Assembly (NCBI GenBank): GCA_014240165.1
Contig: JAAZXM010000006.1
Span: forward strand, 54,708-118,707
DNA: 64,000 nt
Direction of reading: 5' to 3'
Source of the DNA: Myxococcales bacterium
GTDB taxonomy: Bacteria > Myxococcota_A > UBA9160 > UBA4427
Shown here: in pieces, positions 1 through 64,000 of the stretch
Position numbering within the stretch: position 1 is the first letter of the stretch
Layout of the letters: every line of letters begins with the position of its first letter
The notes under the pieces: model-generated
What the model was told of the DNA's origin: nothing
Seen by the model: the letters and a program-made list of their open reading frames with translations, nothing else
Databases searched by the model: none
Program-made: the position numbers and the translations under genes

Positions 1-1225
1 CATCGGCCAAGGGCACCGGGCCCCGCGGCGCCGGGCTCTCTCCCGTGTCCGAGCCACCCAGCCGGGACATGGTGCTTACAAGACCGCGCACACGTTCGAG
101 TTCGCCTTGGGCCAGTCGGTGGTAATCACCCCAGAACGAGTCATCGGTCTCGTTCCTCATTTCCGGGGCCATGTTGAGAAAAGTCTTGATCGAGACCAAG
201 GGGTTGTTGATTTCGTGAGCGAGACCCGCTGCCAGGGTCCCCAGGGTTCCCAGCCTGTCCGCCCGACGGACCTGGGCACGGGATTCGCGCAACGCCTCGA
301 CCAGGCGAGCATTCTCCAGGGCGATCACCGCCTGGGTACCGAGGCCGTCGAGAAGTCCCGAATCCTCCGCGCCGAAGCTGCGGCTCCCCCGGCGATTATC
401 CACCGCGAGTGCGCCGATCACCCCCTTTTTTCCCGTCAGAGGAACCACCATGATCTCATCGGCGGAAACCTCTGTGAGCCAACGCTGGACAGGCCCCTCG
501 TAGCGATCGGCATCCCGAAGAAAGAGGTGTTGAGATTGGCCCGCCAGGATCTGGTCCAAAAAATTGCCCGCCAGGGGCCGCGAAAACTCGATCGCTTTCA
601 GAACCTCGGAAACCTCCCCGTCCCCGGGAAAGAGCCCCTTCCAGAGAAGGCGTTCTCCCGTCTTGTCGAAGAAGAAGAGCGCGCCCCCATCGAATCCCAG
701 GTCCTTGTTCATCGCATTCAGAAGAAGTTCGACCAAGCGCTCCAGATCCATCTCCTGATGCAGCGCACGCGACAAGCGATTAATGGTGCTCAATTCTTGG
801 AGCAGCGCAGTTCGCTCTCTCTCGAGCGCAAAGGTTTCGATGGCCCGGCGAAGGGTCAGCCGCATATCCTCGGGTTCCCAGGGCTTCGCGAGATAGCGAT
901 ACACAGAGCCATCGTTGATGGCATCCCCAAGGGTCTCCACATCGCCATACGCGGTGACGAGGATCCGAATCGTATCGGGATCGAGTTCACGCACCCGGGA
1001 GAGGAACTGAACCCCGGTGACCCCTGGCATGCGCTGGTCCGAAAGGACCACCGCGACGGGGTTCGCATTGAGAACCTCCATCCCCTCTTCGGCCGAAGCG
1101 GCCGTCAGAATGGAAAACTCCCGTCCGAACGTCAGTTCAAAGACGCGAAGATTCTCGGGCTCGTCGTCCACATAGAGCACGGGAAAGTCGCGATGGTCGA
1201 GCAGTTGCAGCGGCCTGGGTCGCAC
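1..1225 (-). CDS. Hybrid sensor histidine kinase (receiver + GAF-like + HisKA); 3' end runs off the window
   Basis: Absent from the ORF track because it is truncated. My minus-strand translation reads FPVLYVDDEPENLRVFEL...SDQRMPGVTG (receiver), then a GAF-like middle, then the H-box GLAHEINNPLVSIKTFL. Candidate GTG start at 1225. The 107..1297 + ORF is its antisense shadow. Confidence 0.8.
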   Translation of the reverse strand, partial: MRPRPLQLLDHRDFPVLYVDDEPENLRVFELTFGREFSILTAASAEEGMEVLNANPVAVVLSDQRMPGVTGVQFLSRVRELDPDTIRILVTAYGDVETLGDAINDGSVYRYLAKPWEPEDMRLTLRRAIETFALERERTALLQELSTINRLSRALHQEMDLERLVELLLNAMNKDLGFDGGALFFFDKTGERLLWKGLFPGDGEVSEVLKAIEFSRPLAGNFLDQILAGQSQHLFLRDADRYEGPVQRWLTEVSADEIMVVPLTGKKGVIGALAVDNRRGSRSFGAEDSGLLDGLGTQAVIALENARLVEALRESRAQVRRADRLGTLGTLAAGLAHEINNPLVSIKTFLNMAPEMRNETDDSFWGDYHRLAQGELERVRGLVSTMSRLGGSDTGESPAPRGPVPLAD

Positions 1226-1345
1226 GATCGCCTCCGAAGAGCGCCGGAACGAACTCAGGCGCAGTCCAGGTTTCGGCCTCTGGGCGACGTGGATTGAGGG
1301 GAATCGCCCCAGTTCCGCTGCGAAATTCGTGCGATTGGGACCCGG

Positions 1346-2350
1346 TCAGTCGGAGAGGTCGACTTGCCGGAGTTTGACGCCTGCCTCGTCGAGCAATTCA
1401 AGCGCCCTGTCCCCGAGGGGGTAGCTCGCGTTATAGACCACTTCGTTGAGCCCGGCGTTGATGATCATCTTGGTGCATTGGAGGCAGGGAGAGAAGGTCG
1501 TGTAGAGCGTGGCGTTCTGGAGACTGACGCCGTGATAGGAGGCCTGGGTGATGGCGTTCTCCTCGCCATGGGAGCAGAGACAATCCAACAGGCCCGTGCC
1601 TCCGGGCGCCAGATCGTTGCAGCGAGGGCAGCCACCTTCATTGCAATTGCGCGTCCCGCGCGGCGTTCCGTTGTAGCCGGTGGATACGATGCGGCGGTCT
1701 CGTGTCACCACCGCGGCGACCTTTCGCTTGACGCAGTTGCTTCTCGACGCCACCACCTGAGCAATGCTCATGAAGTAGCGATCCCAGCTCGGTCGCTCAA
1801 AAAAAAGGCTTTCGCGAAAGACCTCCCGGACCGCGACGTGGAGTTCGTCGAAGCCCCCCTCGTTCTCGATCACGAAATCCGCCATCTCCTCGACGGCCAG
1901 GAGTTGTTGGCCCGCCGAATCGGGATTACTCAGCTCGCGCCCCTCGAGGTCGCGCAGTTCGTCCAGGTTCCGGGGATCTCCCGACCGCCCCCGTTCCAGC
2001 ATCCGCTCCAAGCGCCGGGATTCGCTGGCATTCACCCAGACCAGGCGGAACTCCGCCGAGAAATTTTGCAGGGCCTCGACCTCGGCGGGATGGCGAATGG
2101 AGTCGATCACATAGTTGCGATCGGGCAATAGCTTGGGGATCAAGCCCTCGGCCAGAGCGCCCGGCCCGCCTGCGGTGCGCAATTCCCTGCCCGCCTCGAT
2201 CATCCGCTCGCGGGTTTCCTCAACCCCCCGGCTGGCCAATTCGTCCCGAATCACGTCCGAAAGCGAATAGACGTAGAAACTGCGCTCGGCGAGATACTCG
2301 ACGATCGCGCCCTTCCCCGCTCCATTCCGACCGCTCAGACCGATGATCAT
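1346..2350 (-). CDS. P-loop kinase-like domain fused to deoxycytidylate (dCMP/dCTP-type) zinc deaminase
   Basis: Internal ATG at 2350 of the 1346..3454 ORF. Walker A MIIGLSGRNGAGKG at the N-terminus. C-terminal deaminase motifs CSHGEENAI (H-x-E) and SPCLQCTKMI (PCxxC). Confidence 0.85.
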   Translation of the reverse strand: MIIGLSGRNGAGKGAIVEYLAERSFYVYSLSDVIRDELASRGVEETRERMIEAGRELRTAGGPGALAEGLIPKLLPDRNYVIDSIRHPAEVEALQNFSAEFRLVWVNASESRRLERMLERGRSGDPRNLDELRDLEGRELSNPDSAGQQLLAVEEMADFVIENEGGFDELHVAVREVFRESLFFERPSWDRYFMSIAQVVASRSNCVKRKVAAVVTRDRRIVSTGYNGTPRGTRNCNEGGCPRCNDLAPGGTGLLDCLCSHGEENAITQASYHGVSLQNATLYTTFSPCLQCTKMIINAGLNEVVYNASYPLGDRALELLDEAGVKLRQVDLSD

Positions 2351-2434
2351 GGACCCCCCGTTCGCGCTGGAGATTAGCAGCCTTGGCCTCTGGGGGTTTG
2401 CGCCCCTGGGGTTCCTGTGGAACGCTGCCGCACG

Positions 2435-3337
2435 ATGAGGGTATTGGTCACCGGCTCCCGCGGATTCGTGGGGGCTCGGCTCATTCCCCGCCTCGAAGCG
2501 GCCGGCCACGTGGTGGCGGGGTTCGATCTCGACTCCGTGGACATCTGTGACCCGGGAGCGGTCGCAAACTTTGTTCAGCGCTTCTCCCCCGAAGCCGCAG
2601 CCCATCTGGCGGCGGTTGCGTTCGTCCCCGCAGCATCCGAAGACCCGAATCTGGCCCGACGCGTCAACGTCGGGGGCACGAAAAATCTCATCGAGGCCCT
2701 CCAGGCCCACGCATCCGCTGCGCGCCTCCTCCTGGTGGGATCGGGAGAGCAATACCCGGCCCTCGAGCCCGGCAGCCCTCCGCTCAGCGAAGACGAACCC
2801 CTCGCACCCATGGGTCCCTACGCGACCACCAAGACCGCGGCCGAGGAATTGGGCCGCGAAGCCGCCGAGAAGGGCCTGGACGTGGTCACCGTGCGAGCCT
2901 TCAATCACACCGGGCCAGGCCAAGCGCTCAATTTCGTTGCGCCGGATTTCGCGCGACAAATTGCCGAGATCGAGGCCGGGGCCAGCCCCCTCATGCGGGT
3001 AGGCAATCTCGACAGTGTCCGCGATTTCCTCCACGTCGAAGACGTCATCGACGCGTATCTTCGGCTGCTGGATCCGAAGGTCCCGGCTGGGATCTACAAT
3101 ATCGCCAGTGGCACGGGCACCCGAATCGGCGCCCTGCTCGACACCCTGGCGGCCCTGGCGAAGGTCTCTCCCCAAATCGAAAGGGACGAGACGCGCTGGC
3201 GGCCGGCCGACGCCCGGGTCGGCGATGCCCAGCGACTGCGGGACGCCACTGGCTGGGCGCCCAGCCGCTCGCTGGAAGAGATTCTCGCCGAACTCCTCGA
3301 CTATTGGCGAGAACGTGTCCGGGAGGACGCGCCCTGA
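2435..3337 (+). CDS. NAD-dependent sugar-nucleotide epimerase/dehydratase (SDR family)
   Basis: Rossmann motif MRVLVTGSRGFVGARL and catalytic YATTK (YxxxK). The start is more likely 2435 than 2417. Confidence 0.85.
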   Translation: MRVLVTGSRGFVGARLIPRLEAAGHVVAGFDLDSVDICDPGAVANFVQRFSPEAAAHLAAVAFVPAASEDPNLARRVNVGGTKNLIEALQAHASAARLLLVGSGEQYPALEPGSPPLSEDEPLAPMGPYATTKTAAEELGREAAEKGLDVVTVRAFNHTGPGQALNFVAPDFARQIAEIEAGASPLMRVGNLDSVRDFLHVEDVIDAYLRLLDPKVPAGIYNIASGTGTRIGALLDTLAALAKVSPQIERDETRWRPADARVGDAQRLRDATGWAPSRSLEEILAELLDYWRERVREDAP

Positions 3338-3350
3338 GCCCCGGGAGAAT

Positions 3351-4241
3351 TCAGCGAGCAAAGCCCAGCAGGGGAGCGCTCCAGACCGCGCCCGATGCAT
3401 CCTGCACCGTCCGCTCGCCACGCTCTTCGAGACCGAAGGCCCCGAAAGTCGCAAGAACCTTCGATCGATCGGACACCAACAACCCCGAGAGCACCAGGTT
3501 GCCTTCGGGAGAAAGCTTCGTCGCGATCTCCTCCGCGATGGGAAGCATTTCCGAGCGCAGCAGGTTGACCAGAACCAGGTCGAAGACCCCTTCGCCGAGG
3601 GCCTCGATGGGGCCGGCGAAGAGCGCCAGATCTGTGCCCAGCCCGTTCCCCTTCGCCACCCGCTGGGCTTCGGTCACCGCCCCCCGGTCGAGATCGAAAC
3701 CGAGTGCCCAACCCGCGCCGAGTTTCACCGCTGCCAGGCCAAGCACGCCGGACCCCGTGCCCACGTCCAGGACTCGAACCGCCCGCTCGCCCCGCGTCGA
3801 CAACGCGTCGACCCACTCCAATGCCAGGCGAGTGGACTCGTGGCCGCCGGTTCCAAAGGCCTGCCCCGGGTCAACGATCACCTCCTGTTGTCCATCCTCC
3901 AGCGGGTACGCCACGAAGGAGGGACGAACCACCAGGCGCGGCGAAATCACGATGGCCTCGAGCCCGTCCTTCCAGGCCTCGCTCCAATCCATTTCGCCCA
4001 GGGGCTCGCTGGCTTCGCCGATCCGTTCACTCGTCAACAGCCCCTCAAGGACCGAGCGAATATCCGGTTCGGTTGGGCGGGACAGGTAGATGATGAGTTC
4101 AATGCCTTCGTCGCCCGACCGCTCCTCTACGCCCAGGGCGCCCGCCTCCCACACCTCAGCCACCACCCGATCCGCCAGGGCCTGGGAGTCGGGGCGCGCC
4201 CGCAGCAGAAGGTCTGCGCTCGTCATGGTGCTCCTTGTCAC
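3351..4241 (-). CDS. prmA: Ribosomal protein L11 methyltransferase
   Basis: SAM-binding motif VLDVGTGSGVLGLAA and GTGGHESTRL typical of PrmA. Alternative start at 4226. Confidence 0.85.
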   Translation of the reverse strand: MTRSTMTSADLLLRARPDSQALADRVVAEVWEAGALGVEERSGDEGIELIIYLSRPTEPDIRSVLEGLLTSERIGEASEPLGEMDWSEAWKDGLEAIVISPRLVVRPSFVAYPLEDGQQEVIVDPGQAFGTGGHESTRLALEWVDALSTRGERAVRVLDVGTGSGVLGLAAVKLGAGWALGFDLDRGAVTEAQRVAKGNGLGTDLALFAGPIEALGEGVFDLVLVNLLRSEMLPIAEEIATKLSPEGNLVLSGLLVSDRSKVLATFGAFGLEERGERTVQDASGAVWSAPLLGFAR

Positions 4242-5235
4242 GCTCTGGGGCTCGGCCGGGTGTTATTACAGCCACCTCGCCCAGGGGCAAGCACGTGTCC
4301 TCTGGGGTCGAGTGGCGATCGCCGAAGTGCTCGCAGACCCGGACACTCCGCCCCTGCTTGCCCAACGCCTCCGCCTGGTCCTGGCCGCCCGGGATTTCGG
4401 TCAGACATTGGGCCTTGAGGTCGATGGACAGTACACAAGCTATCTCCCCTGGCCAGACGATCGTATCCTCACCAACCTCGTGGTCGCGGAACCGGGACAG
4501 ATCGAAGCCCGCCCCTTTCGCTTTCCCCTGATCGGCGCCGTGCCCTATAAGGGATTCTTCGACCGTGGCTGGGCTGAGTCCGAAGCCGAGCGATTTCGCG
4601 GTCGCGGGCTGGACGTATGCCTGGTTCCGGTCTCCGCATACTCGACCCTCGGCTTCTTCGACGATCCCGTGAGCGACCCGATGCTCGCCTCCCGGGATGG
4701 CCGACTGGTCGAGACCGTCCTCCACGAACTCGTCCACGCCACGGTTTTTCTCGAAGGCCGCCCAAATTTCAACGAGGGTGCCGCGAGCTTCATCGGCCAG
4801 GAAGCTTCAGTGCTCTTCTTTGCCAACGACCTCGAAAACGCAAATCGCCGGCGCCAGGAAGTATTCGAAGCGCGGACCCTGGCGCGCTTCCAAATGGCCT
4901 TTCGAGCGGAGATCGCGACCCTCTACGAAGAGACCAGCGACGAGACAACCCGCGCTCGGCTCCGCGAAGAAGCCGAAACCCGGGCGAGAGAACAATTGCG
5001 CGCCCTCGCCCTGACCACCTACAACCCTCAGCAGTTGGCCGACAACATCGCCCTGAACGATGCCTGCCTTGCCCTGCGCGGCACCTATACCGAGGAAATC
5101 CCGCGTTTCGAGACGGTCTTGGCCAGCCTGGACGGTGATCTGACCGCTTTCATCGCCCGCCTCCGCGATGCAGCCACCGACGCGAATCCCGAGGCAAAGT
5201 TCTTTCGCAGCCCGGCAGCCGAAGACGAGCGATAG
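4225..5235 (+). CDS. Predicted zinc aminopeptidase lipoprotein (putative-aminopeptidase family)
   Basis: Lipoprotein-type signal MVLLVTLWGSAGC and HELVHAT zinc motif. Start taken at ATG 4225 inside the 4090..5235 ORF. Confidence 0.7.
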   Translation: MVLLVTLWGSAGCYYSHLAQGQARVLWGRVAIAEVLADPDTPPLLAQRLRLVLAARDFGQTLGLEVDGQYTSYLPWPDDRILTNLVVAEPGQIEARPFRFPLIGAVPYKGFFDRGWAESEAERFRGRGLDVCLVPVSAYSTLGFFDDPVSDPMLASRDGRLVETVLHELVHATVFLEGRPNFNEGAASFIGQEASVLFFANDLENANRRRQEVFEARTLARFQMAFRAEIATLYEETSDETTRARLREEAETRAREQLRALALTTYNPQQLADNIALNDACLALRGTYTEEIPRFETVLASLDGDLTAFIARLRDAATDANPEAKFFRSPAAEDER

Positions 5236-5239
5236 AAGG

Positions 5240-5824
5240 CTAGAACGCTACGACCCCGCGCTCGACAAGCGACCTGAAAACGGCGAGACAGGCCTCGCTG
5301 TCCACCAGCGCGTCGTGCGCTCCCTCGATTTCCTGCTCCGTGAAGTAACGGTAGGCCTCCGCCAAAGAAGGCCATTTATAGGAATCGAAGCGCCCTGGGA
5401 GCTTGAGAATATCCGTCGACGTCTCCATGGTGCAGATCTGGCGCAGGTCGCCCATGCGATCGGGCTTGCCCCCCAATCGGTAGAGGGCCGTTTTCATGAT
5501 GCTTCGGTCGAAGGCCAGGTTATGGGCGACAATCACGTCGGCCTGAAGACAAAGTTGGTTGAAGAGTGAACCCGCCACCATCAGGGGGACACCGTATCGT
5601 TCGCAATCCTCCTCGCTGATTCCGTGGGCCTTCTTCGCGCCCTCTTCGATCTGGACACCGTCGGGAAGCCTGACGAGCATGGAATGGCGAGCCCGTGAAC
5701 TCCAATCGTCGGTCTCCACCAGCAGCATTCCCAGCTGGACGAGATCCGGCTGGGCCGGATCCTCGGGCGATCGATCTCGCACCACCATTCCCGTGGTTTC
5801 CGTATCGAAAATCATCGCCCTCAT
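5240..5824 (-). CDS. DnaQ-like 3'-5' exonuclease (DEDDh)
   Basis: Exo motifs MIFDTETTG, HNLAFD and HDALVD. AGGAGA Shine-Dalgarno sequence upstream of ATG 5824. Confidence 0.85.
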   Translation of the reverse strand: MRAMIFDTETTGMVVRDRSPEDPAQPDLVQLGMLLVETDDWSSRARHSMLVRLPDGVQIEEGAKKAHGISEEDCERYGVPLMVAGSLFNQLCLQADVIVAHNLAFDRSIMKTALYRLGGKPDRMGDLRQICTMETSTDILKLPGRFDSYKWPSLAEAYRYFTEQEIEGAHDALVDSEACLAVFRSLVERGVVAF

Positions 5825-5965
5825 GGGTTTTTCTCCTGGTGGCCATCCAAAGTCCGACTCTGTCCGGTGGATTAGCACTTTTCGCCCGTCACGTGATGGG
5901 GTTTACTCGGCGCGTGAGTCCTGGCCCAGAGACGCCTTCTCTCTACTCGGAGCGCCTTCCTCAAT

Positions 5966-6799
5966 ATGCGAACCCAACTGACGATTCCGGCTCTCGCTGC
6001 TCTCGCCCTGATCGCCTTCGAACCCGTCCACCGCGTCTCGGCCTCCCCCCCCACCGCTGACGGATCCGAGACCCCCAGCGGGCGCCAGATCATGGAATGG
6101 GTGGACGATCGGGATGACGGCGATAATGGGATCTCGGATCTCAAGATGGTGCTCATCGACAAGCGCGGCCGGGAACGGGTCAGGCAGATGCGCAACCTGA
6201 CCAAGGACAAGGGCAAGGACACGCTGTCCCTGATCTTCTTCCTCTCCCCCGCGGACGTCAAGAATACGGGCTTTCTCAGCTACGACTACGACGACGCGGA
6301 CCGCGACGATGACCAATGGCTCTACCTCCCCGCGCTGAAGAAGACCAAGAGAATCGCCGGGGGAGACAAGAGCGGGAGCTTCATGGGCTCGGATTTCACC
6401 TACGCCGACATGGCCTCCCCGCCACTCGACCGGTACAGCTACACGCTGATGAAGGAAACCGAGGTCAAGGGCGTACCCACGTGGCAGGTGGAAGCCATCC
6501 CCAACGCCCAGGAAGCCAAGGATACGGGGTATACGAAATCCATCTCCTTCGTCCGCAAGGACAACCACGTGGTCATTCGCAGTGTCAACTGGGTGAAGAA
6601 GGGAAAGCGGCTGAAGTACATGGAGGTCGAAGAGCTCGAGTTGATCGATGGGATCTGGGTCCCGACCCGGATCACCATGAGCACGAAAAAGGGCAAGAAG
6701 ACCCTGCACAAAACCCAGCTTCAGATCTCCAACGTAAAGTTCAACCAGCCCCTGGAGGAGGAAACCTTCAGCATTCGCCGCCTGGAACGAGGTCTGTAG
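5966..6799 (+). CDS. Outer-membrane lipoprotein-sorting (LolA-like) protein
   Basis: Signal peptide, then a pattern typical of the LolA-like family: QWLYLPALKKTKRI...GSFMGSDFTYADM. Confidence 0.7.
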   Translation: MRTQLTIPALAALALIAFEPVHRVSASPPTADGSETPSGRQIMEWVDDRDDGDNGISDLKMVLIDKRGRERVRQMRNLTKDKGKDTLSLIFFLSPADVKNTGFLSYDYDDADRDDDQWLYLPALKKTKRIAGGDKSGSFMGSDFTYADMASPPLDRYSYTLMKETEVKGVPTWQVEAIPNAQEAKDTGYTKSISFVRKDNHVVIRSVNWVKKGKRLKYMEVEELELIDGIWVPTRITMSTKKGKKTLHKTQLQISNVKFNQPLEEETFSIRRLERGL

Positions 6800-6805
6800 A
6801 CCGCG

Positions 6806-8377
6806 GTGGCCCGGCCTCGACTGCTACGGGTTCTCGCCTGGGCGATCGTCCTGACCCTCGCCACCCTGCCCGCGGGCACATCGGCCGAGGACGCCGATCT
6901 CGAGGAGATTCTCGGGGGATTCGACGACGAAGAAAGCGAGCCCGCATCGGCGGAATCCCAAGGGCAGCCCGATGAAACCCCGCCCGCTGACCGTTTCTTC
7001 GACCTGCTGGGCTCGGTCAGCCTCGGTGCCTCCTACAATGTCCGGGACCATCGGTCCACCCTCGGGCCCAGCCCCCCTCCCGCTCCGGGCACCGAGTATG
7101 GCGGCATCCAACGCCTGCGCGCGCGAGCCGACCTCCAGGCGGATGCCTATCTCCCCAAGAACTGGAGGGCCCGGATCCAGGCCTATGTGTTCTACGATTT
7201 TGCCTACCTGATTCACGGCACGGACCGATACACCCGGGATGTCATCCAGGATTACGAGTTCGAATCCGAGATCTTGGATTTCTGGGTGGAGGGCAGCGTC
7301 ACCTCCTGGCTGGATCTGAAACTCGGACGACAGGTCGTGAACTGGGGGCGCTCGGACACTCTCCGGGTCACGGATATCTGGAACGCCCTGAACAATCGCG
7401 AGCCCGGCTTGGTGGACATAGAGGACCTGCGCCTACCCAGCACAATGGCTCGCGCCGATGCCTATTGGGGTCGTTGGCAATTCACGGCTCTGGTGGTGCC
7501 CGAGATTCGCTACGACTACAACCCGCCGCCGGGATCCGATTTTTTTCCCAGCCTGGACTTCAACGATCTACCCGACCCGCCAGCGGGCGCGCCCCCGAAT
7601 ACGAAAGAGAGCATCGGCCAGGCAATCGCGAGCACGCCGGGCCTGTCCAATGAAGTTTCACGCTGGGGAGACACGCCGGAATTTGGAGCCGCCCTCACTG
7701 GCGTTTTCAGCGGCTGGGACATCTCACTCTACGCCGCCCGGATTTACCAGAACCAGACATCGAGTGTGGTCGGATTGCCCGATCCCAGCCTGGCTTCGGC
7801 CTATCGAATCGACTCAGCCGAGGATCGACTCACCATGGTCGGCGCGGGCGCAAATTACACCCAAGGCAGTTGGCTGCTCAAAGCCGAACTCGCCTACCTG
7901 GACGAACTCGACTACGCCTTCCTCGAGCCCAACCCCGACTTCTCCGTTCCGACCGATGACCCCTACGTGCTCTCGTCCGTTCGACTCTCCCGTTTCGATT
8001 GGATGGTGGGACTCGAGTACTACGGCTTCGGAGAAACTACGATCGCCGTCGATTTCGCCCATCGCCGTGTACTCGACTATGACTCCTGGCTCCAATACCT
8101 GCCGAATTACGTCTACGAGGACAGTTTCGAGGCCGCCCTCCGCGTCGGCTCCGAGTTCCTCAACGCCCGGCTTCGCGTCAATGCCCTTGGCCTGGTTCTC
8201 GCGAACGACGCAGGGCTACAGGGTGCAATCCTCCGGGTATGGGGGGACTACGAACTCTTCGAGGCGCTCATTCTCACCGGCGGTTACCTCCACTATTTCG
8301 AAAGCGAGCAAATCCCCTTCAACACCTGGGATCAGAACGACCGCCTTTTCGCCAAACTCAAATACAGCTTTCCCTGA
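6806..8377 (+). CDS. Outer-membrane beta-barrel protein, DUF1302-like
   Basis: Signal peptide, LKLGRQVVNWGRSDTLRVTDIWN motif resembling DUF1302, and an aromatic C-terminal residue (KYSFP). GTG start. Lies 6 nt after the LolA-like gene. Confidence 0.6.
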   Translation: MARPRLLRVLAWAIVLTLATLPAGTSAEDADLEEILGGFDDEESEPASAESQGQPDETPPADRFFDLLGSVSLGASYNVRDHRSTLGPSPPPAPGTEYGGIQRLRARADLQADAYLPKNWRARIQAYVFYDFAYLIHGTDRYTRDVIQDYEFESEILDFWVEGSVTSWLDLKLGRQVVNWGRSDTLRVTDIWNALNNREPGLVDIEDLRLPSTMARADAYWGRWQFTALVVPEIRYDYNPPPGSDFFPSLDFNDLPDPPAGAPPNTKESIGQAIASTPGLSNEVSRWGDTPEFGAALTGVFSGWDISLYAARIYQNQTSSVVGLPDPSLASAYRIDSAEDRLTMVGAGANYTQGSWLLKAELAYLDELDYAFLEPNPDFSVPTDDPYVLSSVRLSRFDWMVGLEYYGFGETTIAVDFAHRRVLDYDSWLQYLPNYVYEDSFEAALRVGSEFLNARLRVNALGLVLANDAGLQGAILRVWGDYELFEALILTGGYLHYFESEQIPFNTWDQNDRLFAKLKYSFP

Positions 8378-8478
8378 CATCGCTCCCCATCCGAAAAAAG
8401 GCAGAATCCTGACCTCCCCCAGCCTCCCCGGGCCCTGCCTCAAGGCCCGATATCCGGCCTTTACCGGATTGCCAGCAT

Positions 8479-8509
8479 GGGAAAAACTCGAAAGCGTTCG
8501 TTTTTTCCC
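8479..8509 (+). terminator. Candidate intrinsic terminator (A-tract/hairpin/T-tract) after the DUF1302-like gene
   Basis: GGGAAAAACTCGAAAGCGTTCGTTTTTTCCC. The inner stem is CGAA/TTCG and the flanks GGGAAAAA/TTTTTCCC are complementary, followed by a T-run. Confidence 0.45.
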
Positions 8510-8621
8510 ATAAGCGCAGGCCACGAACCCGCCCCTCCCGCATGACGTCGGCTATGATGAAAATTCAAGTATTTCGCAAATCCTCCTCGCCCATTCACAA
8601 CCGCGCCCAGGAGTCCAGCGT

Positions 8622-10073
8622 TTGAGTTCGAAAGTATTGATCGTTGATGACGAAGATCTGATCTGCAGCATGCTGGATCGCGTCCTCCGCCTCGAAGGTT
8701 ACGAAGTCGAAACCTCGACCAAGCCGGAGGAGGGGTTGAACCTGCTCAAGCAGACCGCCTACGACGTCCTGCTGACCGACCTCCACATGAGCGGGATGAA
8801 CGGGCTGGAACTGCTCGGACGGGCTCGAAGAATCCAGCCCGCATGCGATGTCGTGATGATGACTGGCTATGCCTCGGTCGAAACCGCCAAAGAGGCGATC
8901 AAGCTCGGAGCCATCGACTACATCACAAAACCCCTGGACATCGAGGGTGAGCTCAAGCCCCTGCTCTCGAGCATCATGAACTCGGAAGCCGACCAGGACG
9001 AGCCCGGGGAAGACCTCGAGGATCCCCGCACCCAGGATGCCTGGGGCGATTTCGTTGGGCGGGGCGAGGCCACTCTGGGGCTTCTGAAAAAAGTGACGAA
9101 GGTCGCCCACTCGGATGTCCCGGTTCTGCTCCAGGGTCAATCCGGCACGGGCAAGGAAATGGTATCGGGGCTTCTCCACAAGCTCTCGCGACGCTCGGAG
9201 CGCCCCTTCATCAAGGTCAACTGCGCCGCCCTGCCCGAGACTCTTCTCGAGAGCGAACTTTTTGGACACACCAAGGGTTCCTTTACGGGCGCGACCAGCG
9301 ACCGGGACGGGCTCTTCAAGGCGGCCGATGGGGGAACCCTTCTCCTCGACGAAATCGGCGAGATCTCCCTGACCTTCCAGCCCAAACTCCTACGCGTGCT
9401 GCAAGACGGCGAATTCCACCGAGTGGGCGATGCCCAGCGGGCGGTCAAAGTCAACGTTCGCATCATCGCCGCGACCAACCGCGATCTCGTCAAGGCGGTT
9501 CGCACGGGCGATTTCCGGGAAGATCTCTACTACCGCTTGAACGTTGTCCCCCTCGAGATCCCGCCCCTCCGTGAACGCATCGATGACCTCGAGGATCTCC
9601 TCGAGCACTTCATCGCCCAGGCGGCGCGCAAACATGTCGGCTACCCGAAGGTTCAGTTTTCTGAAGAGATCGTCCGCGTCTTGAACCGCTACCCCTGGCC
9701 GGGAAATATCCGGGAGCTGGCGAATGCCGTGGAGAGCGCCACCGTGCTGGCCGAGGGAACCCAAGTGCGCCTCGCGGATCTTCCCCTGGCCATTCAGGAC
9801 TTCGCTCGAAGCCTGGGCGAGGAAGTAGGCTCAAACGACGACATGCCCCTGGGCGCAACGCCTGCAGAGACCCTGGAAGAGATCGAGATGCGCTGCATCA
9901 TCCAATCGATGGTCAAGACCGGCTTCAACCGAACACGTTCCGCCGACCTTCTCGGCGTCACCCGTCGCACACTCAGCTACCGGATCAATAAATACGATCT
10001 GGAGGACGAACTCGCTCGCCTCCAGGAGGCCAACGAGAAGGAATCCCAGGCGCCGGAAAATACGGCGAACTGA
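8622..10073 (+). CDS. Sigma-54-dependent response regulator (NtrC family enhancer-binding protein)
   Basis: Receiver domain (KVLIVDDE...LLTDLHMSGMNG). AAA+ domain with GQSGTGKE and GSFTGA (a GAFTGA variant). C-terminal HTH LLGVTRRTLSYRINKY. TTG start. Confidence 0.9.
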   Translation: MSSKVLIVDDEDLICSMLDRVLRLEGYEVETSTKPEEGLNLLKQTAYDVLLTDLHMSGMNGLELLGRARRIQPACDVVMMTGYASVETAKEAIKLGAIDYITKPLDIEGELKPLLSSIMNSEADQDEPGEDLEDPRTQDAWGDFVGRGEATLGLLKKVTKVAHSDVPVLLQGQSGTGKEMVSGLLHKLSRRSERPFIKVNCAALPETLLESELFGHTKGSFTGATSDRDGLFKAADGGTLLLDEIGEISLTFQPKLLRVLQDGEFHRVGDAQRAVKVNVRIIAATNRDLVKAVRTGDFREDLYYRLNVVPLEIPPLRERIDDLEDLLEHFIAQAARKHVGYPKVQFSEEIVRVLNRYPWPGNIRELANAVESATVLAEGTQVRLADLPLAIQDFARSLGEEVGSNDDMPLGATPAETLEEIEMRCIIQSMVKTGFNRTRSADLLGVTRRTLSYRINKYDLEDELARLQEANEKESQAPENTAN

Positions 10074-10079
10074 GCGCGC

Positions 10080-10862
10080 CTAGAGCGCTCCGTAGACCCG
10101 ATGGGTCTGAGGGATGAGGCGAACCTCTGCGACTTGATCTTCGCAGCGCCGCAGGTGCTCGAGCAGAGCCTTCGCAGAAGGCCGTTCGCGAACGCGACCG
10201 TGGGGGGTCACGGGCTGGAGGATCAGGGGGATGTCGGGAGCGATGCTTGCGATCCCGCGGCAGACCTCGGCCAATTCCTCAGCTGTCGAGTTTTGAGTGA
10301 TCACCACCTTGACGCTGGCGGGGAGAGCACTCTCCCGAATTCTCTCCAGGAAGGCCCGGTGCCCAGTCTGAAAGTCGGGGCCGACAGCGCTGCTTTCCGC
10401 CCAGCGAACATCGCTCTCGAGCTTCCAATCCATGGAGACGTAGTCGATCTCGTCGATGACTTCGTTCAACGCCTCGACGGCGAGCCCGTGGGTTTCGATG
10501 GCCACCTTGAGCCCGAGTTCATGGCCGATCCTCGCGGCGGCGACCACCCCCGGAGGTTGAAGCAACGGCTCACCTCCGGTCAGACTCAGGAGACTTCCCG
10601 GCCGGGGGGCCAGGGCTTCGATCGCGCGACGAAGCCGCCCAACCGAGGTCGGGTTGGGCTCTGATTCGAACTCTCCACTACCCGGATCGACTTCGAATCG
10701 ACACTGGCGAGCGGCCTTCCAGGTCTCGGGTGAGTCACACCACCCGCAACGCAGGTCGCAGGCCCCGAAACGCACGAACACCGTCGAGCGGCCCACCTGG
10801 GGCCCCTCGCCCTGGGCCGACCAGAAGACCTCGACCAGGTTGAGTTCAACCTCAGCCCGCAT
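10080..10862 (-). CDS. queE: 7-carboxy-7-deazaguanine synthase (radical SAM)
   Basis: FWSAQGEGPQVGRSTVFVRFGACDLRCGWCDS radical-SAM/QueE signature. Confidence 0.85.
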   Translation of the reverse strand: MRAEVELNLVEVFWSAQGEGPQVGRSTVFVRFGACDLRCGWCDSPETWKAARQCRFEVDPGSGEFESEPNPTSVGRLRRAIEALAPRPGSLLSLTGGEPLLQPPGVVAAARIGHELGLKVAIETHGLAVEALNEVIDEIDYVSMDWKLESDVRWAESSAVGPDFQTGHRAFLERIRESALPASVKVVITQNSTAEELAEVCRGIASIAPDIPLILQPVTPHGRVRERPSAKALLEHLRRCEDQVAEVRLIPQTHRVYGAL

Positions 10863-10867
10863 CGCGA

Positions 10868-13696
10868 CTACCGTTCGAGAATCGATCGACCCATGGCGAT
10901 CTCCCCAGTCACCTCGTCCAGACGGTCGGGATGGCGGTCCAATCCCGACACCCGAAAACGGGCAACATGGTCGTCATCGGGGAGCGCTTCCACCCAGTCG
11001 AGTTTTTCCGCCAGGTGTTCGGCCAGCGCCGCAAAGTCCAGCGTGCGGCGACCACCCGACTCCTCTCCCGAGAAGACGAAAAGGTCCGAGCCCTCCTGAT
11101 AACCAAGAGAGAGTTGCGCGCCGTAGCGCTCCCGCGCCACCCGAGCGGCGAGTTGGACATCGAAGCCCTCGGAGGCCTTCACCACGACCATGGAATAACC
11201 CGCAAAGTGAATGACCTTGAAATCCCGGGCCGCAATAAAAGCCACTTCGCCGGGAATCTCGGGGGGATCAACGAGAGCAGCCTCCTTGGCGAGATCACTC
11301 GGGCGTCCCGCCAGGAGCGGCTCGATATCCGAGCGGACATCACCCGATTTCTTCGCGATCTCTCCAAGCCTCCACCACCACACGCGACCCCAGCGCTCGT
11401 AGTCGTGCTCGGTGAAACGTCCGCAGGCCAGGTCTACCAACTTGTCGGAAAACCGACTTCGCCGGGTGCTGGTGGCCAGAACCAGGGGCAGGGTCGACCC
11501 CGCCCCGGGAGCATGATGCACCGCCTCTTCTCCGATGGCCTGGCGCAGGGCAAAGACATCTTCGGGCGGCCATTCGTGATGGTCATACCAGGTGAGCCTG
11601 TCCCGGTAGAGCGCCGCGGCCTGCAAAACCTCGGCTGCGGGCGAAGGAATGAAACCGACCATGTGAATCGGCACATCTTCCTCGATATCGGGCATCACCT
11701 CGCGAAAGAAGTTCATCAACTCGGCCTGCTTGTAGACCCAAACCCCTTCGAGCAAACGCACATCCCGCGCCAACAGAATCGCCGTGGTCACCGCATCGCG
11801 GTCTGCCGCTGCGACGATCACCGCTCGTCGTCTCGGCGGCCGAGGCGGCTCCACCGCTACGGGCAATTCGGCCACTTCGGATTTGCGGGCGGCACGACGG
11901 GCATCCCGGTCGCGCTGGCGATCCCGGTCCTCACCATCTCCGCTCTCTTCGAGATCCTCGGCCTGGTATCCGGCTTCCTTGTTTGCCTGAAGAGTCGGCA
12001 AATCCTCGGGAATCTCCGAAAGAACCTCGGTCAGATCCTCGCCGAACTCTTCCGACTCCGCCGATTCGTCTTGGGCGTTATCGAGATTGGCTGACTTCGC
12101 CCGGGACGGATCGGGGCGACTGCTTTCAGCCCCATCCTTATCCGGCGCATCCCTCCCCTCGCGTCGCCCTTCGCTCCTTCGACGACCACGCTGACGCGAG
12201 CGCCCTCGGCGACGTCCCCCACTCGATTCATCCTTGCCTTCCGTCTCGTCGAGGTCGAAAAGCGAAACCTCATCGAAGGCCGGACGTTCCTCGGTCGCGG
12301 ACGGAGCGGAACGCTTCTCATCCCCGGTCTCGGCGGCGTCTCGTCCTCGGCCGCGGCGACGGCTTCTCCGCCTCCCGGAATCGCTCCCGCCCGATGCTTC
12401 CTCAGCCCGCTCTTCCGGCTTTCCCGCCTCGCTCTCTGCGGCGCGCCCTCGCCCTTCGCCACGAGGCGGTCGGCCACCCGAGCGCCGGCGCCGGGAGGAC
12501 GCGTCCCGCCGGGACTTGGCCGCCTCTTCCGCGCCGATCGAGTTCAGAGTGACCGACTGGTCCCGCCCGGTGTGGATCTCATAGAGTTCGTGCGCCGCCG
12601 CCAGGGCCGAGACCGCCCGCAAGGCGGCCGGGGAGAACTCCTTCGCAGCCAGGATCAAATGCGGCGTTTCCAACCGGACCGGCGCCAATGCATTCGCAAA
12701 GAGAGCGGGCATCGCCAATCGGAGTTTCTGGACCCCGTCGAGAAATTTCCCCAACGCGGCCAGGTCGAATGTCTTGCGACCCACCACCGCCACCGGGTGG
12801 CCATCGCTCCGCAGGGCCGCCAGATCGACGGTCTCCCGATCCGCACCCCCCAAGGGCCATGCCCAGGAGTTACGCAATTCGGCCTCCCCCACCATGGCCT
12901 CTGCAACTTTTGTCCGCAGGGCTTCCTCGCTGCCGCGTACTTTCTTGTCATTCAGGCGGCGGCGAATCTGCCCTTCGAGGTCATCCAGGCCAGCCGCAAG
13001 GGCCCCTGGCTCAAGCGGAGTCCTCCGCCGCTGTCCCTCCAGCACGTTGAGAGCCGAGCCACCATCCTCCGCTCGCAACTCCGCGACCCGCTGGGCGAGG
13101 ACCACCAATTCGATGCTCTGGCCCACAGCCCGAATCGACCCACCATGTTTTGCCGCCAGCCCATCGAGACCCCGGGTGGCGCGATCGAAGAGCGCTCTCT
13201 CCGCGGGATCCTTGAGCCCCATGGCCACGGACTCGATCCGCAAGCCCCCCGGCTCGAGATCCGCTTCGGCCTCGACATTCTCTCCGCCGGTCCGCAAACC
13301 CTCAGCGGACACGGTCCGAAGCTCGAAGGGCAACTCTGCGCGCACCAGACCCAGCCGCCGCCGAGCCACGAGAGACCAGACCGGGGCGACAGCGAAGACC
13401 GTCCCCTTGAAGGACTCCTCCGCCGATAGGCGCATGCCCACGGCAAGAGCAGCCAGCAGCGCATCCTCGGCGCGGATCGGCGAAAAAGCGACAATCGCCG
13501 GATCCCCAGAGCTTGTTTCTCCCCGCCCCAAAGCAGCCAATCGATCGGAAACGCCTTCTTCCTCGATGACCTCCAACTTCGAAACCGGCAGTACGCCCGC
13601 CTCTTCAACTCGGCCCAGCCAGCGTGCGGCGTCGATGGATTCGGCGCCTCGCCTTCCGCTTTCGCCGCGTCGCTTGCGCGAAAAACGTCTCATCAT
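10868..13696 (-). CDS. Large orphan protein: unknown N-terminal region, Arg/Glu-rich disordered centre, degenerate DHH-like C-terminal domain
   Basis: Long ORF 10868..13747. The first ATG pair at 13696/13693 is preceded by AAGGGA. The centre is low complexity (RRRRSGGRPPRGEGRGR...RRRGRSRQRGRRRSEGR...). The C-terminus has VIVAAADRDAVTTA and WYDHHEW (DHH-like). Confidence 0.7.
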   Translation of the reverse strand: MMRRFSRKRRGESGRRGAESIDAARWLGRVEEAGVLPVSKLEVIEEEGVSDRLAALGRGETSSGDPAIVAFSPIRAEDALLAALAVGMRLSAEESFKGTVFAVAPVWSLVARRRLGLVRAELPFELRTVSAEGLRTGGENVEAEADLEPGGLRIESVAMGLKDPAERALFDRATRGLDGLAAKHGGSIRAVGQSIELVVLAQRVAELRAEDGGSALNVLEGQRRRTPLEPGALAAGLDDLEGQIRRRLNDKKVRGSEEALRTKVAEAMVGEAELRNSWAWPLGGADRETVDLAALRSDGHPVAVVGRKTFDLAALGKFLDGVQKLRLAMPALFANALAPVRLETPHLILAAKEFSPAALRAVSALAAAHELYEIHTGRDQSVTLNSIGAEEAAKSRRDASSRRRRSGGRPPRGEGRGRAAESEAGKPEERAEEASGGSDSGRRRSRRRGRGRDAAETGDEKRSAPSATEERPAFDEVSLFDLDETEGKDESSGGRRRGRSRQRGRRRSEGRREGRDAPDKDGAESSRPDPSRAKSANLDNAQDESAESEEFGEDLTEVLSEIPEDLPTLQANKEAGYQAEDLEESGDGEDRDRQRDRDARRAARKSEVAELPVAVEPPRPPRRRAVIVAAADRDAVTTAILLARDVRLLEGVWVYKQAELMNFFREVMPDIEEDVPIHMVGFIPSPAAEVLQAAALYRDRLTWYDHHEWPPEDVFALRQAIGEEAVHHAPGAGSTLPLVLATSTRRSRFSDKLVDLACGRFTEHDYERWGRVWWWRLGEIAKKSGDVRSDIEPLLAGRPSDLAKEAALVDPPEIPGEVAFIAARDFKVIHFAGYSMVVVKASEGFDVQLAARVARERYGAQLSLGYQEGSDLFVFSGEESGGRRTLDFAALAEHLAEKLDWVEALPDDDHVARFRVSGLDRHPDRLDEVTGEIAMGRSILER

Positions 13697-13823
13697 CTCT
13701 TGATCCCTTCGCTTCGTCGGGCGGTTCTCGGCAAGTACTCTCGACACCCGGCATGCAACCCATGCAATACCAAGACGGAGAACAGGTTCTTCCCGGTTTC
13801 ACCCCAACGTATGAGTGCTTTCA

Positions 13824-15029
13824 TCAATCATCGGCCTCGCCGGGAGCCGATCCAGCGCTCCCATCCCCTCCTGCGAGACCCCCCTCCAAGTCCTGCTCCA
13901 CCGCATTGGCCACGGTGTTTACAAGCGCATCCAGTACCGGCCCGCCCTCGACCTCTTCCCCCCTCAAACCATCAGCCGTAGACAGACACGCGCTGGCCAG
14001 ATCCTCGCGACCATCGCGCCAATAAAGATAGGCGGTCTCCTCGAAGCGCTCCGCATTCGCGGCCGCAGCTTCCGAGGTCTGAAAAAGTGAACGCACCTCG
14101 TCTTGGGCGCGGGCTTTCCGAGCGCTCGGATCGGCTTCGGGACCGCCGAATTCATCGCGAAGCAGGGCGACGGCCTTCTCCAAGGCCGAGGGTCCGGGCG
14201 GCCAGGGGCCGAGTCGGCCCTCCACCACCTCTGCGGCCAGGGCATCCAATGCCGCGGCTTCGGACTGCGCACCCAGTTGACTCCGCACCTCGTCGCCGGG
14301 TGTGCGCCCTTCATCCCCGGGCAACCCCAACTTGCCGCGCCACTCCGAGAAGGTCTTGGGAAGTGGCCGATCCGCGGGATGGGCAGCCAGTCGACGCCCG
14401 ATCAGGGCGCGCACGCTGTCGGGATCCGCATCGACGGCGGGAAAGCGTGAACGCTGCTTCAGGTCGCGGATGAAGGCCCCCACCTGTCGTCGGCCCGCAC
14501 GATAGACTTGAAAGTCGACGATCCCCCGATCCCCATCGAGAAGCGCCTCGAAAACCCGAGCGCCCCCGCTCGGACTCGACTCCACCAGGTAGACCAGACG
14601 GCCTCCCCGAGGATCGTAGGGGGAGACATGGCCGGTCGAGATCTTTTCGTTCAGGTCCGGCAAGCGGGACACCTTGGGCTTGGTGTCCGCCGACACCACC
14701 GAGGTCACCCCGCGCGAGCGGGCCTGGTGGATCAACCGGCGCAGGGCCTTGCGCCCGGTCTTGGGTAGACCCTCCAACGGGGTCTCGAGAACCAGCACGG
14801 CCCCGGCGTCATCCTCGAGCCAGGCCGTCGCCAACTCCGCCGCAGAATCGGGGTCGTGACCGAAGAGCCATGCGAGCACCCGACCCCCATCGCTGGGATT
14901 CAGCAACTCGAGCAATTGAAAGGGGTCGCCGTTGGCCGGGCGAATCTGATCGGCCTGATCCGGCAGAGCTTCGGCGGCGCTCTCAAGGCTTTCAGCGAGA
15001 CTCATCCCAACTCTCTCCGAGCGATTCAT
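13824..15029 (-). CDS. Hypothetical protein (no domain recognised)
   Basis: 401-codon ORF with GC-rich third positions. ATG at 15005 has the better Shine-Dalgarno sequence (GGAGAGAG), so the true start may be 15005. Confidence 0.6.
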   Translation of the reverse strand: MNRSERVGMSLAESLESAAEALPDQADQIRPANGDPFQLLELLNPSDGGRVLAWLFGHDPDSAAELATAWLEDDAGAVLVLETPLEGLPKTGRKALRRLIHQARSRGVTSVVSADTKPKVSRLPDLNEKISTGHVSPYDPRGGRLVYLVESSPSGGARVFEALLDGDRGIVDFQVYRAGRRQVGAFIRDLKQRSRFPAVDADPDSVRALIGRRLAAHPADRPLPKTFSEWRGKLGLPGDEGRTPGDEVRSQLGAQSEAAALDALAAEVVEGRLGPWPPGPSALEKAVALLRDEFGGPEADPSARKARAQDEVRSLFQTSEAAAANAERFEETAYLYWRDGREDLASACLSTADGLRGEEVEGGPVLDALVNTVANAVEQDLEGGLAGGDGSAGSAPGEADD

Positions 15030-15096
15030 TCAGGGGGCGTGCACGTCTTCCGGGCCATCGACCGTCAGCCCCCGCTCAGGAGCGTTCTGGCCCGAG

Positions 15097-15112
15097 GGGC
15101 ATCTGGATGCCC
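15097..15112. promoter_or_regulatory. Inverted repeat GGGCATC-TG-GATGCCC in the dgt / orphan-gene spacer
   Basis: 7-bp perfect arms with a 2-nt spacer, read directly. Lies about 70-90 nt upstream of the candidate starts of the 13824..15029 gene. Confidence 0.3.
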
Positions 15113-15232
15113 TGGACGCGAGTCCAAAGTGACACCACGGCGGGCCCAGAGGCCGCGCCGCGGCTGGCGGGATCTTAGTCGAGAAGGGCATCCCTGGCCC
15201 CCCAGTCCGGCCTCGCCCCAAACAAAACACCC

Positions 15233-16420
15233 TCAGGGATCGATTCCCGCCGCCGAATCCAGGTTTTTCTGGTGCTCCGCGAGGGCAAAACGGTCGGTCA
15301 TGCCCGCCACGTAGTCCGCGATGGCCCGCTCCTCGCCCTCTTCGCTGAAGCGCTCCCGGACCTCGGGGGGCAGCCGAGACGGGTCATCCGTGAAGAGCCT
15401 GAACAGGTCCTCCACCACGACCTCCGCCCGCTGAGTCCGGTCCAGAACCGCGGGGTGATTGTAAAAGTGATCGAATAGGAACGCTTTGATCTCCCGCCGA
15501 GCCCCGTCGACTTCGTCCGACAAGCCCACGACACGCCTCGCGTTGCGGCGAACCGCCTCCGGTGAATCGAGACCGTCGGCTTCGATCCGTCGGGTGCTGG
15601 TGGCGATCAGATCCGTCACCCAATGATCGATCATCGCCCGAACGATCCACGCCCGCTGGACACTCTCGGACGCCGAGGGTTGATTTTCCTGCACCTCCCC
15701 GACGAGATCTCGCAAAAGAGGAAGACTTTCGAGCATGCCGAAATGCAGAATCCCGGCGCGCAATCCATCATCGAGATCGTGGTTCAGATACGCGATCTCG
15801 TCCGAAGCGTCCGCCACCTGGCCCTCGAGGCTCCGCTGGTCGAGAAGTTCCGGAAGCCGGACAGGGTGGGTCCAATGACAGCCGTGCTTGAGGATTCCCT
15901 CGCGGGTCTCGTCGCTCAGGTTCAGACCGCGATATTCGACCTGCCGCTGCTCGAGGAGATCCACCACCCGCAGGCATTGCCGGTTGTGATCGAATCCGCC
16001 CGAAGACGAAAGCATCTCGGCCAAGACGCGCTCCCCAGCATGGCCAAAGGGCGTATGTCCCAGGTCATGGGCCAGGCCAATGGCCTCCGCCAGATCCTCG
16101 TTGAGTCCCAGCACCCGGGCAACGGTGCGCGTAATCTGCGCCCCTTCGAGGGTATGGGTCAGACGGTTTCGATAGTGATCCCCCTCGTGATGGACAAATA
16201 CCTGGGTCTTGTATTGGAGGCGCCGAAAAGCCCGGGAGTGAACCACTCGGTCTCGATCACGCTGAAAAGCCGTGCGAAAAGGATGCTCCTCTTCCGCATG
16301 AAGGCGACCGCGGGAGGATGCGCTTCGGCTCGCTACCGGCGCCAGGGACCCACTCTCCCTCTCCTCCTGGACAACCCGGCTGCGATAGACCTCGGCTGGG
16401 CCGGGCCGAGCGGGAGTCAT
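15233..16420 (-). CDS. dgt: Deoxyguanosinetriphosphate triphosphohydrolase-like protein (HD domain, Dgt family)
   Basis: FQRDRDRVVHSRAFRRLQYKTQVF, HYRNRLTHTLEGAQI and HDLGHTPFGHAGE. Start taken at ATG 16420, not 16768. Confidence 0.85.
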   Translation of the reverse strand: MTPARPGPAEVYRSRVVQEERESGSLAPVASRSASSRGRLHAEEEHPFRTAFQRDRDRVVHSRAFRRLQYKTQVFVHHEGDHYRNRLTHTLEGAQITRTVARVLGLNEDLAEAIGLAHDLGHTPFGHAGERVLAEMLSSSGGFDHNRQCLRVVDLLEQRQVEYRGLNLSDETREGILKHGCHWTHPVRLPELLDQRSLEGQVADASDEIAYLNHDLDDGLRAGILHFGMLESLPLLRDLVGEVQENQPSASESVQRAWIVRAMIDHWVTDLIATSTRRIEADGLDSPEAVRRNARRVVGLSDEVDGARREIKAFLFDHFYNHPAVLDRTQRAEVVVEDLFRLFTDDPSRLPPEVRERFSEEGEERAIADYVAGMTDRFALAEHQKNLDSAAGIDP

Positions 16421-16626
16421 CTCGAGGAATCCTCGGCGGAATCGGCCTCGCGCAGGATATCCCGCAGCGCTTGACGAGACTCCGGCCGAATCTGCTCGAC
16501 GTCGCCAGCGCCTCCGTCCACTTGGAGAGCCGGAGCTTCGTCCTCCAGGAGAACCAGACTCGAAGTCGCCCAGAGTCCGAAAACCGCAGCCACTGCGAGG
16601 AGAACCCAGAAACGCCAGCCGATCAT
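16417..16626 (-). CDS. Small single-pass membrane protein (69 aa)
   Basis: MIGWRFWVLLAVAAVFGLWATSS forms a TM helix. A GGGGGAGGGG sequence lies upstream. Its stop overlaps the dgt ATG (ATGA at 16417-16420). Confidence 0.5.
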   Translation of the reverse strand: MIGWRFWVLLAVAAVFGLWATSSLVLLEDEAPALQVDGGAGDVEQIRPESRQALRDILREADSAEDSSR

Positions 16627-16703
16627 CGCCCCTCCCCCAAGCCTTCGGAACAGTATCCCAACCCCGCCTCCACGCCCTTCTCCGGGAACCCGGGCTGGAC
16701 CCC

Positions 16704-16736
16704 CGACTCGCCGAAGGGCGAACGGGCGGCGAGTCG
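16704..16736. promoter_or_regulatory. Perfect 10-bp inverted repeat in a divergent promoter region
   Basis: CGACTCGCCG-N13-CGGCGAGTCG, between the small membrane gene (start 16626) and the aminotransferase (start 16788). Confidence 0.35.
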
Positions 16737-16787
16737 CCAAGCATCCGACTAAACGATGTTCTCCGCAAGCCGCGCTAGCCTCGGGCC

Positions 16788-17948
16788 ATGACCGCACCCG
16801 ATCAAGACCCCATCCTGGCCCCGCTTTCCTCCGTACCCCGTCGTCTCTTGGGTCCGGGGCCCTCCAATGTCCACGCTCGCGTCCGCGAGGCCATGGCTCA
16901 GCCGCTCCTGGGGCACCTCGACCCGGATTTCCTCGCGATTCTCGACGGCGTTCAGGACGCGCTGCGCGAACTCTTCGGAACCGAGAACCCCTTTACCCTC
17001 CCCCTTTCGGCTACCGGGAGCGCCGGGATGGAGGCCTGCCTGGTCAACCTTCTGGAACCGGGCGACCCCATCGTCATCGGCGTCAATGGTGTCTTCGGTG
17101 GGCGCATGGCGGACGTCGCCAGCCGCGCCGGCGCCCAAATCACGCGAGTCGACGCGCCATGGGGCTCCCCGCTGGATGAAGGAGCCATGGCCGAGGCCAT
17201 TCAAAATACCCGTCCCAAGGTCGTTGCCTTCGTGCACGCGGAGACCTCCACCGGGGTTCGGCAGGATCCCGAGGCGATCGCACGAACCGCCCGGGAGGCC
17301 GGCGCCCTGGTGCTTCTGGACTGCGTCACCTCCCTGGCCGGGATTCCCGTGGAACTCGATCGATGGGGGATCGACGCCGCGTATAGTGGCACGCAGAAAT
17401 GCCTGGCCTGCCCTCCGGGACTCTCGCCGGTGAGTTTCTCACCCCGCGCCCTCGAGACCGTCGCCGCGCGCCAGACCCCGGTCCAGAGTTGGTATCTCGA
17501 TGTCGGTCTGCTCAACGGGTATTACGGAGGCGAAAGGGTCTACCACCACACCGCCCCGATCTCGGCCATCTACGGCTTGGCGGAGGGGCTTACCCGAATT
17601 CGCGAAGAGGGCATGGAAAAACGAACCGCCCGCCACGCGAACGCTGCCCGCTACCTCCTCGAGCGGCTCATTCCCCTGGGCTTCAGTCCCCTGGTGGCCG
17701 AGGAAAACCGCCTCCCCATGCTCACCACGCTACGACTGCCCGATCGGGTCAACGCCCTGGGCGAAGCGAGCGTCCGAAGCGCCCTGCTTGGGCGCCACGG
17801 CATCGAGGTCGGCGGCGGCCTCGGCGAACTCGCCGGAAAGGTTTGGCGGGTGGGCTTGATGGGCGACAACGCCAGCGAAGAATCCGTGGACGCACTCGCC
17901 GAGGCGCTTGAAGAGGCGCTCGAAGAGGCGCTTGAAGCGAGCCCCTGA
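16788..17948 (+). CDS. Class V aminotransferase (alanine-glyoxylate / serine-pyruvate type)
   Basis: LLGPGPSNV start, SGTQKCL (PLP lysine) and overall AGXT-like pattern. The C-terminus carries an EALE repeat tail. Confidence 0.85.
   Translation: MTAPDQDPILAPLSSVPRRLLGPGPSNVHARVREAMAQPLLGHLDPDFLAILDGVQDALRELFGTENPFTLPLSATGSAGMEACLVNLLEPGDPIVIGVNGVFGGRMADVASRAGAQITRVDAPWGSPLDEGAMAEAIQNTRPKVVAFVHAETSTGVRQDPEAIARTAREAGALVLLDCVTSLAGIPVELDRWGIDAAYSGTQKCLACPPGLSPVSFSPRALETVAARQTPVQSWYLDVGLLNGYYGGERVYHHTAPISAIYGLAEGLTRIREEGMEKRTARHANAARYLLERLIPLGFSPLVAEENRLPMLTTLRLPDRVNALGEASVRSALLGRHGIEVGGGLGELAGKVWRVGLMGDNASEESVDALAEALEEALEEALEASP
17901..17936 (+). repeat. 12-nt in-frame tandem repeat x3 (GAGGCGCTYGAA) encoding EALEEALEEALE
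   Basis: Read directly at the 3' end of the aminotransferase gene. Confidence 0.8.
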
Positions 17949-17981
17949 ACCGGCCTCCGAGAAATACCCGGCGCGGAGGGA

Positions 17982-18056
17982 TGGCATCCCCAACGGGAAT
18001 CGAACCCGTGTCGCCGGCTTGAAAGGCCGGTGTCCTAACCGCTAGACGATGGGGAC
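17982..18056 (-). tRNA. tRNA-Glu (anticodon UUC), CCA encoded
   Basis: Manual cloverleaf: GTCCCCA/TGGGGAT acceptor (G1-U72 wobble), D arm GTCT-AGCGGTTA-GGAC, anticodon arm CCGGC-CTTTCAA-GCCGG, T arm ACGGG-TTCGATT-CCCGT, then G-CCA. 75 nt. Confidence 0.9.
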
Positions 18057-18202
18057 GCATCCATTCGTGCGCGCGGAGTATGACCCAGCTTCCGAGCATC
18101 GCCAGTTCCCAGCATCACTGCGGACCACGAGGCTCCGGCCCGCGAGCGCGATCGGCACCCCGCGCTCCCGCTTCCTGCCCGTAACGCGGTACCATTCGCG
18201 CC

Positions 18203-19132
18203 ATGGTGGAAAAGCAGATTCAGATCGAGCGCGCCCAGAACCTCTGGTCGAATTTCGCTCGCAGCGAGGAACTCATCGCCAGGGCCAGCCAGATTACGCC
18301 CGCCCCACAACTGGGCTTCGAGCGCATCGGAGGCCTGCCCGATGCCAAAGACGAGATCCTCACCTACGCCTGCGCAACGACGAACCCGGAGGTCTACTCG
18401 AATTGGGGAACCTTCCCCCCTTCCGGCCTGCTCTTGATCGGACAGCCCAGCAGCGGCAAAGGCCTGCTCGCCCAGGCGCTGGCGACCCAAACCGAAACCT
18501 CCTTTCTGCGCGTGGATGTCCCCCGCCTTGCCCTGGACGTCGTCCACTCCGGGGGAAAGGTCGGCGAGCTCATCCAACGCTGGACCCAGACCCTGGAAGA
18601 GATGCCTCGGCTGACCGTATTCTTCGACGAACTCGAGTTCTCCCAGGCGCACGACCTCGGCGGCCCGCGCCCCGACCTGCCCGTAGGACCCATCATGGAT
18701 TTTCTACTCGAGTTGATCGATCGCACCATCGCGTGCGAAGGACATCTGGTGGTGGGCTCAACCGGTTTTCCCGACACCCTGCGCCACGCCTTCGCGCGAC
18801 CCGGCCGACTCGAACGCATCGTCGAAGTCACGCCCAGCTATCCCGATGACGTGATCGCGGCGCTGGAAATTCACGCCGCCGATGCCGAAGCTCGCGCCGG
18901 CCGTCCCCTCTTCGACCAGGTGGACTGGAAACGGGTCGTTGGCCAGGCCCAGGATGGGAGTACCGGGGATTGGGTCCGACTGCTCCATGGGGTACTCCGC
19001 CACAAGGCACGTGTGGAGGCCTCAGGCGAATCCGCCGCATCAATCACAACGGCCGATCTCGATGGCGAGGTGGGCCGGTTCAGCCAAGCCCAGCGGCGGA
19101 TCCGCGTCTCCCGCGGCGGCAACTACGTCTGA
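18203..19132 (+). CDS. Stand-alone classic-clade AAA+ module with degenerate nucleotide-binding motifs
   Basis: Aligns by eye to the FtsH/Cdc48 AAA core. Walker A is GQPSSGKG (the canonical T/S is G). Walker B is VFFDELE. The sensor-1 position is GSTGFPD (Asn lost). RPGRLER is retained. Confidence 0.7.
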   Translation: MVEKQIQIERAQNLWSNFARSEELIARASQITPAPQLGFERIGGLPDAKDEILTYACATTNPEVYSNWGTFPPSGLLLIGQPSSGKGLLAQALATQTETSFLRVDVPRLALDVVHSGGKVGELIQRWTQTLEEMPRLTVFFDELEFSQAHDLGGPRPDLPVGPIMDFLLELIDRTIACEGHLVVGSTGFPDTLRHAFARPGRLERIVEVTPSYPDDVIAALEIHAADAEARAGRPLFDQVDWKRVVGQAQDGSTGDWVRLLHGVLRHKARVEASGESAASITTADLDGEVGRFSQAQRRIRVSRGGNYV

Positions 19133-19383
19133 ATCCGAAGGCCGTCCCGGACCACGCGAACCATCGGCAAATGGCCCGCAAACCCCGCTGATCCGCGGCT
19201 CAAAGCGCGTTCGAAAAGGCCCAACTCGGGTGTTCCGATGAACTTCCAACCGAGTTTGCTCAACGCCCGCGCCCTAAGCAGCAAGAATCGAAAACGAAAC
19301 TAACGAGATCGGCCCGCATGGCCGATACTTGGGGGGAGAGCGATCGACCCGGTAAGCGGGTTTCCGTGCCCGAAAGAGGAAAA

Positions 19384-20511
19384 ATGCATCCGCACACCGT
19401 GCTCTTCGTCGACGATGAGCCCAATATCCTGAAAGCCCTCCAGCGCATTCTCCGCAACGAGCGGATGAATGTCCTCACAGCATCCAATGCCGAAGAGGCG
19501 CTCAATATCCTCGGGCACACCGAGGCCCAGGTGGTGGTCTCCGACCAGGACATGCCCGAGATGAGCGGCGTGGAATTGCTTGCGCGCGTGCGCGACCACC
19601 ACCCCGCCACCATTCGCATGATGCTCACGGGCTTTACGGCGATGGACGTCGCGGTGGAAGCCATCAACCGCGGCGAAATTTTCCGGCTGATCACCAAGCC
19701 CTGGAATGACGAAGAACTCAAGATCATCCTCCGCCAGGCCTTCGATCACTACGACCTCAAACACGAGATCCGGCGACTGAACCAGGTCACCCGCACCCAG
19801 AACTTCAGTCTCCAGGACATGAACAAGAGTCTCGAGGCCAAGGTTCGCGAGCGCACCCGGCAACTCGACGAGAAGAACCACGAACTGCGAACCGCCTATA
19901 TCCAGACGATCCGGGCGCTGGCCGAGGCCATCGATGCCAAGGATACCTATACCCGCGGCCATTCCGAGCGAGTCGCGGTCTACGCCTCTCGAATCGCCCG
20001 CAAGATGAAACTCGAGACGCCTCTGATCGAGCGCGTGTACTTCGCGGGACTCCTCCACGATGTGGGCAAGATCGGCATTCCCGACGCCATCATCACGAAA
20101 CCCGATCGCCTGGACGACGAGGAGTACGAAGAGATCAAGAAGCACCCGGAAATCGGCGCAAAGATCCTCGAACCCGTCGAGTTCCTCCGCCAAATCGTGC
20201 CCTGCGTACGTCATCATCACGAATGGTTCGACGGCTCCGACCGGGGCTACCCCGAAAGGCTCGTCTCTCACGCCATTCCCCTGCCCTCTCGGATCATCCT
20301 GGTGGCCGACACCGCCGAGGCCATGACGAGCGATCGCCCCTACCGAAAGGGGCTGCCCCTGAATCGTGTGACTGCGGAGCTTCGAAAATTCTCAGGCAGC
20401 CAATTCGACCCTGTCGTGGTGGACGCTTTCCTTGAACTCCTCGAAGAAGAAGGAGACGGCTTCCTCTCGAAGAGCCAGAAATTTGATATTTACGAGTTCA
20501 TTGAGGGCTGA
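19384..20511 (+). CDS. Response regulator with HD-GYP c-di-GMP phosphodiesterase domain (RpfG-like)
   Basis: Receiver domain (VLFVDDEPNIL...VVSDQDMPEMSG). HD-GYP motifs LLHDVGKIGIP and HHEWFDGSDRGYP. GAGGAAAA Shine-Dalgarno sequence before ATG 19384. Confidence 0.9.
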   Translation: MHPHTVLFVDDEPNILKALQRILRNERMNVLTASNAEEALNILGHTEAQVVVSDQDMPEMSGVELLARVRDHHPATIRMMLTGFTAMDVAVEAINRGEIFRLITKPWNDEELKIILRQAFDHYDLKHEIRRLNQVTRTQNFSLQDMNKSLEAKVRERTRQLDEKNHELRTAYIQTIRALAEAIDAKDTYTRGHSERVAVYASRIARKMKLETPLIERVYFAGLLHDVGKIGIPDAIITKPDRLDDEEYEEIKKHPEIGAKILEPVEFLRQIVPCVRHHHEWFDGSDRGYPERLVSHAIPLPSRIILVADTAEAMTSDRPYRKGLPLNRVTAELRKFSGSQFDPVVVDAFLELLEEEGDGFLSKSQKFDIYEFIEG

Positions 20512-20531
20512 TCCGCACTCCGGGGAACGAC

Positions 20532-21572
20532 ATGCAGCGAACGAAGGAAAGCAAGCGACACCTCGAGAACCGCTCCCGACTGGAAGGTTTGGGATTCGGC
20601 TCCGATTCCATCCTGATGAGCGATCCCAAGCTCTTCTTGGACAGCGCCTTCCTGGCCATTGTGACCGCTGAGTTCCAACAGGAACTCGGCGAGGACTGCA
20701 GCCGCCAGGCCCTGCTGGAGATCGGTCGCCATCACGGGCTCTGCGATGCGATTCGAACGCTCTCCGCCGCATCCACCGGAGACGGAGATGCCGGATTTCC
20801 GCCCGCTCAAACCGGGCCCCACCTCGCCATGCAATTTGCCTCGCCACCTCGGCCCGCACAGGAGTTCGTGCTCCAGGGCAGTTGGCCCGAATGCCACGAG
20901 GCCCGAGCTCGACTCTCCCGCCTCACCCATACGGACGGACCCAGCTGTTTTCTGAGCGCGGGCTATACCGCCGGCTGGCTGGCGGAGATCTACGACGCCG
21001 AGGTCGAGGTGGTGGAGACCGTATGTGAGGCCAGCGGAGGCGAGACGTGTCGTTTCGAGGCCCGCATCATGGCTGCCGGCGCGTGCCGAACGGAAACGCC
21101 CCAGCCGAGCCCAGAGAAAGACGCCACCCCGCCCATGGAATTCCCCATCGAGTCTTTCGGTCCCGAAATCACCGACTCCGGCCACCACCCGGACTCGCCC
21201 TCACCCCTTGATCCCGAGGAAGATGCAGTCCAGGTCTGGGGTCCCGTGATGGTGCTTCCCTTTTCCGACCCGGAAGTCGCCGAAACAACCCTGTTGGAAC
21301 TCGAAATGGATTCCCTGAGCAGCGAAATCGGAGCCGTTGTCATCGACCTCAGGGGTCGCTCCCTGGATACGAATCGCGAGCAGGTTCGCCTCGAACGCAT
21401 TCTCAAAGTCATCGCGCGATGGCAGGCCCAGGTGGTCTTTGCGGGGGTTTCGCGCGCGACCGAAGCCACCCTTCAGCGCTTTGACTCGGGATGCCTGGTC
21501 AGCCGGAAGAAGCTGTCCGAGGCGATTGCCGCGGCTTTCCAGATTGCCGAAGCCCAGAGCCACAGCGTCTAG
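20532..21572 (+). CDS. V4R (XylR-N-like) sensor domain fused to a STAS-like domain
   Basis: V4R signature SCFLSAGYTAGWLAEIYDAEVEVVETVCEASGGETCRFE. The C-terminal RsbR-type STAS pattern is VWGPVMVLPFSD...GAVVIDLRGRSLDTN...VVFAGVS. Confidence 0.7.
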   Translation: MQRTKESKRHLENRSRLEGLGFGSDSILMSDPKLFLDSAFLAIVTAEFQQELGEDCSRQALLEIGRHHGLCDAIRTLSAASTGDGDAGFPPAQTGPHLAMQFASPPRPAQEFVLQGSWPECHEARARLSRLTHTDGPSCFLSAGYTAGWLAEIYDAEVEVVETVCEASGGETCRFEARIMAAGACRTETPQPSPEKDATPPMEFPIESFGPEITDSGHHPDSPSPLDPEEDAVQVWGPVMVLPFSDPEVAETTLLELEMDSLSSEIGAVVIDLRGRSLDTNREQVRLERILKVIARWQAQVVFAGVSRATEATLQRFDSGCLVSRKKLSEAIAAAFQIAEAQSHSV

Positions 21573-21601
21573 GCGTAGTCCAGCCTCGACCGAGACTCAG
21601 C

Positions 21602-23095
21602 ATGTCTTTGCAGCAAAGCGAAATCAAGCAATCGGATACGCTCGCGGAAACCGGCCTTCCCCGCGTCCTCGTAAGCTTGTACCGAACGCGTTTTCACGGC
21701 GTGCTGGCCCTGGAAAATCACGCCCAGCGCCGACGCTTCTCCTTCTACAAGGGCTCGCCCGCACTCGTAGAATCCACTGCGTCCGCGGACACCCTCGAGC
21801 GGCACCTGGTGTCGGCCAACCTGCTGAGCGCAGAGGACTACCGCCCCGTCGCTGAATACGCCGCTCGGAAGGGCGTCGGCGAGGCCACCGCGCTTCTGGC
21901 GCTGAATCGGGTGGACCCCCTGCAATTGCTCGAGATCCTGCGCCTGCGGGTCCGCAATTTGCTCTTGGATTCCATGGACTGGCAAAGCGGTCGCTACACA
22001 CTCTTCCCCGAGAGCCTGGAGAAAATGCCCCAGCAGTCGGACTTGGAACCCCTTCTCTGGGATCCGCCCCCGATCATCCACCAGGGCCTCATTCGCCAGA
22101 TGACGGTGGACCAAATGCTGGACGCCCTCGCCCCCCAGCTTCAGCGCTTCCCCCAAACCAGGCCCGACTTCAACCCGGCTCTGGGCCGACTCCAACTCGA
22201 CAGCCACCATGCAAAGCTGCTCTCATGTTTGGCCAAGGACCGGCCCCTTGCGGACAGTCTCGGACCGAACCTGACGTCGCCCCCGCTGCTCGCCGCGCTG
22301 TGGGTTCTCGATGCCTTGGGGTCGATCGAATTTCGTGATCACTGCCCCGCGAACAACGCGATCGATTTCGAGGCAGAGATCGAATTGATCCAGAAGAGCG
22401 ACGCCGACAAGGCCGATGCGCCCCAATCCGCGCCCTCCACGGCGGCCGCTGCGGACGCCCAGGAGGCCGACACCCTGCGGGCGGAAGTCGATGAACTCCG
22501 GGCCTTGCTGGGCACGGCAAGCCACTACGAAATCCTCGGCGTCGGGGAGGACGCCTCGTCCGGGGCTATCCAGAAGGCCTACTTCGGTGCCGCCAAACGT
22601 TTTCATCCCGACACCCTGGCCCGCCTGGGCCTGCAGGAGATCAAGCGCGAAGCGTCGGAAGTCTTTTCGCGCGTTGCCGAGGCTTTCGACGTCCTCTCGG
22701 ATTCCAATACTCGGCACGACTACGATGCCCCGCGTCGAGGCGAGTTCTCCAACTCCGATGCCCAGCGCGTCGCCCAGGCCGAAACCATGTACCGCAAGGG
22801 CGAGATCCTCCTTCGCATGGGCGATTTCAAGAATGCCCTGGATTTCCTGGCCCCGGCCGTGGAGGTCTGGCCCGAAGAGGCTGCGTACCAGAGTGCCCTG
22901 GGCTGGGCGCTCTACAAGCAGGCGGCATCGGATCCAAAATCCGCGCGCGAGCACCTCACCCGAGCCGTGGAACTCGACCCCGACGATGCCGTCGCTCATT
23001 TTCGGCTGGGGATGGTATTCCGCGCCCTGGGCGAAAACCGAGCCGCGACGGATCTGCTCGAGCGTGCGAAGGAACTCGAGCCCCCGGCCGAATAA
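21602..23095 (+). CDS. DUF4388-like N-terminal domain + J domain (HPD) + TPR repeats
   Basis: J domain SHYEILGVGEDAS...AAKRFHPD...DVLSDSNTRHDYD. C-terminal TPR-like repeats. The N-terminus resembles DUF4388 (LPRVLVSLYRTRFHGVLAL...WQSGRYTLFP). Confidence 0.75.
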   Translation: MSLQQSEIKQSDTLAETGLPRVLVSLYRTRFHGVLALENHAQRRRFSFYKGSPALVESTASADTLERHLVSANLLSAEDYRPVAEYAARKGVGEATALLALNRVDPLQLLEILRLRVRNLLLDSMDWQSGRYTLFPESLEKMPQQSDLEPLLWDPPPIIHQGLIRQMTVDQMLDALAPQLQRFPQTRPDFNPALGRLQLDSHHAKLLSCLAKDRPLADSLGPNLTSPPLLAALWVLDALGSIEFRDHCPANNAIDFEAEIELIQKSDADKADAPQSAPSTAAAADAQEADTLRAEVDELRALLGTASHYEILGVGEDASSGAIQKAYFGAAKRFHPDTLARLGLQEIKREASEVFSRVAEAFDVLSDSNTRHDYDAPRRGEFSNSDAQRVAQAETMYRKGEILLRMGDFKNALDFLAPAVEVWPEEAAYQSALGWALYKQAASDPKSAREHLTRAVELDPDDAVAHFRLGMVFRALGENRAATDLLERAKELEPPAE

Positions 23096-23116
23096 CCCGG
23101 AACAGCGGCGTGGGGA

Positions 23117-24127
23117 TCAGTTCCCGCCGGCCTTCAGCAAGCCCGCCGCCGCCGCATTGGGCTCCACTCCCAGACGGCCTGGCTGGACAATGTCTTCGCG
23201 CCAGGTGCTCAAGCGGAGGGCGAAAGGCACTCCCCCGGCTCCCCGGTAGAAATAACGCGCCCGGACGTCCCCCACCCGGCTATAGGGGCCCTCCAGCCCG
23301 TATGCCCGCGCTTCCGCGTCAAAGCGCGCGAAGAGCCCGACCTCTGCGGGTGACAACTTCAACTCACCCACTACCACGCCCCGGGGCAGCGCGTAGAGCG
23401 CCGAGAGATTCGGATCCGAGAAAGCCGCGCCCCCGGCCACGCGCGCACCGAGTTTCCGTACTTCGTCGGTGGTGCGTTGCATGATCGATGCCCCCAGGAC
23501 CGGGTGGGCCGCATAGCCCAGGGCATGCCCGAGTTCGTGCAGCACGGTCCCGAGAAGTTGGTCGTCTCCCAGGGCCACGGGCCTGCCCAGAGCGTCCCGC
23601 TCCTGCCGGTTCAAGTAGATCGAAGCCCAGCGGATCTCCGCCGGAACCCGACCCTCCCGAAGCACGACCCGCCCGCCTTCGGTCGCGATGGCGCAATCCG
23701 CCAGGGCGTTGCCCGAACCCGTGGGCGAACCCGGGCCCGCCGACACGAAGCGCAGTTCGAGGCGAGCCTCGGCGGGCTCGACCTCACGGAAAGCGACCCC
23801 AATGCCGGCGCTGGACCAGGCCTTCAAGGCCAAGCGCAGAATCCGCAATTCCCGCGGATCCGCATCCGGCGGAAGCGAAACCGGGATGGGCTGCTGGACC
23901 GACCAGCGGCAGAGAAAGAGCACCAGGCCCTCGCCATAGGGTGCCATATGGGGCGGCGAATCCGAGAGCCTGGAGTCTCGCACCACCGGCAGGCTGCCCT
24001 GCTCTTCGGAGAGATCAGTGACTTCCCAGCCTCCGAGGGACGGGGCGCAGCCCGGCACCGTGACGAGCACGAGCAGGCCGAACCCGAAGGCTTCAAGAGT
24101 ACGACTCAAGGGACGACGGTTCGGCAT
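23117..24127 (-). CDS. Zinc metalloprotease lipoprotein (HExxH, metzincin-like)
   Basis: Lipobox LVTVPGC and VLHELGHALGYAAH. Start taken at ATG 24127 inside the 23117..24319 ORF. Confidence 0.7.
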   Translation of the reverse strand: MPNRRPLSRTLEAFGFGLLVLVTVPGCAPSLGGWEVTDLSEEQGSLPVVRDSRLSDSPPHMAPYGEGLVLFLCRWSVQQPIPVSLPPDADPRELRILRLALKAWSSAGIGVAFREVEPAEARLELRFVSAGPGSPTGSGNALADCAIATEGGRVVLREGRVPAEIRWASIYLNRQERDALGRPVALGDDQLLGTVLHELGHALGYAAHPVLGASIMQRTTDEVRKLGARVAGGAAFSDPNLSALYALPRGVVVGELKLSPAEVGLFARFDAEARAYGLEGPYSRVGDVRARYFYRGAGGVPFALRLSTWREDIVQPGRLGVEPNAAAAGLLKAGGN

Positions 24128-24143
24128 TCTGGGGATCTTCCGT

Positions 24144-26111
24144 TCAGCGCACGATCCGGAGCGGCCCGGGATCGGCATCGCTTTCAAAGCCGAAGATCTG
24201 AGCGTAGAAATAAAGTTCGCCTTCCAGGGCGGCGCGGATATTCGCCGCCTTGCGAAAGCCGTGTTGCTCGCCCTCGAAAGCCACGTAGGCGTGGGGGATC
24301 CCGCGAAGAGCAAGTGCATCCACCATGGCCTGGGCCTGATTGGGCGGAACGATGGCGTCCTCGAGCCCCTGGAAGAAGGCGATGGGGCAGTTCAGACGCT
24401 CGGGAAAATGAATCGGGGAACGTGCCCGGTAGGTTTCACGCGCCTCGGGATAGGGCCCGACCAGCCCATCGGTGTAGCGTGCCTCGAATTTATGCGTGTC
24501 CCGAGCAAGCGCCTCCAGGTCTCCGATCCCGTAATGACTGGCGCCGGCTCGAAACGTGTCGTGGAAGGTGAGCGCGCAAAGCGTCGTGTACCCCCCGGCG
24601 CTCCCGCCGCTGATGGCCAGGCGGTGGGCGTCCACCCGTCCGTCTGCCGCCAGGGCCTCGGCGGCCGCGACACAATCCTCGACATCCACCACCCCCCACT
24701 CGCCGCGGAGGAGTTCGCGGTACGCCCGCCCGTATCCCGTCGAGCCGCCATAGTCCACGTCCACCACCGCGATGCCGCGGCTGACCCAATATTGAATGCG
24801 AAGGTCCAGGGCCGTAGAAGCCGCCGCGGTGGGCCCCCCATGGCTCTTCACCAACAACGGGGGCCGCTCCGCAGCCGGCGGCTGTCCGTCCCGGCGCCGA
24901 GGCGCATAGAGCCAGCCATGGGATCGCCGACCGCCCGCAGATTCGAATTCGAAGGCCTCCGGGGCGACCAGGGTCGAAGCTTCGAAATCCAGGCTCGAAC
25001 CGCGCCGGAGTTCACGCGGGCGGCCGTTGGCGAGGTCCAGAGCGACCACCGCCGAAGGCCGATCCGCGGCCGAAGCGATGAAACAGACCCGCTCCCCTTC
25101 GACTTGAATCCCCTCGTAGCCGCTATAGGGCAACTGCAGGTCTTCGAGCCTTCCCGAGAGGCAATCGAGGCGGCCCAAGCGACTTCGCCCCCCAACCCCA
25201 TGGACGCAGAGGATCGCTTCCTCGGACAGGAACGCGTAGCGCGAGAGACCGAAAACCCATTGCGGGCCCGCGAACTCCTCGGATCGGCCGCATAGGGCCG
25301 CCACTTCCCCATCCGCCCGCAGCGCGTACAGGTTCCACCAGCCGCTCCGATCCGAAATGAAGGTCAAGCGGCCACCCGGAGAGAACCGAGGCTGAAAAAT
25401 CGACTCGGACGCTCCCCCCGCGACGGTCCGTGCCTCGCCCGCGGGCCCCTCCCGGCTCCATTTTTGAATGAAGAGCGTCGTGCCATCCCAAGGCATATTC
25501 GGGTGCTGCCAGGCCGTATAGGCCAGCATCGAGCCATCCGGAGAAAACACCGGAAAGCTGTAGAAATCGTATCCCTCGGCAATCACCCGGGGCGCCTCCA
25601 CCTTTGGCGGAAGCCCTTGCTCGGGCAGGCGGAACACAACCAGGCGATTTTCGGGTTCCCGCCCCTCTCGGGGCCGCTCCTCCACGGCCACCAGCGCGTC
25701 TCGTCCGGGGGTCACCGCGAAATCGGCGTAGCGTGCACCCGGGGGCGAAAGCGGCGCGGAGCGGCCATCCCGGCTGGCATGGATTCGCTGATCGGCGAAA
25801 TCGACATAGAAGAGCCATTCCCCCGCCACCGCGTAGTCGCCCCCGCCGTACTCGTGCACCCGGGTACGCACGTTGGCCGAGGTGGGCGTGACCTCCTGGG
25901 AACCCGGCTGGGCAGCTGCAAAAGCCTCGCGGGCGAGCATCACCTGCTGGCGACCCCCCTCCGCCGGCCGCCCCTCGAGCCAGTAGACCGCACCCTCGCG
26001 AATCCGCGGCTGGGATAGACGCAGCGAGGCCTCGGCCAGACCCGCGGCGCGAATCGGGGAGGACCAACTTCCGTAGGCGGAACTCAAGATCGCCGCTCCC
26101 GGACGGGCCAC
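24144..26111 (-). CDS. S9 family serine peptidase (prolyl oligopeptidase/dipeptidyl peptidase type, beta-propeller + alpha/beta hydrolase)
   Basis: Catalytic GGSAGGYT (GxSxGG), GLEDAIVP (Asp) and GEQHGF (His). Confidence 0.85.
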   Translation of the reverse strand: MARPGAAILSSAYGSWSSPIRAAGLAEASLRLSQPRIREGAVYWLEGRPAEGGRQQVMLAREAFAAAQPGSQEVTPTSANVRTRVHEYGGGDYAVAGEWLFYVDFADQRIHASRDGRSAPLSPPGARYADFAVTPGRDALVAVEERPREGREPENRLVVFRLPEQGLPPKVEAPRVIAEGYDFYSFPVFSPDGSMLAYTAWQHPNMPWDGTTLFIQKWSREGPAGEARTVAGGASESIFQPRFSPGGRLTFISDRSGWWNLYALRADGEVAALCGRSEEFAGPQWVFGLSRYAFLSEEAILCVHGVGGRSRLGRLDCLSGRLEDLQLPYSGYEGIQVEGERVCFIASAADRPSAVVALDLANGRPRELRRGSSLDFEASTLVAPEAFEFESAGGRRSHGWLYAPRRRDGQPPAAERPPLLVKSHGGPTAAASTALDLRIQYWVSRGIAVVDVDYGGSTGYGRAYRELLRGEWGVVDVEDCVAAAEALAADGRVDAHRLAISGGSAGGYTTLCALTFHDTFRAGASHYGIGDLEALARDTHKFEARYTDGLVGPYPEARETYRARSPIHFPERLNCPIAFFQGLEDAIVPPNQAQAMVDALALRGIPHAYVAFEGEQHGFRKAANIRAALEGELYFYAQIFGFESDADPGPLRIVR

Positions 26112-26135
26112 CCCCGGCTGAGATCCCTTGCAACT

Positions 26136-26687
26136 TTATTCATCGCGAGGAAGAGATCCAGCGCTGGAGTCGGAGGTGGACGCTTCCGCCGGCGCGCCCG
26201 CGGAAACCGACTGCGAAGCGGTTGCCACCCCGGGCATGGCCCGGGCGAGCCGGTCGAGCAGGAAACGGTTGGCAAAGAGCGCCCACAGAACGAAGGGCAC
26301 GGCATCGGTCATCACCAGCGCGGGAAAATAACGGGCCATGGACTCTCCCGTGCGTCCCTCCTGACCAAAGCTCACCCAGGACCAATAACTCAGGGCCACA
26401 TGGCTCAAGAAGATGACGAAAGTGCCTACGGCCAGCCCGATCAGGCGCCGCTTCAGCGCCAGGCCCGGCGTCACGAGCATGAGCCCCAAAAAGGGGATGA
26501 AGCCTACGAATCGATCCCGCACCAGCCCCGCACTCACGTGGGTCACGCCCATCTCCTGCAAGAGGGGAAAGGCCAGCCGGCGAAAGATGTCGTGGTAGGT
26601 CTCCAAGCCACCATGCGTCCACCACCAGACCAGCGGAGCCGTGATGGCGATGAACTCAAGGAGAATCAGGAAGGGCCTGATCTTCAC
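26136..26687 (-). CDS. Polytopic membrane protein, probable exosortase-associated partner
   Basis: About 5 hydrophobic helices. GTG start at 26687 preceded by AAGGTGG. Overlaps the exosortase gene by 32 nt. Confidence 0.55.
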   Translation of the reverse strand: MKIRPFLILLEFIAITAPLVWWWTHGGLETYHDIFRRLAFPLLQEMGVTHVSAGLVRDRFVGFIPFLGLMLVTPGLALKRRLIGLAVGTFVIFLSHVALSYWSWVSFGQEGRTGESMARYFPALVMTDAVPFVLWALFANRFLLDRLARAMPGVATASQSVSAGAPAEASTSDSSAGSLPRDE

Positions 26688-27357
26688 GCTGCACCACCTT
26701 GACGATCCAGAGCATCCAGACCGAGGTAATCATCGCGATCATGGTTGCCTGCCAGAAATAAAGATGCATGAACTCGAATGCTTCGGCCCAGTAGCGCCCC
26801 ACCAGGATCAGACCCGCGATTCGCACCACGTTGAAAAGATAGATCAAGGGACATCCCAGAAGCAGGCCCACTCCGCGCTTGGCCCAACTGGTGGGAAAAG
26901 CCAGAACCGCCGCCGCGAAGATCAACATCTCGTAGATCCCCGTGCATTCGTCGATGATCTTGACCACGAATTGACCGAACCAGATCATCTTCCCATCGAG
27001 GCGAACATCGTCGCTGAAGAGCGCGAAGACACCGTACTCGATGGCCGCAGTGGCGTGAATGAAAGCTTGGATGATGCCATCGCTGTGCTCGACCATGAGG
27101 GGATACCCAAGCGAGGCCAGGGCCAGGTAGGGCAGGAAGAGGCCAATGAAGCGATAGGCCGGGTTCTCCCAAACCGCCTTCAGACGCTGGATCAGGCTCG
27201 GCCGGGACGGGGGCGGGGAGGACGGGGACGGGGAGGACGGGGGCGGGGAGGACGGGGGCGGGGTGGCCGGGGGCGGAGAGATCTCGCCCGAGCCCGATTC
27301 GGACCCCTCGTCGCTTGCCGGGCCCTCCTCGGGGCGATCTCCGTTGGTCTCTGTCAT
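26656..27357 (-). CDS. Exosortase/archaeosortase-family transpeptidase with Pro/Ser-rich N-terminal extension
   Basis: Family motifs in order: IIDECTGIYEML (Cys), FNVVRIAGL (Arg) and EFMHLYFW (His) in a polytopic membrane protein. The subclass cannot be assigned by eye. Confidence 0.7.
   Translation of the reverse strand: MTETNGDRPEEGPASDEGSESGSGEISPPPATPPPSSPPPSSPSPSSPPPSRPSLIQRLKAVWENPAYRFIGLFLPYLALASLGYPLMVEHSDGIIQAFIHATAAIEYGVFALFSDDVRLDGKMIWFGQFVVKIIDECTGIYEMLIFAAAVLAFPTSWAKRGVGLLLGCPLIYLFNVVRIAGLILVGRYWAEAFEFMHLYFWQATMIAMITSVWMLWIVKVVQREDQALPDSP
27204..27276. repeat. 15-nt tandem repeat (about 5 copies, GGAGGACGGGGGCGG on + strand) encoding (PPPSS)n on the minus strand
   Basis: Read directly. 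It is in frame within the exosortase N-terminus (PPPATPPPSSPPPSSPSPSSPPPS). The + strand carries many G4-G5 runs. Confidence 0.85.
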
Positions 27358-27417
27358 GGCGTTGGCCGATCATCTTAGGGGTTCCGACCGGGGCCGTGCC
27401 ACGCTGGGCCGGCTTCC

Positions 27418-29883
27418 TCAACGCGCGCGGGTACAGGATCGTGGGCGAACGCCTTTCAGCCGCGGCGCGGAAGAGTCCGAAGTCGGGCCCAAACCCAGAT
27501 CGAAAACGGCGGCTCCGTCACGGCCAGTCCAGGCCAAGGGCACCCCGGTCGCCTCGAAACGAGCAAGGGCCTCGGGATGGGGCAGTCGTGACCCGCCGTG
27601 GCAGGGCGCGGAAAGCAGCAACCAACGCGGCGCAACCGCGGAGAGGAACGCCGGGGTCGACGATCCGCGGCTCCCGTGGTGGCCCACCTTCAAAAGATCC
27701 GCCGCGAGGTCGACGCCGGACGCCTGCAAGGCTGTTTCGACCTTGGCCCCGATATCCCCGGTCAGAAGAATCCGCCACCCGGCCAATTCGAAGCGGAAAA
27801 CCAGGGATCGCGCGTTGGCCGGAGCGAGCGGTCCCTCTCGGGGTGGCCAGAGAGGAGTGGCCCGCAGCGCCCCAATGCGCCGTGGCGGTGCCCCTGCCCC
27901 CATCTCGACGATTGCCACCCCAAGGCGCCCGGCACTCCGCCGAAGCCCAGCGAAATTCGGGTCGTTCGCGCTCCGCCAGGGCAGCCAGATCTCGGATACC
28001 GGCAACGCATCGAGAACGCTGATCGCGCCGCCGCGATGATCGATATCGCCATGGGTGATCACAAGGGCATCCAAATGATCGACACCGAGTGCAGCCAGGG
28101 CCGGGACCACGGTGCTTCGCCCCAGGTCCAGGCCACCGGGGATCGCTCGTGCGGCATCCACCAGCACGGCCGAGCGCGCGCCTTGCAGGAGCAGCGCATC
28201 ACCCTGCCCCACATCGAACATGACGAGCCGCGGCGGACTGGGTACCCGATCCGCCGGAGGTGCCGTGTGGAGCCACAGCACCGCCGAGAGCGCGATCACC
28301 AGCACCGCGGAAGTTCGGGCCATTCGGCAAGCTTGGACTGCGAACACCCCGGCCACCCCCAGCGCAATGCCATGGGGACGACCGCGCACCCCGCTTCCCG
28401 TAGCGAATAGCTCGGACAGCCCGTCGACCGCAGCCAGGGTCAGGGCCGCAATGCTGTGGCTGATCGCGAGACACCCCTCCGCCACCGGGCCCTCGAAACC
28501 ACTGGCTGCGGTGGCGAGGAGCGAGGCCGGAAGAAGAAAAGCGCTCGTCCAAGGGATCGCAAGCACGTTGACGAGCACCCCGGGTGCGCCCGCGGCGAGT
28601 CCGCGCCAGGCCAATAGGGGCGCCGTGGAAATCAGGGCCAACGCGGAGAGGTGGACGAGGAGCCGTACCCGAGTGATGACCCGGCCCAGACGATGCGCCT
28701 GGGGCTCGGACTCCGAAACCGGACGACGCGCAGCCATCAGCAGCGCTCCGGTGGCCGCAAAGGAGAGTTGCGGCCCCAATTCAAAGAGCGACTGAGGCGC
28801 CGCCAATCCCACCCCGAGCCAGGCGATGGAGAGCAGGTGGCCGAGGGGAAGGGAACGGCCCAGCCTCAGCGCGACCAGCCCTGCGGCCAGGAAGATCAGC
28901 GCACGCTGCACCGGCACTCCGAAACCCACAAGTTGTGCATATCCGAGCGCCGCCACCCCGGCCCCGACACCCGCCACCAGACGAAGGTCGCGGCCGTGAT
29001 CACCGCACGCGCTCAGCAGGAAACGCAACCCCGCGTAGATCAGGCCCGCGACCAGGGCCAGATGGAGACCGGAGATCGCAAGCAGGTGGGCGATCCCCAA
29101 GCGCGCAAAAGCGTCGCGTGTCGAAATCCCGAGCCCCGCGCGATCACCCACGCCCAGGGCGGCAAGCAGAGCGCCGGATTCAGGGGACGCGCCGGCACCC
29201 ACGCCGCTTCGCAGCCGGGCGGAAAGGCGTGCGCGGAGCGATTCGACCCGCGCCCCAAGCCCGGGGGCAATCTCGGGGCCCCCGGAAGCAGCGCGAACAC
29301 GAACCAATAAGCCGATATCGAGCAAACTCGCCCGGCCCCCGATGCCCCGGCGTTGCCAACGCCGCTCGGGATGCAGGCGACCCGGGTTCCGAAGACCCCC
29401 GAGCGGCGCGACGCGCACCCGAGCCCGAATCCGATCCCCGATCTGCAAGCTCGACAGGGCCCGGGCCTCATCCGAGCCCGCGCGATGCTGGACAACGAGG
29501 CGCGGAGGCAGCGCGCGTCCCTCGCCGGGCAGCGCGCCCGGTGAGGCGACCTCGACCGGGGCACAGAGTTCCACCGAACGCAGCAACCCGCTCGCGTCGG
29601 CGGCGCAGACCCAAGCCTCGAGGCTCAGGGTCTCGGGCGCCGTGGGCACCGAAAGCGCGGCCGCGTCGAGCCGGGCAGCGAGCCCCGCCAGCCCGGCCGC
29701 AAAAGCCACGCCCCATGCGAATCCGAAGCGAAGGGCTGGCAATCGCCGGCTGAGGAGCGCGCCCGCGAAACACGCGAGGGCCAGGCCCAAGGCCTTGGGG
29801 CCATCGATGAGCGGCCACGTGAACTCAGCGGCAATAACGCCCATCACGTGGCCAAGCGCCAGGCTCGGCAACCCAAAGAACAA
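27418..29883 (-). CDS. comEC: DNA internalisation-related competence protein ComEC/Rec2
   Basis: Polytopic competence domain plus a C-terminal metallo-beta-lactamase domain (MFDVGQGDALLL...ITHGDIDHRGG...VGHHGS). TTG start. Confidence 0.85.
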   Translation of the reverse strand: MFFGLPSLALGHVMGVIAAEFTWPLIDGPKALGLALACFAGALLSRRLPALRFGFAWGVAFAAGLAGLAARLDAAALSVPTAPETLSLEAWVCAADASGLLRSVELCAPVEVASPGALPGEGRALPPRLVVQHRAGSDEARALSSLQIGDRIRARVRVAPLGGLRNPGRLHPERRWQRRGIGGRASLLDIGLLVRVRAASGGPEIAPGLGARVESLRARLSARLRSGVGAGASPESGALLAALGVGDRAGLGISTRDAFARLGIAHLLAISGLHLALVAGLIYAGLRFLLSACGDHGRDLRLVAGVGAGVAALGYAQLVGFGVPVQRALIFLAAGLVALRLGRSLPLGHLLSIAWLGVGLAAPQSLFELGPQLSFAATGALLMAARRPVSESEPQAHRLGRVITRVRLLVHLSALALISTAPLLAWRGLAAGAPGVLVNVLAIPWTSAFLLPASLLATAASGFEGPVAEGCLAISHSIAALTLAAVDGLSELFATGSGVRGRPHGIALGVAGVFAVQACRMARTSAVLVIALSAVLWLHTAPPADRVPSPPRLVMFDVGQGDALLLQGARSAVLVDAARAIPGGLDLGRSTVVPALAALGVDHLDALVITHGDIDHRGGAISVLDALPVSEIWLPWRSANDPNFAGLRRSAGRLGVAIVEMGAGAPPRRIGALRATPLWPPREGPLAPANARSLVFRFELAGWRILLTGDIGAKVETALQASGVDLAADLLKVGHHGSRGSSTPAFLSAVAPRWLLLSAPCHGGSRLPHPEALARFEATGVPLAWTGRDGAAVFDLGLGPTSDSSAPRLKGVRPRSCTRAR

Positions 29884-29970
29884 GTCGCTCTCCCCGGGAC
29901 CGGGGCGGCCTAAGGGTAACGAACAATGCGGACTCGTCGCAGCCGTGCAGGCGAATGGCCCGCCCCGGCA

Positions 29971-30384
29971 TTATTGCAGGCGACGCCGATGAGAACCGAG
30001 CTCGGGATTCCTCAGCCGTCGCAAGTAGGCGTTCAGCACCTTGACGATCTCGTCGAGTTTCTGGACTTCGTCGCCGAAATCCGTGAGCAATTGATCCACC
30101 ACCCGGGCCTGGCGAAAACCGCCTACGGGCGCATCTCTCTGCACCGCCCCTATGCTGAAGGCGAGTGCAACGCCATCCAGGACGAGGCCGGCTGGATGCT
30201 CGGGAACGCCCTCCAGCTGTTGCTGGACCTGGCGGGCCAGGGTTCCCGATGACTCGCGCGGAATCCCTCTGCGAATGAGTTCGAGTTCGATGCGATCGGT
30301 TCGGATCAACTCACTCGGGTCGGTTTCCGCGGACTTCTCCGCCGACGCCGAACCTGAAACTTTGCGCCAATTCGTACGTGCCAT
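29971..30384 (-). CDS. Hypothetical 137-aa protein (sigma-54-dependent by promoter prediction)
   Basis: ORF with a GAGGGGGA Shine-Dalgarno sequence 7 nt before the ATG, and GC-rich third positions. No domain recognised. Confidence 0.6.
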   Translation of the reverse strand: MARTNWRKVSGSASAEKSAETDPSELIRTDRIELELIRRGIPRESSGTLARQVQQQLEGVPEHPAGLVLDGVALAFSIGAVQRDAPVGGFRQARVVDQLLTDFGDEVQKLDEIVKVLNAYLRRLRNPELGSHRRRLQ

Positions 30385-30448
30385 GATCGGGTCCCCCTCA
30401 GGCCCCGCACACCCAGAAGGGGTGAGCTCTATATGCCCCCATCCTCAT

Positions 30449-30464
30449 CGCAATTTCGATGCCA
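30449..30464 (-). promoter_or_regulatory. Sigma-54 (-24/-12) promoter
   Basis: The minus strand reads TGGCATCGAAATTGCG, i.e. TGGCAT-N5-TTGCG against the consensus TGGCAC-N5-TTGCW, with correct GG/GC spacing. It lies about 65 nt upstream of ATG 30384. Confidence 0.65.
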
Positions 30465-30566
30465 GCGGAGAGGAATTCCAGAAAACCTGTATTTATCTGA
30501 TTGGATTAGAATTTTCGGCCCGGGGCTGGGGGTTGCCCATGGGCGCTCGTCGCAAGAGGGGTCGTC

Positions 30567-30591
30567 AATGGGCCGAATAGGGAAACCCATT
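30567..30591. promoter_or_regulatory. Inverted repeat AATGGG-N13-CCCATT, candidate enhancer (UAS) for the sigma-54 promoter
   Basis: Read directly. It lies about 105-140 nt upstream of the -24/-12 element. An AT-rich stretch (30491-30520) lies between them. Confidence 0.3.
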
Positions 30592-30637
30592 ACCCTCCTA
30601 CGCCTGCCCGCGGCCCGCCCGCGCCCTGCCCGCGGGC

Positions 30638-32551
30638 TCAGTCGCGCCGCGAACCGCCCGACGCCTCTGCGAGGGCCGTTTCAGCGAAAAACTGCCGAAT
30701 CGTCGCGGCGTCCCGACGCGAAATGCCGGCCACCTGCGCAAGTTCGTCCTCGCTCGCTTCACGCACGGCGCGCAGGGAGCCGAGCACCTTGAGGAGCGCG
30801 CGTCGCTTGACAGTGCCGATGCCGGGCAACTCCTCGAGGATCGATGTCGTCGCAAAGCGCGAGCGGAGGTCGCGCTGGTAATCGATGGCAAAGCGATGGG
30901 ATTCGTCGCGCACGCGCTGAAGCAGGAGCAGACCCCGAGAACTCTTGGGCAGCGAGATCGGATTGGCCCGGCCCGGTATGAAAAGACGCTCGGCCTTGAG
31001 CCCACCGCCGCGCTTGACCCGGGGAGAAGGCGATTCCCGATCGCGCTCCTTGGAGATGCCCAGAGTGTCCACCTCGAGCCCCGCGTCCTCGAGGGCTGCC
31101 GTCACCACCCCGAGCTGCCCGCGGCCGCCATCCACCATCAGGAGATCCGGGAGGGGTTCAGCCTCCGCTCGCGCGACCCGGCGCGCCATCACCTCTCGCA
31201 GGCACGCATAATCGTCCCCCGCGGCCGCCTCGCGAATACGATATTTGCGATAACCGGTCTTCAACGGCTCACCGCGCTCGAAAACCACCCGGCTCGCCAC
31301 AGCGAGTGTGCCTTGTAGATTCGAGACGTCGTAGCACTCGATCCGATTCGGCATGCGGCCCAGGTCACAACGCGCGCGAATCTCCTCCAGGGCGACATCG
31401 ATGCTCTCTTTGGCGGCCAGCCGTTGATCCAGGCCGATCTGGGCGTTCCGGACCGCAATCTCAACCACCCTTCGCACCGCCCCGCGCTGGGGCGTGCGGA
31501 TCTTGACCGGATGCGGCGAACGCTCACGCAGCCACTCCTCGAGCATGCCTCCATCCTCGAAGGGAACCGAGTTGATGATTTCTCTCGGCGCCACACGATC
31601 CTCATTCTTGTTGCCATAGTACTGCCCGAGAAAAGAGGAGATCACCTCGCCGTCATCGAGTTGCACGCCGGAGAATGAATAGTCCTCCGCCGCAACCACC
31701 CTTCCCTCACGAACGTGAAGGACCTGGACTTCGACTTCGCCTCCCTCCCTCGCCAGACCGAATACGTCCCGATCGAGCTTTCGATCCGAGACGATTTGCT
31801 GCTCCTCCAGGGTGTGGGCCACGGCCTCGATCCGGTTCCGCAACCGAGCGGCCTCCTCGAAACGTTCCTCCCGGGAAGCCTCCTCCATCTGGGCCCGCAA
31901 TCGTTTCACCAATTCCCCCGAGCGACCCCGGAGAAAAAGCGTCGTTCCGCGCACCTGTTCCGCGTAGGCGGCAGGGTCCGCCAGGCCGCAACATGGCCCC
32001 AGGCAGCGACCCATTTCGTACTCGATACACGGGCGCCCTCGACGCGCGTAATCCTTGAATGTCCCGTCGCTGCACGAGCGCAGGGGAAAGAGTCGCCGGA
32101 GATTCGAGAGCGACTCCTTGAGGGCGACGCTGGACGTATAGGGCCCGAAATACTCGGCGCCATCTTTTCGAAAACGCCGCACCGAATTGATCCGCGGCCA
32201 CTCCTCCCGAGGATCGATACGCAACCCCAGGTATTGCTTGTCGTCCCGCAATTTGACGTTGAAGACCGGCTTATGACGCTTGATCAACTCGTTCTCGAGG
32301 AGCAGCGCGTCCTTGACGTTCGCCGTGACCAGCACATCGACATCCGCCACTCGATCCATCAAGGCCGGGATCTGCATCCGGCCATCTCCTCCGCCGATAT
32401 ATTGACGGACCCGCGAGCGCAGATTCTGAGCTTTGCCCACGTAGAGCACCGCTTCTCGCACACTCTTGAACAGGTAAACGCCCGGGCCGGTGGGGAGTGC
32501 TTTCGCCTTGGCTTCCAGCGCGTCCCGAACTGCCTGGGAAATTCCGCTCAT
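30638..32551 (-). CDS. uvrC: Excinuclease ABC subunit C
   Basis: GIY-YIG N-terminus ([25 protein letters not shown]), UVR domain and C-terminal HhH. Confidence 0.95.
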
Positions 32552-34548
32552 GTCAATCGGAGACGCTCGGTCTCCAGCACCTTGATGCGATCGCGCAAAT
32601 CCGCTGCGCGCTCAAAGTCCAGCTCCCCGGCAGCCGCCTTCATCTCGCTCCGCAGGGATTCCAGCAGGGCAGGCAGTTCATGGGCGGGAATCCCGGAAAG
32701 GCTCTCCTCATCGGCCGTCTCCACGGTGACGTAATCTGCGCTCCAAATCGAATCCTGGAGGCTCGACAGGCTCTTCTTGATGCTCACCGGGGTGATCCCG
32801 TGTTCCTTGTTATAGGCCTTTTGAATCGCGCGGCGACGGGAAGTCTCCTCCAGGGTGGAGCGAATCGAATCGGTCTCGCTATCGGCGTAGAGAATCACGC
32901 GCCCCTCGACGTTTCGCGCCGCCCGGCCGATGGTCTGGATCAACGATCGCCCCGAGCGCAAGAAGCCCTCTTTATCGGCATCGAGAATCGCCACCAGGGA
33001 GACCTCGGGGATATCCAGGCCCTCGCGAAGCAGGTTGATCCCCACCAGGACGTCGAATTTCCCCTCGCGCAATTCGCGAATCAACTCCATGCGCTCCATC
33101 ACCTTGATATCGCTGTGCAGGTATCGGATGGCCACGCCGAGTTCCGCGTAATACTCCGACAACTCCTCGGCCATGCGCTTGGTGAGCGTCGTCACGAGTA
33201 TCCGCCCCCCCGCTTCCACGACTTGCCGTACTTCCGCCAGCAGATCGTCGACCTGACCGCTCGCGGGACGGATCTCCACCTCGGGATCAATCAGCCCTGT
33301 CGGGCGAATCACCTGCTCCACCACAACGCCGCCGGTATTCTCGAGTTCGTAGGCCGCCGGCGTTGCGGAAACATAGACCCGCTGGCCCGCCCTCTCCTCC
33401 CACTCCTCGAAGGTGAGCGGGCGGTTTTCCAGGGCCGAGGGAAGGCGCCAACCGAATTCCACCAGGGTTTCCTTGCGCGCCCGGTCGCCCCGAGACATGG
33501 CGCCGATCTGGGGGACACCGATATGGCTCTCATCCATCACCACAAGGGTGTCCTCGGGCAAATAGTCGTAGAGGGTATAGGGGGTCTGGCCAGCCGTCCT
33601 TCCGTCGAGCCAACGCGAATAGTTTTCGACCCCGTGACAAAAGCCCAACTCCTCGAGCATCTCGATGTCGTAGAAGGTCCGGGTCTCCAAGCGCTGAGCT
33701 TCGAGAAGTTTGCCCTGCTGCTTGAAGAGGGCGAGGCGCTCGTCCAATTCGCCACGAATGCCCTCCACCGCCTGGGCGAGACGCTCGGCCGAGGCCACGT
33801 AATGGCTCGCGGGGTAGATCATGGCGCGCTTGGGGCGGGCCACGACCTTGCCGCGGAGGGGGTCGATCTCGGCAATGGCATCCACCTCGTCGCCGAAGAA
33901 CTCCACCCGAATGGCCCGGTCGCTCTCGTATTGGGGAAAGATCTCGACCACATCGCCGCGTACGCGAAAGGTTCCGCGGTGGAAATCGTGGTCGTTCCGG
34001 GTGTAGAGCATATCCACCAGCCTACGCAGCAACTCCTCGCGAACCAGGGACATGCCCGACTCCACATAGACATGCATGGACCCGTAATTTTCTGGCGCCC
34101 CCAGGCCGTAGATGCAGGACACGCTCGCCACCACCAGGACATCCTGGCGCGTAAGGATCGAGTGGGTCGCCGAGTGCCGCAGCTTGTCGATCTCGTCGTT
34201 GACGTGCGAATCTTTTTCGATGTAGGTATCGCTGGACGGGATATAGGCTTCGGGCTGGTAGTAGTCGTAATACGAAACGAAATATTCCACCGCGTTTTCG
34301 GGAAAGAGTTCTCGAAACTCGGCGTAGAGTTGGGCGGCCAGGGTTTTGTTGGGGGACATCACCAGGGTCGGCCGGTTGATCTTCTCCACCAGGCAGGCAA
34401 TGGTGAAGGTCTTTCCGCTGCCCGTGACCCCGAGCAGCGTCTGATGTCGGTCGCCGCGCTCCACGCCCTCGTAGAGTTCCTGGATCGCCTGGGGCTGATC
34501 GCCCGAGGGCTCGTATTCCGAGGCGAGCTTGAATTTGCCCTCGCTCAA
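32548..34548 (-). CDS. uvrB: Excinuclease ABC subunit B
   Basis: [10 protein letters not shown] Walker A, helicase motifs and the C-terminal UVR motif ([14 protein letters not shown]). Confidence 0.95.
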
Positions 34549-35960
34549 CCCCGCCTCCAGCGCGGCCCTTCGGGTGTATCGATCAACTCGATTCCCTCGC
34601 TGGCCAGCGCGTCGCGAATGCGATCGGCTTCGGCAAAATCCTTCCGGCCCCGGGCGGCCTCGCGCTCCTCGAGCAGGGCGTCGATTCGGGGATCGCTCTC
34701 GAATTGCTCGCGCTTCGGCTCGGCATGGGCAAGGTCCAGGCCCAGCACCTCATCGAAAGCCAGTAGCAGGTCGCGCTGGTCGACTTTCGAAAGGGTTTTG
34801 CTCCGCAGCACATCCCAGAGAACGGCCACCGCCTTGGGGGCATTCAGGTCGTCGGCCATGGCCGCGCGGAACTGCTCCCGGAACGGCGCCTGGGCCGCCG
34901 AATCCCCCTCCCCCCCGACCTGCCGGACTTCAGCGGCGAGAGCGACCAGGCGGCTATGGCCCCGGGCCGCGGCCTCCATGGACTCCTCGGTGAAGACCTG
35001 CTGCTGGCGATAGTGGGCCTGGAGAAAGAAATAACGGAAAGCCAGGGGGTCATAGCCGCGCTCTTCGAGATCGGACAGCGTCTTCACATTCCCCTTGGAC
35101 TTGGACATCTTTTCCCCGCCGAAATCCAGGAATTCGTTGTGGAGCCAATACTCCACCCAGGGGTGCACACCGAAGGCGCACTCGCTCTGGGCCACCTCGT
35201 TGGTGTGGTGGACGGTGGCGAGATCGATCCCGCCCGTGTGGATATCGAAATGATCCCCCAGGTAGCGACTGCTCATCGCTGAGCACTCCAGGTGCCAGCC
35301 GGGAAAACCGCGACCCCAGGGCGAATCCCATTCCTGGAGCCGGCGCTCATCGGGGTCGGCAAATTTCCAGATCGCGAAATCCGCGGGCTGGCGCTTGCCC
35401 TGGACTTCATCGATCCGCCCTGCTCCCGATTGCCCCTCCAAATCCAGGCGTGCAAGCTCCGTGTAGCGGGGGAAACGCGAAATATCGAAATAGATGCCGT
35501 CGTCGATTCGGTAGAGATATCCACCTTCTTCGAGTTTCAGCCCCAGGTCGATTTGTTCGGCAATGTGATCGGTGGCCTTCGGGTTGTGTTCGGGTTCGAT
35601 GCAGTTCACCGCCTGACGGTCACGGCGCCAGAGGTCGATGTACCGGCCGGCGATTTCCTCGGCGGTCTCCCCTGCGCGCTTCGCCGCGAGTTCCATTTTA
35701 TCCTCGCCCTCGTCGGCATCGGAGACCAGATGACCCACATCCGTGATGTTGATCACGTGGGTAACCGCAAAACCCTCGCTCACCAGGAAGCGGCGGAGCA
35801 GGTCAGCGGACAACTGCGATCGGACGTTGCCGATATGCATGGGCCCGTACACAGTCGGACCGCAGGTATAGATGCCCACCTCCCCGGCATTGACTGGGCG
35901 AAAGACTTCCTTGCTCCGTGTTCGGGTGTTGTAGAAGACGATCGAATCACTCAAGACCAC
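34545..35960 (-). CDS. cysS: Cysteine-tRNA ligase
   Basis: HIGN and KMSKS motifs. I prefer the GTG start at 35960 (GGGAG Shine-Dalgarno sequence 4 nt upstream) over the ATG at 36077, which would overlap ispF. Confidence 0.9.
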
Positions 35961-36000
35961 TGGCTCCCTCGCCCGTCGCGTCGACGCCCGGCTACGCTCT

Positions 36001-36480
36001 TCAACTTTCCACGCCCTCGACCAGCACCACCGCCAAGGCCGCCATGCCTTCCTCCCGGCCCAAGGCCCCCATCCCATCGGCGCTCTTGAGTTTCAAATTG
36101 ACTCGTCCGGTGGGCACCGAGAGTAAATCAGCCAGGTTCTTCTCCATGACCGCTTGATGGCCCGCCAGGCGCGGGGCCTCGGCGATCAGGGTGCAGTCGA
36201 GATTGGCCAGCGCCCCGCCCCGCTCCGCCATCAAGTCCACCACTCGGGCGAGCAGTTGACGACTGTCCATGCCCTTCAAACCGGGGTCACTCGACGGAAA
36301 ATGGCGCCCCAGATCGCCCTCACCCAACGCCCCAAGAATCGCGTCCGCTACGGCGTGAAGGACGACATCCCCGTCGGAATGGCCCTCCAGGCCCCGAGAA
36401 TGGGGAATCCTCTCGCCGGCCAGAACCAGGGGACGCCCCTCCACGAGGCGGTGGCTGTCGAAACCCTGCCCCACTCTCAT
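36001..36480 (-). CDS. ispF: 2-C-methyl-D-erythritol 2,4-cyclodiphosphate synthase
   Basis: MRVGQGFDSHRL...GHSDGDVVLHA signature. Confidence 0.95.
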   Translation of the reverse strand: MRVGQGFDSHRLVEGRPLVLAGERIPHSRGLEGHSDGDVVLHAVADAILGALGEGDLGRHFPSSDPGLKGMDSRQLLARVVDLMAERGGALANLDCTLIAEAPRLAGHQAVMEKNLADLLSVPTGRVNLKLKSADGMGALGREEGMAALAVVLVEGVES

Positions 36481-37163
36481 TGCGCCTCCCCCTGTGCGAT
36501 GCCCCGTTCGGCGGCGATCAAATCCTCGGGTGATGTGATCTTAAAGTTGCCGGGATTTCCACTCACTACGCGCACGGGCGCGCCCAGGTGCTCGACCAGT
36601 TCTGCGTCGTCGGTGCCCTGAAAGCCATCCGCCTCGGCCTTCGCCAGGGCCTCGGCGTAGAGGCCACGATGGAAAACCTGGGGGGTTTGGGCGAGCCAGC
36701 ACCCGGCGCGCTCCGGGGTGCGGGCCACCGCTCCATCGGACACGAGTTTCACTGTATCCCGCGCCGGGACCGCAAGCAGGGCGGCGCCGAATTCCTCGGC
36801 AACGGAGACCACCCGGGCGATATCGCCCGCCTGCACCCGGCACCGAGCCGCGTCGTGAATCGCCAGCAACTCGAACTCTTCGGGCAAAGCGGCCAATCCC
36901 GCCGCCACCGAATCCTGGCGCTCGGCGCCGCCCGCCACCGGGGGCGCAAGCCTGGGATCGGGCGGAAGATCCAATTCGGCGTAGCGATCAAAGTCTTCCC
37001 GGGAGATCACAGGCTGGAGCCGATCAAAGCCATCGAAGGCCATGAGACTATCCAATGCCCGTTCGAGGATCGTCCGGCCGGCGATTTCCACGAACGCCTT
37101 GGGGGTCTTCCCCCCGAGTCGTTCACCCCGCCCCGCAGCCAATACGATTACCGCCGTCCTCAT
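36477..37163 (-). CDS. ispD: 2-C-methyl-D-erythritol 4-phosphate cytidylyltransferase
   Basis: VIVLAAGRGERLGGKTPKAF signature. 4-nt overlap with ispF. Confidence 0.9.
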   Translation of the reverse strand: MRTAVIVLAAGRGERLGGKTPKAFVEIAGRTILERALDSLMAFDGFDRLQPVISREDFDRYAELDLPPDPRLAPPVAGGAERQDSVAAGLAALPEEFELLAIHDAARCRVQAGDIARVVSVAEEFGAALLAVPARDTVKLVSDGAVARTPERAGCWLAQTPQVFHRGLYAEALAKAEADGFQGTDDAELVEHLGAPVRVVSGNPGNFKITSPEDLIAAERGIAQGEAQ

Positions 37164-37301
37164 GCGCAGGACAATAGATCGACCCTCTCGGTTCTGCCTG
37201 CGAGGTCACCTCAACGCTGACGGTTGGAAAATCCCCACGGTCAAACCCACTTCTCCAGCGACTGAAAGAGGCTTTGGGTACAGTCCCGGCCGGAGGAATT
37301 C

Positions 37302-38918
37302 ATGCACAGTCGTATCGCACCGATCTTGGCGTCGGCGATGGCCCTCGCTTGGGTCGCCGCTCCAGTTCACGGGCAGGCCCCGTCGCGGCCCATCGCGGCT
37401 TCGCCGCTCGCACCGAATACATCGATTCATACTCGCCCGCTGGATCTCTCCGAGGCCATATCGCTCGGCGTACAGAACAATCTCGGGGTCGAAGTGAATC
37501 GCTATTCGCCCTATATCGCCCAATACGAGAGCGAAGCGGCATGGGGTGCCTACAACCCGCTCTTCGAAGGCGAGATCGTCTACGGGGAGCAGACCGAGCA
37601 GAACGCGCTGATTACCAACGCCCCTTCCGAGAGCGACCAATTCAACGGGGCCGCCGCGATCTCGGCCCTGGTGCCGTATTGGGGCGGGATGCTCTCCGTG
37701 GACTTCGACGCCGGCCGTTCTCACACCGACTTTCCGCTTGAGCGCCTGAGCCCGAAATACGATTCTGGCCTGACCCTGGGCGTCACCGCGCCCCTCCTGC
37801 GGGGGCTCATCTGGAACGAGCCCTGGACCCAGGTGAAGCTCAGCCGACTCGGCTACGAGGCGCAGATCGACGACTTCACCACTTTGGTCATGGATATCGT
37901 CCTGGCCATCATCAGCGATTATTGGGTCCTGGTGGCCGACCAGGAGAAGGTGCGCGTCGCCGAGAAGAGCCTCGAGAGCAACCAGGCCCTCCACGAGCAG
38001 ACCAAGGTCCAATACGAGGTCGGGGTGGTCTCCAAGGTGGAGGTGATCCAGGCCGAGGCCGGGGTGGCGAACAGTGAATTCAACCTGATCCTCGCCCGCA
38101 ATGAGTACCGAAACTCCCAGGACCGCCTGATCGCGTCGGTGCTCGGCAACCGGCTTCAGGCGGATACCGCCCTGCAATTCCAGCCCACCGACAATCCCGC
38201 GTATACCCGGGTGGGGACCATCGATCTCAACGATGCGGTGAAAACCGCGTTCGCCCGGCGCCCCGAACTCGCTTCTGCCCGAAAGCAGGTCCAGCAAGGA
38301 GAAGTTGCGCTCAAATTTGCGAAGAACCAGCGCCTTCCCCGCTTCGATGTCAGCGTCCGCTACCGCACTCTCGGCACTACGGGACAAGATAACCCTACGC
38401 CACCCCCGCCTGGCTTCCCCGATGATCCACTCGAGAATATCGGAGGCTTCGGCGACACCTTCGACTACTACTACAGGCAAGGCGGCCCGAGGGAGTTGAC
38501 CGCATTCGGTGTCATTTCGATTCCTCTCGGAAACACCACTGGGCGCAAGAACGTGAGCCGGGCAAAAATTCAGCTTCGCCAGGCGGGTAGCCTGATCACC
38601 CAACTCGAGCAGGACATCATCGTCTCGGTCCGGCGCGCCGCCCGCGGCCTGCTGGCCTCGGCCCAGGGGGTCGAAGCCGCCGAACGCCGCCGGATCGCGG
38701 CTGCCGAGCAGCTCCGGGCCGAACAAATTCGGCTGGAACATGGCGAATCCACGCCCTTCGACGTACTCCAGCGTGAGCGGGACCTCGTGGACGCGGAGAG
38801 CCAGAAAATCAGCGCTCTTCAGGCCTTCCGCGTCTCCCAGGCTGCACTACAGCGCGAAGAAGGCACTATCCTCTCGGATCGCAACGTCGTGATCGACCAG
38901 GTCCGCAAGCTCGACTAA
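37302..38918 (+). CDS. TolC-family outer-membrane efflux protein
   Basis: Signal peptide and two repeated coiled-coil/beta halves typical of TolC (LSEAISLGVQNNL..., VRVAEKSLESNQALHEQTKVQYEVG...). Confidence 0.85.
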   Translation: MHSRIAPILASAMALAWVAAPVHGQAPSRPIAASPLAPNTSIHTRPLDLSEAISLGVQNNLGVEVNRYSPYIAQYESEAAWGAYNPLFEGEIVYGEQTEQNALITNAPSESDQFNGAAAISALVPYWGGMLSVDFDAGRSHTDFPLERLSPKYDSGLTLGVTAPLLRGLIWNEPWTQVKLSRLGYEAQIDDFTTLVMDIVLAIISDYWVLVADQEKVRVAEKSLESNQALHEQTKVQYEVGVVSKVEVIQAEAGVANSEFNLILARNEYRNSQDRLIASVLGNRLQADTALQFQPTDNPAYTRVGTIDLNDAVKTAFARRPELASARKQVQQGEVALKFAKNQRLPRFDVSVRYRTLGTTGQDNPTPPPPGFPDDPLENIGGFGDTFDYYYRQGGPRELTAFGVISIPLGNTTGRKNVSRAKIQLRQAGSLITQLEQDIIVSVRRAARGLLASAQGVEAAERRRIAAAEQLRAEQIRLEHGESTPFDVLQRERDLVDAESQKISALQAFRVSQAALQREEGTILSDRNVVIDQVRKLD

Positions 38919-38934
38919 TCGGGGTCTCGAATAG

Positions 38935-39528
38935 ATGTCATTATTTGGTAATCGAACCGCCAAGAACGACGCCACCGACGAGGGGGCCCAAACGAAGCCA
39001 GAGGGCTCCGGAGCGGCCAAGGGCGCGGGGGCCAAAGACGAATCTCGGACGAGCCGGAGCAGGGGCTTCGGAAGGACCGAGGGAAAGCAAGACGGCGGTT
39101 CGCCGTCCTCCAGGGGGAATTCCGTGGCAACGATAGGAAAGTCGATCATCTTCAAAGGCGAACTCACGGGCAGCGAAGATCTCGAGATCAACGGGACCGT
39201 CGAGGGCGATGTCAAACTTCCGGACAACACCCTGATCATTGGCCAGACCGGGCAAGTCAAAGCCTCGGTTTCCGCCAAATCCATCCTGATCGTGGGCAGG
39301 GTCAACGGAGACGTGACCGCCACCGAGCGTATTCAGCTCGAGGCTTCGGGCATCGTGGACGGTGACCTCCGAGCTCCCAAGCTGCTGGTCGAGGAAGGCG
39401 CCGTCATGAACGGGACAGTGGAAATGACGACGCGTCCGGCGGAGACCACGAAAGCAGCCGGGACGTCGGCGAGCCGAACCACTAGCGCGGCTTCGGAGAC
39501 CAACCCCGCGTCGCCACCGGCCAACTGA
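38935..39528 (+). CDS. Bactofilin (polymer-forming cytoskeletal protein) with disordered termini
   Basis: Core beta-helix pattern IGKSIIFKGELTGSEDLEINGTVEGDV...ILIVGRVNGDVTA...GIVDGDL...GAVMNGTVEM. Confidence 0.85.
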   Translation: MSLFGNRTAKNDATDEGAQTKPEGSGAAKGAGAKDESRTSRSRGFGRTEGKQDGGSPSSRGNSVATIGKSIIFKGELTGSEDLEINGTVEGDVKLPDNTLIIGQTGQVKASVSAKSILIVGRVNGDVTATERIQLEASGIVDGDLRAPKLLVEEGAVMNGTVEMTTRPAETTKAAGTSASRTTSAASETNPASPPAN

Positions 39529-39561
39529 GCCGCGCTCTTCGCCTCTCGCGGGCGCTCCGCT

Positions 39562-40548
39562 TCAGCTGGCGGCTTTCTGCCGCCCCAGCCCTTCCGCGCC
39601 ATCGCCTTCGAGAAGAAGCAGGAGCGGCGCGGCGACGTAGATCGATGAGTAGGTGCCCACCACGACACCGATCAGCATCGCGAACGCGAACGGTCGAATC
39701 ACCTCGCCCCCCAGGAAATAGAGGCAGGCCAGCACCGTGAGCGTGGTGCCCGAGGTCAGCACCGTTCGAGAGAGAGTCTGATTCACGCTCTCGTTCAGGA
39801 GCTCCGGCAGCGCCGCCTTGGTGCGCAATTCCATGTTCTCGCGGATCCGGTCGTAGATGATGATCGTATCGTTCAGGCTGTAGCCGAGAATCGCCAGCAT
39901 GGCGGCCAGGATACGCAGGTCGAACTCGAGCCCGAGGATCACGAAGATCCCCGCGGTCACGAGCAAATCGTGAATCACCGCGACCACTGCCCCGGGAGCG
40001 AAGCGCGAACTGAACCGGATGGTCACGTAGACAAGGATCGCCAGGCTCGCCCAAAACAGGGCAAGCAGGCCGTCAGAGCGCAATTCCCGGCCCACCCTGG
40101 GGCCAACGAAATCCACGCGCTCCACCGACAGCGGACCCACCCCCTCGGCCAGGGCCCCCTCGACCAATTCGACCCGATCGATGGAGGCTGTGACCACATC
40201 TTCGCCTGCGGGTTCAGCGGCGACGCGATCGAGATCCAATTCCTCGCCACCCTTGAACTTGATCAGGAATTCTCGGCTCGCGACGTCACCGAAGCGAACC
40301 ACCGAGGGATCATCCACCACGGCGGACTCCGCCAGAACGCTCCGAATCGTGCCCTCGTTGGCGCTGACACCGGCTTCGAAGCGCACCTGCATTTCGGTGC
40401 CGCCAGCGAAATCAACGCCTAGACGAATTCCCTGAACGGGGATCATCGCCAGGGATATGAGAATCACCAGCGCCGAAAGCGTGGCACAGATTTTCCCTCG
40501 ACCGATGAAATCGATCCGGGTTCCCGACGGTACGAGCTCGAAGGGCAA
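39562..40548 (-). CDS. secF: Protein translocase subunit SecF
   Basis: Typical SecF pattern and TM layout (IDFIGRGKICATLS..., LGYSLNDTIIIYDRIREN). Confidence 0.9.
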   Translation of the reverse strand: MPFELVPSGTRIDFIGRGKICATLSALVILISLAMIPVQGIRLGVDFAGGTEMQVRFEAGVSANEGTIRSVLAESAVVDDPSVVRFGDVASREFLIKFKGGEELDLDRVAAEPAGEDVVTASIDRVELVEGALAEGVGPLSVERVDFVGPRVGRELRSDGLLALFWASLAILVYVTIRFSSRFAPGAVVAVIHDLLVTAGIFVILGLEFDLRILAAMLAILGYSLNDTIIIYDRIRENMELRTKAALPELLNESVNQTLSRTVLTSGTTLTVLACLYFLGGEVIRPFAFAMLIGVVVGTYSSIYVAAPLLLLLEGDGAEGLGRQKAAS

Positions 40549-40560
40549 GACACTACCTCC

Positions 40561-42147
40561 CTAGATGGATAGATGGGGAACCGTACGTCCACCCGGATAG
40601 AGCATGAATAGAGTTCGCGTCACCACCAAGGCCGCGAAAACGCTGGTCAGAATACCCACAGAGAGGGTCACGGCGAATCCCTTGATCGGGCCAGTCCCGA
40701 ACTCGAAGAGAATCAACGCAGTGATCAGCGTCGTGATATTGGCATCGAGCACGGTAAATTTCGCGCGACTGAAGCCACGCGCCACGGCGGTCCGCGCATT
40801 TTTTCCAGCCCTGAGTTCTTCGCGAATGCGCTCGAAAATGATCACATTCGCGTCGATCGCCATACCCACGGTCAGCACCAGGCCGGCGATCCCCGGAAGC
40901 GTCAAGGTCGCCTCGAAAAGCGACATCACGCCCACCAGGAGGACCAGGTTGAATAGAAGGGCCAGGCTCGCGTAAAAACCGCTCAACCTGTAGTAGATCG
41001 CCGAGAAAAGCAGCACAAGGGCCAGACCGGCCACTGAAGCCCGGGTCCCCGACACGATGGAATCCTCTCCCAGCGCAGGCCCGACGCTTCGCTCCTCTTC
41101 GATCACCACCGGAACCGAGAGCGCGCCCGCGCGCAGCACCACCGCGAGATCGGCCGCCTGCTGCACCGTGAAGCGGCCCTCGATCTGGCCGTTGGTGGAG
41201 ATCCGGGAGCGAATCACCGGGGCGCTATAGACCTCCTCGTCGAGAATGATCGCGAGTTGGCTCCCGATATTCTCCTCGGTGAGTTGCCCGAAGATGCGTC
41301 CGCCTTCGGGGTTGAAGCGAAAAGTGACGAGTGGACGTTGCTGCTGGTCCCAATTGAGGCGCGCATCGTCCAAATAGTCACCTGTGAGGTCGGGCGCCTT
41401 GCTGAGGAGATAGGCCGAGACCACCTGCTCGCTCTCGGGATCCACCTCCACCGAGATCTCGTGATCCTCGGAGATGCCGTCCGGGTAGCGCGCCTCCAGG
41501 AGGGCGCGGGTATCGGCCCGATCCAGGACGATCTTGAACTCGAGAAAGCCCGTGGACTTCAGCAATTCCCGAGCGCGCCCGCGGTCGATCTGGCCGCCGG
41601 GAATCTGAACCAGAACCCGATCATCCCCCTGCCGGGTGACGACCGAATCCGGGATCCCACGTACGGGGTCGTCGATCCGCCGGCGCAGGACCTCGAGCAC
41701 CTGGGCCATGGTTCGCTCGCGAATTTCCTGGTTCCAATCATCGGTGAGTTGATAGATCGCCTGACCGCCGGTGCCGGGAACCTCCCGCAGCGAGCCCATA
41801 TCCGTCACCAGGCCGGCCACGACATCGGCATCCTTGGGCGCGATGCCTACGATCTCGAGGCGACCGTTCTCCACGACGATGCTCTGAACAGTCGCGCGCT
41901 GCTCTTCGAATTGTTCCAACAGGTTCGAGCGCAAAAATTCGAGTTCGTGCTTCACCGCTTCGCCGATGGCGACGCCCACCACCCAATGGATCCCGCCCTG
42001 GAGGTCGAGCCCCAGGCGAATCGATTCATCGGGCCAGAAGTCGCTCTGCTGCCGCTCCTCCTTGGGAACGAAATTCCCCAACGTAACGACGGAAAAAATC
42101 AGGATCAGGGCCACAAGCGAGCCAGCCCTCCATGTCAAACCACTCAC
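40561..42147 (-). CDS. secD: Protein translocase subunit SecD
   Basis: LGLDLQGGIHWV and GMAIDANVIIFERIREE, characteristic of SecD. Confidence 0.9.
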   Translation of the reverse strand: MSGLTWRAGSLVALILIFSVVTLGNFVPKEERQQSDFWPDESIRLGLDLQGGIHWVVGVAIGEAVKHELEFLRSNLLEQFEEQRATVQSIVVENGRLEIVGIAPKDADVVAGLVTDMGSLREVPGTGGQAIYQLTDDWNQEIRERTMAQVLEVLRRRIDDPVRGIPDSVVTRQGDDRVLVQIPGGQIDRGRARELLKSTGFLEFKIVLDRADTRALLEARYPDGISEDHEISVEVDPESEQVVSAYLLSKAPDLTGDYLDDARLNWDQQQRPLVTFRFNPEGGRIFGQLTEENIGSQLAIILDEEVYSAPVIRSRISTNGQIEGRFTVQQAADLAVVLRAGALSVPVVIEEERSVGPALGEDSIVSGTRASVAGLALVLLFSAIYYRLSGFYASLALLFNLVLLVGVMSLFEATLTLPGIAGLVLTVGMAIDANVIIFERIREELRAGKNARTAVARGFSRAKFTVLDANITTLITALILFEFGTGPIKGFAVTLSVGILTSVFAALVVTRTLFMLYPGGRTVPHLSI

Positions 42148-42491
42148 TTTCCGTCCTCCCCTTCGCTCTCAGCCGAGCGCCGCACGCTTCCGATTCCCGT
42201 GCGCGCGACCTCCACCTCCACCCGGGCTCCACCCTTCACGCGGGCGATTTCCACGGTCACGGACTCGTCGGCCACCTCTGTCACCAGGCCGTGAATGCCT
42301 CCCGCCGTGACCACCCGATCGCCCCGAACCAGGGATCGAATGGACTCGTCCCGCTCCTTTTGCTGCCGCTGCTGGGGGCGGATGACCAGAAAGTAAAAGA
42401 TCAGGAAGATCGCCCCCATCATCAAAAAGAAGCTGGGGTCGAACGCTTCGCCCTGTGCCTGAAGAAGCACGGTGGAGGGAATACCCATCAT
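42144..42491 (-). CDS. yajC: Preprotein translocase subunit YajC
   Basis: FLVIRPQQRQQKERDESIRSLVRGDRVVTAGGIHG pattern. 4-nt overlap with secD. Confidence 0.85.
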   Translation of the reverse strand: MMGIPSTVLLQAQGEAFDPSFFLMMGAIFLIFYFLVIRPQQRQQKERDESIRSLVRGDRVVTAGGIHGLVTEVADESVTVEIARVKGGARVEVEVARTGIGSVRRSAESEGEDGK

Positions 42492-42581
42492 CCGTGCCCA
42501 GCAGTCTCAATGGTTCGTGTCATCCTGCACTCCTTCGATCGCGCGGCGGCGAGCCGGACCCGACGCCCGCCGAGAAACCGT

Positions 42582-43727
42582 TCAGCGGCCCGCAAACTCC
42601 TCGCCGTCGCCAAAATGGCGTCCCCAGCGAGTGAGTTTCGTACCCGGATAAAAGCTCTTCAAGATCTCAGTGTAGAGGGCCCCGCGCCGCGCCATCCCCT
42701 GGGCTCCCCATTGACTCATTCCGACTCCATGGCCCCGCCCCGAGCCGACAAAAACGAATGCCCCATCCCCGGAACTCAATTCAAAGAGCGTACTTTTGAG
42801 GGTAGATTCACCCAGAGCAGATCTCAGCTTGGTCCCCGAGAGCACCGTCACCCCTTCGCGACCCTTCACGCGTATCCGGAGTACGCGACCACTCTCGGAC
42901 CGCGCGACAACCTGCAAACTATTCACCAACCCGACATCGCGCCCGGCTGCGGCCAGAGCCCGGCTCATTGTCGTGCGAGAAATCCTCGCCCGCCAGTATG
43001 TATCGGGCGAGTCCTCCTCGCCCTTGACCTCGGTGCTCGTCAAATACGAAAGGTCTTCGCCCCAGACCTCACGCGCGCTTGCCGTCCGGCCCCCCGATGC
43101 CGAGTGAAAAGCGGCGAGAATCGGCGCACCCCGCCAGGTCAGGACCTCGCAGCGTGTGGCCTCCACGGCCCGGGCAAAGGGCGCGGACGGGCTGCCCCAC
43201 TTGAAGACCTGATTCCGGGTATCCGCCGCCACGTGATAGCCGCGACGGGCGTTCTGGGCCCTCTGATGGAGCCCGTAGCTGCGGCTCACGACCGCCTGGG
43301 CCCGGAGCGCCTCGTCCTCCCAGCGCGCCGGAACCTCGCCCATCAGGACTCCCGCCACGTAGGCTTCCAGGGGCACTTCGGCAATCACCGCCAGTTCTCC
43401 TCGGTCGGGGACGACGCTGAGACGCCCGGGGACGCGGCGGCCGCCCAGGCTGGCCGCTCCAGGACCGCTAGTCCAATCCGCCCGAGAAACACCGTTCACC
43501 CTCAACCGCCCGTCAGACGAAGCCTCAAACGCGTGCTGCTTGCCCTGGCTCACCACGCTGAACTCGGCACCCGGCCGAGCCAGCAGGACCCGAATCGTGG
43601 TATCGCAGGCCGGACCCGCGAGCGCGCGCACCGGTACAAGGGCGACCATAACGATCGCCGTCACCAGCCCGACCCGTCCCCCCGCGAGAATGGCCTGCAT
43701 TGCGGCGTCTTGATCGCACGAAGTCAC
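42582..43727 (-). CDS. SpoIID/LytB-domain protein (peptidoglycan lytic transglycosylase / amidase enhancer family)
   Basis: Signal peptide and C-terminal GSGRGHGVGMSQWGAQGMA motif. Confidence 0.8.
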   Translation of the reverse strand: MTSCDQDAAMQAILAGGRVGLVTAIVMVALVPVRALAGPACDTTIRVLLARPGAEFSVVSQGKQHAFEASSDGRLRVNGVSRADWTSGPGAASLGGRRVPGRLSVVPDRGELAVIAEVPLEAYVAGVLMGEVPARWEDEALRAQAVVSRSYGLHQRAQNARRGYHVAADTRNQVFKWGSPSAPFARAVEATRCEVLTWRGAPILAAFHSASGGRTASAREVWGEDLSYLTSTEVKGEEDSPDTYWRARISRTTMSRALAAAGRDVGLVNSLQVVARSESGRVLRIRVKGREGVTVLSGTKLRSALGESTLKSTLFELSSGDGAFVFVGSGRGHGVGMSQWGAQGMARRGALYTEILKSFYPGTKLTRWGRHFGDGEEFAGR

Positions 43728-43778
43728 TGCCGGGTCAAGGGAATCCCCTAGGATTGTTGCCCTCGACCGTGGCCCGGA

Positions 43779-44942
43779 TCAGAGATCGCCGCGAATCGCC
43801 TCGGCGCGATCGGTCTCCTCCCAGGGAAAGCCGGCGTCCTCGCGCCCGAAATGACCGTGGTAGGAAGTGGCCCGGTAGATGGGGCGACGCAGGTTCAGCA
43901 TCTCGTCGATGCCCCGCGGTGTCAGGTCGAAGTGCTTCCGGACAATCTGCTCGAGGCGCTCCATATCGAGATCACTGGTGCCAAAAGTCTCCACCCGGAT
44001 CGAGAGCGGCTCGGCCACGCCGATCGCGTAGGCGAGTTGCACCTCGCAACGGCTGGCGGCTCCCGCGGCGACCAGATTCTTGGCCACGTAGCGACTCGCA
44101 TAGGCGGCACTCCGGTCGACCTTCGAGGGATCCTTGCCCGAGAAGGCGCCACCCCCATGGCGCCCCATGCCGCCATAGGTATCGACGATGATCTTGCGCC
44201 CCGTCAGCCCCGCATCGCCCATGGGGCCACCCACCACGAAGCGTCCGGTGGGGTTGACGTGGATGATCGTGTCGTTGTCCATCAACTCGGCGGGGATGGT
44301 CGAGCGAATGATCTTCTCGATGATTTCATCCCTCAGCTTGTCGTAGCTGACATCCGGCGAGTGTTGGGTTGACACCACCGCGGTGTCGATCCGTGCCGGA
44401 GCCCCGGCGTCATCGTATTGGACCGTCACCTGGCTCTTGGCGTCCGGGCGCAGGAAATCGAGTTCCCCCGATTCGAAACAGCTTCGATGGGCCTCGATGA
44501 GTTTGTGGGCATAGCGGATCGGCGCTGGCATCAATTCCGGGGTTTCGTCGCACGCGTAGCCGAACATCATGCCCTGGTCGCCGGCCCCCTGTTCCTTGTG
44601 GAGGCCCTCCCCTTCGCTCACCCCCTGGGAAATGTCGGGTGATTGTCTGCCCAGGGCCACCATCACGGCACAGGTGGATGCATCGAAACCCATATCGGAA
44701 CCGGTGTATCCGATGTCGTGGACCACATTGCGCACCAGCGGCTGGAGGTCGACTTCCGCGGAGGTCGTCACCTCGCCGCAGAGCAGCACCAACCCGGTCG
44801 TCGTCGCGGTTTCGCAGGCGACCCGAGACGCGGGGTCCTGGGCCAGCATGGCGTCCAGCACGGCGTCTGAAATCTGGTCGCACATTTTGTCCGGGTGCCC
44901 CATGGACACGGACTCCGAAGTAAAGAACGAACGTCTGGCCAT
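43779..44942 (-). CDS. metK: S-adenosylmethionine synthetase
   Basis: [32 protein letters not shown] and [16 protein letters not shown]. Confidence 0.95.
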
Positions 44943-45096
44943 CTCGAATTCTCCCGCTTCCGTGGCGCCGTCTGCCTCGCAGACCGGTCCCCGCCTTTGA
45001 AGTCATTCCCGCGCGCCTGAAGCCCTTCCAGTCGACGCTGAGGCCCCGCGCGAGCCACGCACTGTAGGCAAGGCAAGAGAGGCCTGAAACCCCCAC

Positions 45097-45375
45097 TCAG
45101 CCTGCCCCGTCGGTCTCCAGAAGGGAGCCGAGTTCGCTGACGGCCTGCTCGGCATCCGCGCCCTCGGCGCGGATCTTGAGAGTGCTGCCATGTTCCGCCG
45201 CCAGGGAGAGAATCGACAATATGCTGCAACCGCTGACCCATTCATCGCCCCGCCCCACCGTAATTTCGCTGGTAAAACGATTGGCCAGGGAAACGAATTG
45301 CCCGGCCGGGCGAGCGTGTAGACCGAGTTCGGCGCGCACCTTGAAGGAGCGCTCGACGACGCCGTCGGCGGTCAT
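45097..45375 (-). CDS. ptsH: Phosphocarrier protein HPr/NPr
   Basis: GLHARPA (His15 region) and a Ser46-like region, GCSILSILSL. Confidence 0.85.
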   Translation of the reverse strand: MTADGVVERSFKVRAELGLHARPAGQFVSLANRFTSEITVGRGDEWVSGCSILSILSLAAEHGSTLKIRAEGADAEQAVSELGSLLETDGAG

Positions 45376-45785
45376 CAGGCGCCCTCTTCCGGGAGAATCT
45401 GGCTGGCTACGGAGATGTTCCGCTGACCGTAATCCTTGATGAAAATCGCCAACTCTTCGAGGCTCTTGTTGTCCTTGAGAGTCGCCAACTTCACCAACAT
45501 GGGCAGGTTCATCCCCGTCACGATCTCGACGTGATGCTCGTCGTGGAAGGAGAGCGCCACGTTCGAGGGCGTCCCGCCGAACATATCGGTGAGGATCAAC
45601 ACGCCGTCACTCTCGTCAGCGCTGCGGATCTCGGCGAGGATTCTCCCGCGCATTTCCTCGAGCTTTTCCGAAGGATCGAGGGAAATCGACCGAATGCCTT
45701 CGACATCCGGAACGATCAGCTTCAGGGCGCGAAGAAATTCCTTGCCGAGATCGCAGTGCGTCACGATGACCACGCCCACTGCCAT
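45375..45785 (-). CDS. PTS EIIA component, mannose/fructose family
   Basis: MAVGVVIVTHCDLGKEF (active-site His) and TDMFGGTPSN. Start at ATG 45785 overlaps the rapZ stop by 1 nt. Confidence 0.8.
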   Translation of the reverse strand: MAVGVVIVTHCDLGKEFLRALKLIVPDVEGIRSISLDPSEKLEEMRGRILAEIRSADESDGVLILTDMFGGTPSNVALSFHDEHHVEIVTGMNLPMLVKLATLKDNKSLEELAIFIKDYGQRNISVASQILPEEGA

Positions 45786-46654
45786 CAGGCTCTCTCCACA
45801 TCTCGATGGACCACGCCCACCTCGCGCCCCATCTCCCCCAGCCAGGCCGCGATGGCTTCGGTGATCGCCACCGACCGGTGGCGCCCGCCGGTGCATCCGA
45901 TACCGATCGTCACGTACGCTTTTCCTTCATCATCATAGAGCGGCAACATATAGGCGATGAATTCCTTCAGACGCCCAAGAAATTCGCGTCCGCGAGCGCT
46001 CTCCAGAACGTGGTCGGAAACGACTTTTTCGCGACCCGTCAGATCTCTCAATTCCTCTTCGAAATAGGGATTGGGGAGGAAGCGCATGTCGAAGAGCAAC
46101 TCCACCGCCTGGGGAGTACCGTAGCGAAAGCCGAAGGAAATGAGGCTGATCACCGTGGGGCGCCTGTCCCCCAAGATATGGGCCGTAACGCTCGCCTTGA
46201 GATCGTGGACATTCAGGCTGGTGGTATCGATGATTTGATCTGCCAGGGCGGCCGCATCCGCCAACAGCGCCCGCTCGCGCGCAACCCCCTGGGCCACGCT
46301 GCCCTCGGGCGACAAGGGATGTACCCTACGCGTCTCCCTGTAGCGCTTTCCGATCACCTCGTCGGCACAGTCGAGAAAGAGCACTTCCACCCGTCGACCC
46401 GAAGCTTTTATATCCGCCGCCACGGCGGGAAAACTCCGCAGAAAACGCTCCTCCCGGGCGTCCACCGCCAGGGCGATGCGCTCCACCGGCGGGTTGGACG
46501 AAGCACATAGATTGATGAATTGGCTGACCAACTGGGCAGGCAAATTGTCGACGCAGTAGAAGCCGAGATCCTCCAGGGCCGCCATGGCGGTACTCTTTCC
46601 GCTCCCCGAGAGTCCGGCGACGAAAACGAGATGCGGTACAGCCGCCCCACTCAT
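45785..46654 (-). CDS. rapZ: RNase adapter protein RapZ (YhbJ family P-loop NTPase)
   Basis: VFVAGLSGSGKSTAMAALEDLGFYCVDNLP and C-terminal GCTGGRHRSV. Confidence 0.9.
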   Translation of the reverse strand: MSGAAVPHLVFVAGLSGSGKSTAMAALEDLGFYCVDNLPAQLVSQFINLCASSNPPVERIALAVDAREERFLRSFPAVAADIKASGRRVEVLFLDCADEVIGKRYRETRRVHPLSPEGSVAQGVARERALLADAAALADQIIDTTSLNVHDLKASVTAHILGDRRPTVISLISFGFRYGTPQAVELLFDMRFLPNPYFEEELRDLTGREKVVSDHVLESARGREFLGRLKEFIAYMLPLYDDEGKAYVTIGIGCTGGRHRSVAITEAIAAWLGEMGREVGVVHRDVERA

Positions 46655-47214
46655 GAATTCCCCCCTTGCGCGGCCCGACCCATACCGGCCGAGCGCGATT
46701 TCAGCCGGTCATCAAGGCGTCGCGCGGCATTCACCCCCCGGCGACGACTCTGAAAATCGAGCGTCGCCACCTCGATCAGGGTCGCCATGCTCCGGGCCGG
46801 CCGCACCGGCAGGGTCAGTACGGGAACCAGCACCCCAAGCACTTCTTCCTGCGGCCGCTCGAGACCGATCCGCTCGTACTCCACGCCCTCTTGCCACGCC
46901 TCGAGCCGACAGATCAAATCGAGTTGCACCTGGTCAAGAACCGCATCGGCACCATAGAGTTCCTCGATCTGGAGCAGGCCCACGCCCCGCAATTCCATGT
47001 AGTGCCGGATCAGTTCCGGAGATCGGCCGATCACCACTGGCTCCGAAGCATCGGTCTGGCAGAGTTCCAGCCGGACCACGTCGTCCGCAACCAGTTTATG
47101 CCCGCGCTGAACGAGCTCGAGCGCGCATTCGCTCTTGCCGACACCGCTCTCACCCTGAACCAACACCCCGACCCGGTGAACCTCGACCAGTGAGGCGTGT
47201 ATCTGAAGGTCCAC
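46651..47214 (-). CDS. hprK: HPr kinase/phosphorylase, short form (C-terminal catalytic domain only)
   Basis: GESGVGKSECALEL Walker A and ELRGVGLL. At 187 aa it lacks the N-terminal domain of the Firmicute enzyme. Confidence 0.85.
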   Translation of the reverse strand: MDLQIHASLVEVHRVGVLVQGESGVGKSECALELVQRGHKLVADDVVRLELCQTDASEPVVIGRSPELIRHYMELRGVGLLQIEELYGADAVLDQVQLDLICRLEAWQEGVEYERIGLERPQEEVLGVLVPVLTLPVRPARSMATLIEVATLDFQSRRRGVNAARRLDDRLKSRSAGMGRAAQGGNS

Positions 47215-47261
47215 TGCGCTCTCCCCACCCCGCTTCAGCGCGCTCGCCCTTCCGGGGGCAT

Positions 47262-47726
47262 TCAGAACTTCTCGTCTTCCCCCTCGATCACCTTCAGCAC
47301 TTCGTCGAGACCCGCAGCCTCGCTGAGCTGCTTTCGAAAGTCATCATGCCGACAGAAGCGGGAAATTCGGGCCAGCGCCTTGAGATGCTGGCGGCCCCCG
47401 GCGTGCTCGGGAACGACCAGGAGAAAAAAGAGATGAGTCGGCTGGCCATCGATCGACTCGAAATCCACGCCGGCACCACTTCGTGCGAAGCCCGCTACGA
47501 GGCCATCCAGACCGGGCAACTTCCCGTGAGGAATCGCCACACCTTCCCCGATCCCCGTGCTCTGAAGCGCCTCGCGCTCCCGAAGCACCTCGAGCAGACG
47601 ATCCGCATCGACGGCGGGCACAGCCGCCGCCAGCGCCTGGGCCATCTGCCCAAGAACCTCGTCCTTGTTGTCCGCAACCACGTCCAGAATGACCGCATCC
47701 CGAACGAGGATATCCATGATCCGCAT
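47262..47726 (-). CDS. ptsN: PTS EIIA-Ntr
   Basis: STGIGEGVAIPHGKL (phospho-His region) and FFLLVVP. Confidence 0.85.
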   Translation of the reverse strand: MRIMDILVRDAVILDVVADNKDEVLGQMAQALAAAVPAVDADRLLEVLREREALQSTGIGEGVAIPHGKLPGLDGLVAGFARSGAGVDFESIDGQPTHLFFLLVVPEHAGGRQHLKALARISRFCRHDDFRKQLSEAAGLDEVLKVIEGEDEKF

Positions 47727-47762
47727 GCCGCCTCCTTGCTTGGCGGCCGGAAATCTATCTCA

Positions 47763-49349
<1,587 letters not shown>

Positions 49350-49741
49350 GCAGTCGGTCTTCTTCCTGTACGGGTTGGACAAAGGCTAGCGGGAAACCCA
49401 CTCCTATTGTCACGACCGTTATACCCATTTTCTTGAGCGCTGAATGCAATTTCGGTGCTTTCCGGATGACTTAGGAGAAGTCTGCCCGCTCTGCTGCCAA
49501 ATACCGCTCAAGCCTTGCTCAAGTCCGAGAGAATTCCGTTGGGACTGCGAGAAATTCAGGTCTGCGAGAAGTCTCCGCTGCTTCAGGCGCAGAGACGGCC
49601 CGAGGGCCAAGCAGAAAAACGCTGGGAAAAAACCCGAGGCGAGCAAGACAGGGGCCCCTGGGGTCGTCTGGACACATCGCTGCCCGCGCTGCCCCGGGGA
49701 GGCCAGGCCCAGTGAGAGAGCGCTCTGGGCGCTGGGCGCGA

Positions 49742-50023
49742 TCAGTCCTGGCGGCCGAAAAAGCTGCGGAACGGCTCGTGCGAACCGACCCAATAGGCGG
49801 GGCGAAGCACGAGAAAATCGAAAATAACGCCCACCGGGTGCAACAGGTAACCCGCCACCCTCACCGGTTGGCCCGCATTCGCGGGTTCGTATTCCTCGGC
49901 GGCGGCGGGCGAGGCCGAGAGCAGGAAGCCCAGCATCAGCACGGCGAGCCACGCCCTGCCCCGGGTGGGACGGCTGGCGACCCGATCAGGACATCTCTCC
50001 GCAGTCTGCTTTGAAACGATCAT
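49742..50023 (-). CDS. Small exported hypothetical protein (93 aa)
   Basis: GAGGAAAG Shine-Dalgarno sequence before the ATG. Hydrophobic signal-like segment WLAVLMLGFLLSASPAAA. GC-rich third positions. Confidence 0.5.
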   Translation of the reverse strand: MIVSKQTAERCPDRVASRPTRGRAWLAVLMLGFLLSASPAAAEEYEPANAGQPVRVAGYLLHPVGVIFDFLVLRPAYWVGSHEPFRSFFGRQD

Positions 50024-50124
50024 CTGTGCTTTCCTCGGGTCCGAGGTTGCTTGGCTTGACCGCCCGGGTCTTCAGGCGCGGCGAAAAATAGCCCTTCCTC
50101 CGCCTGGACGCTCGCGAACTGGGC

Positions 50125-51570
50125 TCAGCGCCGCCAGAACCCAGGGCTCAGCAGCACAAGGACCGTGAAAATTTCAAGTCGCCCAGCGATCATGCAGAAA
50201 GCGAGGCCGATCTTGATGGGCGCCGGAAAATGGGCGAAGTGGTCGAAAGCCCCGATCTCTCCGAGCCCAGGCCCCACGTTCCCCACGGATGTCACTCCCC
50301 CTGACAATGCGGTGGGCAGATCGTAGCCGTAGGCCGCTATGCCGAGGGTCATGGCGGCGATCAGGGCAATGTAAACCGCCAGGAAAACCCAAATACCCGC
50401 CAGGACATCGTCCGGCACCGGCTTACCCGCGTGCTGCACAGGCGAACGTACGGCGTTTCGATGCCCAGCTGTTTTGAAATTCTGCCGCACCGCGTCCAGA
50501 ACCAGAACCATGCGCAAGCTCTTCACGCCGCCTGTCGTTGAACCCGCCATGCCTCCGAGAACCATGACGATCAACAGAACCACGTGGGTAAAGGCCGGCC
50601 AAAGCTCGAAATCGGCGGTGGCGTATCCGGTCCCGGTACCCAGGGAAACCACGGTGAAGACGATCTGCCGAAAAAGCGGCGGAGAGCCGTCATCGGTGGG
50701 CTGATTGAAGAGCCAAAGCGTGATGGCTCCGATGGCCAACGCCGTCACCGAGAGGAAATACCGCAGTTCCCGATCTTGTATCACGGCCCGGAAACGCCCG
50801 ATCAGGATCCGATAATGAAGCAGGAAATTCACGCCAGCGATCAGCATGAAGACGATCACAATCCACTCGACCGCAGCCGACTCGAAGCCGCCCACCGAGG
50901 CTGAACGGGTAGAGAACCCGCCCGTACTCATTGTCGTCAGGGAGTGGCAGAGCGCATCGAATACCCCCAATCCGGCCGTCCAGAGGAGAACCCCCTCGAT
51001 CACGGTCAGCCCGACGTAGATGAACCAGAGTCGCCGCGCGGTTTCCGCAACCCGCGGCCGGATCTTCTCCGTCACGGGACCAGGCACCTCGGCCTTGAAG
51101 AGTTGCATGCCGCCAATCCCAAGAATCGGCATCAGGGCGATGGTGAACACCACGATTCCCATGCCGCCGATCCACTGGGTCAGCGCGCGCCAAAGCAGGA
51201 GCGAGCGCGGCATCGACTCAATTTGGGTCATGACCGTCGAGCCCGTCGTGGTAAAGCCCGCAACGGATTCAAAGAGGGCGTCCACCGGCGTCAGCGCCCC
51301 CGTCGTCACGTAGGGGAGAGCGCCGAACAACGACGCCAGCAGCCAGGCCCCGGTCACGATGGAGAAACCGTCCCGGGGACGAATACGCATGCTCTCGGGG
51401 CGAATACCCAAGGCCGCGGGCAGCCCGAGGAGCAAAGCGATCACCCCGGCCGCCAGAAACGGCATCACTGGCTCGGAAAAGTAGAGCGCCGCCACGATCG
51501 GGACAGCCTGGGTCAGCCCCAGGATGACCAGAAGCCAGCCGGCCAACTGAGCCCAGAGCAGAATATTCAC
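50125..51570 (-). CDS. trkH: Trk-type potassium uptake protein TrkH
   Basis: Polytopic protein with repeated selectivity-filter-like GFTTTG, MSTGGF and LGTGTG segments. GTG start. Confidence 0.9.
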   Translation of the reverse strand: MNILLWAQLAGWLLVILGLTQAVPIVAALYFSEPVMPFLAAGVIALLLGLPAALGIRPESMRIRPRDGFSIVTGAWLLASLFGALPYVTTGALTPVDALFESVAGFTTTGSTVMTQIESMPRSLLLWRALTQWIGGMGIVVFTIALMPILGIGGMQLFKAEVPGPVTEKIRPRVAETARRLWFIYVGLTVIEGVLLWTAGLGVFDALCHSLTTMSTGGFSTRSASVGGFESAAVEWIVIVFMLIAGVNFLLHYRILIGRFRAVIQDRELRYFLSVTALAIGAITLWLFNQPTDDGSPPLFRQIVFTVVSLGTGTGYATADFELWPAFTHVVLLIVMVLGGMAGSTTGGVKSLRMVLVLDAVRQNFKTAGHRNAVRSPVQHAGKPVPDDVLAGIWVFLAVYIALIAAMTLGIAAYGYDLPTALSGGVTSVGNVGPGLGEIGAFDHFAHFPAPIKIGLAFCMIAGRLEIFTVLVLLSPGFWRR

Positions 51571-51809
51571 GGCCTCGGAGCCCCCCTGGCCCGGGATAAA
51601 TCAGCCCGGGCGCCGGCTAGCCTACAGCAGAGCGCCGCGTCCCGCGGGTATGCGTGATGGAGATCCGAGCGAGTTGAAATAAAGTCGTTCTCGAAAATTA
51701 CCCCCATTTTTGGATCCTCCACATCCACAATTCTCTAATACAGAGATCCAATTCGGCACTTTTTGAATACAAGGTCGACTTAGAGGTCAATTTAGAGTAC
51801 AAAGTGACC

Positions 51810-51821
51810 GTCTTTAAAGAC
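51810..51821. promoter_or_regulatory. Perfect 12-bp palindrome GTCTTTAAAGAC within an AT-rich island upstream of ilvB
   Basis: Read directly. It is nested inside the 8-bp inverted repeat TGAATACA (51764-51771) / TGTATTCA (51823-51830). Confidence 0.35.
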
Positions 51822-51933
51822 ATGTATTCAACCTGGGCAAATATTTGAGAATAAAATTGCCCTTTTTGGGATTCGCTGGGAATTGCGATCGCAGCGGTGC
51901 CCTCAAGCCCAATTTTCTGTCCCGGAGGGACAT

Positions 51934-53649
51934 ATGGACTCCAAAGTCGCGACCGGCGCCGAGAGACTCATCGAATGCCTGGAAGCCGAGGGCGTGGAAT
52001 ACATCTTCGGATTGTCCGGAGGCGCGGCTATCCCGATCTTCGACGCGCTGGTTGATTCTTCCATCAAGCTGATCCTGACCCGCCATGAGCAGGGCGCCGC
52101 CCACATGGCGGACGGCTACGCCCGGGCGACCGGGCGTCCGGGGGTGGTGCTGGTGACCTCCGGCCCGGGGGCAACCAATACCGTAACCGGCCTTTTGACC
52201 GCCCATATGGACTCGGTTCCCATGGTGGTCATCACCGGCCAATGCGTGACCGACATGCTGGGCAAGGATGGCTTCCAGGAGGCGGACGTCACGAGCATCA
52301 CATACGCCGTGGTCAAGCACAGCTATCTGGTGCGGCGAAGCGGCGACATTCCGCGGATCACCCGCGAAGCCTTCCACCTGGCAGGGACTGGGCGGCCAGG
52401 GCCCGTGCTCGTCGACATTCCCAAGAATATCAGCCAGGGGCCGTGCCTGGCGCCCCTGACCAGCGAAATGGACTTGCCCGGCTACTCGATTCCCTCACAC
52501 GGATCTCCCGATAATCTGGACGAAGCAGCGGCTCTTCTCTCCAGCGCCCAGCGACCGGTCTTGCTGGTCGGCCATGGTGTCGTCATCTCGGAAGCCTCCA
52601 AGGCGGTCACCCAGCTCGCAGAGCGACTCGGAGCGCCCATGGTCTCAACGCTCCTGGGCAAGGGCGGGGCCGACGAAACCCATCCCTTGCACCTGGGAAT
52701 GCTCGGAATGCACGGAACCGCGTACGCCAACAAGGCGACGGATGCCGCGGATCTCATCATGTCCATCGGCTCGCGATGGGACGACCGAATCACGGGCAAG
52801 CTCGATGAGTTCTGCCTCGGGGCGAAGAAGATCCACGTGGATATCGACCCGGCGGAGTTCAACAAGATGGTGGTTCCGGAAGTTTGCATCGAGGGGGATG
52901 CCCGGCTCGTACTCGAAGCCCTCCTTCCCCTGGTCGACCCTCTGGATACCTCTGAATGGCTCGCCCGAGTCGAGGCATGGCGGAAGAAATACCCGCTCAA
53001 ATACCGCAAACAGGGCGGCCTGCGCGCCCAACACGTCCTGGACCGCCTCGATGCGCTCACCCAGGGGCGGGCGATCATCAGCACCGATGTGGGCCAGCAC
53101 CAGATGTGGGCTGCGCAATTCTGCAAGGTCACCGAGAGCAAGAATTGGCTCAGCAGCGGGGGCGCCGGCACCATGGGATTCGGCCTGCCCGCGGCCATCG
53201 GAGCGGCCTTCGCGCGCCCGGATCAGGATGTCTGGGCCGTGGTGGGAGACGGTGGCTTCCAGATGACCCAGGCGGAACTCGCGACGGCAGCGATCCACAA
53301 TCTCCGGGTGAAATGCCTGATCATCAACAACAACTACCTGGGCATGGTGCGCCAATGGCAGGAACTCTTCTTCGAGAACCGCCTCTCAGGGGTCGACCTC
53401 GAGGGCAACCCCGACTTCGTAAAACTCGCCCAGGCCTACGGAATCAAGGCTTTCCGCATCAAACGCCCAGGCGATGTCGACCGGATCCTGAGCCAGGCCG
53501 ACGCCTACGACGAGGGGCCGTGCGTTGTGGTGGCGGAAGTCGTGAAGGAGGACAACGTCTTCCCCTTCATTCCCGCCGGGGCGACCCTGAGCGACATGAT
53601 CATCGAGAAACCCACGGAAAAGCTCGCGAAGCCCACAGGCAGCACATGA
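51934..53649 (+). CDS. ilvB: Acetolactate synthase large subunit
   Basis: GAERLIECLEAEGVEYIFGLSGG and the TPP-binding GDGGFQM...NN motif. Start at ATG 51934 preceded by GGAGGGA. Confidence 0.9.
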   Translation: MDSKVATGAERLIECLEAEGVEYIFGLSGGAAIPIFDALVDSSIKLILTRHEQGAAHMADGYARATGRPGVVLVTSGPGATNTVTGLLTAHMDSVPMVVITGQCVTDMLGKDGFQEADVTSITYAVVKHSYLVRRSGDIPRITREAFHLAGTGRPGPVLVDIPKNISQGPCLAPLTSEMDLPGYSIPSHGSPDNLDEAAALLSSAQRPVLLVGHGVVISEASKAVTQLAERLGAPMVSTLLGKGGADETHPLHLGMLGMHGTAYANKATDAADLIMSIGSRWDDRITGKLDEFCLGAKKIHVDIDPAEFNKMVVPEVCIEGDARLVLEALLPLVDPLDTSEWLARVEAWRKKYPLKYRKQGGLRAQHVLDRLDALTQGRAIISTDVGQHQMWAAQFCKVTESKNWLSSGGAGTMGFGLPAAIGAAFARPDQDVWAVVGDGGFQMTQAELATAAIHNLRVKCLIINNNYLGMVRQWQELFFENRLSGVDLEGNPDFVKLAQAYGIKAFRIKRPGDVDRILSQADAYDEGPCVVVAEVVKEDNVFPFIPAGATLSDMIIEKPTEKLAKPTGST

Positions 53650-53737
53650 ACCGCCCCTCTCCTCCGGGGCCAACCCACCTTCCTCGACGCAAAGTCCTGG
53701 CCGCCGACCCGTGCGGCGAACCAGACGGAGAAAACAC

Positions 53738-54271
53738 ATGAGTGCTGTCGTCCATTCGCTTCCCGATGAGGCCCAGAGAACTTCCGACTTTCACCGCATC
53801 TCGCTCTTCGTCAAGAACGAGCCGGGCGTACTCGCTCGCGTTGCGATGGTGTTCTCCCGCCGCGGATACAACATCGAAAGCCTCGTGGTCAGTACCGCCG
53901 CCCGGGAAGGGTATTCGCGTATGACGATCACCAGTTCGGGCGATCCCGAAACCCTGGAGCAGATGATCAAGCAGTTGGCCAAGCTCGTGGACGTGGTCCA
54001 TGCCATTGATCACACGGGCGATGCCGCCTACGAAACCGAGATCGCCCTGATCAAGCTCCGGTGCAGCTCGGATGAGCGGCACGAGATCCTTCAGATCGTC
54101 GAGCATTTCGGCGCCAAGGTCGTTGACTTCGCCCGCGACAGCCTGATGATCCGCATCTATGGAAGCAGCGAGAAGCTCGACGCCATTCGCGACCTGCTCG
54201 GAAAATTCGAGATCGCCGAGATCGTACGCTCAGGAAAGATCCTGATGGCGCGCGGTCGCGCGACGACCTGA
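53738..54271 (+). CDS. ilvN: Acetolactate synthase small (regulatory) subunit
   Basis: ACT domain ISLFVKNEPGVLARVAMVFSRRGYNIESL. Start taken at ATG 53738. Confidence 0.9.
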   Translation: MSAVVHSLPDEAQRTSDFHRISLFVKNEPGVLARVAMVFSRRGYNIESLVVSTAAREGYSRMTITSSGDPETLEQMIKQLAKLVDVVHAIDHTGDAAYETEIALIKLRCSSDERHEILQIVEHFGAKVVDFARDSLMIRIYGSSEKLDAIRDLLGKFEIAEIVRSGKILMARGRATT

Positions 54272-54380
54272 TCGCCCCGGAGAACCGCGGCCCACCCGGA
54301 GAGCGAGACCCGGGGCTGAATCGGTCGCACTGCGAGCCGGCGCGGAACCCAAGCAAGGATTCCCCACCGGCTCTACGGGC

Positions 54381-54953
54381 TCATCCGCCGTCGCGCGGAA
54401 TATCCTTTCGCACACCGAAATCCGGCGGCAGGTTCAGGATCTCGTTCGGAAAGGCCTCCACGAGAAATTCAACCACGTCGCGAACCGAGATCACCGCCAC
54501 GGGGCAGCCTCGGACGTTCACCACGGGCACGTGTCGGAAACCGCCAACCGACATCATGTTGAGCACCCAAGCCACCCGTGCATCCGCTTGCAGGTGCTCG
54601 GGGTCGGCGCTCATGACTTCTTTGAGCGGGGTCTCCGCAGGATTTCGCCCGCGATTGATCACTCGGAGCAGGATATCCCGCTCGGTAAAGATGCCGAGCA
54701 GGGGCGAGCCCGCGCTCCCATCCTTGGTGATCAGAACCACCCCACTATGCTCGGACTGCATGGCCCGCATCGCCTCGCTCGTCGGCGCGAGTTCGGCAAA
54801 GATCAGCGGCGATCGCGTACTCAGAACTGTGACTGGTTCCTGGAGCAAATTGGTATCAAACGCGCGCGGGCGCCGAATTCGGTCATCATCAAAATAGGCT
54901 TCGTCGCTTCTCATTGATATCGAAGGATCCGTTCCTCGTGTTAATCCAGACAA
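54381..54953 (-). CDS. CBS-domain pair protein
   Basis: Two CBS-like units (GVVLITKDG...GIFTERDIL; FRHVPVVN...ISVRDVVEF). Alternative start at 54914. Confidence 0.75.
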   Translation of the reverse strand: MSGLTRGTDPSISMRSDEAYFDDDRIRRPRAFDTNLLQEPVTVLSTRSPLIFAELAPTSEAMRAMQSEHSGVVLITKDGSAGSPLLGIFTERDILLRVINRGRNPAETPLKEVMSADPEHLQADARVAWVLNMMSVGGFRHVPVVNVRGCPVAVISVRDVVEFLVEAFPNEILNLPPDFGVRKDIPRDGG

Positions 54954-55302
54954 ATTCCCCTCCTCGTCGCCTGTCCTCAGGGTTTGGGTGCCCTCGCGGC
55001 GAGCTCCCCCGGCTCGCGCGCCCCCCTCTCGGCTCGGCCTAGCGCGCGGAGAACCGGACCCGCCGGATTCGGCTGCAGATCGGTTTCCGCGCTGCTGGAA
55101 GAGGGGTGTTCCCTAGTGTCCTACGCATTGGGCCCGTTGCCAAGTAGAATTCACAGATGACAACGATCCCCCAAAGGGTCCGCCCTGGGCTCCGTCCGAG
55201 CCTCCCCGCTGGGGCCAAATTGCCGACCGGCTTCCTATACCGTCAGGAGCCCTCGATCCCCCATTTCGGCACCCGAGCGCCGTTCAGCACCGGAGTCCCC
55301 GC

Positions 55303-56790
55303 ATGACGGGCCTCGATATCGCGATTCTGGGGGCCTATGCGGCGATCCTGCTGGGCATCGCCGCCCGGGTCGCCCCGAGACAGAGCCAAGAAGCCGAGTT
55401 CAGCCTCGGGGGCCGAAATCTCCCCACATGGGCGGTCTTGTGCTCCATGACGGCCACCGAGCTCTCGGCCGCCACTTTCATTGGCGTACCTCACGCCGCC
55501 TACACGGGAGATTGGTCGTACCTCCAACTCGGGGTCGGCGCACTGCTCGCGAAGGGCGTACTCGCTCGATATGTCATCCCCCTCTACCGCCGTCTGGGCA
55601 TCGTCACGGTCTACGGATTCCTCGCCCAACGCTTCGGCGCGCTCCCCCAGCGAAGCGCAGCGCTCGCATTCCTCGGCGGACGCCTGCTCGCCTCGGGAGC
55701 GCGGCTCTTCATCGCGGGACTCGCGCTTTCCGCGGTCAGCGATATCCCCATTGAGTGGGCGGTGGCGGGAGCGGGTTGTATCGCAGGCCTCTACACCCTG
55801 GCGGGAGGCATCCGGGCAGTGGTCTGGACGGATACGCTGCAGGCGGTGCTGCTGATGGCCAGCGCCCTCGCCGTACTCGGCTTGCTGATCTTCGTCACGC
55901 CCCAAGGCCTCGACGGACTACTCGCCTGGGGGAGCGCGGGAGACCGCACCCGCATCCTGCATCTCGACCCGCTGCTTTCCCTCACCGATGGCCGCGCCCT
56001 GGGCACCGCCTTGATGGGTGCGTTCTTCCTGACCCTGGCCACCCACTCCACGGATCACGACATGGTGCAGCGCCTGCTCACCACCCGGAATGCCGAAGGG
56101 GGCAGTCGCGCTCTGCTCGGTTCCGCCCTCCTGAACTTCCCACTGACCCTGCTCTTCCTGCTCATCGGCACGGGCCTGGCCCATTTTTATGCGACGGCAC
56201 CGGGCTACAGCATCGATGACCCGGCGCAAATCCTGCCGCTCTTCGCCTTCCACGAACTGCCATCGGGCCTTCGGGGCCTGCTTTTCGCCGGGCTCTTCGC
56301 CGCCGCGATGTCCAGTTTGGATTCGGCCATTTGCGCCCTGGCCACCACGTACACCCACGACATTCGTCCCGCCGCGCCTGGGGCTCCGACCGATCCCCTA
56401 CGGCGCGTGCGCATCAGTTCCGCCGTCCTGACGGTCCTGCTCGTATTGGCCGCGATCGGCCTTGCGAAATACCACGCGATGCTCGCCGCCACGGGAAGTG
56501 ACCTCAGCCTGGTGGAGTTCGCGCTTTCATCCATGACCATCCTCTACGGTGGCTTGCTGGGCATCTTTGCCCTGGGGATCACGACGCGAAGGCGGGGAAG
56601 CCCCCAAAGTGTCGTCGCGGGACTCGGGGTCGGGGCCGGGATTGGGTTGATGCTCTTCATCCACCCCCTCCTGCTGGGAAAAACCCTCCTCGCATGGCCG
56701 TGGTGGATCCCGATTTCTGCCGCGACCACGTACGCGATCGCGGCGACGGGCCGAACCCCAGCGGTTTTCCCCGGCGCGAAAGCCGACTAG
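55303..56790 (+). CDS. Sodium:solute symporter family transporter
   Basis: About 13 TM helices. SSS N-terminal pattern FSLGGRNLPTWAVLCSMTATELSAATFIGVP. Confidence 0.85.
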   Translation: MTGLDIAILGAYAAILLGIAARVAPRQSQEAEFSLGGRNLPTWAVLCSMTATELSAATFIGVPHAAYTGDWSYLQLGVGALLAKGVLARYVIPLYRRLGIVTVYGFLAQRFGALPQRSAALAFLGGRLLASGARLFIAGLALSAVSDIPIEWAVAGAGCIAGLYTLAGGIRAVVWTDTLQAVLLMASALAVLGLLIFVTPQGLDGLLAWGSAGDRTRILHLDPLLSLTDGRALGTALMGAFFLTLATHSTDHDMVQRLLTTRNAEGGSRALLGSALLNFPLTLLFLLIGTGLAHFYATAPGYSIDDPAQILPLFAFHELPSGLRGLLFAGLFAAAMSSLDSAICALATTYTHDIRPAAPGAPTDPLRRVRISSAVLTVLLVLAAIGLAKYHAMLAATGSDLSLVEFALSSMTILYGGLLGIFALGITTRRRGSPQSVVAGLGVGAGIGLMLFIHPLLLGKTLLAWPWWIPISAATTYAIAATGRTPAVFPGAKAD

Positions 56791-56826
56791 TCTCCCGTTG
56801 AATTCCGCCCAGGGAGGGGCCGCGAA

Positions 56827-57762
56827 ATGAATCCGGGCAACCGGCGCGCGATCATTGCTGCACTGCTCGCCAACTCGGGCATCGCCGTGCTCAAATTCAT
56901 CGGCTGGTCGTTTACGGGCGCGGCCTCCCTGCTCGCCGAAGCCGTTCACTCGGTGGCCGATAGCTCAAACCAGGGGTTGCTGCTCTGGGGCAATGCGGCC
57001 GCCAAGCGCTCCCCGACACCGACCCACCCATTCGGCTACGGCCGGGAGCGCTATTTCTGGTCCTTCGTCGTGGCCCTGGTCATCTTCTCTCTCGGCGGCC
57101 TCTTTGCGCTCTACGAAGGCATCAATAAATTGATCCATCCCCATGAACTGACCGAACCCAAATGGGCGATCGGGATTCTCCTGCTGGGAATCATCTTCGA
57201 GGGCCTCTCCCTGCGCACCGCCATCCAGGAAGCGCGAAAAAGCAAGGCGCAGCAGAGTTGGTGGACCTATATCCGCCGCACGAAGAACCCCGAGTTGCCC
57301 GTCATCCTGCTCGAGGATCTCGGCGCCCTGCTCGGACTCATCCTCGCATTGATCGGCATCAGCCTCGCCGCCTGGACCGGCGAACCCCGCTTCGACGCCC
57401 TGGGGAGCGCGAGCATCGGCGTTTTGCTCGTGGCAATCGCGGCCATTCTTGCCGTGGAGATGAAGAGCCTGCTGATCGGAGAGGCCACCAATCCGGAGCA
57501 CCGAAGCGCAATCGAGTCCGCCACCTCGCGCCATCCGTCGGTCCGGCGCGTAATCCATCTACGAACCCAGCACATCGGACCCGACCGAATCCTGATCGGA
57601 ACCAAAGTCGAATTCGATCCGGACCTGAGCTTTGCCGCGCTCTCGGCCGTCATCAACGAGATCGAAGCCACGATCCAGGACGCCGTCCCCTTCGAGACCA
57701 TGATCTACATCGAACCCGGGGTCTATACAGCGAGTAAAGACCCTCAGTCCGGTAGCGCGTAG
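56827..57762 (+). CDS. Cation diffusion facilitator family transporter
   Basis: SLLAEAVHSVADSSNQ, HPFGYGRERYFWSF and a C-terminal cytoplasmic domain. Confidence 0.85.
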   Translation: MNPGNRRAIIAALLANSGIAVLKFIGWSFTGAASLLAEAVHSVADSSNQGLLLWGNAAAKRSPTPTHPFGYGRERYFWSFVVALVIFSLGGLFALYEGINKLIHPHELTEPKWAIGILLLGIIFEGLSLRTAIQEARKSKAQQSWWTYIRRTKNPELPVILLEDLGALLGLILALIGISLAAWTGEPRFDALGSASIGVLLVAIAAILAVEMKSLLIGEATNPEHRSAIESATSRHPSVRRVIHLRTQHIGPDRILIGTKVEFDPDLSFAALSAVINEIEATIQDAVPFETMIYIEPGVYTASKDPQSGSA

Positions 57763-59762
57763 GCCACCACTGCATCGCCGGATTCCGACCAGCCGTGCCC
57801 TCCGGCGGCGACCACCACGAATTGCCTTCCGGACGGGCTGAGGCGATAGGTCATGGGCGTCGCGTTGGCGGTGAAGGGCAGACGCCCGCGCCACAATTCT
57901 TCGCCCGTCTCCGCCGAGAAGGCGCGCAAGAACTTATCCGTCGTGGCCCCGATGAACAGGAGTCCCGAGGCAGTCACGATGGATCCCCCGGCATTGGGCG
58001 TTCCCAACTCGAGCCAGAGTGGAAAAGGCGCCTGATCCCGGGTGCTGCCCAGCGCCGCGGTCCAGAGAACCTCGCCCGACGCCAGGTCCACCGCCGTCAG
58101 GGAACCCCAGGGCGGGCGAATGCAGGGCGCCCCGAAATTCGAAAGCAGGCTGATCCGCTTGAGCCCGTAGGGAGTGCCGGCCATCGGATAGAGTTCATCG
58201 GGGTAGACCGCTGAAGCGGGATCGAGTTTCGCGAACTCGGCGCGGGGAATCAGTTGCTGGGCCATGGCGAGATGGTTCTGGTTCACGAAAAGGAGTCCCC
58301 GGACAGGGTCTATGGAAACGCCGCCCCAATTGGCTCCTCCCGCCGAGCCCGGATATTGAATCGAGCCCTCGAGCGAGGGCGGGGTAAAGATCCCTTCGGA
58401 GCGAAAGCCCGCGATGAGGTCGCGGCAGAACGCCTCGTCGATGGGCGTAAAGCCCCAAGCATCATCAGGCCCGAGGGTCGCGGCGTGAAGCGGCGGCGGG
58501 TGGGTAGGAAAGGGCTGTGTGGGCGAGAGAATTTCGCCGGGCACAGCACCCGCTTGGGGGACCGGCCGTTCCTCCACGGGGTAGAGAGGCTCTCCGGTTT
58601 CCCGGTCGAGCAGGAAGATATGACCCATCTTCGTTGCCTGGGCGAGAGCCGGCCGCCCTCTCCCCACGCCGGGAACTTGGAAGAGCGCGGGCTGCGCGGG
58701 CGTGTCGTAATCCCAGAGATCGTTATGGACGAACTGATAGTGCCAAACCACTTCTCCGCTATCCGCGTCCAGGGCAACCGTGGACGAACCATAGTAGTCG
58801 CTGCCCCGACGCAAGCCGCCGAAACTGTCGGGCGAGGGATTGCCCGTGGGAACGAAAACAAGACGACGCGCCTCATCACCCGACATGGGCGCCCAGACGT
58901 TGGGCGTGCCGGCTTGAAAGCGCCCTTCGCCGGCTTCTCCACCGGGGGAGCGTTCCTCCCACCAGCCGGGGGGAACGGGATCCCACGCCCAGCGAAGAAC
59001 ACCCGTCTCGAGATCGAAGGCGCGAACCACGCCACTGGGCGCGTCCAGGCGCAGTTGATCAGCCACCAAGGCGCCCACCACCACGACATCGCCCACGACA
59101 ATCGGCGGTGAGGTGGGGTAGTACTCCCAGGGCGGCGCTTCACCGATGCCCTCTCGCAAGGAAACGCGGCCCCCCTTGCCGAAATCCGGGCACACCTCGC
59201 CCGTTTTGGCGTCCAGGGCGATCAACTCCGAATCCCGCGTTCCCAGATAGATCCGACTCGAGCAGGACTGCCCAGACCCATGGCCCCCGCCATCCCAATA
59301 GGCGACCCCTCGACAGGACAGCGGGTAGGGGCCGGAGCTCGAACGCGTCCTCAACTCCGGGTCGAAGACCCAGCGCTCGTCGCCGGTTTCGGCGTCCAGG
59401 GCAATGACTCGAGAAAAGGCCGTACAGAAGAAAAGCGACCCCTCGGCCACCAGGGGCGTCGCCAGAAAGGAGGTCTTGGCCTCGGAGGCGCTGCCGTGGG
59501 AGATGTCGCCGTGCCGATACTCCCAGGCGGGTACCAGTCGGTCCACGTTGGCCGGCGTGATCTGGTTCAGGGGCGAGTATTTGAGACCGCCCTTGTCGGC
59601 CCCGTACTCGCGCCACTCCGCCATGGGCCCCGAGTTGTCCCGGGGTTCATGGCTTCCGCAAGCGAACCCCACGAGGCCGAGGGTGATGAGAATTCCGGTT
59701 CGAACGGGTCGCTGGGCAGCCAAGATGGGCGCCACTGTAGCGCTCGCTCCCCGGGCTCCCAC
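57744..59762 (-). CDS. PQQ-dependent dehydrogenase (glucose/quinate type beta-propeller), probable lipoprotein
   Basis: Lipobox LVGFACG, repeated W-motif propeller blades, and N-terminal WREYGADKGGLKYSPLNQI typical of quinoproteins. Confidence 0.8.
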   Translation of the reverse strand: MGARGASATVAPILAAQRPVRTGILITLGLVGFACGSHEPRDNSGPMAEWREYGADKGGLKYSPLNQITPANVDRLVPAWEYRHGDISHGSASEAKTSFLATPLVAEGSLFFCTAFSRVIALDAETGDERWVFDPELRTRSSSGPYPLSCRGVAYWDGGGHGSGQSCSSRIYLGTRDSELIALDAKTGEVCPDFGKGGRVSLREGIGEAPPWEYYPTSPPIVVGDVVVVGALVADQLRLDAPSGVVRAFDLETGVLRWAWDPVPPGWWEERSPGGEAGEGRFQAGTPNVWAPMSGDEARRLVFVPTGNPSPDSFGGLRRGSDYYGSSTVALDADSGEVVWHYQFVHNDLWDYDTPAQPALFQVPGVGRGRPALAQATKMGHIFLLDRETGEPLYPVEERPVPQAGAVPGEILSPTQPFPTHPPPLHAATLGPDDAWGFTPIDEAFCRDLIAGFRSEGIFTPPSLEGSIQYPGSAGGANWGGVSIDPVRGLLFVNQNHLAMAQQLIPRAEFAKLDPASAVYPDELYPMAGTPYGLKRISLLSNFGAPCIRPPWGSLTAVDLASGEVLWTAALGSTRDQAPFPLWLELGTPNAGGSIVTASGLLFIGATTDKFLRAFSAETGEELWRGRLPFTANATPMTYRLSPSGRQFVVVAAGGHGWSESGDAVVAYALPD

Positions 59763-59789
59763 TGCCCTTGAAACCCGGCAAGGCCGGGC

Positions 59790-60080
59790 TCAGGCCTGGG
59801 GAATGCCGCCACCCGAAATCAGGCTCCGGACCATCTTCCACCAGAGTTCGAGACGAAGCGTCTCCTCGAAGCGTGGAACCGGAGCGGGCAACGGGCTGGG
59901 ATCCCCCAGGAAGTCGCGAAATTCGTCCACGTCGAAGCCGCTCAATTCCTCACGCGAAAGAGAGGCCAACACGTCCGACACTTCACGCTCCAGATCGAGA
60001 GACCGAAATTGGGCCGGATCTCTCCTCTCGGCGTTCTTCAGACACAGCTGTCGCCAGCCGAGCTCAACTTTCTCTCTCAT
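59790..60080 (-). CDS. Small protein translationally coupled to the ECF sigma factor (possible anti-sigma/partner)
   Basis: ATG 60080 overlaps the sigma-factor stop (ATGA). 96 aa, acidic, with no TM helix or zinc motif seen. Confidence 0.5.
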   Translation of the reverse strand: MREKVELGWRQLCLKNAERRDPAQFRSLDLEREVSDVLASLSREELSGFDVDEFRDFLGDPSPLPAPVPRFEETLRLELWWKMVRSLISGGGIPQA

Positions 60081-60718
60081 CGAGCCTGCGCCTCCCCACC
60101 GGACTCGATCGCATCGAAAATCAGCTTCTTGATGCGATAGAGGCTCGAGCGCACAGCGTCGTTGGAGCGCGCGCTGCATTCGGCAATCTCAGGAATCGAC
60201 ATATTCTCGAGGTGTCGCATTTCAAAGATTCGCCGCTGCCATTCCGGCAGTTTCGCCATCCGGCTGCTGATCGCGTGGGCATAGCGCTGGAGCGAAAGAT
60301 CCTCGTCCGGAGCACCCTGCCCAATGGAAGGCTTGGGCGTGAAATGCTCCTTGTCGACGCTCTCGAAACGTTCGCGCTGGTTTTGCGAGCGACGGATCAT
60401 GTTGTTCGACAGGTTCTTGGCGATTCCGAACATCCAGGACAGCAGTGACGACTGCCCCCGATAGTTCTCGATCGACCGAAAGATCGTGACGAAGGTTTCC
60501 TGGGTCACTTCCTCGGCGTCCGCATGATTTCGGAGACGTCCGTGAACAAAGCTGTAGATACGCTTGAAATAACGCTCGTAAAGCTCGTTGAAATGAGCCT
60601 CACTCGGTTGGCGAACGCCATCGACCAGTTCCTGATCACTTAGACTGGCAAGTGATCTCTCAACAAGGCCGCCTGGGCCGCGATTCACTGCTCCGGCGCA
60701 AAGGTTTTCTACGGGCAA
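60077..60718 (-). CDS. ECF-type RNA polymerase sigma-70 family factor
   Basis: Region 2 (EEVTQETFVTIFRSIENYRGQSSLLSWMFGIAKN) and region 4 (LPEWQRRIFEMRHLENMSIPEIAE). TTG start with a GGAGGA Shine-Dalgarno sequence. Confidence 0.85.
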   Translation of the reverse strand: MPVENLCAGAVNRGPGGLVERSLASLSDQELVDGVRQPSEAHFNELYERYFKRIYSFVHGRLRNHADAEEVTQETFVTIFRSIENYRGQSSLLSWMFGIAKNLSNNMIRRSQNQRERFESVDKEHFTPKPSIGQGAPDEDLSLQRYAHAISSRMAKLPEWQRRIFEMRHLENMSIPEIAECSARSNDAVRSSLYRIKKLIFDAIESGGEAQAR

Positions 60719-61018
60719 CTCGGATTCCTCCGGTAACCCTTCCCAAGGATCGCGTCGATTTCCCCCCGACAGTTAATAAAGTGTCCGATTTGGCGAGTTG
60801 GTGGCGATTTCTTTTGCCATAAATCATTTTTCCCCTGCGGGGGTCTCGGGCAGCCCCCGGAAAAGACGTTCTAGCCGAGGAATTGCCGCACCCGTGCGAA
60901 CCGCCTCGCCACTCTCCCCGAACCAGTGCAGTACGCTGCCCCGCCCGAGAAGCACCCGATCGGGCCATGCCTGACCGCCTCAGTCCGCCGCAATGCCCCC
61001 CACGGAGTCTCCTCTTCG

Positions 61019-61564
61019 ATGTCCAGACGCCCTGCCCTGGCCCAATCGCTGCTCGCTCTTGGCCTTTTGCTCTGGACTGCCGATGCCATGGCCGAAACGA
61101 CTTGGACGGCTTTCACCCCGAGCGATGGGAGTTTCCGCATCGACATGCCGGGGCCACCGGAAATCACGACCCGTGTCAGCGGCCTCGCCATCAGCCGCTT
61201 CGTCAGCACGGTCCACAAAGCCCACCGCGGTCACGATGCGTTCGGGGTCAACCACACGGATATCCCCAAGCCAATCCTCTTCATGGTCCCCGATAAAACG
61301 ATCCTCGAGGCCGCGCGCAAGGGCTTCCTCGAAAGCTCCGAGGCGAACCAGATCTCTTTCGAACTCTCGGAACTCGATGGACGACCCGCCTGGGCACTCG
61401 CGTACGCGATTCCCGCTCGCGCGGAACGCCCGGAACAGACGGGCGCCGCACGCCTGCTCTTCGTGGACAACCGGCTCTTCATCTTCTATAGCGAGATCGG
61501 CCCGGAGAACGCCGAGAAGGAAGACGACCGGTACTTCAAATCGATTCGCATCCCGGCCCCTTGA
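61019..61564 (+). CDS. Secreted hypothetical protein
   Basis: Signal peptide MSRRPALAQSLLALGLLLWTADAMA. No domain recognised. Confidence 0.55.
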   Translation: MSRRPALAQSLLALGLLLWTADAMAETTWTAFTPSDGSFRIDMPGPPEITTRVSGLAISRFVSTVHKAHRGHDAFGVNHTDIPKPILFMVPDKTILEAARKGFLESSEANQISFELSELDGRPAWALAYAIPARAERPEQTGAARLLFVDNRLFIFYSEIGPENAEKEDDRYFKSIRIPAP

Positions 61565-61587
61565 AGAGGCACACCCCGCGCCTGGGC

Positions 61588-62811
61588 TCAGGCTTCGGGC
61601 GGGCGCGGATCCCGGGGCAAGCCGTACCCCCGCTCCCCGATGATGTTGAGCTGAATATTGCTCGCCCCACCGGCGATGGCCGGCCCCAGGGAAAACATAT
61701 AGGCCTCGACCCAGCCTGTTGACGTGGCATTGCGCGCCCAACCCGCCACGTCTTCCGGGGCGGGGGAATACATGGCTTCGGCGCCCAGCAAATCGTAGGC
61801 GCAACGAACGATGCGTTGCATCGTATCCGTGGAGTAGAGCTTGGCCATCATCATGGGCCGCATGGCCTTCAGGGGCTCGCCGCGCACCGAGGCCGTAAAC
61901 TGCAGCATGTTGGAAGTCTCGCCGGTGCGCACGTAGCCCTCGATTTCCACCAGACGACGACGCACGCCGAGATCCTCGAGAGCCGGACGACCGTCTATAA
62001 TCGTTCGCCGGGCGAGATCTACCAGATCGTTGAAGGTGTCTCGCATCATCGTGGGGCTGGCGATCAGGTTCCGCTCGTGGATCAGCGTGGCACGCGAAAC
62101 CGCCCAACCCTCTCCTTCCCGGCCCACGATATTCTCGCTGGGCACGCGAACCTCATCGAAGAAGACCTCGTTGAACTCCATTCCGCCGGTCATCCCCTTC
62201 AACGGGCGAACTTCGATCCCGGGGCTCTTCATATCCACCAGCAGATACGTGATCCCCGCGTGCTTGGACGCGTCGGGGTCGGTGCGAAAGAGACCGAACA
62301 TCCAATCCGCCTCACGTGCATTGCTCGTCCAGATCTTCTGCCCCGAAAGCAGGTAATCGTCCCCGTCCCGACGGGCACGGCATTGCAGGGAAGCCAGGTC
62401 GCTCCCCGAACCGGGCTCGCTATAGCCCTGGCACCAGCGCTCCCGATCGGAGATCGCCAGGGGAATAAAACGCTTCTTCTGGGCGTCGGTTCCGAAATCG
62501 AGCAGTGTCGGAACCAGGAGCCCAGCGCCCTGGCTGATGGAATCCCCAGGCGCCCCCGCGGCGTAGAACTCGTCGCGCACAATGGCGTCCTTGAGGGCAT
62601 CCGGAGCCTGTCCCGCCCCTCCGTACTCGGCGGGCACATTGCGGCAGACAAAGCCCGCGCGAATTCCGCGTTCACGAAAGAGCGCCGCCTGCTCGTCCTC
62701 AGAAAGGTTCGCTTCCTCGCCCTGCAAGGGCCAACCCTCCAGGAAGTCACGCACTTGCTCGCGGTATTGCTTGTACTCCTCGGTGTATTCGAGATCCATT
62801 CGCCCTACCAC
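61588..62811 (-). CDS. Acyl-CoA dehydrogenase family protein
   Basis: ACAD three-domain pattern (RWCQGYSEPGSGSDLAS..., GQKIWTSNA). Alternative start at 62799. Confidence 0.85.
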   Translation of the reverse strand: MVGRMDLEYTEEYKQYREQVRDFLEGWPLQGEEANLSEDEQAALFRERGIRAGFVCRNVPAEYGGAGQAPDALKDAIVRDEFYAAGAPGDSISQGAGLLVPTLLDFGTDAQKKRFIPLAISDRERWCQGYSEPGSGSDLASLQCRARRDGDDYLLSGQKIWTSNAREADWMFGLFRTDPDASKHAGITYLLVDMKSPGIEVRPLKGMTGGMEFNEVFFDEVRVPSENIVGREGEGWAVSRATLIHERNLIASPTMMRDTFNDLVDLARRTIIDGRPALEDLGVRRRLVEIEGYVRTGETSNMLQFTASVRGEPLKAMRPMMMAKLYSTDTMQRIVRCAYDLLGAEAMYSPAPEDVAGWARNATSTGWVEAYMFSLGPAIAGGASNIQLNIIGERGYGLPRDPRPPEA

Positions 62812-63902
62812 CCCGCCAGATCAGCGCAGTGCTCGCGCAAGCGGTCGGGGCTTCCCAGGAAGGCGCGATCGAACATCAAGCGCTTGAAGCCCATCTGCAC
62901 ATCGCACTCCCAGGTGAAGCCGTAGCCTCCATGCAATTCCACCACGGCCCGGGCGGCCTCCATGGCTCGGTCGGAGATATGGGATTTCGCCAGGGCGGCG
63001 GCGCGAGTGCCGTCCTCTGGCAGATGATCCACCGCGTAGGCCGCGTACCAGAACAAGGCACGGCTCGGCTCGATGTCCAGGGCCAAGCGGGCCAATTGAT
63101 GCTTGACCGCTTGAAATTGCCCAATCTTCTGGCCAAATTGCTCACGGGTCTTGGCGTATTCGACCGTCTCTTCCACCAGGTGAGTCGCCGCCCCAAAAGC
63201 GTCCGCCGACACCAGCACCCGCCCGACATCGCAAAGCCGGCCGGCGATGCGAGGATCGTCGGCCAAAGGCACGCAGGGCGCTCCATCAAAATCAACGCGG
63301 AAGACCGGACGGCTCCGATCGACCCCCTCCCCGCTCTCCATGGCGACTCCCGCCGCCGAGGTTTCAACCAGGGCGAGTCGCCCGCCCTCGACGCCCACCA
63401 AGAGAAGATCCGCAGCGTCGGCATGGGGAACAAAGCATTTGCTCCCGCTCAGCGTCTCACCCGAAAGCCGGCACGCCCATGTCTGAGGCGCCCAAGCACT
63501 ATTGCTTTCGCATAGGGCGACTGTCGCGATCTGGCTGCCGTCGGCCAGCCCGGGGAGCCAGCGCGCTTGCTGATCCGAATCGCCTCCTGCCGCCAGGGCC
63601 GACGCGGCCATCACATGGCCCAGGAAGGGACTGGGAAAGCCGAACTCACCCAAGACCTCGCAGGTCAGGGCCAGATCCAGCACCTCCAACTCGGCGCCGC
63701 CGTACACCTCGGGAATGGCCAAGCCCGTCAACCCCATTTCGGCCAGGCCTCGCCACAGAGCCTCGTCATACCCCGAACCGGCGTCAAATATTTCGCGCTG
63801 CCGCGAAGGAGGACATTCGTTGGCCAGATAGCCCCGAACCGTCTCCTGGAGCAATTCCTGCTCCTCACTTAAACCGAAATCCAACGTGGGCTCCGACGTC
63901 AT
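62805..63902 (-). CDS. Acyl-CoA dehydrogenase family protein
   Basis: ACAD-like pattern (GLTGLAIPEVYGG, VELHGGYGF). Its end abuts or overlaps the start of the downstream ACAD gene. Confidence 0.8.
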   Translation of the reverse strand: MTSEPTLDFGLSEEQELLQETVRGYLANECPPSRQREIFDAGSGYDEALWRGLAEMGLTGLAIPEVYGGAELEVLDLALTCEVLGEFGFPSPFLGHVMAASALAAGGDSDQQARWLPGLADGSQIATVALCESNSAWAPQTWACRLSGETLSGSKCFVPHADAADLLLVGVEGGRLALVETSAAGVAMESGEGVDRSRPVFRVDFDGAPCVPLADDPRIAGRLCDVGRVLVSADAFGAATHLVEETVEYAKTREQFGQKIGQFQAVKHQLARLALDIEPSRALFWYAAYAVDHLPEDGTRAAALAKSHISDRAMEAARAVVELHGGYGFTWECDVQMGFKRLMFDRAFLGSPDRLREHCADLAGW

Positions 63903-64000
63903 AGGCTCGCCGGTATTCCAGGAACCGAATCCCGCAAACCGGTGAACCGAAAAGCGCGGGTAGATTAGCCTCGAATGATCGACCCGGGGCGCGAAATCTT

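Follow-up and report, generated by a model that had tools for sequence, protein, structure and literature searches.

A lineage-restricted protein family of uncultured Myxococcota combining NucS/SfsA-like and DHH/DHHA1-like modules with a charge-patterned disordered linker

Cdc45 has the DHH fold but has lost catalysis, and it serves as a protein- and nucleic-acid-binding scaffold of the replisome that carries an acidic disordered insertion. The active site of the DHH enzyme NrnA from B. subtilis comprises H20, D24, D26, D80, H103, H104 and D156, and the D80N D156N mutant has no detectable activity and keeps dinucleotide binding (PMC9757072). The GGGH motif of DHHA1 is defined in the same paper (PMC9757072). 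Passages in two reports on NucS describe its activity as dependent on clamp interaction (PMC8228993; PMC6159515). For RNase E, a passage in PMC13405055 describes a disordered region that binds RNA, recruits clients and drives condensates. Here, we describe a 942-aa protein in which folds and sequence features resembling these systems are found together.

Gene, neighbourhood and family range

The gene is located on the minus strand of the window (the whole 64,000-nt stretch of DNA that was analysed) within a conserved cluster in the order dGTPase, ~400-aa protein, 942-aa gene and QueE-like radical-SAM gene.

10868..13696, minus strand: whole gene, 942 codons plus stop, supported by the ORF, the N-termini of homologues and dN/dS
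10080..10862, minus strand: QueE-like radical-SAM gene, downstream, beginning 5 nt past the target stop, with Radical_SAM and Fer4_12 domains
13824..15029, minus strand: 401-aa protein with no known domain, upstream; in most loci whose flank is long enough, a homologue is found directly upstream of the target
15233..16768, minus strand: dGTP triphosphohydrolase (maximal ORF; homology begins near residue 131), upstream of the pair in most loci

The ORF extends upstream to a GTG start (10868..13747, minus strand), and the 942-aa form begins at the ATG at 13696. The ATG start is supported because the N-terminus MMRRFSRRRRGG is conserved among homologues and a Shine-Dalgarno-like GAAGGGA is found about 8 nt 5' of it. 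The dN/dS is 0.12-0.13 for the whole gene, 0.06-0.10 for the folded parts (0.07-0.10 for the DHH/DHHA1-type C module) and 0.22-0.29 for the linker. The 942-aa ORF is a real gene under purifying selection. Long shadow ORFs were also observed on the opposite strand of the locus, and high-GC DNA yields many of these.

The radical-SAM gene adjoins the target gene in the same orientation in all 82 loci (82/82), and in a distant subfamily it adjoins as well, with stop and start overlapping. Its best NCBIfam match is QueE (TIGR03365), under the cut-off of that model. The dGTP triphosphohydrolase matches NF002326 with 438 bits against a cut-off of 390, and the 401-aa protein has no significant family or PDB match. 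An Rfam scan identified a tRNA and nothing else, and a promoter/terminator scan of the cluster gave no signal above expectation.

A search for the same architecture in other genomes, as suggested in the preliminary description, retrieved relatives from 137 species-level genomes, all of which are MAGs of uncultured Myxococcota. The family is lineage-restricted. It includes more than 250 full-length homologues with identity down to about 40%, and forms about 180 clusters (50% identity) among 1.84 billion representatives. A distant subfamily of ~850 aa retains RRSRF[ST]DKL. The distant member P0202 has its disordered region at the N-terminus and its N and C modules side by side. Standalone C modules (330 aa, with ~330-aa relatives) are present in Planctomycetota, beside the nucleotide pyrophosphatase Maf.

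Searches of the 942-aa protein against Pfam, NCBIfam, PHROGs and PADLOC returned low-complexity noise and no family match. Ten distant relatives had no match in Pfam, and neither a single-sequence search nor three profile searches produced a match among PDB sequences. Bridging to the DHH family via the ~330-aa standalone relatives reached only further unannotated Planctomycetota proteins, the C-module profile showed no similarity to E. coli RecJ in hhalign (probability 0.8%), and a regular-expression search over 1.1 Mb of loci detected no genuine DHH/GGGH protein. The literature was searched for fusions of NucS with DHH and for degenerate DHHA1 proteins of bacteria, and no description of the family was found. 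The author of the preliminary description knew of no family joining a disordered scaffold to a DHH-type fold; likewise, no described family with the 942-aa architecture was found in Pfam, NCBIfam, PHROGs, PADLOC, PDB or the literature searched. This is an undescribed family whose new architecture is made of known folds.

Domain architecture and degenerate motifs

In the AlphaFold2 full-length model, residues 18-400 and 620-942 have a pLDDT of about 90, and residues 402-618 fall below 50. Column identity is about 0.5-0.8 for both modules, against 0.2-0.55 for the core. Both measures agree with the three-part layout proposed earlier, and every sequence string quoted in that proposal is present in the ORF. 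The folds are those guessed from the sequence and dN/dS lies far below 1; the family is lineage-restricted. The N-terminal part contains the following features.

13646..13696, minus strand: basic N-terminal peptide MMRRFSRKRRGESGRRG, residues 1-17, pLDDT below 50, predicted disordered
13307..13645, minus strand: N-terminal alpha/beta subdomain, residues 18-130, pLDDT about 90, fold matches non-significant
12497..13237, minus strand: NucS/SfsA-like module, residues 154-400, from Foldseek against PDB
12776..12826, minus strand: degenerate nuclease motif DLAALRSDGHPVAVVGR, D291...V305-G306-R307, from residue counts in 40 sequences

In the N-terminal peptide, F5 and R7 are invariant in 40 sequences. 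A twin-arginine signal peptide at MMRRFSRKRR was considered and rejected, as the peptide is not followed by a hydrophobic segment and disorder is predicted for this region. Residues 154-400 comprise, in order, a helix, a five-strand beta-meander, a helical pair and a PD-(D/E)xK-like alpha/beta core (275-400). The N-terminal model (pLDDT 90, pTM 0.89) is most similar to EndoMS, NucS and SfsA. In PDB, the N module matches EndoMS 5gkj_B with an E-value of 7.6e-4 (probability 1.0, 120 columns, 20% identity), followed by 5gke_A (3e-3), SfsA 4dav (4e-3) and 2vld (5e-3), which are of modest significance. EndoMS/NucS are also matched by the full-length model, directly after DHH/DHHA1 proteins. The N module has no significant match in the viral structure library, its profile has no match among PDB sequences, and the protein has no NucS match in Pfam or NCBIfam. 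The NucS-like PD-(D/E)xK fold previously suggested for this part was borne out by structure prediction and fold search.

The canonical nuclease D...ExK reads here as D...AxR (A/V-x-R). D291 and R307 are each present in 40/40 sequences, and the upstream E241 and D286 are invariant in the same set. Position 305, which corresponds to the nuclease Glu, is Ala in 34/40 and Val in this copy; overall it is Ala, Val, Gly or Thr and never an acid. No member of the extended family has the Glu, and some subfamily members have lost R307 too. No QxxxY-type motif was seen by eye in the helix after the motif. The preliminary description was right about the missing Glu and wrong about the register: the Glu position is 305 rather than G306, and the Lys position is R307 rather than K308.

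The two modules are separated by a disordered linker.

11840..12496, minus strand: charge-block disordered linker, residues 401-619, from pLDDT below 50 and composition
12443..12511, minus strand: Arg-rich block 1, RRDASSRRRRSGGRPPRGEGRGR, from the sequence, with its position kept in the family consensus
12341..12376, minus strand: Arg-rich block 2, GRRRSRRRGRGR, from the sequence and family consensus
12245..12280, minus strand: conserved short linear motif AFDEVSLFDLDE, family consensus R-F-E-E-V-S-L-[FM]-D-L-D-[DE]
12152..12214, minus strand: Arg-rich block 3, RRRGRSRQRGRRRSEGRREGR, from the sequence and family consensus
11906..12151, minus strand: long acidic stretch with a second semi-conserved motif, DLTEVLSEIPEDLP, in which L559 is at least 90% conserved

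The linker consists of 18-19% R, 2-3% K, about 25-26% D+E and 11-13% G, with an Arg:Lys ratio of about 9:1 and a net charge of about 0. It ranges from 215 to 295 residues in length, with the order of blocks conserved. Its charge blockiness exceeds shuffled controls in this protein (z = 4.2) and in 40/40 homologues tested (z = 2.8-10.7). Together, pLDDT, composition and blockiness confirm the Arg/acidic blocky disordered core that had been read from the letters. The linker contains one strong and one weaker conserved island. The strong one, the 11-residue peptide RFEEVSLFDLDD, is found in 138/170 full-length members (81%). Counted by position in 142 members, S is present in 142/142, L+4 in 139/142 and E-2 in 136/142; for the core, the counts are E 136, V/L/I 130, S 142, L 128 and F/M 134. 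The motif sits in a region that AlphaFold leaves unstructured, and the model docks it on neither of the protein's own domains. It is missing from the ~850-aa subfamily and from P0202.

The C-terminal part contains two lobes and several motif positions.

11342..11839, minus strand: DHH-like domain, residues 620-785, from Foldseek against PDB and a parallel beta/alpha pattern
10871..11230, minus strand: DHHA1-like domain, residues 823-942, from DHH/DHHA1 matches and a beta-beta-alpha-beta-beta-alpha-beta-beta-alpha pattern
11792..11809, minus strand: motif I position, AADRDA (family consensus H-A-D-R-D-S), after strand 625-630
11651..11659, minus strand: motif II position, VGF, with the canonical Asp replaced, after strand 677-680
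11558..11584, minus strand: motif III position, DHHEWPPED, from residue counts in 40 sequences
11369..11464, minus strand: family signature RRSRFSDKLVDL..GRF..HDYERWGR.WW.R, with R745, R746, S747, R748, F749, H764 and D765 in 40/40
11036..11053, minus strand: GRRTLD, placed by secondary-structure order at the GGGH loop of DHHA1 enzymes

Each of the 33 top-ranking PDB hits to the full-length model is a DHH/DHHA1 protein (probability 0.85-1.0, E 3e-6 to 2.3e-3), and these are the sole significant matches for residues 620-942. The DHH-like domain is closest to PAP phosphatase 8a8k (3e-6), followed by RecJ, GAN/RecJ-Cdc45, PggH and family II pyrophosphatase (probability 0.9-1.0). The low TM-scores are explained by normalisation over all 942 residues and by hinging between the two lobes. 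These matches uphold the earlier reading of the C-terminal 320 aa as DHH-like, and motif-like residues occur at the expected strand ends, in the DHH order and with replacements as that reading had described.

The DxD of motif I, whose equivalence is taken from topology, is present (D632 39/40, D634 38/40), together with S635 (37/40) and H630 (26/40). The Asp of motif II (D80 in NrnA) is absent, with G681 and F682 in 40/40; an Asp at this position is found only in the outlier P0202 (LYLTDL). At motif III, D705 is present in 39/40, H706 in 27/40 (Arg in 13/40) and H707 in 26/40, and W709, E712 and D713 in 40/40. This copy itself reads DHH, and in a third of members HH is RQ, RH or RG. The remainder of the domain is almost unchanged in the HH-less clade, which, together with the dN/dS of 0.07-0.10, points to a selected function without need of HH. 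After strand 726-728, at the putative position of motif IV (D156 in NrnA), there is no conserved Asp in the loop or helix, and the consensus is G-x-G-S-S-L-P followed by T-R-R-S-R-F. GGGH is absent and replaced by G-[RK]-R (G882 34/40, [RK]883 40/40, R884 40/40), with D887 in 40/40. In total, the C module has about 20 invariant Arg and 6 invariant Trp.

Possible functions

We favour, at a probability of roughly 0.45, a multivalent and probably non-catalytic nucleic-acid-binding scaffold composed of two nuclease-type folds without canonical active sites. The data establish a real gene under purifying selection, its folds and disorder, the residue substitutions, the composition of the linker, the motif, the synteny and the taxonomic range. 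That catalysis has been lost, that the protein binds nucleic acid, that it acts as a scaffold or forms condensates and that it recruits partners are inferences. The NucS/SfsA-like N module and the DHH/DHHA1 C module would keep their substrate-binding architecture with the catalytic acid and His positions replaced, and surfaces rich in conserved Arg and Trp may grip phosphate backbones or nucleotide ends with no hydrolysis. The Arg blocks of the linker would contribute affinity for RNA or DNA without specificity, its blocky charge pattern would promote self-association, and the peptide RFEEVSLFDLDD may recruit a partner protein in trans. The protein would be made from one operon with the dGTPase, the ~400-aa protein and the QueE-like radical-SAM enzyme. 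The modularity seen in P0202, with its rearranged disorder, and in the standalone Planctomycetota C modules was counted in favour of the scaffold. An unlikely extension is that the two dead nuclease folds form a condensate-forming hub, resembling in logic both the RNase E scaffold and Cdc45, which would organise a nucleic-acid transaction, either RNA turnover or repair coupled to replication, across an entire uncultured class of Myxococcota, coupled to the QueE-like enzyme and dGTPase, e.g. by delivering tRNA or DNA to deazaguanine-type modification or surveillance.

That the ORF arose by chance in GC-rich DNA, or is a lineage-specific gene in decay, might be suspected from the long shadow ORFs of high-GC DNA and the restricted range of the family, but it is refuted by a dN/dS of 0.06-0.29, more than 250 full-length homologues, 137 species-level genomes, confident AlphaFold domains and conserved synteny. 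Alternatively, the protein might be an active nuclease or phosphoesterase whose site, in one module or in both, is rearranged and non-canonical; it would process RNA or DNA ends while the linker concentrates substrate. The invariant D632, D634, D705, E712, D713, H764-D765 and D909-H910 cluster in sequence round the canonical site, the nuclease-like core has E241, D286 and D291 as invariant residues, the gene is under very strong purifying selection and P0202 has an Asp at the motif II position (LYLTDL). We nevertheless regard this activity as somewhat unlikely: the motif II Asp is Gly in 40/40 main-family members, and its loss together with that of D156 abolishes NrnA activity (PMC9757072). 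Moreover, a third of members carry RQ, RH or RG in place of HH and show no other change, the nuclease Glu is missing in the extended family, as is R307 in some subfamily members, and a sequence-level link to any active family was not found.

The linker sequence E-V-S-L-F-D-L could tether the protein to the sliding clamp as a DNA replication or repair factor, in which a NucS-like lesion/mismatch module and a RecJ-like ssDNA module would be recruited to the replisome via the EVSLF peptide. EVSLF matches the beta-clamp-binding consensus, QL[SD]LF, at 3/5 positions, with conservative changes at the other two, and its core is conserved across 142 members. Both folds are DNA-repair enzyme folds, a dGTPase lies in the same cluster, and NucS is clamp-dependent in the passages cited above (PMC8228993; PMC6159515). 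This role appears quite improbable, since the resemblance is a tentative lead, Glu stands in place of the consensus Gln, the ~850-aa subfamily and P0202 lack the motif, and the acidic flanks fit other partner grooves equally. Arg/Gly-rich blocks are also more typical of RNA binders. By analogy with degenerate EAL/GGDEF domains for c-di-GMP, the degenerate DHH/DHHA1 module might instead sense a small phosphorylated ligand (pAp, a dinucleotide in linear or cyclic form, or a deazaguanine/guanine nucleotide) and couple this signal to nucleic-acid binding. Invariant Arg (RRSRF, G-[RK]-R) replace catalytic residues where DHH/DHHA1 enzymes hold substrate phosphates, and the dead NrnA mutant still binds dinucleotides (PMC9757072). 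The 330-aa standalone C module lies beside Maf in Planctomycetota, and two enzymes encoded in the Myxococcota cluster, the dGTPase and the QueE-like one, belong to guanine-nucleotide metabolism. Such a receptor is less probable still, as the case is purely analogical, no ligand is indicated and the tie of the neighbourhood to nucleotide metabolism is loose.

If the non-catalytic scaffold is correct, two enzyme folds would have been re-used as binding modules, i.e. a double pseudo-nuclease, lineage-wide and under strong selection. A protein that is not a member of the RNase E family would then carry an RNase E-like charge-patterned disordered scaffold, and its gene would be tied into one operon with those of a dGTPase and a radical-SAM enzyme. 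The protein would be a bacterial addition to the few DHH-fold scaffolds, for which Cdc45 is the model case, and would join the bacterial proteins that have condensate-type linkers. In addition, it would provide a handle on the nucleic-acid metabolism of a large marine and sediment Myxococcota group without cultured members. At present, it is a well-defined domain of unknown function that merits family definition.

Comparison with known systems

The C module shares the two-lobed DHH and DHHA1 fold with RecJ and with NrnA, PAP phosphatase and PggH (about 310-340 aa), and at about 325 aa it has the length of standalone NrnA-type enzymes. The motif I Asp pair and the motif III Asp are kept. In contrast to this group, it has no HMM/profile similarity, a Gly at motif II, a variable HH, no conserved Asp at the putative motif IV position, G-[RK]-R for GGGH and its own Arg/Trp signature RRSRF...HDYERWGR, and it shares its polypeptide with a nuclease-like module and a long region of disorder. 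Cdc45 and archaeal GAN (RecJ-Cdc45) are represented among the PDB matches by 5ght, 7bih, 7bhi and 7e15 and by the Cdc45 entries 6cc2 and 6skl. Unlike these, the 942-aa protein is bacterial, found in Myxococcota only and without sequence relationship to them, and its gene has a dGTPase and a radical-SAM enzyme as neighbours rather than a helicase or GINS context.

In the N module, as in EndoMS/NucS and SfsA, a beta-rich subdomain precedes an alpha/beta core of nuclease type, and the pattern hDhhh-x-D-x-G-x-hhhh-x-h-[basic] is retained, its first Asp being invariant. It differs in its modest E-values (7.6e-4 to 5e-3), the lack of an HMM match, the absent Glu, the change of Lys to Arg, an additional N-terminal subdomain of 110 residues and a helical insertion; in addition, the candidate partner motif is internal rather than C-terminal. 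Compared with RNase E, the protein has no RNase E/G or S1 domain, its N module is of another fold, and its disordered region is internal between two folded modules. Like the C-terminal scaffold of RNase E, the linker is long and disordered, alternates Arg-rich and acidic blocks and carries short conserved islands. The sequence similarity does not extend beyond composition, but in composition and blockiness the linker fits the grammar of the RNase E scaffold.

Gene structure and family range

An ORF runs without interruption from 10868 to 13747 on the minus strand. A 942-codon gene beginning at position 13696 (ATG) is likely, since its N-terminal MMRRFSRRRRGG also opens the homologues' sequences and a GAAGGGA lies ~8 nt upstream. 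All peptide strings quoted in the preliminary description are present in this ORF. In the full-length AlphaFold2 model, built on an alignment of 40 homologues, residues 18–400 (N module) and 620–942 (C module) are confident, with block pLDDT mostly 85–96, and pLDDT lies below 50 across residues 402–618, consistent with the proposed disordered core. Modelled separately, residues 18–402 reach pLDDT 90 and pTM 0.89. The three-part pattern also appears in column conservation, in agreement with the layout first proposed from sequence.

Selection was estimated by the Nei-Gojobori method against two homologues (97% and 89% identical; dS 0.1 and 0.5). The dN/dS is 0.06–0.085 in the N module, 0.07–0.105 in the C module and 0.22–0.29 in the linker. 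With all values between 0.06 and 0.29 and none near 1, this is a real gene under selection.

At least 261 relatives were retrieved from the protein database. Almost all measure 880–1020 aa, their names are absent or 'hypothetical', and none carries a Pfam domain. An exhaustive C-module profile search against 1.84 billion representatives returned only 178 clusters at E ≤ 1e-3. The same architecture was sought in other genomes; with GTDB species represented by one genome each, the family appeared in 137, all metagenome-assembled. Their titles read Myxococcota, Deltaproteobacteria or Myxococcales, including UBA9160 and UBA4427, plus a 'Spirochaetaceae' set. A Myxococcota-type cluster is found in 'uncultured Spirochaetaceae/Spirochaetales' records (loci L008, L010, L014, L017, L025, L036, L037, L051, L061, L063, L069 and L075). 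These titles are probably taxonomic mislabels, because one record is isolate HK-STAS-MYXO-51. Identity within the main family falls to ~55% in the C module and ~34% in the N module. Given its restricted taxonomic and cluster range, the family is narrow, yet deep.

A deep search resolved four groups: the main family, a subfamily (790–985 aa, C-module identity ~38%), the outlier P0202, and standalone proteins. In P0202 the Arg/acid disordered region is N-terminal and a short linker joins both folded modules. The standalone proteins (~330 aa, unannotated, Planctomycetota) match the whole C module with E about 1e-9, and their gene lies between Maf + dual-specificity phosphatase and phosphofructokinase. 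These architectures indicate a conserved core of paired N and C modules, to which the disordered region is added as an accessory that can change place, and a C module able to exist by itself.

Two such standalone relatives of ~330 aa occur on Planctomycetota contigs (L085, 7001–7999; L088, 7001–7996). This mini-family lacks DHH, HH and the motif II Asp, and always adjoins Maf + dual-specificity phosphatase, near phosphofructokinase. Protein P0197 of the representative library, a 1407-aa apparent fusion of the target with the radical-SAM protein, was rejected as an assembly or gene-calling artefact: it is a frame-scrambled read-through of a homologue and its downstream gene.

Folded modules and disordered linker

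The N module has its best PDB matches in apo EndoMS 5gkj_B (E 7.6e-4, probability 1.0, 20% identity over 120 columns), EndoMS-DNA 5gke_A, P. abyssi NucS 2vld and SfsA 4dav. Card1 and AvaII rank lower, and all of those listed are PD-(D/E)xK proteins. The NucS match recurs when the full-length model is searched; the significance of this predicted fold match is modest but consistent. NucS comprises a beta-rich DNA-binding domain followed by a RecB-like nuclease domain (PMC8228993), an order mirrored by residues 154–400, in whose model a helix and a five-strand meander come first, followed by two helices and then an alpha/beta core. Residues 18–130 form an additional alpha/beta subdomain with no significant fold match.

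D291 and G299 of the nuclease-like strand pair do not vary among 40 sequences, the catalytic Glu position is occupied by Ala, Val, Gly or Thr, and R307 takes the Lys position in 40/40. In the ~850-aa distant subfamily R307 is sometimes missing, and the Asp is retained, as is a Glu of the preceding helix. Given the replaced Glu, the Lys-to-Arg change and the loss of R307 in the subfamily, the canonical nuclease triad is, judging from the alignments, absent from the N module. The PD-(D/E)xK/NucS-like segment recognised by eye thus stands in its fold and its missing Glu; its assignment of K308 as the Lys does not, as this residue is variable.

For the C module, proposed earlier to be a degenerate DHH phosphoesterase, the 33 best PDB matches of the full-length model (Foldseek) are all DHH/DHHA1 proteins. 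These include PAP phosphatase 8a8k (E 3e-6), archaeal GAN/RecJ-Cdc45, bacterial RecJ, RecJ2, H. pylori 6mtz, family II pyrophosphatase and PggH. No sequence-level tie to DHH was found in Pfam, by profile against PDB sequences, or by hhalign against RecJ. The modelled order is five strand-helix units, then helices, then a beta-beta-alpha-beta-beta-alpha-beta-beta-alpha lobe. From this topology, the motif-like residues noted earlier, at the ends of strands 1, 3 and 4, would occupy the sites of DHH motifs I, II and III, in the proposed order and with substitutions such as G681 and a variable HH.

Residues at the presumed DHH/DHHA1 motif positions (40 sequences)
Motif I, canonical D-x-D: D632 39/40, D634 38/40
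Motif II, canonical Asp: G681 40/40
Motif III, canonical D-H-H: D705 39/40, H706 27/40 (Arg 13/40), H707 26/40
Motif IV, canonical Asp after strand 5: conserved Asp absent
DHHA1 loop, canonical GGGH: G-[RK]-R, R884 40/40

The active site of B. subtilis NrnA contains H20, D24, D26, D80, H103, H104 and D156, and its D80N D156N variant keeps dinucleotide binding and loses activity (PMC9757072). By comparison with these residues, the substitutions leave the canonical two-metal site of the C module apparently incomplete. The motif II position of P0202 carries Asp, and in the HH-less clade the rest of the DHH-like domain is nearly the same. The C module contains ~20 invariant Arg, and the family has an invariant signature, RRSRF[ST]DKLVDL...RF..HD[YF]ERWGR.

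The linker is 214–295 residues long in 40 homologues, with 18% Arg, 2% Lys, 26% Asp+Glu, 13% Gly and a net charge per residue of -0.06. Its charge segregation exceeds that of composition-matched shuffles (z = 2.8–10.7), and the alternation of Arg-rich and acidic blocks described earlier thus holds across these homologues. The block order is kept across the family: an Arg block, an acidic block, an Arg block, a conserved island, an Arg block, a long acidic stretch holding a weaker second island, a short basic helix, and PRPPRRR leading into the DHH-like domain. The island, RFEEVSLFDLDD (consensus R-F-E-E-V-S-L-[FM]-D-L-D-[DE]), is present in 138 of 170 full-length members, and its Ser is invariant in the position table (142/142). 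It is neither structured nor docked in the AlphaFold2 model, which suggests a partner in trans.

A conserved gene cluster

The gene and its neighbours are arranged as follows.
10080–10862, minus: radical-SAM gene, starting 5 nt after the target stop; best matches are QueE models, sub-threshold
10868–13696, minus: the 942-aa protein
13824–15029, minus: 401-aa protein, upstream of the target; a second family without assigned function and candidate partner
15233–16768, minus: dGTP triphosphohydrolase (NF002326, NCBIfam cut-off passed), upstream of the 401-aa gene

In a tblastn survey of 82 loci, the gene immediately downstream was QueE-like and on the same strand in 82/82. Immediately upstream, a 401-aa homologue is present in most loci whose flank is long enough and missing or not detected in a few; farther upstream, most loci have the dGTPase. 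In the distant subfamily, the dGTPase, target and radical-SAM genes are contiguous, and the target stop overlaps the radical-SAM start. The operon link is robust. No standout RNA element, terminator or sigma-70-like promoter was found at the cluster.

The radical-SAM protein is QueE-like over its whole length and scores far under every QueE cut-off (66.9 bits vs 206); it is perhaps not a canonical 7-carboxy-7-deazaguanine synthase. The 401-aa protein has no match in Pfam, NCBIfam, PHROG, PADLOC or PDB sequences; an RPANGDP-type stretch, GPWPP and several Arg/Lys are among the features invariant in its family, and it is a possible partner of the target. The ~130 extra N-terminal residues of the maximal dGTPase ORF are probably not translated.

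The cluster of some relatives contains or adjoins a CutA1 or HIT-family gene: in locus L001 CutA1 separates the dGTPase and 401-aa genes, and in L091 a HIT gene lies on the upstream side of the dGTPase. A sigma-54-dependent response regulator (NtrC/AtoC-like; 8622–10073, plus) is convergent with the cluster and adjoins it in the closest relatives only. The sole Rfam or ARAGORN match in the 64-kb window is a tRNA-Glu (anticodon TTC; 17982–18056, minus). An 821-aa ORF (27418–29883, minus) is ComEC/Rec2-like by eye, with a polytopic membrane part and a metallo-beta-lactamase-type HxHxDH region, and lies in the window's highest-GC (0.70), highest AT-skew (0.38) stretch.

Possible function and novelty

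The AlphaFold2 models and Foldseek matches support the preliminary observation and its fold-level interpretation. The most economical reading, held tentatively at a probability of roughly 0.45, is a multivalent nucleic-acid-binding scaffold, whose ligand may be RNA or DNA. The two nuclease-type folds would act as binding modules, with Arg-mediated affinity and self-association supplied by the linker, whose peptide would recruit a partner. An active enzyme with a rearranged catalytic site is tenable because several invariant Asp, Glu and His lie near canonical positions; with both canonical sites apparently degraded, we consider it rather unlikely. The island core E-V-S-L-F resembles the beta-clamp-binding consensus QL[SD]LF and is a candidate clamp-binding peptide; neither the ~850-aa subfamily nor P0202 has the island. 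A clamp-tethered repair or replication factor is a less probable explanation again, and a small-ligand receptor the least probable of the three.

The family was not found in Pfam, NCBIfam, PHROG, PADLOC or the literature searched, and the earlier remark that no family of this architecture is described holds for these sources. Its building blocks are known superfamilies, so the target is a new architecture assembled from them. Each of the following would mildly surprise specialists: the double loss of catalytic residues, a linker like that of RNase E in another protein, and the invariant radical-SAM coupling. As a scaffold, the protein would be alike in principle to Cdc45/GAN, DHH-fold scaffolds that are among the structural matches of its model, and its linker can be likened to the disordered scaffold of RNase E (PMC13405055).

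Follow-up and report, generated by a model that had tools for sequence, protein, structure and literature searches.

A conserved three-gene locus that may encode a two-input second-messenger signalling unit in an uncultured Myxococcota-like lineage

We propose with moderate confidence that three adjacent genes (g1, g2 and g3) found in the window, i.e. the whole 64-kb stretch of DNA analysed here, make up a lineage-specific cytoplasmic second-messenger signalling unit. In this unit g1 and g2 would form the core to which g3 is added, phosphorylation and a ligand would serve as inputs, and transcription would start from an alternative-sigma promoter. The unit likely works as a cyclic-di-GMP phosphodiesterase module governed by both inputs and is probably tied to motility. 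An earlier note made from the same DNA had not recognised the combination of the three genes as a described one, and no description of a g1-g2-g3 module was found in the literature. We take the signalling unit to be a real and apparently undescribed one, all of whose component parts are familiar.

Gene arrangement and the promoter-like element

The earlier note had reported three genes on the plus strand at distances of 20 and 29 nt and deemed them probably co-transcribed. Both the coordinates and the gaps (20512-20531 and 21573-21601) proved to be exact (Table 1), and the start codon of g1 is backed by a AAAGAGGAAAAATG ribosome-binding site as well as by the N-termini of homologues. Among 79 loci the gap between g1 and g2 has a median of 16 nt (maximum 59 nt) and that between g2 and g3 a median of 50 nt, and a single conserved promoter-like element was found, located 5′ of g1. 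The short gaps and the lone element fit the predicted transcription of the trio as one operon.

Table 1. Features of the locus and its immediate neighbours (positions in the window)
Feature	Position	Strand	Description
AAA ATPase neighbour	18203-19132	+	Pfam AAA and NCBIfam PAN-like matches
Promoter-like bipartite element	19300-19327	+	CTAACG-N15-GCCGATA(C); resembles sigma-28 (FliA/SigD/WhiG) consensus
g1	19384-20511	+	375 aa; response regulator with HD-GYP phosphodiesterase
g1, REC domain	~19399-19728	+	conserved helical linker to HD-GYP
g1, HD-GYP domain	~19915-20418	+	
g2	20532-21572	+	346 aa; cytoplasmic sensor-STAS protein
g2, XylR_N-V4R sensor	~20580-21080	+	disordered linker to STAS
g2, STAS domain	~21219-21569	+	
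g3	21602-23095	+	497 aa; PATAN-J-TPR adaptor
g3, PATAN N-domain	~21629-22351	+	disordered linker to J-domain
g3, J-domain	~22523-22741	+	
g3, three TPRs	~22751-23077	+	
M10-like putative lipoprotein neighbour	23117-24319	-	weak Pfam Peptidase_M10 match, lipobox-like VPGC

The element precedes the start codon of g1 by 57 nt and is the only match to CTAA-N16-18-CCGATA in the 64 kb of the window (expected 0.06). Elements of this sigma-28-like kind (class A) were found 5′ of g1 in 43 loci, among them the window, while only three further occurrences were counted elsewhere in ~1.3 Mb, both strands being considered. From 44 distinct sequences we derived the class A consensus CTAACG-N15-GCCGATA[C/G], the spacer being N14 in some loci. 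A sigma-28 promoter was defined by -35 TAAA(G) and -10 GCCGATAA at a spacing of ~14-15 nt, following the consensus GCCGATAA / TCTAAAG (PMC12784957). Compared with this reference, the last base of the class A -10 sequence is different, and its spacer mostly comprises 15 nt versus 14 nt in the P. aeruginosa fliC promoter. In the deeper branches, a sigma-54-like element (class B, TGGCAC-N5-yTG) was identified 5′ of g1 in 23 loci, which has TTGA as against TTGC in canonical sigma-54 promoters. The two classes are mutually exclusive save in one locus harboring both motifs (L071). Their distribution tracks the phylogeny, and both are rare elsewhere.

The window contains rpoN, and neither a sigma-28 gene nor a sigma-28 regulon (flagellar or other) was detected within its 64 kb. 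Judged by its sequence, the element is a putative promoter that would drive the whole operon through a sigma-28-like factor in the window and through a sigma-54-like factor in the deeper branches; an ECF-type sigma factor is an alternative reader of class A. A phosphodiesterase gene behind a sigma-28-type promoter has a parallel in E. coli YhjH (PdeH), the sigma-28-dependent expression of which is known (PMC4866697). YhjH, however, is a stand-alone EAL protein, whereas the sigma-28 call for the g1 operon is made by sequence only and the deeper branches carry the sigma-54-like element. Such a promoter in front of a phosphodiesterase gene would lower c-di-GMP while the motility regulon is on.

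The response regulator and its substrate

The g1 product gave Pfam matches to Response_reg (84.5 bits, cut-off 30.2) and HD_5 (122.6 bits). Residues D10-D11-E12, D54, T82 and K106 of the receiver domain and the motifs HD, HHHE..DG..GYP and DRPYR of the HD-GYP domain are each conserved in at least 95% of the 79 orthologues, which also share LLHDVGK, RHHHEWFDGSDRGYP and TSDRPYR. At the C-terminus, a conserved FDIxxF tail is present. All catalytic and phospho-acceptor motifs are intact, and g1 belongs to both the REC and the HD-GYP family. Its two-domain layout, the intact phospho-acceptor pocket and the complete HD...HHExxDGxGYP metal site are those of RpfG-type REC-HD-GYP proteins (Xanthomonas RpfG; PmGH, PA4781 and V-cGAP3). 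In contrast to this type, g1 has no linked cognate kinase gene, invariably has a V4R-STAS gene behind it and possesses the FDIxxF tail; in the RpfG system, rpfC adjoins rpfG. Neither the window nor the sampled flanks contained genes for a histidine kinase, a diguanylate cyclase, a c-di-GMP receptor, DnaK, a pilus or flagella. Asp54 of g1 would be phosphorylated by a histidine kinase whose gene lies in another part of the genome, upon which the HD-GYP domain would hydrolyse a cyclic dinucleotide, most probably c-di-GMP.

The earlier note had called g1 a phosphorylation-controlled c-di-GMP phosphodiesterase. The intact REC and HD-GYP motifs speak for the enzyme and its control, but c-di-GMP is not proven as the substrate since the best solved relative, V-cGAP3, is a 3′3′-cGAMP phosphodiesterase. 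The same architecture could thus serve another messenger, g1 degrading 3′3′-cGAMP or some other cyclic or linear dinucleotide, which we regard as unlikely. Among the solved relatives, the cGAMP-specific HD-GYP protein V-cGAP3 of V. cholerae (8e-36) indeed scores a little better than PmGH (2.8e-32), which acts on c-di-GMP, the alignments with both spanning the full HD-GYP domain, and the score against the NosR-family response regulator c-di-GMP phosphodiesterases (NCBIfam NF053512) is 369.9 bits and thereby lower than the curated cut-off of 400. Neither NosP nor NahK genes were present near g1. Yet the difference between the two E-values is small, a cGAMP synthase was not seen nearby, and characterised REC-HD-GYP proteins mostly act on c-di-GMP. 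We favor c-di-GMP as the most probable substrate of g1.

The third protein, neighbouring genes and conservation of gene order

In g3, the DUF4388 head, J-domain and TPR tail named by the earlier note were all recovered by Pfam, with matches to DUF4388/PatA_N (PF14332; 39.5 bits, cut-off 25; residues 13-147), DnaJ (56.4 bits, cut-off 27.8) and several TPR models. The HPD tripeptide of the J-domain (H335-P336-D337) is invariant. The structure model (mean pLDDT 89) disclosed a folded N-domain of ~residues 10-250, and for the TPR unit matches to TPR modules with three repeats were obtained. Similarity to TIGR02349 is limited to positions 2-83 of 354, and the class A/B features (G/F, zinc-finger, DnaJ C-terminal) are absent. 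As the J-domain is the only DnaJ part matched by g3, it is a class C (type III) J-protein.

The N-domain of g3 is similar in extent to the PATAN construct 1-258 of PixE; in Synechocystis, PATAN is an output domain binding PilB1/PilC, and the PatA-type gene Slr1594 shares its transcript with a c-di-GMP EAL gene (10.1101/2021.06.11.447907). PatA-type regulators (Synechocystis PixE, PixG and Slr1594; M. xanthus SgnC) and g3 have in common an N-terminal PATAN/DUF4388 domain of ~250 residues as a protein-docking output. These regulators combine PATAN with REC, whereas g3 combines it with a J-domain and TPRs and lacks pilus genes nearby. In the proposed mechanism, g3 would have joined the core as third gene in the main clade. 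Its PATAN domain, elsewhere bound to the type IV pilus motor, may act as docking module, the J-domain would turn on DnaK through HPD, and the TPRs would hold the client. In this way g3 might link the signal to the remodelling of some target by chaperones, and this target is probably a machinery for motility or polarity.

Alternatively, the locus could belong to a proteostasis unit, in which the AAA ATPase, g3 and nearby peptidases form a quality-control or degradation system regulated by g1 and g2. Upstream of g1, 63 of the 79 loci encode a classical AAA ATPase with a single domain, which is of the PAN/Cdc48/FtsH type. Most related loci have the M10-like gene in convergent orientation to g3, and many have a gene for an S9 peptidase in the vicinity. 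We nevertheless consider this reading quite improbable. The distance between the AAA gene and g1 is bimodal, amounting either to 74-509 nt or, with an inserted gene, to 1.3-1.8 kb (maximum 1779 nt); the gene is missing from a sister-clade locus (L090) and lies 5′ of the only conserved promoter-like element. The M10-like match (Pfam Peptidase_M10, 22.3 bits) is below the cut-off of 24, and with the lipobox-like VPGC in its translation the protein looks like an exported lipoprotein, which would place it in a compartment different from that of the operon products. Variable genes separate the S9 gene from the trio. We list the AAA and M10-like genes as conserved neighbours rather than as established members of the operon.

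Gene order was compared in 80 species-level genomes, all of them uncultured Myxococcota-like MAGs of one lineage. The earlier note would have given up the module if synteny were absent in relatives, but order and strand of g1-g2-g3 were kept in all 74 informative genomes; six of the 80 loci are cut by contig ends and none contradicts. So strict an adjacency is not due to chance. It is maintained although identities across the relatives go down to 69-91% for g1, 32-57% for g2 and 28-62% for g3, and even where g2 is only 26-27% identical (L087).

Because all genomes stem from one lineage, the synteny must partly be inherited. Descent alone would mean that the three genes are mere neighbours, without a joint function, in a slowly rearranging core region, a very improbable explanation in our opinion. 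It would account for the frequent retention of unrelated neighbours (AAA, M10-like, S9 peptidase, aminotransferase and dGTPase-like HD genes) and for a sister clade without g3. The region does rearrange, however: the outer flanks are variable, the AAA gene shifts with insertions as described above, and the dGTPase-like HD and aminotransferase genes have been lost from most loci. By contrast, not one of the 79 loci carrying the trio shows an insertion between its genes, the gaps are of operon length, and the single conserved promoter-like element is 5′ of g1. Furthermore, the sister clade has preserved g1-g2 in a wholly different neighbourhood, with a 4-nt start/stop overlap at the junction in two of three loci (L088, L090) and a 7-nt gap in the third (L092). 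As g3 is not found alongside in these loci, g1-g2 is the evolutionary core, presumably a translationally coupled pair, and g3 an accessory; the same absence weakens the case for all three acting together.

The sensor-STAS protein

The earlier note had described g2 as a V4R domain fused to an RsbR-type STAS domain, and both halves were found. V4R was detected by Pfam (41.9 bits, cut-off 31), and the profile of the g2 family matches the sensor domains of MopR, PoxR and DmpR (CapR) with E-values of 3e-18 to 4e-10 (MopR, 3.4e-18). Residues C139, E162, C165 and C173 of g2, invariant in 82 of 82 sequences, align with the zinc ligands C155, E178, C181 and C189 of MopR (numbering from PMC9556785) and constitute the site Cys-X22-Glu-X2-Cys-X7-Cys of the XylR/DmpR/MopR type. 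W118, which aligns with MopR W134, is likewise invariant in the 82 sequences. The sensor goes beyond V4R alone: it is an entire A domain of the MopR/DmpR type, zinc site included. It shares with the A domains of MopR, PoxR, DmpR and XylR the XylR_N-V4R fold, the identical spacing of the Cys/Glu/Cys/Cys site and the pocket tryptophan, but the output differs, being an AAA+ sigma-54 activator module with HTH in those proteins and STAS in g2. The position of the phenol-anchoring His106 of MopR falls within a variable loop of low pLDDT in the alignment and model of g2 and appears not to be conserved; the ligand is therefore probably not phenol. The soluble g2 protein would use its zinc-stabilised pocket to bind a small ligand of hydrophobic or aromatic nature and would respond through STAS.

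The STAS domain of the window g2 escaped the Pfam scan (PF01740 / PF13466), and phmmer with residues 225-346 gave no match in the PDB. A Pfam STAS call was obtained for a distant family member (P0355). In the AlphaFold model, residues 230-346 exhibit a pLDDT >90, and Foldseek revealed the STAS fold of a four-stranded beta-sheet and helices with matches to B. subtilis RsbS (6jhk, TM 0.71), Moorella RsbS (3zxn, 0.74) and SpoIIAA (0.65-0.69), SLC26 STAS domains also being matched. In the column assigned to the phospho-site by motif alignment (start of helix 2), the 82 sequences contain E (60), D (8), T (3) and S (2), the window g2 having Thr at residue 280. A conserved phosphorylatable Ser/Thr is thus lacking in the family (Glu/Asp in 68 of 82), and this constitutively acidic position makes classical partner switching unlikely. 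The earlier note had seen no RsbS/RsbT/anti-sigma partner in the window, and Pfam disclosed no RsbS-like STAS protein, RsbT/RsbW-type GHKL kinase or PP2C among ~70 ORFs of the window (intergenic ORFs included) or in the annotated related loci. A stressosome-like or anti-anti-sigma partner switch, with g2 as an RsbR or RsbV whose phospho-cycling frees a kinase or anti-sigma factor controlling a sigma factor, would agree with the fold, the Thr of the window g2 and the JGI label 'anti-anti-sigma regulatory factor' on some homologues, but is extremely improbable in view of the missing partners, an adjacent sigma factor included, and of Ser/Thr in only 5 of 82 sequences.

For the two-input phosphodiesterase module that we prefer, a permanently 'phospho-mimic' STAS domain would mean that the ligand and not a kinase selects the binding partner. 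The most probable partner would be the co-expressed g1, whose phosphodiesterase would then obey both phosphorylation and ligand. An N-terminal sensor followed by a C-terminal RsbR/RsbS-type STAS domain is also the layout of RsbR/RsbS stressosome proteins including those of Moorella (PDB 3ztb, 3zxn). According to the title of PDB entry 3ztb, the Moorella thermoacetica stressosome controls a diguanylate cyclase, a precedent for a connection of STAS with c-di-GMP turnover. In that system the enzyme is a cyclase, whereas the presumed partner here is a phosphodiesterase, the genes for RsbS, RsbT and RsbX are absent and the phospho-site is mostly acidic. In the sources, proteins of the g1-g3 families are named hypothetical, 4-vinyl reductase or DnaJ-domain protein.

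The three-gene operon and its conservation

In the window, whose G+C content is approximately 63%, a REC-HD-GYP gene (g1), a sensor-STAS gene (g2) and a PATAN-J-TPR gene (g3) adjoin each other with gaps of 20 nt and 29 nt. The ORFs of the window agreed exactly with the coordinates of the three plus-strand genes in the earlier note, and the same two gap values were obtained. Longer reading frames of g1 and g3 were discarded. The one from 19318 starts within the promoter-like element upstream of g1 and is unsupported, while the one from 21491 overlaps g2 and finds no support in the N-terminus of the g3 family. An Rfam scan of the region 17500-24500 did not disclose a riboswitch upstream of g1; its sole match was a tRNA gene located between a class V aminotransferase gene and an AAA ATPase gene. 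A function in defence was rejected, since PADLOC did not give a defence-system match and merely responded to generic HD and TPR similarity.

Features of the window, in order of position
Feature	Position	Strand	Remarks
Long ORF	107-1297	+	396 aa; no Pfam match
NtrC-type sigma-54-dependent response regulator gene	8622-10073	+	REC, Sigma54_activat, HTH_8; possible activator for sigma-54 promoters of this genome
Long ORF	10868-13747	-	959 aa; no Pfam match
Long ORF	13824-15029	-	401 aa; no Pfam match
tRNA gene	17985-18056	-	66.8 bits
AAA ATPase gene	18203-19132	+	
Class A element	19300-19327	+	consensus match
g1	19384-20511	+	start backed by ribosome-binding site AAAGAGGAAAAATG and N-termini of homologues
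C-terminal tail of g1	20440-20508		residues ~353-375
g2	20532-21572	+	
g3	21602-23095	+	
M10-like gene	23117-24319	-	21 nt from g3 stop
Long ORF	37206-38741	-	511 aa; no Pfam match
Bactofilin gene	38935-39528	+	
rpoN (sigma-54)-ptsN (EIIA-Ntr)-hprK-rapZ-EIIA-Man-HPr cluster	45097-49382	-	
950-aa ORF	46584-49436	+	overlaps rpoN cluster; no family match; probably spurious
ECF-type sigma factor gene	60077-60718	-	regions 2 and 4 only

With 242 representatives at E <= 1e-3 and 43 at 1e-30 among 1.84 billion proteins, the g2 family is small. When one genome was scanned for each of 185,579 species, 106 relatives were obtained. The best 80 of them, which were analysed, all belong to uncultured 'Myxococcota', 'Deltaproteobacteria' or 'Myxococcales' MAGs or, in some cases, to Spirochaetaceae-labelled bins, and include UBA9160, the name-giving MAG of a Myxococcota_A class (10.64898/2026.07.10.737566). 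Many MAGs carrying this Myxococcota-type region bear the record title 'uncultured Spirochaetaceae/Spirochaetales bacterium' (among them L011, L013, L014, L018, L020, L029 and L033); a wrong taxonomic label given to one series of bins is the probable cause.

Searches of the related loci by tblastn with the window proteins revealed that the order and strand of g1, g2 and g3 were kept in all 74 loci with sufficient contig, without a counter-example; the other six of the 80 loci are interrupted by contig ends. The synteny in related genomes, on which the earlier note had made its reading depend, is thus retained throughout the informative loci. The lowest identities were 69% for g1, the most conserved gene in the neighbourhood, 32% for g2 and 28% for g3. 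In the related loci both gaps keep to operon length. Between g1 and g2 the median is 16 nt and the longest gap 59 nt; between g2 and g3 the median is 50 nt, and two outlying values resemble assembly or start-site artefacts.

The AAA gene, conserved close to the operon, lies 74-509 nt upstream of g1, or 1.3-1.8 kb where a gene is inserted. Its product is a single-domain, PAN/Cdc48/FtsH-like ATPase, in whose Walker A motif (GQPSSGKG) Gly replaces the usual Thr/Ser, and whose Walker B motif (FFDELE) and arginine-finger region appear normal. The convergent M10-like gene, kept in most related loci, revealed a weak, sub-threshold matrixin-like match and a lipoprotein-like N-terminus (…VTVPGC…). Aminotransferase and dGTPase-like genes occur only in some related loci.

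Four distant loci, in which g2 is only ~26-27% identical, differ in their content. L087 retains g1-g2-g3 and the M10-like gene, whereas the three loci of the sister clade (L088, L090 and L092) retain g1-g2; the two genes share 4 nt in both L088 and L090, and a 7-nt gap separates them in L092. Each of these three loci continues with a convergent AAA_18/dCMP-deaminase gene, the homologue of which is 17 kb off in the window. As the sister clade retains only g1-g2, we concluded that this pair is the core and that g3 is an addition of the main clade.

Domains of the encoded proteins

Both the receiver and the HD-GYP domain of g1 are complete according to Pfam. Among 79 orthologues, the DDE acidic pocket, the phospho-acceptor D54, T82 and K106 of the receiver, as well as the HD dyad, RHHHEWFDGxxxGYP and TSDRPYR of the HD-GYP domain, are kept at >=95%. 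Relatives with solved structures are V-cGAP3 (8e-36), a phosphodiesterase that acts on 3'3'-cGAMP, PmGH (2.8e-32) and PA4781. An orthologue of NosR, the NO-linked regulator of Burkholderia, was also considered. As g1 reached 370 bits with the NCBIfam 'NosR' RR-PDE model, whose cut-off is 400, it was assigned to the generic RpfG-type proteins instead. Judged by its sequence, the assignment of g1 as a phosphodiesterase is solid. Concerning its description in the earlier note as a phosphorylation-controlled c-di-GMP phosphodiesterase, the intact motifs of both domains agree with this activity and its control, while c-di-GMP as the substrate is what we infer. Following the HD-GYP domain, g1 ends in a short tail that contains a conserved FDI-x-x-F motif. 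The sister clade has this motif as well (L088: KFDIWKFLD), and the tail may serve g2 or a TPR domain as a docking peptide.

The g2 protein has two recognisable domains, of which Pfam matched V4R only. With a profile built from 34 family members, the aromatic-sensor (A) domains of MopR, PoxR and DmpR/CapR were matched in full (3.4e-18 to 3.8e-10). Residues C139, E162, C165 and C173 correspond, with identical spacing, to the MopR zinc ligands C155, E178, C181 and C189 (numbering according to PMC9556785) and are invariant in all 82 sequences, as is W118, the counterpart of the MopR pocket residue W134. The position of H106, the second phenol anchor of MopR, falls into a variable loop modelled with low confidence. 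The MopR-type pocket is probably retained in g2, and its ligand is probably a compound other than phenol.

By sequence, the window g2 did not disclose a STAS domain, neither through Pfam nor in a phmmer search of the segment against the PDB, which gave nothing. The AlphaFold model shows a pLDDT > 90 across residues 230-346, and Foldseek matched this region to RsbS of B. subtilis (TM 0.71) and Moorella (0.74), to further stressosome chains, SpoIIAA and SLC26 STAS domains. Because of these matches and the Pfam STAS call of P0355, a distant member of the g2 family, the 'RsbR-type STAS' proposed earlier is the right reading. Of the 82 sequences, 60 have Glu and 8 have Asp in the phospho-site column; the window g2 has Thr at this position.

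The Moorella stressosome (PDB 3ztb) is a precedent for STAS proteins connected with c-di-GMP enzymes. For the operon, a stressosome as well as classical partner switching was rejected on account of the missing partner genes and the mostly acidic phospho-site. A second STAS gene, a GHKL kinase and a PP2C were found neither among the ~70 ORFs of the window, including those in intergenic gaps, nor in the annotated related loci, in line with the earlier statement that the window lacks an RsbS/RsbT/anti-sigma partner.

In g3, all three parts recognised beforehand, the DUF4388-like head, the J-domain and the TPR tail, were matched by Pfam (PATAN/DUF4388, J-domain, TPRs). The HPD tripeptide is invariant across the family. 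The model (mean pLDDT 89) comprises a folded N-domain of ~240 residues and a disordered linker (252-279), followed by the J-domain and a TPR unit resembling three-repeat TPR modules. As it lacks the further domains that mark DnaJ proper (G/F, zinc-finger and C-terminal), g3 is a class C J-protein. On the short contig of L005 (2233-3744), the gene calls divide g3 into a PatA_N gene (270 aa) and a DnaJ-TPR gene (230 aa), while L004 (9105-10616), with an identical g2 and a longer contig, contains one 503-aa gene; in L087, assembled at 3x coverage, g3 appears frameshifted. Both cases are probably assembly errors, though a genuine split of g3 may be the alternative.

Promoter-like elements upstream of g1

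Alignment of the 260 nt upstream of g1 from 78 loci revealed two promoter-like elements, situated 30-110 nt in front of g1 in the related loci (L006-L085) and almost never occurring together; only L071 harbors both. The consensus is CTAACG-N15-GCCGATA[C/G] for class A (44 distinct sequences, window included) and TGGCACG-N4-CTTGA for class B (23 loci). Per 260 nt, CCGATA alone has a background frequency of 0.035 and class B one of 0.004. Upstream of g1, the bipartite pattern of class A was found 43 times, and only three times elsewhere in all related loci examined; in the 64 kb window it occurs once, against 0.06 expected. A generic sigma-70 and terminator scan gave background level only.

In its sequence, class A closely resembles the sigma-28 consensus, described as -10 GCCGATAA and -35 TCTAAAG (PMC12784957) or as TAAAGTTT-N11-GCCGATAA (PMC4866697). 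A sigma-28 gene was not seen within the 64 kb window. Alternatively, an ECF-type sigma factor may read class A, the one encoded in the window being a candidate. Class B resembles a sigma-54 -24/-12 element in which A replaces the usual C at -12; the canonical TGGCAC-N5-TTGCT is present elsewhere in these genomes. One such canonical promoter, TGGCACCGTTCTTGCT (L062, 13424-13437, minus strand; also in L055, L060, L068 and L070), is unrelated to the operon, being located between uvrC and a small ORF preceding a ComEC-like gene.

In a tree of g1 and g2, class A and class B each form one contiguous block, and the sister-clade outgroup carries a class-B-like site. The difference looks like a clean exchange of promoter type, and we infer that one alternative-sigma promoter drives the operon and was swapped once within the lineage. 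With a single transcript, the start would be expected ~7 nt after GCCGATAC, near 19335. A switch between a sigma-54-like and a sigma-28-like promoter in one operon offers a clean case for studies on promoter turnover.

Proposed mechanism and relation to described systems

We suggest that g1 acts as a cyclic-dinucleotide phosphodiesterase activated through phosphorylation by a kinase encoded elsewhere. As judged by pocket homology, g2 would bind a hydrophobic or aromatic small molecule and signal to a protein partner via its constitutively 'phospho-mimic' STAS domain. The most probable partner is g1, because the tight, sometimes overlapping coupling of the two genes extends across the deepest split; their contact would give the phosphodiesterase two inputs. 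The PATAN domain of g3 would dock on a target, and the J-domain would then recruit DnaK. If this holds true, the enzyme combines phosphorelay and cytoplasmic metabolite signals through a kinase-free STAS adaptor, and the PATAN domain ties c-di-GMP signalling to Hsp70 recruitment.

Connections of PATAN proteins with S-motility have been reported for Myxococcus, and one gene of the PatA type shares its transcript with an EAL gene (10.1101/2021.06.11.447907). Since the PATAN domain and the promoters, sigma-28-like or sigma-54-like, independently point the same way, we hypothesize a role of the operon in motility or polarity, put no more strongly because motility genes linked to the operon were not found. 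A parallel to the sigma-28-like promoter is the sigma-28-dependent YhjH of E. coli (PMC4866697). According to the literature, marine Myxococcota MAGs express flagellins; reports on flagella specific to this lineage were not found.

A more far-reaching reading, which we deem rather improbable, is that g2 is a novel type of ligand-gated, kinase-free STAS switch directly gating the g1 phosphodiesterase, and that g3 of the main clade hands its state to Hsp70. With the phospho-site fixed as Glu, a small ligand in the MopR-type pocket would set the choice of partner, g2 would be translationally coupled to g1, on whose HD-GYP domain it acts, and g3 would read the state of g2 and direct DnaK to remodel a pilus or motility motor. 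In this way a metabolite and a phosphorelay would, via c-di-GMP, directly bring a molecular machine under chaperone-driven control.

All domains of the operon proteins are already familiar, and the source annotations name them hypothetical, 4-vinyl reductase or DnaJ-domain proteins. The earlier note did not recognise the module as a described one, and our literature searches likewise turned up no account of it: neither a MopR-type sensor fused to a kinase-independent STAS domain, nor the obligatory pairing of such a protein with a REC-HD-GYP enzyme, nor the PATAN-J-TPR architecture, nor the strict conservation of these genes as an operon within a single large, uncultured lineage had been described there. 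The operon represents a concrete three-protein system that can be expressed in E. coli. It stems from an uncultured Myxococcota lineage that is large, ecologically widespread and almost uncharted in its signalling, and the MopR-type pocket of g2 is a candidate biosensor scaffold.

Beyond the operon, the window contains a bactofilin gene and four long ORFs without Pfam matches (see table). The two of 959 and 401 aa lie close to the conserved neighbourhood on its upstream side, and L002 and L003 also contain them as unannotated genes.

Follow-up and report, generated by a model that had tools for sequence, protein, structure and literature searches.

An XrtH-like exosortase and an overlapping membrane protein gene as a probable two-gene cassette in uncultured Myxococcota

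The exosortase gene (Xrt) on the minus strand of the 64-kb window, that is, of the whole stretch of DNA analysed here, probably forms a translationally coupled two-gene cassette with the membrane protein gene that overlaps its end. The cassette would pair an exosortase at the edge of the XrtH subclass with a four-helix partner, with client proteins encoded at unlinked sites and with the flanking genes unrelated to it. It is best counted within the XrtH system already known, as one of its divergent forms.

Layout of the locus

The original prediction singled out a string of five minus-strand genes, in which the exosortase and a 183-residue membrane protein are set between ComEC and two peptidases. 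The features of this region are as follows.

27418..29883, minus strand: ComEC/Rec2 DNA-uptake channel (TIGR00361; domains DUF4131, Competence and MBL), predicted to lie outside the sorting cassette
26656..27357, minus strand: Xrt, XrtH-like short exosortase of 233 aa (NCBIfam and Pfam models)
27205..27280, minus strand: 15-nt tandem repeat, 5.1 copies, in the N-terminal tail of Xrt (Tandem Repeats Finder)
26656..26699, minus strand: overlap of Xrt and partner genes (26656-26687) with an SD-like site, AGGTGG (26694-26699)
26136..26687, minus strand: polytopic membrane partner of 183 aa, putatively coupled to Xrt (position after Xrt; remote homology to NF041730)
24144..26111, minus strand: S9 family serine peptidase (PF00326; beta-propeller plus alpha/beta hydrolase domain), predicted to lie outside the cassette
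23117..24127, minus strand: M10/metzincin-like putative lipoprotein, an apparent bystander (HELGHALG motif; sub-threshold PF00413)

The gaps first read between the five genes, 60, -32 (an overlap), 24 and 16 nt, were all reproduced exactly, the last of them with the M10-like gene read from an internal ATG at 24127; its full ORF covers 23117-24319. Neither terminator-like nor promoter-like sites were found in the gaps of this run, and the gene map of the 64-kb window contains no EPS genes.

Family and subclass of the exosortase

Membership of Xrt in the exosortase superfamily is directly supported, as first proposed, by matches above the cutoffs of both TIGR04178 (66.1 bits, cutoff 23) and PF09721 (45.4 bits, cutoff 25.7). 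So is the retention of the catalytic triad, since Cys138, Arg179 and His198 are invariant in an alignment of 28 homologs; the Cys/Arg/His triad of exosortases is described in bioRxiv 10.1101/2023.06.07.544157. The match to PF09721 spans profile positions 102-252 of 254, so that about the first 100 positions are missing. Behind a variable cytoplasmic N-terminal tail of about 60 residues, rich in Pro, Ser and acidic residues, Xrt has a core of about 170 residues that holds the triad. The tail cannot be aligned among homologs, and the 15-nt repeat within its coding region specifies a low-complexity, variable (SPPPS)n tract. An AF2 model (pLDDT 79) shows five long helices and a three-stranded sheet.

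Typing with the NCBIfam subclass models, a check proposed with the original prediction, placed Xrt marginally in XrtH. The best model is XrtH (TIGR04177), at 94.8 bits (cutoff 86), but the margin is small and two close orthologs fall below the cutoff (P0009, 84.4 bits; P0072, 79.7 bits), with comparable scores to the archaeosortase B (ArtB) model. Across the Xrt clade, scores to the XrtH model run from about 80 to 112 bits and straddle the cutoff. Four other models score Xrt below their cutoffs: ArtB (TIGR04144) at 94.5 bits (cutoff 150), XrtX at 81.5 (cutoff 170), XrtF at 48.8 (cutoff 90) and XrtA at 17.1 (cutoff 208). Because of the marginal score, the relatives under the cutoff and the comparable ArtB scores, the clade is placed by its sequences as peripheral to canonical XrtH.

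The membrane partner

The 183-residue protein was originally described as unlike EpsI, and indeed no EpsI match was obtained. It has no direct family match in Pfam or NCBIfam, and NF041730, the "exosortase H-associated membrane protein" family (cutoff 35 bits), failed to match the window partner and four distant orthologs even at E <= 10. A link to that family is nevertheless found through an intermediate, the sister family A3. Alignment of the partner profile (A1) to A3 by hhalign gives a probability of 98.9% and an E-value of 3e-17 over 131 columns, and A3-type proteins in turn match NF041730 with E-values from 4e-8 to 4e-3 (17-33 bits), the best of them, at 33.1 bits, just under the cutoff. 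NF041730 is the sole recurrent family in the partner superfamily, matching 11 of 102 members; PF28117 is precomputed on some A3-type proteins. The genes for A3-type proteins, too, overlap the end of an exosortase gene. The A3-type relatives carry some 30 extra residues behind their first TM helix, which the partner lacks. The remote homology, which these profile comparisons directly support, bears out the earlier guess that the protein belongs to one of the exosortase-associated membrane families, and by this chain of sequence similarity the partner is a remote homolog of NF041730. The AF2 model of the partner (pLDDT 85) has four long helices and a disordered C-terminal tail.

That the partner might be a degenerate, catalytically dead exosortase paralog, forming an enzyme-pseudoenzyme heterodimer with Xrt, is very improbable. 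The suggestion comes from a weak local hhalign match that pairs residues 66-98 of the partner with residues 147-178 of Xrt, which lie between the catalytic Cys and Arg. The match covers 32 columns with a probability of only 25%, on which account the candidate was dropped; the exosortase models all miss the partner, and the number and order of helices differ between the AF2 models of the two proteins.

An exhaustive profile search collected 265 representatives of the partner family (50% cluster representatives). Some 265 unannotated "hypothetical" membrane proteins, so counted, are thereby tied to the exosortase H-associated family. Because the partner and many Xrt enzymes straddle model cutoffs, annotation pipelines pass over both.

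Conservation of the pair

Synteny was surveyed over 80 species-level loci or genomes, with counts for flanking genes restricted to loci with enough flank. The pair is conserved: the partner gene lies immediately downstream of Xrt, overlapping its 3' end, in 77 of the 80, and the identical 32-nt overlap recurs in 45 of the 77 partner-bearing loci, across phyla. Records with the pair are labelled Myxococcota, Zixibacteria and Ignavibacteria, and one natural fusion of Xrt and partner occurs (P0290). In the window, the SD-like AGGTGG stands 6 nt before the GTG start of the partner at 26687, and this site, together with the 32-nt overlap, suggests translational coupling of the two genes. When all flanking ORFs were clustered, no further gene emerged as widely conserved beside these two. 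Clusters that at first looked like candidates, from 58, 43 and 30 loci, consisted of shadow ORFs that overlap Xrt, the partner gene or the S9 gene. By gene order, then, the real unit is a cassette of two genes, Xrt and its overlapping partner.

One subclade has client-like genes linked to Xrt and lacks the partner, so not every such system requires one. Together with the near-invariant 32-nt overlap, this subclade provides a natural comparison for the role of the partner.

ComEC and the two peptidases

The original prediction gave meaning to the position of the exosortase between ComEC and two peptidases, and proposed a check for co-occurrence of the peptidases with this type of Xrt. The survey speaks against both. 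ComEC is found near Xrt in 14 of 67 informative loci (absent from 53), the S9 peptidase in 14 of 53 (absent from 39) and orthologs of the M10-like gene in 12 of 45, and all loci bearing any of them fall in a single monophyletic Myxococcota clade. The identities of the three products are as follows: ComEC scores 213 bits to TIGR00361 (cutoff 190) and the S9 peptidase 165 bits to PF00326, while the M10-like protein has the HELGH motif but only 22.3 bits to the matrixin model PF00413 (cutoff 24). Both peptidases had been called secreted. For the M10-like protein this holds to the extent that, read from 24127, its N-terminus (LLVLVTVPGC) resembles that of a lipoprotein; on the S9 peptidase, no signal peptide is evident by eye.

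The five genes could in principle act as one module, with Xrt and its partner processing or anchoring ComEC and the peptidases, or with all five taking part in the maturation of a surface or DNA-uptake structure. The single strand, the tight spacing and the lack of terminator-like or promoter-like sites in the gaps would suit such a module, as would the retention of the order ComEC-Xrt-partner-S9-M10 in about 15 genomes of related species and three long metagenome contigs. We give this reading very little credence. Beyond the restriction to one clade, the order is interrupted within that clade by a MoxR/BatA-D operon and by GDSL lipase, TauE, PAS kinase and MFS genes: ComEC lies 9 kb from Xrt in loci L001 and L020, and the S9 gene lies 0.6-5.8 kb from the end of Xrt, with GDSL lipase, TauE or PAS-kinase genes intervening. 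No sorting tail was found on ComEC, the S9 peptidase or the M10-like protein. The uvrBC and DnaJ-TPR genes that flank the region are as syntenic as the ComEC, S9 and M10-like genes, which indicates plain inherited gene order. The non-conservation of these neighbors is a direct observation, and on this comparative evidence ComEC, the S9 peptidase and the M10-like protein appear as lineage-specific bystanders, unrelated genes that flank the cassette in one clade. A false lead is thus removed: neither ComEC nor either peptidase is a partner of the exosortase. Since the enzyme falls, if marginally, in the known XrtH subclass, for which signal and partner are defined, and since its adjacency to ComEC and the peptidases is not conserved, the idea of a distinctive five-gene string can essentially be set aside.

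Sorting signals and candidate clients

No protein in the window had been seen to end in a PEP-CTERM-like motif followed by a TM helix and a basic tail. This observation stands: a hydropathy scan of the window yielded no such tail, six-frame searches of it with tail HMMs gave at most 7.3 bits, and the roughly 0.4 Mb of close-clade loci likewise contain no tail-bearing protein. Clients in the source genome are presumably encoded elsewhere.

More distant relatives carry linked tail genes, and this linkage is directly observed. In Zixibacteria-type relatives, IPTL-type tails occur within about 2.4 kb of Xrt (loci L064, L074-L077, L080 and L087), mostly upstream and on the same strand, and the tail in L077 scores 23.6 bits to TIGR04174, above the cutoff of 20.5. 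In one Myxococcota-type subclade (L162, L163 and L169), genes convergent to Xrt encode a variant tail, P[ST]MSxxGF...RRRF, for which the sole match is TIGR04174, at 16-18 bits over the full length. A tail adjoining Xrt in L051 is homologous to this variant (71.6 bits, local tail HMM). An IPTL-like signal for the Xrt of this organism is extrapolated from these relatives, because no tail-bearing protein occurs in the window or in close-clade loci.

Some of the nearer Myxococcota-type loci offer another candidate signal. In L033, the gene that directly follows the partner on its strand encodes a PEP-CTERM protein; PEP-CTERM proteins are also encoded 4-9 kb from the pair in L023, L031, L032, L035 and L048, and within 10 kb in L109, L122 and L158. 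Scores of these neighbors to TIGR02595 reach 21.2 bits against a cutoff of 16. Enzymes of the Myxococcota branch, the window Xrt included, might therefore read a PEP-CTERM-like signal, [VI]PEPG followed by a TM helix and a basic tail, and so combine an XrtH-like shape with XrtA-like specificity. We consider this unlikely. Most of the loci constitute one synteny group in which the PEP-CTERM genes are three to five genes away, some of the intervening genes being on the opposite strand, and the set amounts to only about three independent events, a number that chance could produce where genomes abound in PEP-CTERM proteins. The tail in L033, the one immediate neighbor, is under the cutoff at 14.8 bits. 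The XrtA model gives Xrt only 17 bits, and the other Myxococcota-type subclade has IPTL-like tails in tight linkage.

A further proposal, which we regard as unlikely, is that the marine Myxococcota clade has an obligate two-subunit sortase whose signal is neither canonical IPTL nor PEP-CTERM, being either a new type of tail or an internal "midcut" site, and whose partner supplies the binding of substrate or acceptor that long exosortases hold within a single protein.

It is quite unlikely that the lineage has no C-terminally tagged clients at all, and that Xrt acts on a non-canonical target, perhaps its own partner, perhaps a lipid or glycan intermediate. Such an orphan system would agree with the lack of a tail-bearing gene from the window and from every close-clade locus, and it would have a precedent in XrtF of Flavobacterium johnsoniae, where the exosortase and its adjacent partner (Fjoh_1448/1449) are both required for one phenotype, surface colonization, and substrates are still obscure (PMC10936215). 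NCBIfam also includes a "midcut-by-XrtH" family with an internal signal. The partner was considered as a midcut substrate and rejected, as it matches neither NF033207 nor any tail HMM (best tail score 7.3 bits). The triad and core are highly conserved, and canonical tails are linked to Xrt in relatives. In many-to-one sorting systems, moreover, clients encoded far from the sortase are the norm.

Proposed function of the cassette

On the favored reading, that of a two-gene cassette with unlinked clients, Xrt would be a short intramembrane Cys/Arg/His endopeptidase or transpeptidase that probably acts with its partner as a membrane complex. Clients would be exported by Sec before processing. The signal recognized would be a tripartite C-terminus similar to IPTLxxWG, in which the pattern [IVA]P[TS][LM][ST]xx[WG] precedes a TM helix and, behind that, an Arg/Lys tail. 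By analogy with ArtA and XrtA, which serve as the model for the chemistry of cleavage and anchoring, the tail would be cut off and the mature protein transferred or anchored at the cell surface. For the present Myxococcota lineage, this reading would put the client genes at other sites of the genome.

Comparison with known systems

The closest known system is that of XrtH (TIGR04177), with NF041730 and with IPTL-CTERM clients (TIGR04174). Shared with it are a short enzyme, with a core of about 160 residues, that exceeds the XrtH cutoff, next to it a membrane protein of about 180 residues whose remote homology to NF041730 runs through an intermediate family, and relatives with adjacent IPTL-type tails. 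The window clade differs in scoring around the cutoff with equal ArtB scores, in a partner too diverged for a direct NF041730 match, and in clients that are unlinked in the lineage. Canonical XrtH hosts are beta- and gamma-proteobacteria, whereas the hosts here are uncultured Myxococcota and Zixibacteria-type bacteria, to which the XrtH sorting system is thus extended. A literature search found no functional study of XrtH, IPTL-CTERM or midcut-by-XrtH.

The XrtF system of F. johnsoniae resembles the cassette in setting a small polytopic partner beside a small exosortase, outside any EPS locus. It differs in that Xrt scores at little more than half of the XrtF cutoff, and no similarity could be detected between the partner and the XrtF-associated family. 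With XrtA/EpsH, EpsI and PEP-CTERM, the cassette has in common the superfamily, the Cys/Arg/His triad and the logic of a tripartite C-terminal signal; it departs from that system in its very low XrtA score, the missing N-terminal part of the Pfam profile, a partner that is not EpsI-like and a neighborhood without EPS genes. Archaeosortase B (TIGR04144, VPXXXP-CTERM) is comparable in length and bit score, but it is a family of archaea, Xrt falls short of its cutoff, and VPXXXP tails did not turn up. A tblastn search of plasmids with Xrt returned only an unannotated XrtM locus of Methylomonas, an architectural analog.

Gene order around the exosortase

The five genes at issue all lie on the minus strand of the window.

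27418-29883, minus: ComEC (TIGR00361, 213 bits, cutoff 190)
26656-27357, minus: Xrt, a 233-aa exosortase-family protein (PF09721; TIGR04178, 66 bits, cutoff 23)
26136-26687, minus: the partner, a 183-aa polytopic membrane protein (no Pfam or NCBIfam matches)
24144-26111, minus: S9 peptidase (PF00326, 165 bits)
23117-24319, minus: M10-like ORF (matrixin-like, sub-threshold at 22.3 bits against 24; HELGH motif)

Their spacing (60 nt, a 32-nt overlap, 24 nt and 16 nt) is as originally read. At full length the M10-like ORF would overlap the S9 gene by 176 nt; starting instead at the internal ATG (24127) leaves a 336-aa protein whose N-terminus resembles that of a lipoprotein (LLVLVTVPGC). Its motif, HELGHALGYAAH, is one residue longer than the metzincin HExxHxxGxxH spacing. 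Inspection of the S9 protein by eye revealed no obvious signal peptide. With no terminator-like sites found in the short gaps, the genes may be co-transcribed in the window; such possible co-transcription is no evidence for a common function.

Xrt-bearing loci were taken from species-representative genomes (80 loci) and metagenomes (80 loci), and their ORFs were searched with HMMs of the window proteins. The partner lies directly downstream of Xrt in 77 of the 80 species loci, and two of the three without a detected partner lie at contig ends. The two genes overlap by exactly 32 nt in 45 loci. In the window, a Shine-Dalgarno-like AGGTGG stands 6 nt ahead of the partner's GTG, within the 3' end of Xrt. 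Records with the pair are labelled Myxococcota, Deltaproteobacteria, Zixibacteria and Ignavibacteria, and the most distant partner homologue of the first search sits beside its own Xrt amid P450 and PKS genes. A single locus, L068, has its partner homologue upstream on the opposite strand (9502-10182, minus), divergent rather than overlapping downstream.

Other neighbours vary. Among loci with sufficient flank, ComEC is present in 14/67, S9 in 14/53, the M10-like gene in 12/45 and UvrC in 10/48. In a neighbor-joining tree of Xrt proteins, every locus with ComEC-S9-M10-type synteny falls in one clade that includes the window, and insertions occur even there. A 6.2-Mb Myxococcota chromosome of the clade has ComEC 9 kb upstream, with a MoxR/BatA-D operon between, and its Xrt pair, S9 and M10-like genes are split apart by GDSL lipase, TauE, LysR, pirin and GST genes; another clade genome places a 1528-aa PAS protein between partner and S9. 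When the flanking ORFs were clustered all against all, no third gene proved to be kept outside single clades; apparent candidates were rejected as shadow ORFs. Because the pair is kept while its other neighbours vary, the unit under selection is the Xrt-partner pair; the remaining neighbours, including uvrBC and DnaJ-TPR on either side, represent inherited gene order. Three plus-strand genes downstream of the string (19318-23095) encode a response regulator carrying an HD-GYP-like domain, a protein with a V4R domain and one of DnaJ/TPR type. In the clade these genes are as syntenic as ComEC and S9 (L004, L005), which supports inheritance of the whole block. The ComEC-Xrt-peptidase string of the original prediction thus gives way, essentially, to an exosortase of a known class (XrtH, marginally) whose adjacency to ComEC and peptidases is not conserved. 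A new peptidase- or ComEC-linked system is rejected for the window pair.

Between uvrC and comEC lies a 137-aa ORF with good coding statistics (29971-30384, minus); relatives have ORFs of 133-134 aa in this position, with no Pfam hit (L002, 7032-7436; L004, 6899-7300).

Classification of the exosortase

Among the NCBIfam subclasses, Xrt fits XrtH best (TIGR04177; 94.8 bits, cutoff 86). Scores against other models were 94.5 bits for ArtB (cutoff 150), 81.5 for XrtX (cutoff 170), 48.8 for XrtF (cutoff 90) and 17 for XrtA (cutoff 208). On the XrtH model, same-clade orthologues score 84.4 and 79.7 bits and more distant family members 87-112, and the assignment, made by sequence model, is best called marginal. 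Public annotations are divided among "exosortase H", "archaeosortase B" and a generic name. An EPS-type XrtA system is rejected for the window pair.

Cys138 (IIDECTG), Arg179 (FNVxRI) and His198 (FMHLYFWQ) are invariant in an alignment of 28 homologues, and Cys/Arg/His has been proposed as the catalytic triad for the exosortase family (bioRxiv 10.1101/2023.06.07.544157). In the AF2 model (pLDDT 79) five long helices accompany a small sheet, and no structural relative was found in PDB. The first ~60 residues form a variable Pro/Ser/acidic tail, hypervariable in length and sequence across homologues; in the window this cytoplasmic N-tail includes (SPPPS)n, the product of a 15-nt tandem repeat (27205-27280; 5.1 copies, 90% matches).

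The partner and its remote family

The partner has no matches to Pfam or NCBIfam even at E <= 10, and all 34 word-indexed homologues are named "hypothetical". A profile search run exhaustively over 1.84 billion representatives gives a family of 265 members. The alignment shows an N-terminal helix closing in W-x-W and the motifs (I/V)P(F/Y)-h10-TPG-x4-R(R/K) and D-A-x-P-F-V-L-W. A confident AF2 model (pLDDT 85) has four long helices, and no PDB relative was found.

The weakest among the matches listed group into A3, a sister family with reported members in Hydrogenedentes and others. A3 shares the partner's motifs and, behind the first helix, carries an insertion of ~30 residues (20-40 in individual members). 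The two families align by hhalign with 98.9% probability (E 3e-17, 131 columns). Genes of the A3 type, too, overlap an exosortase gene at its end; the 329-359-aa product of that gene scores 73 bits on XrtH. Against NF041730, the NCBIfam exosortase H-associated membrane protein (cutoff 35), A3-type proteins score up to 33.1 bits (E as low as 4e-8). NF041730 is the sole family to recur among 102 superfamily members, 11 of which match it. Because the partner family resembles A3 and A3 resembles NF041730, we place the partner, as a putative divergent member, in the superfamily of XrtH-associated membrane proteins, through a transitive chain with no direct match.

In Hydrogenedentes-type loci L089 (7042-8579) and L090 (6925-8579), where the long exosortase overlaps an A3-type partner, the XrtH match is confined to the C-terminal ~100 residues. 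PF28117 is precomputed on some A3 proteins. Derivation of the partner from Xrt as a pseudo-enzyme is not supported by hhalign, which matches the two only weakly (25%).

One 288-aa homologue, P0290, joins the catalytic half of Xrt (residues 4-113) to a full partner domain (122-281). This fusion supports physical association of the two proteins; it is either natural or an artefact that arose by a frameshift where the genes overlap.

Candidate sorting signals

As originally noted, no ORF in the 64 kb ends in a motif, TM helix and basic tail. The tails of relatives (IPTL, PEP and P[ST]MS types) were made into HMMs, which gave at best 7.3 bits on the six-frame translation of the window. No tail-bearing gene was found in the window plus ~0.4 Mb of loci from the close clade, the Myxococcota clade sharing the window's gene order; clients of its Xrt, if they exist, are unlinked.

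Candidates occur elsewhere. Zixibacteria-type loci encode secreted proteins of 150-310 aa with C-terminal ends such as VPTLTEWGLILLV...RRKR. The genes for these proteins, whose tails are of the IPTL type, share the strand of Xrt and stand directly upstream of it in L074 and L075 (two each), L076, L077, L080 and L087; in L064 the gene is downstream and convergent. All strong tail-HMM matches in ~1.2 Mb of loci lie within ~2.4 kb of an Xrt. Against TIGR04174, the IPTL-CTERM model (cutoff 20.5), the L077 tail passes at 23.6 bits and L064 falls narrowly below at 19.8.

A Myxococcota-type subclade (L051, L162, L163, L169) encodes 250-464-aa proteins ending xP[ST]MSxxGFAAAAALMVLAVGYAFRRRF, from convergent genes 0.1-1.5 kb downstream of Xrt. 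TIGR04174 is the sole NCBIfam match to those of L162 and L163 (16-18 bits, full model length); the L169 tail has no NCBIfam match, and that of L051 rests on the local tail HMM (71.6 bits). In this subclade a LuxR-type regulator takes the place of the partner, which is missing. The Myxococcota MAG ETNP8_MAG_7 (JASMKC01) carries two Xrt paralogues: L056 with a partner, and L051 without one, accompanied by the LuxR-type regulator, a 129-aa secreted protein and the P[ST]MS-tail client.

PEP-CTERM proteins are kept as rival clients in certain other Myxococcota-type loci. One is encoded directly downstream of the partner in L033, and others lie 4-9 kb away, although these last all belong to one synteny group and the linkage is too weak to tell from chance.

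Proposed mechanism and related systems

With IPTL-like tails as the signal, the following stepwise model is most likely. Translational coupling would supply Xrt and partner in fixed ratio for assembly in the inner membrane. The complex would recognize Sec-exported clients by an IPTL-like motif next to a C-terminal TM helix and basic tail. The Cys/Arg/His site would then cut at the motif, and the mature protein would be released or re-anchored at the surface, by analogy with ArtA and XrtA (bioRxiv 10.1101/2023.06.07.544157). Judging only from co-occurrence, overlap and one fusion, the partner may help to bind the substrate or the acceptor.

The window pair belongs to the known XrtH system as a peripheral lineage, carried by uncultured Myxococcota that are apparently marine. 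Three modest points are new: an unannotated partner family is linked remotely to NF041730, tails occur in a P[ST]MS variant, and one subclade does without the partner. The pair has the same small-exosortase-plus-partner layout as XrtF, where both genes give an identical colonization phenotype (PMC10936215). An enzyme-plus-partner layout also occurs in another exosortase class, XrtM, on a Methylomonas sp. AM2-LC plasmid (CP157006.1, a record that carries no annotation); at L088, 5683-6910, a 226-aa polytopic ORF without a family match comes after XrtM (184 bits) and overlaps it.
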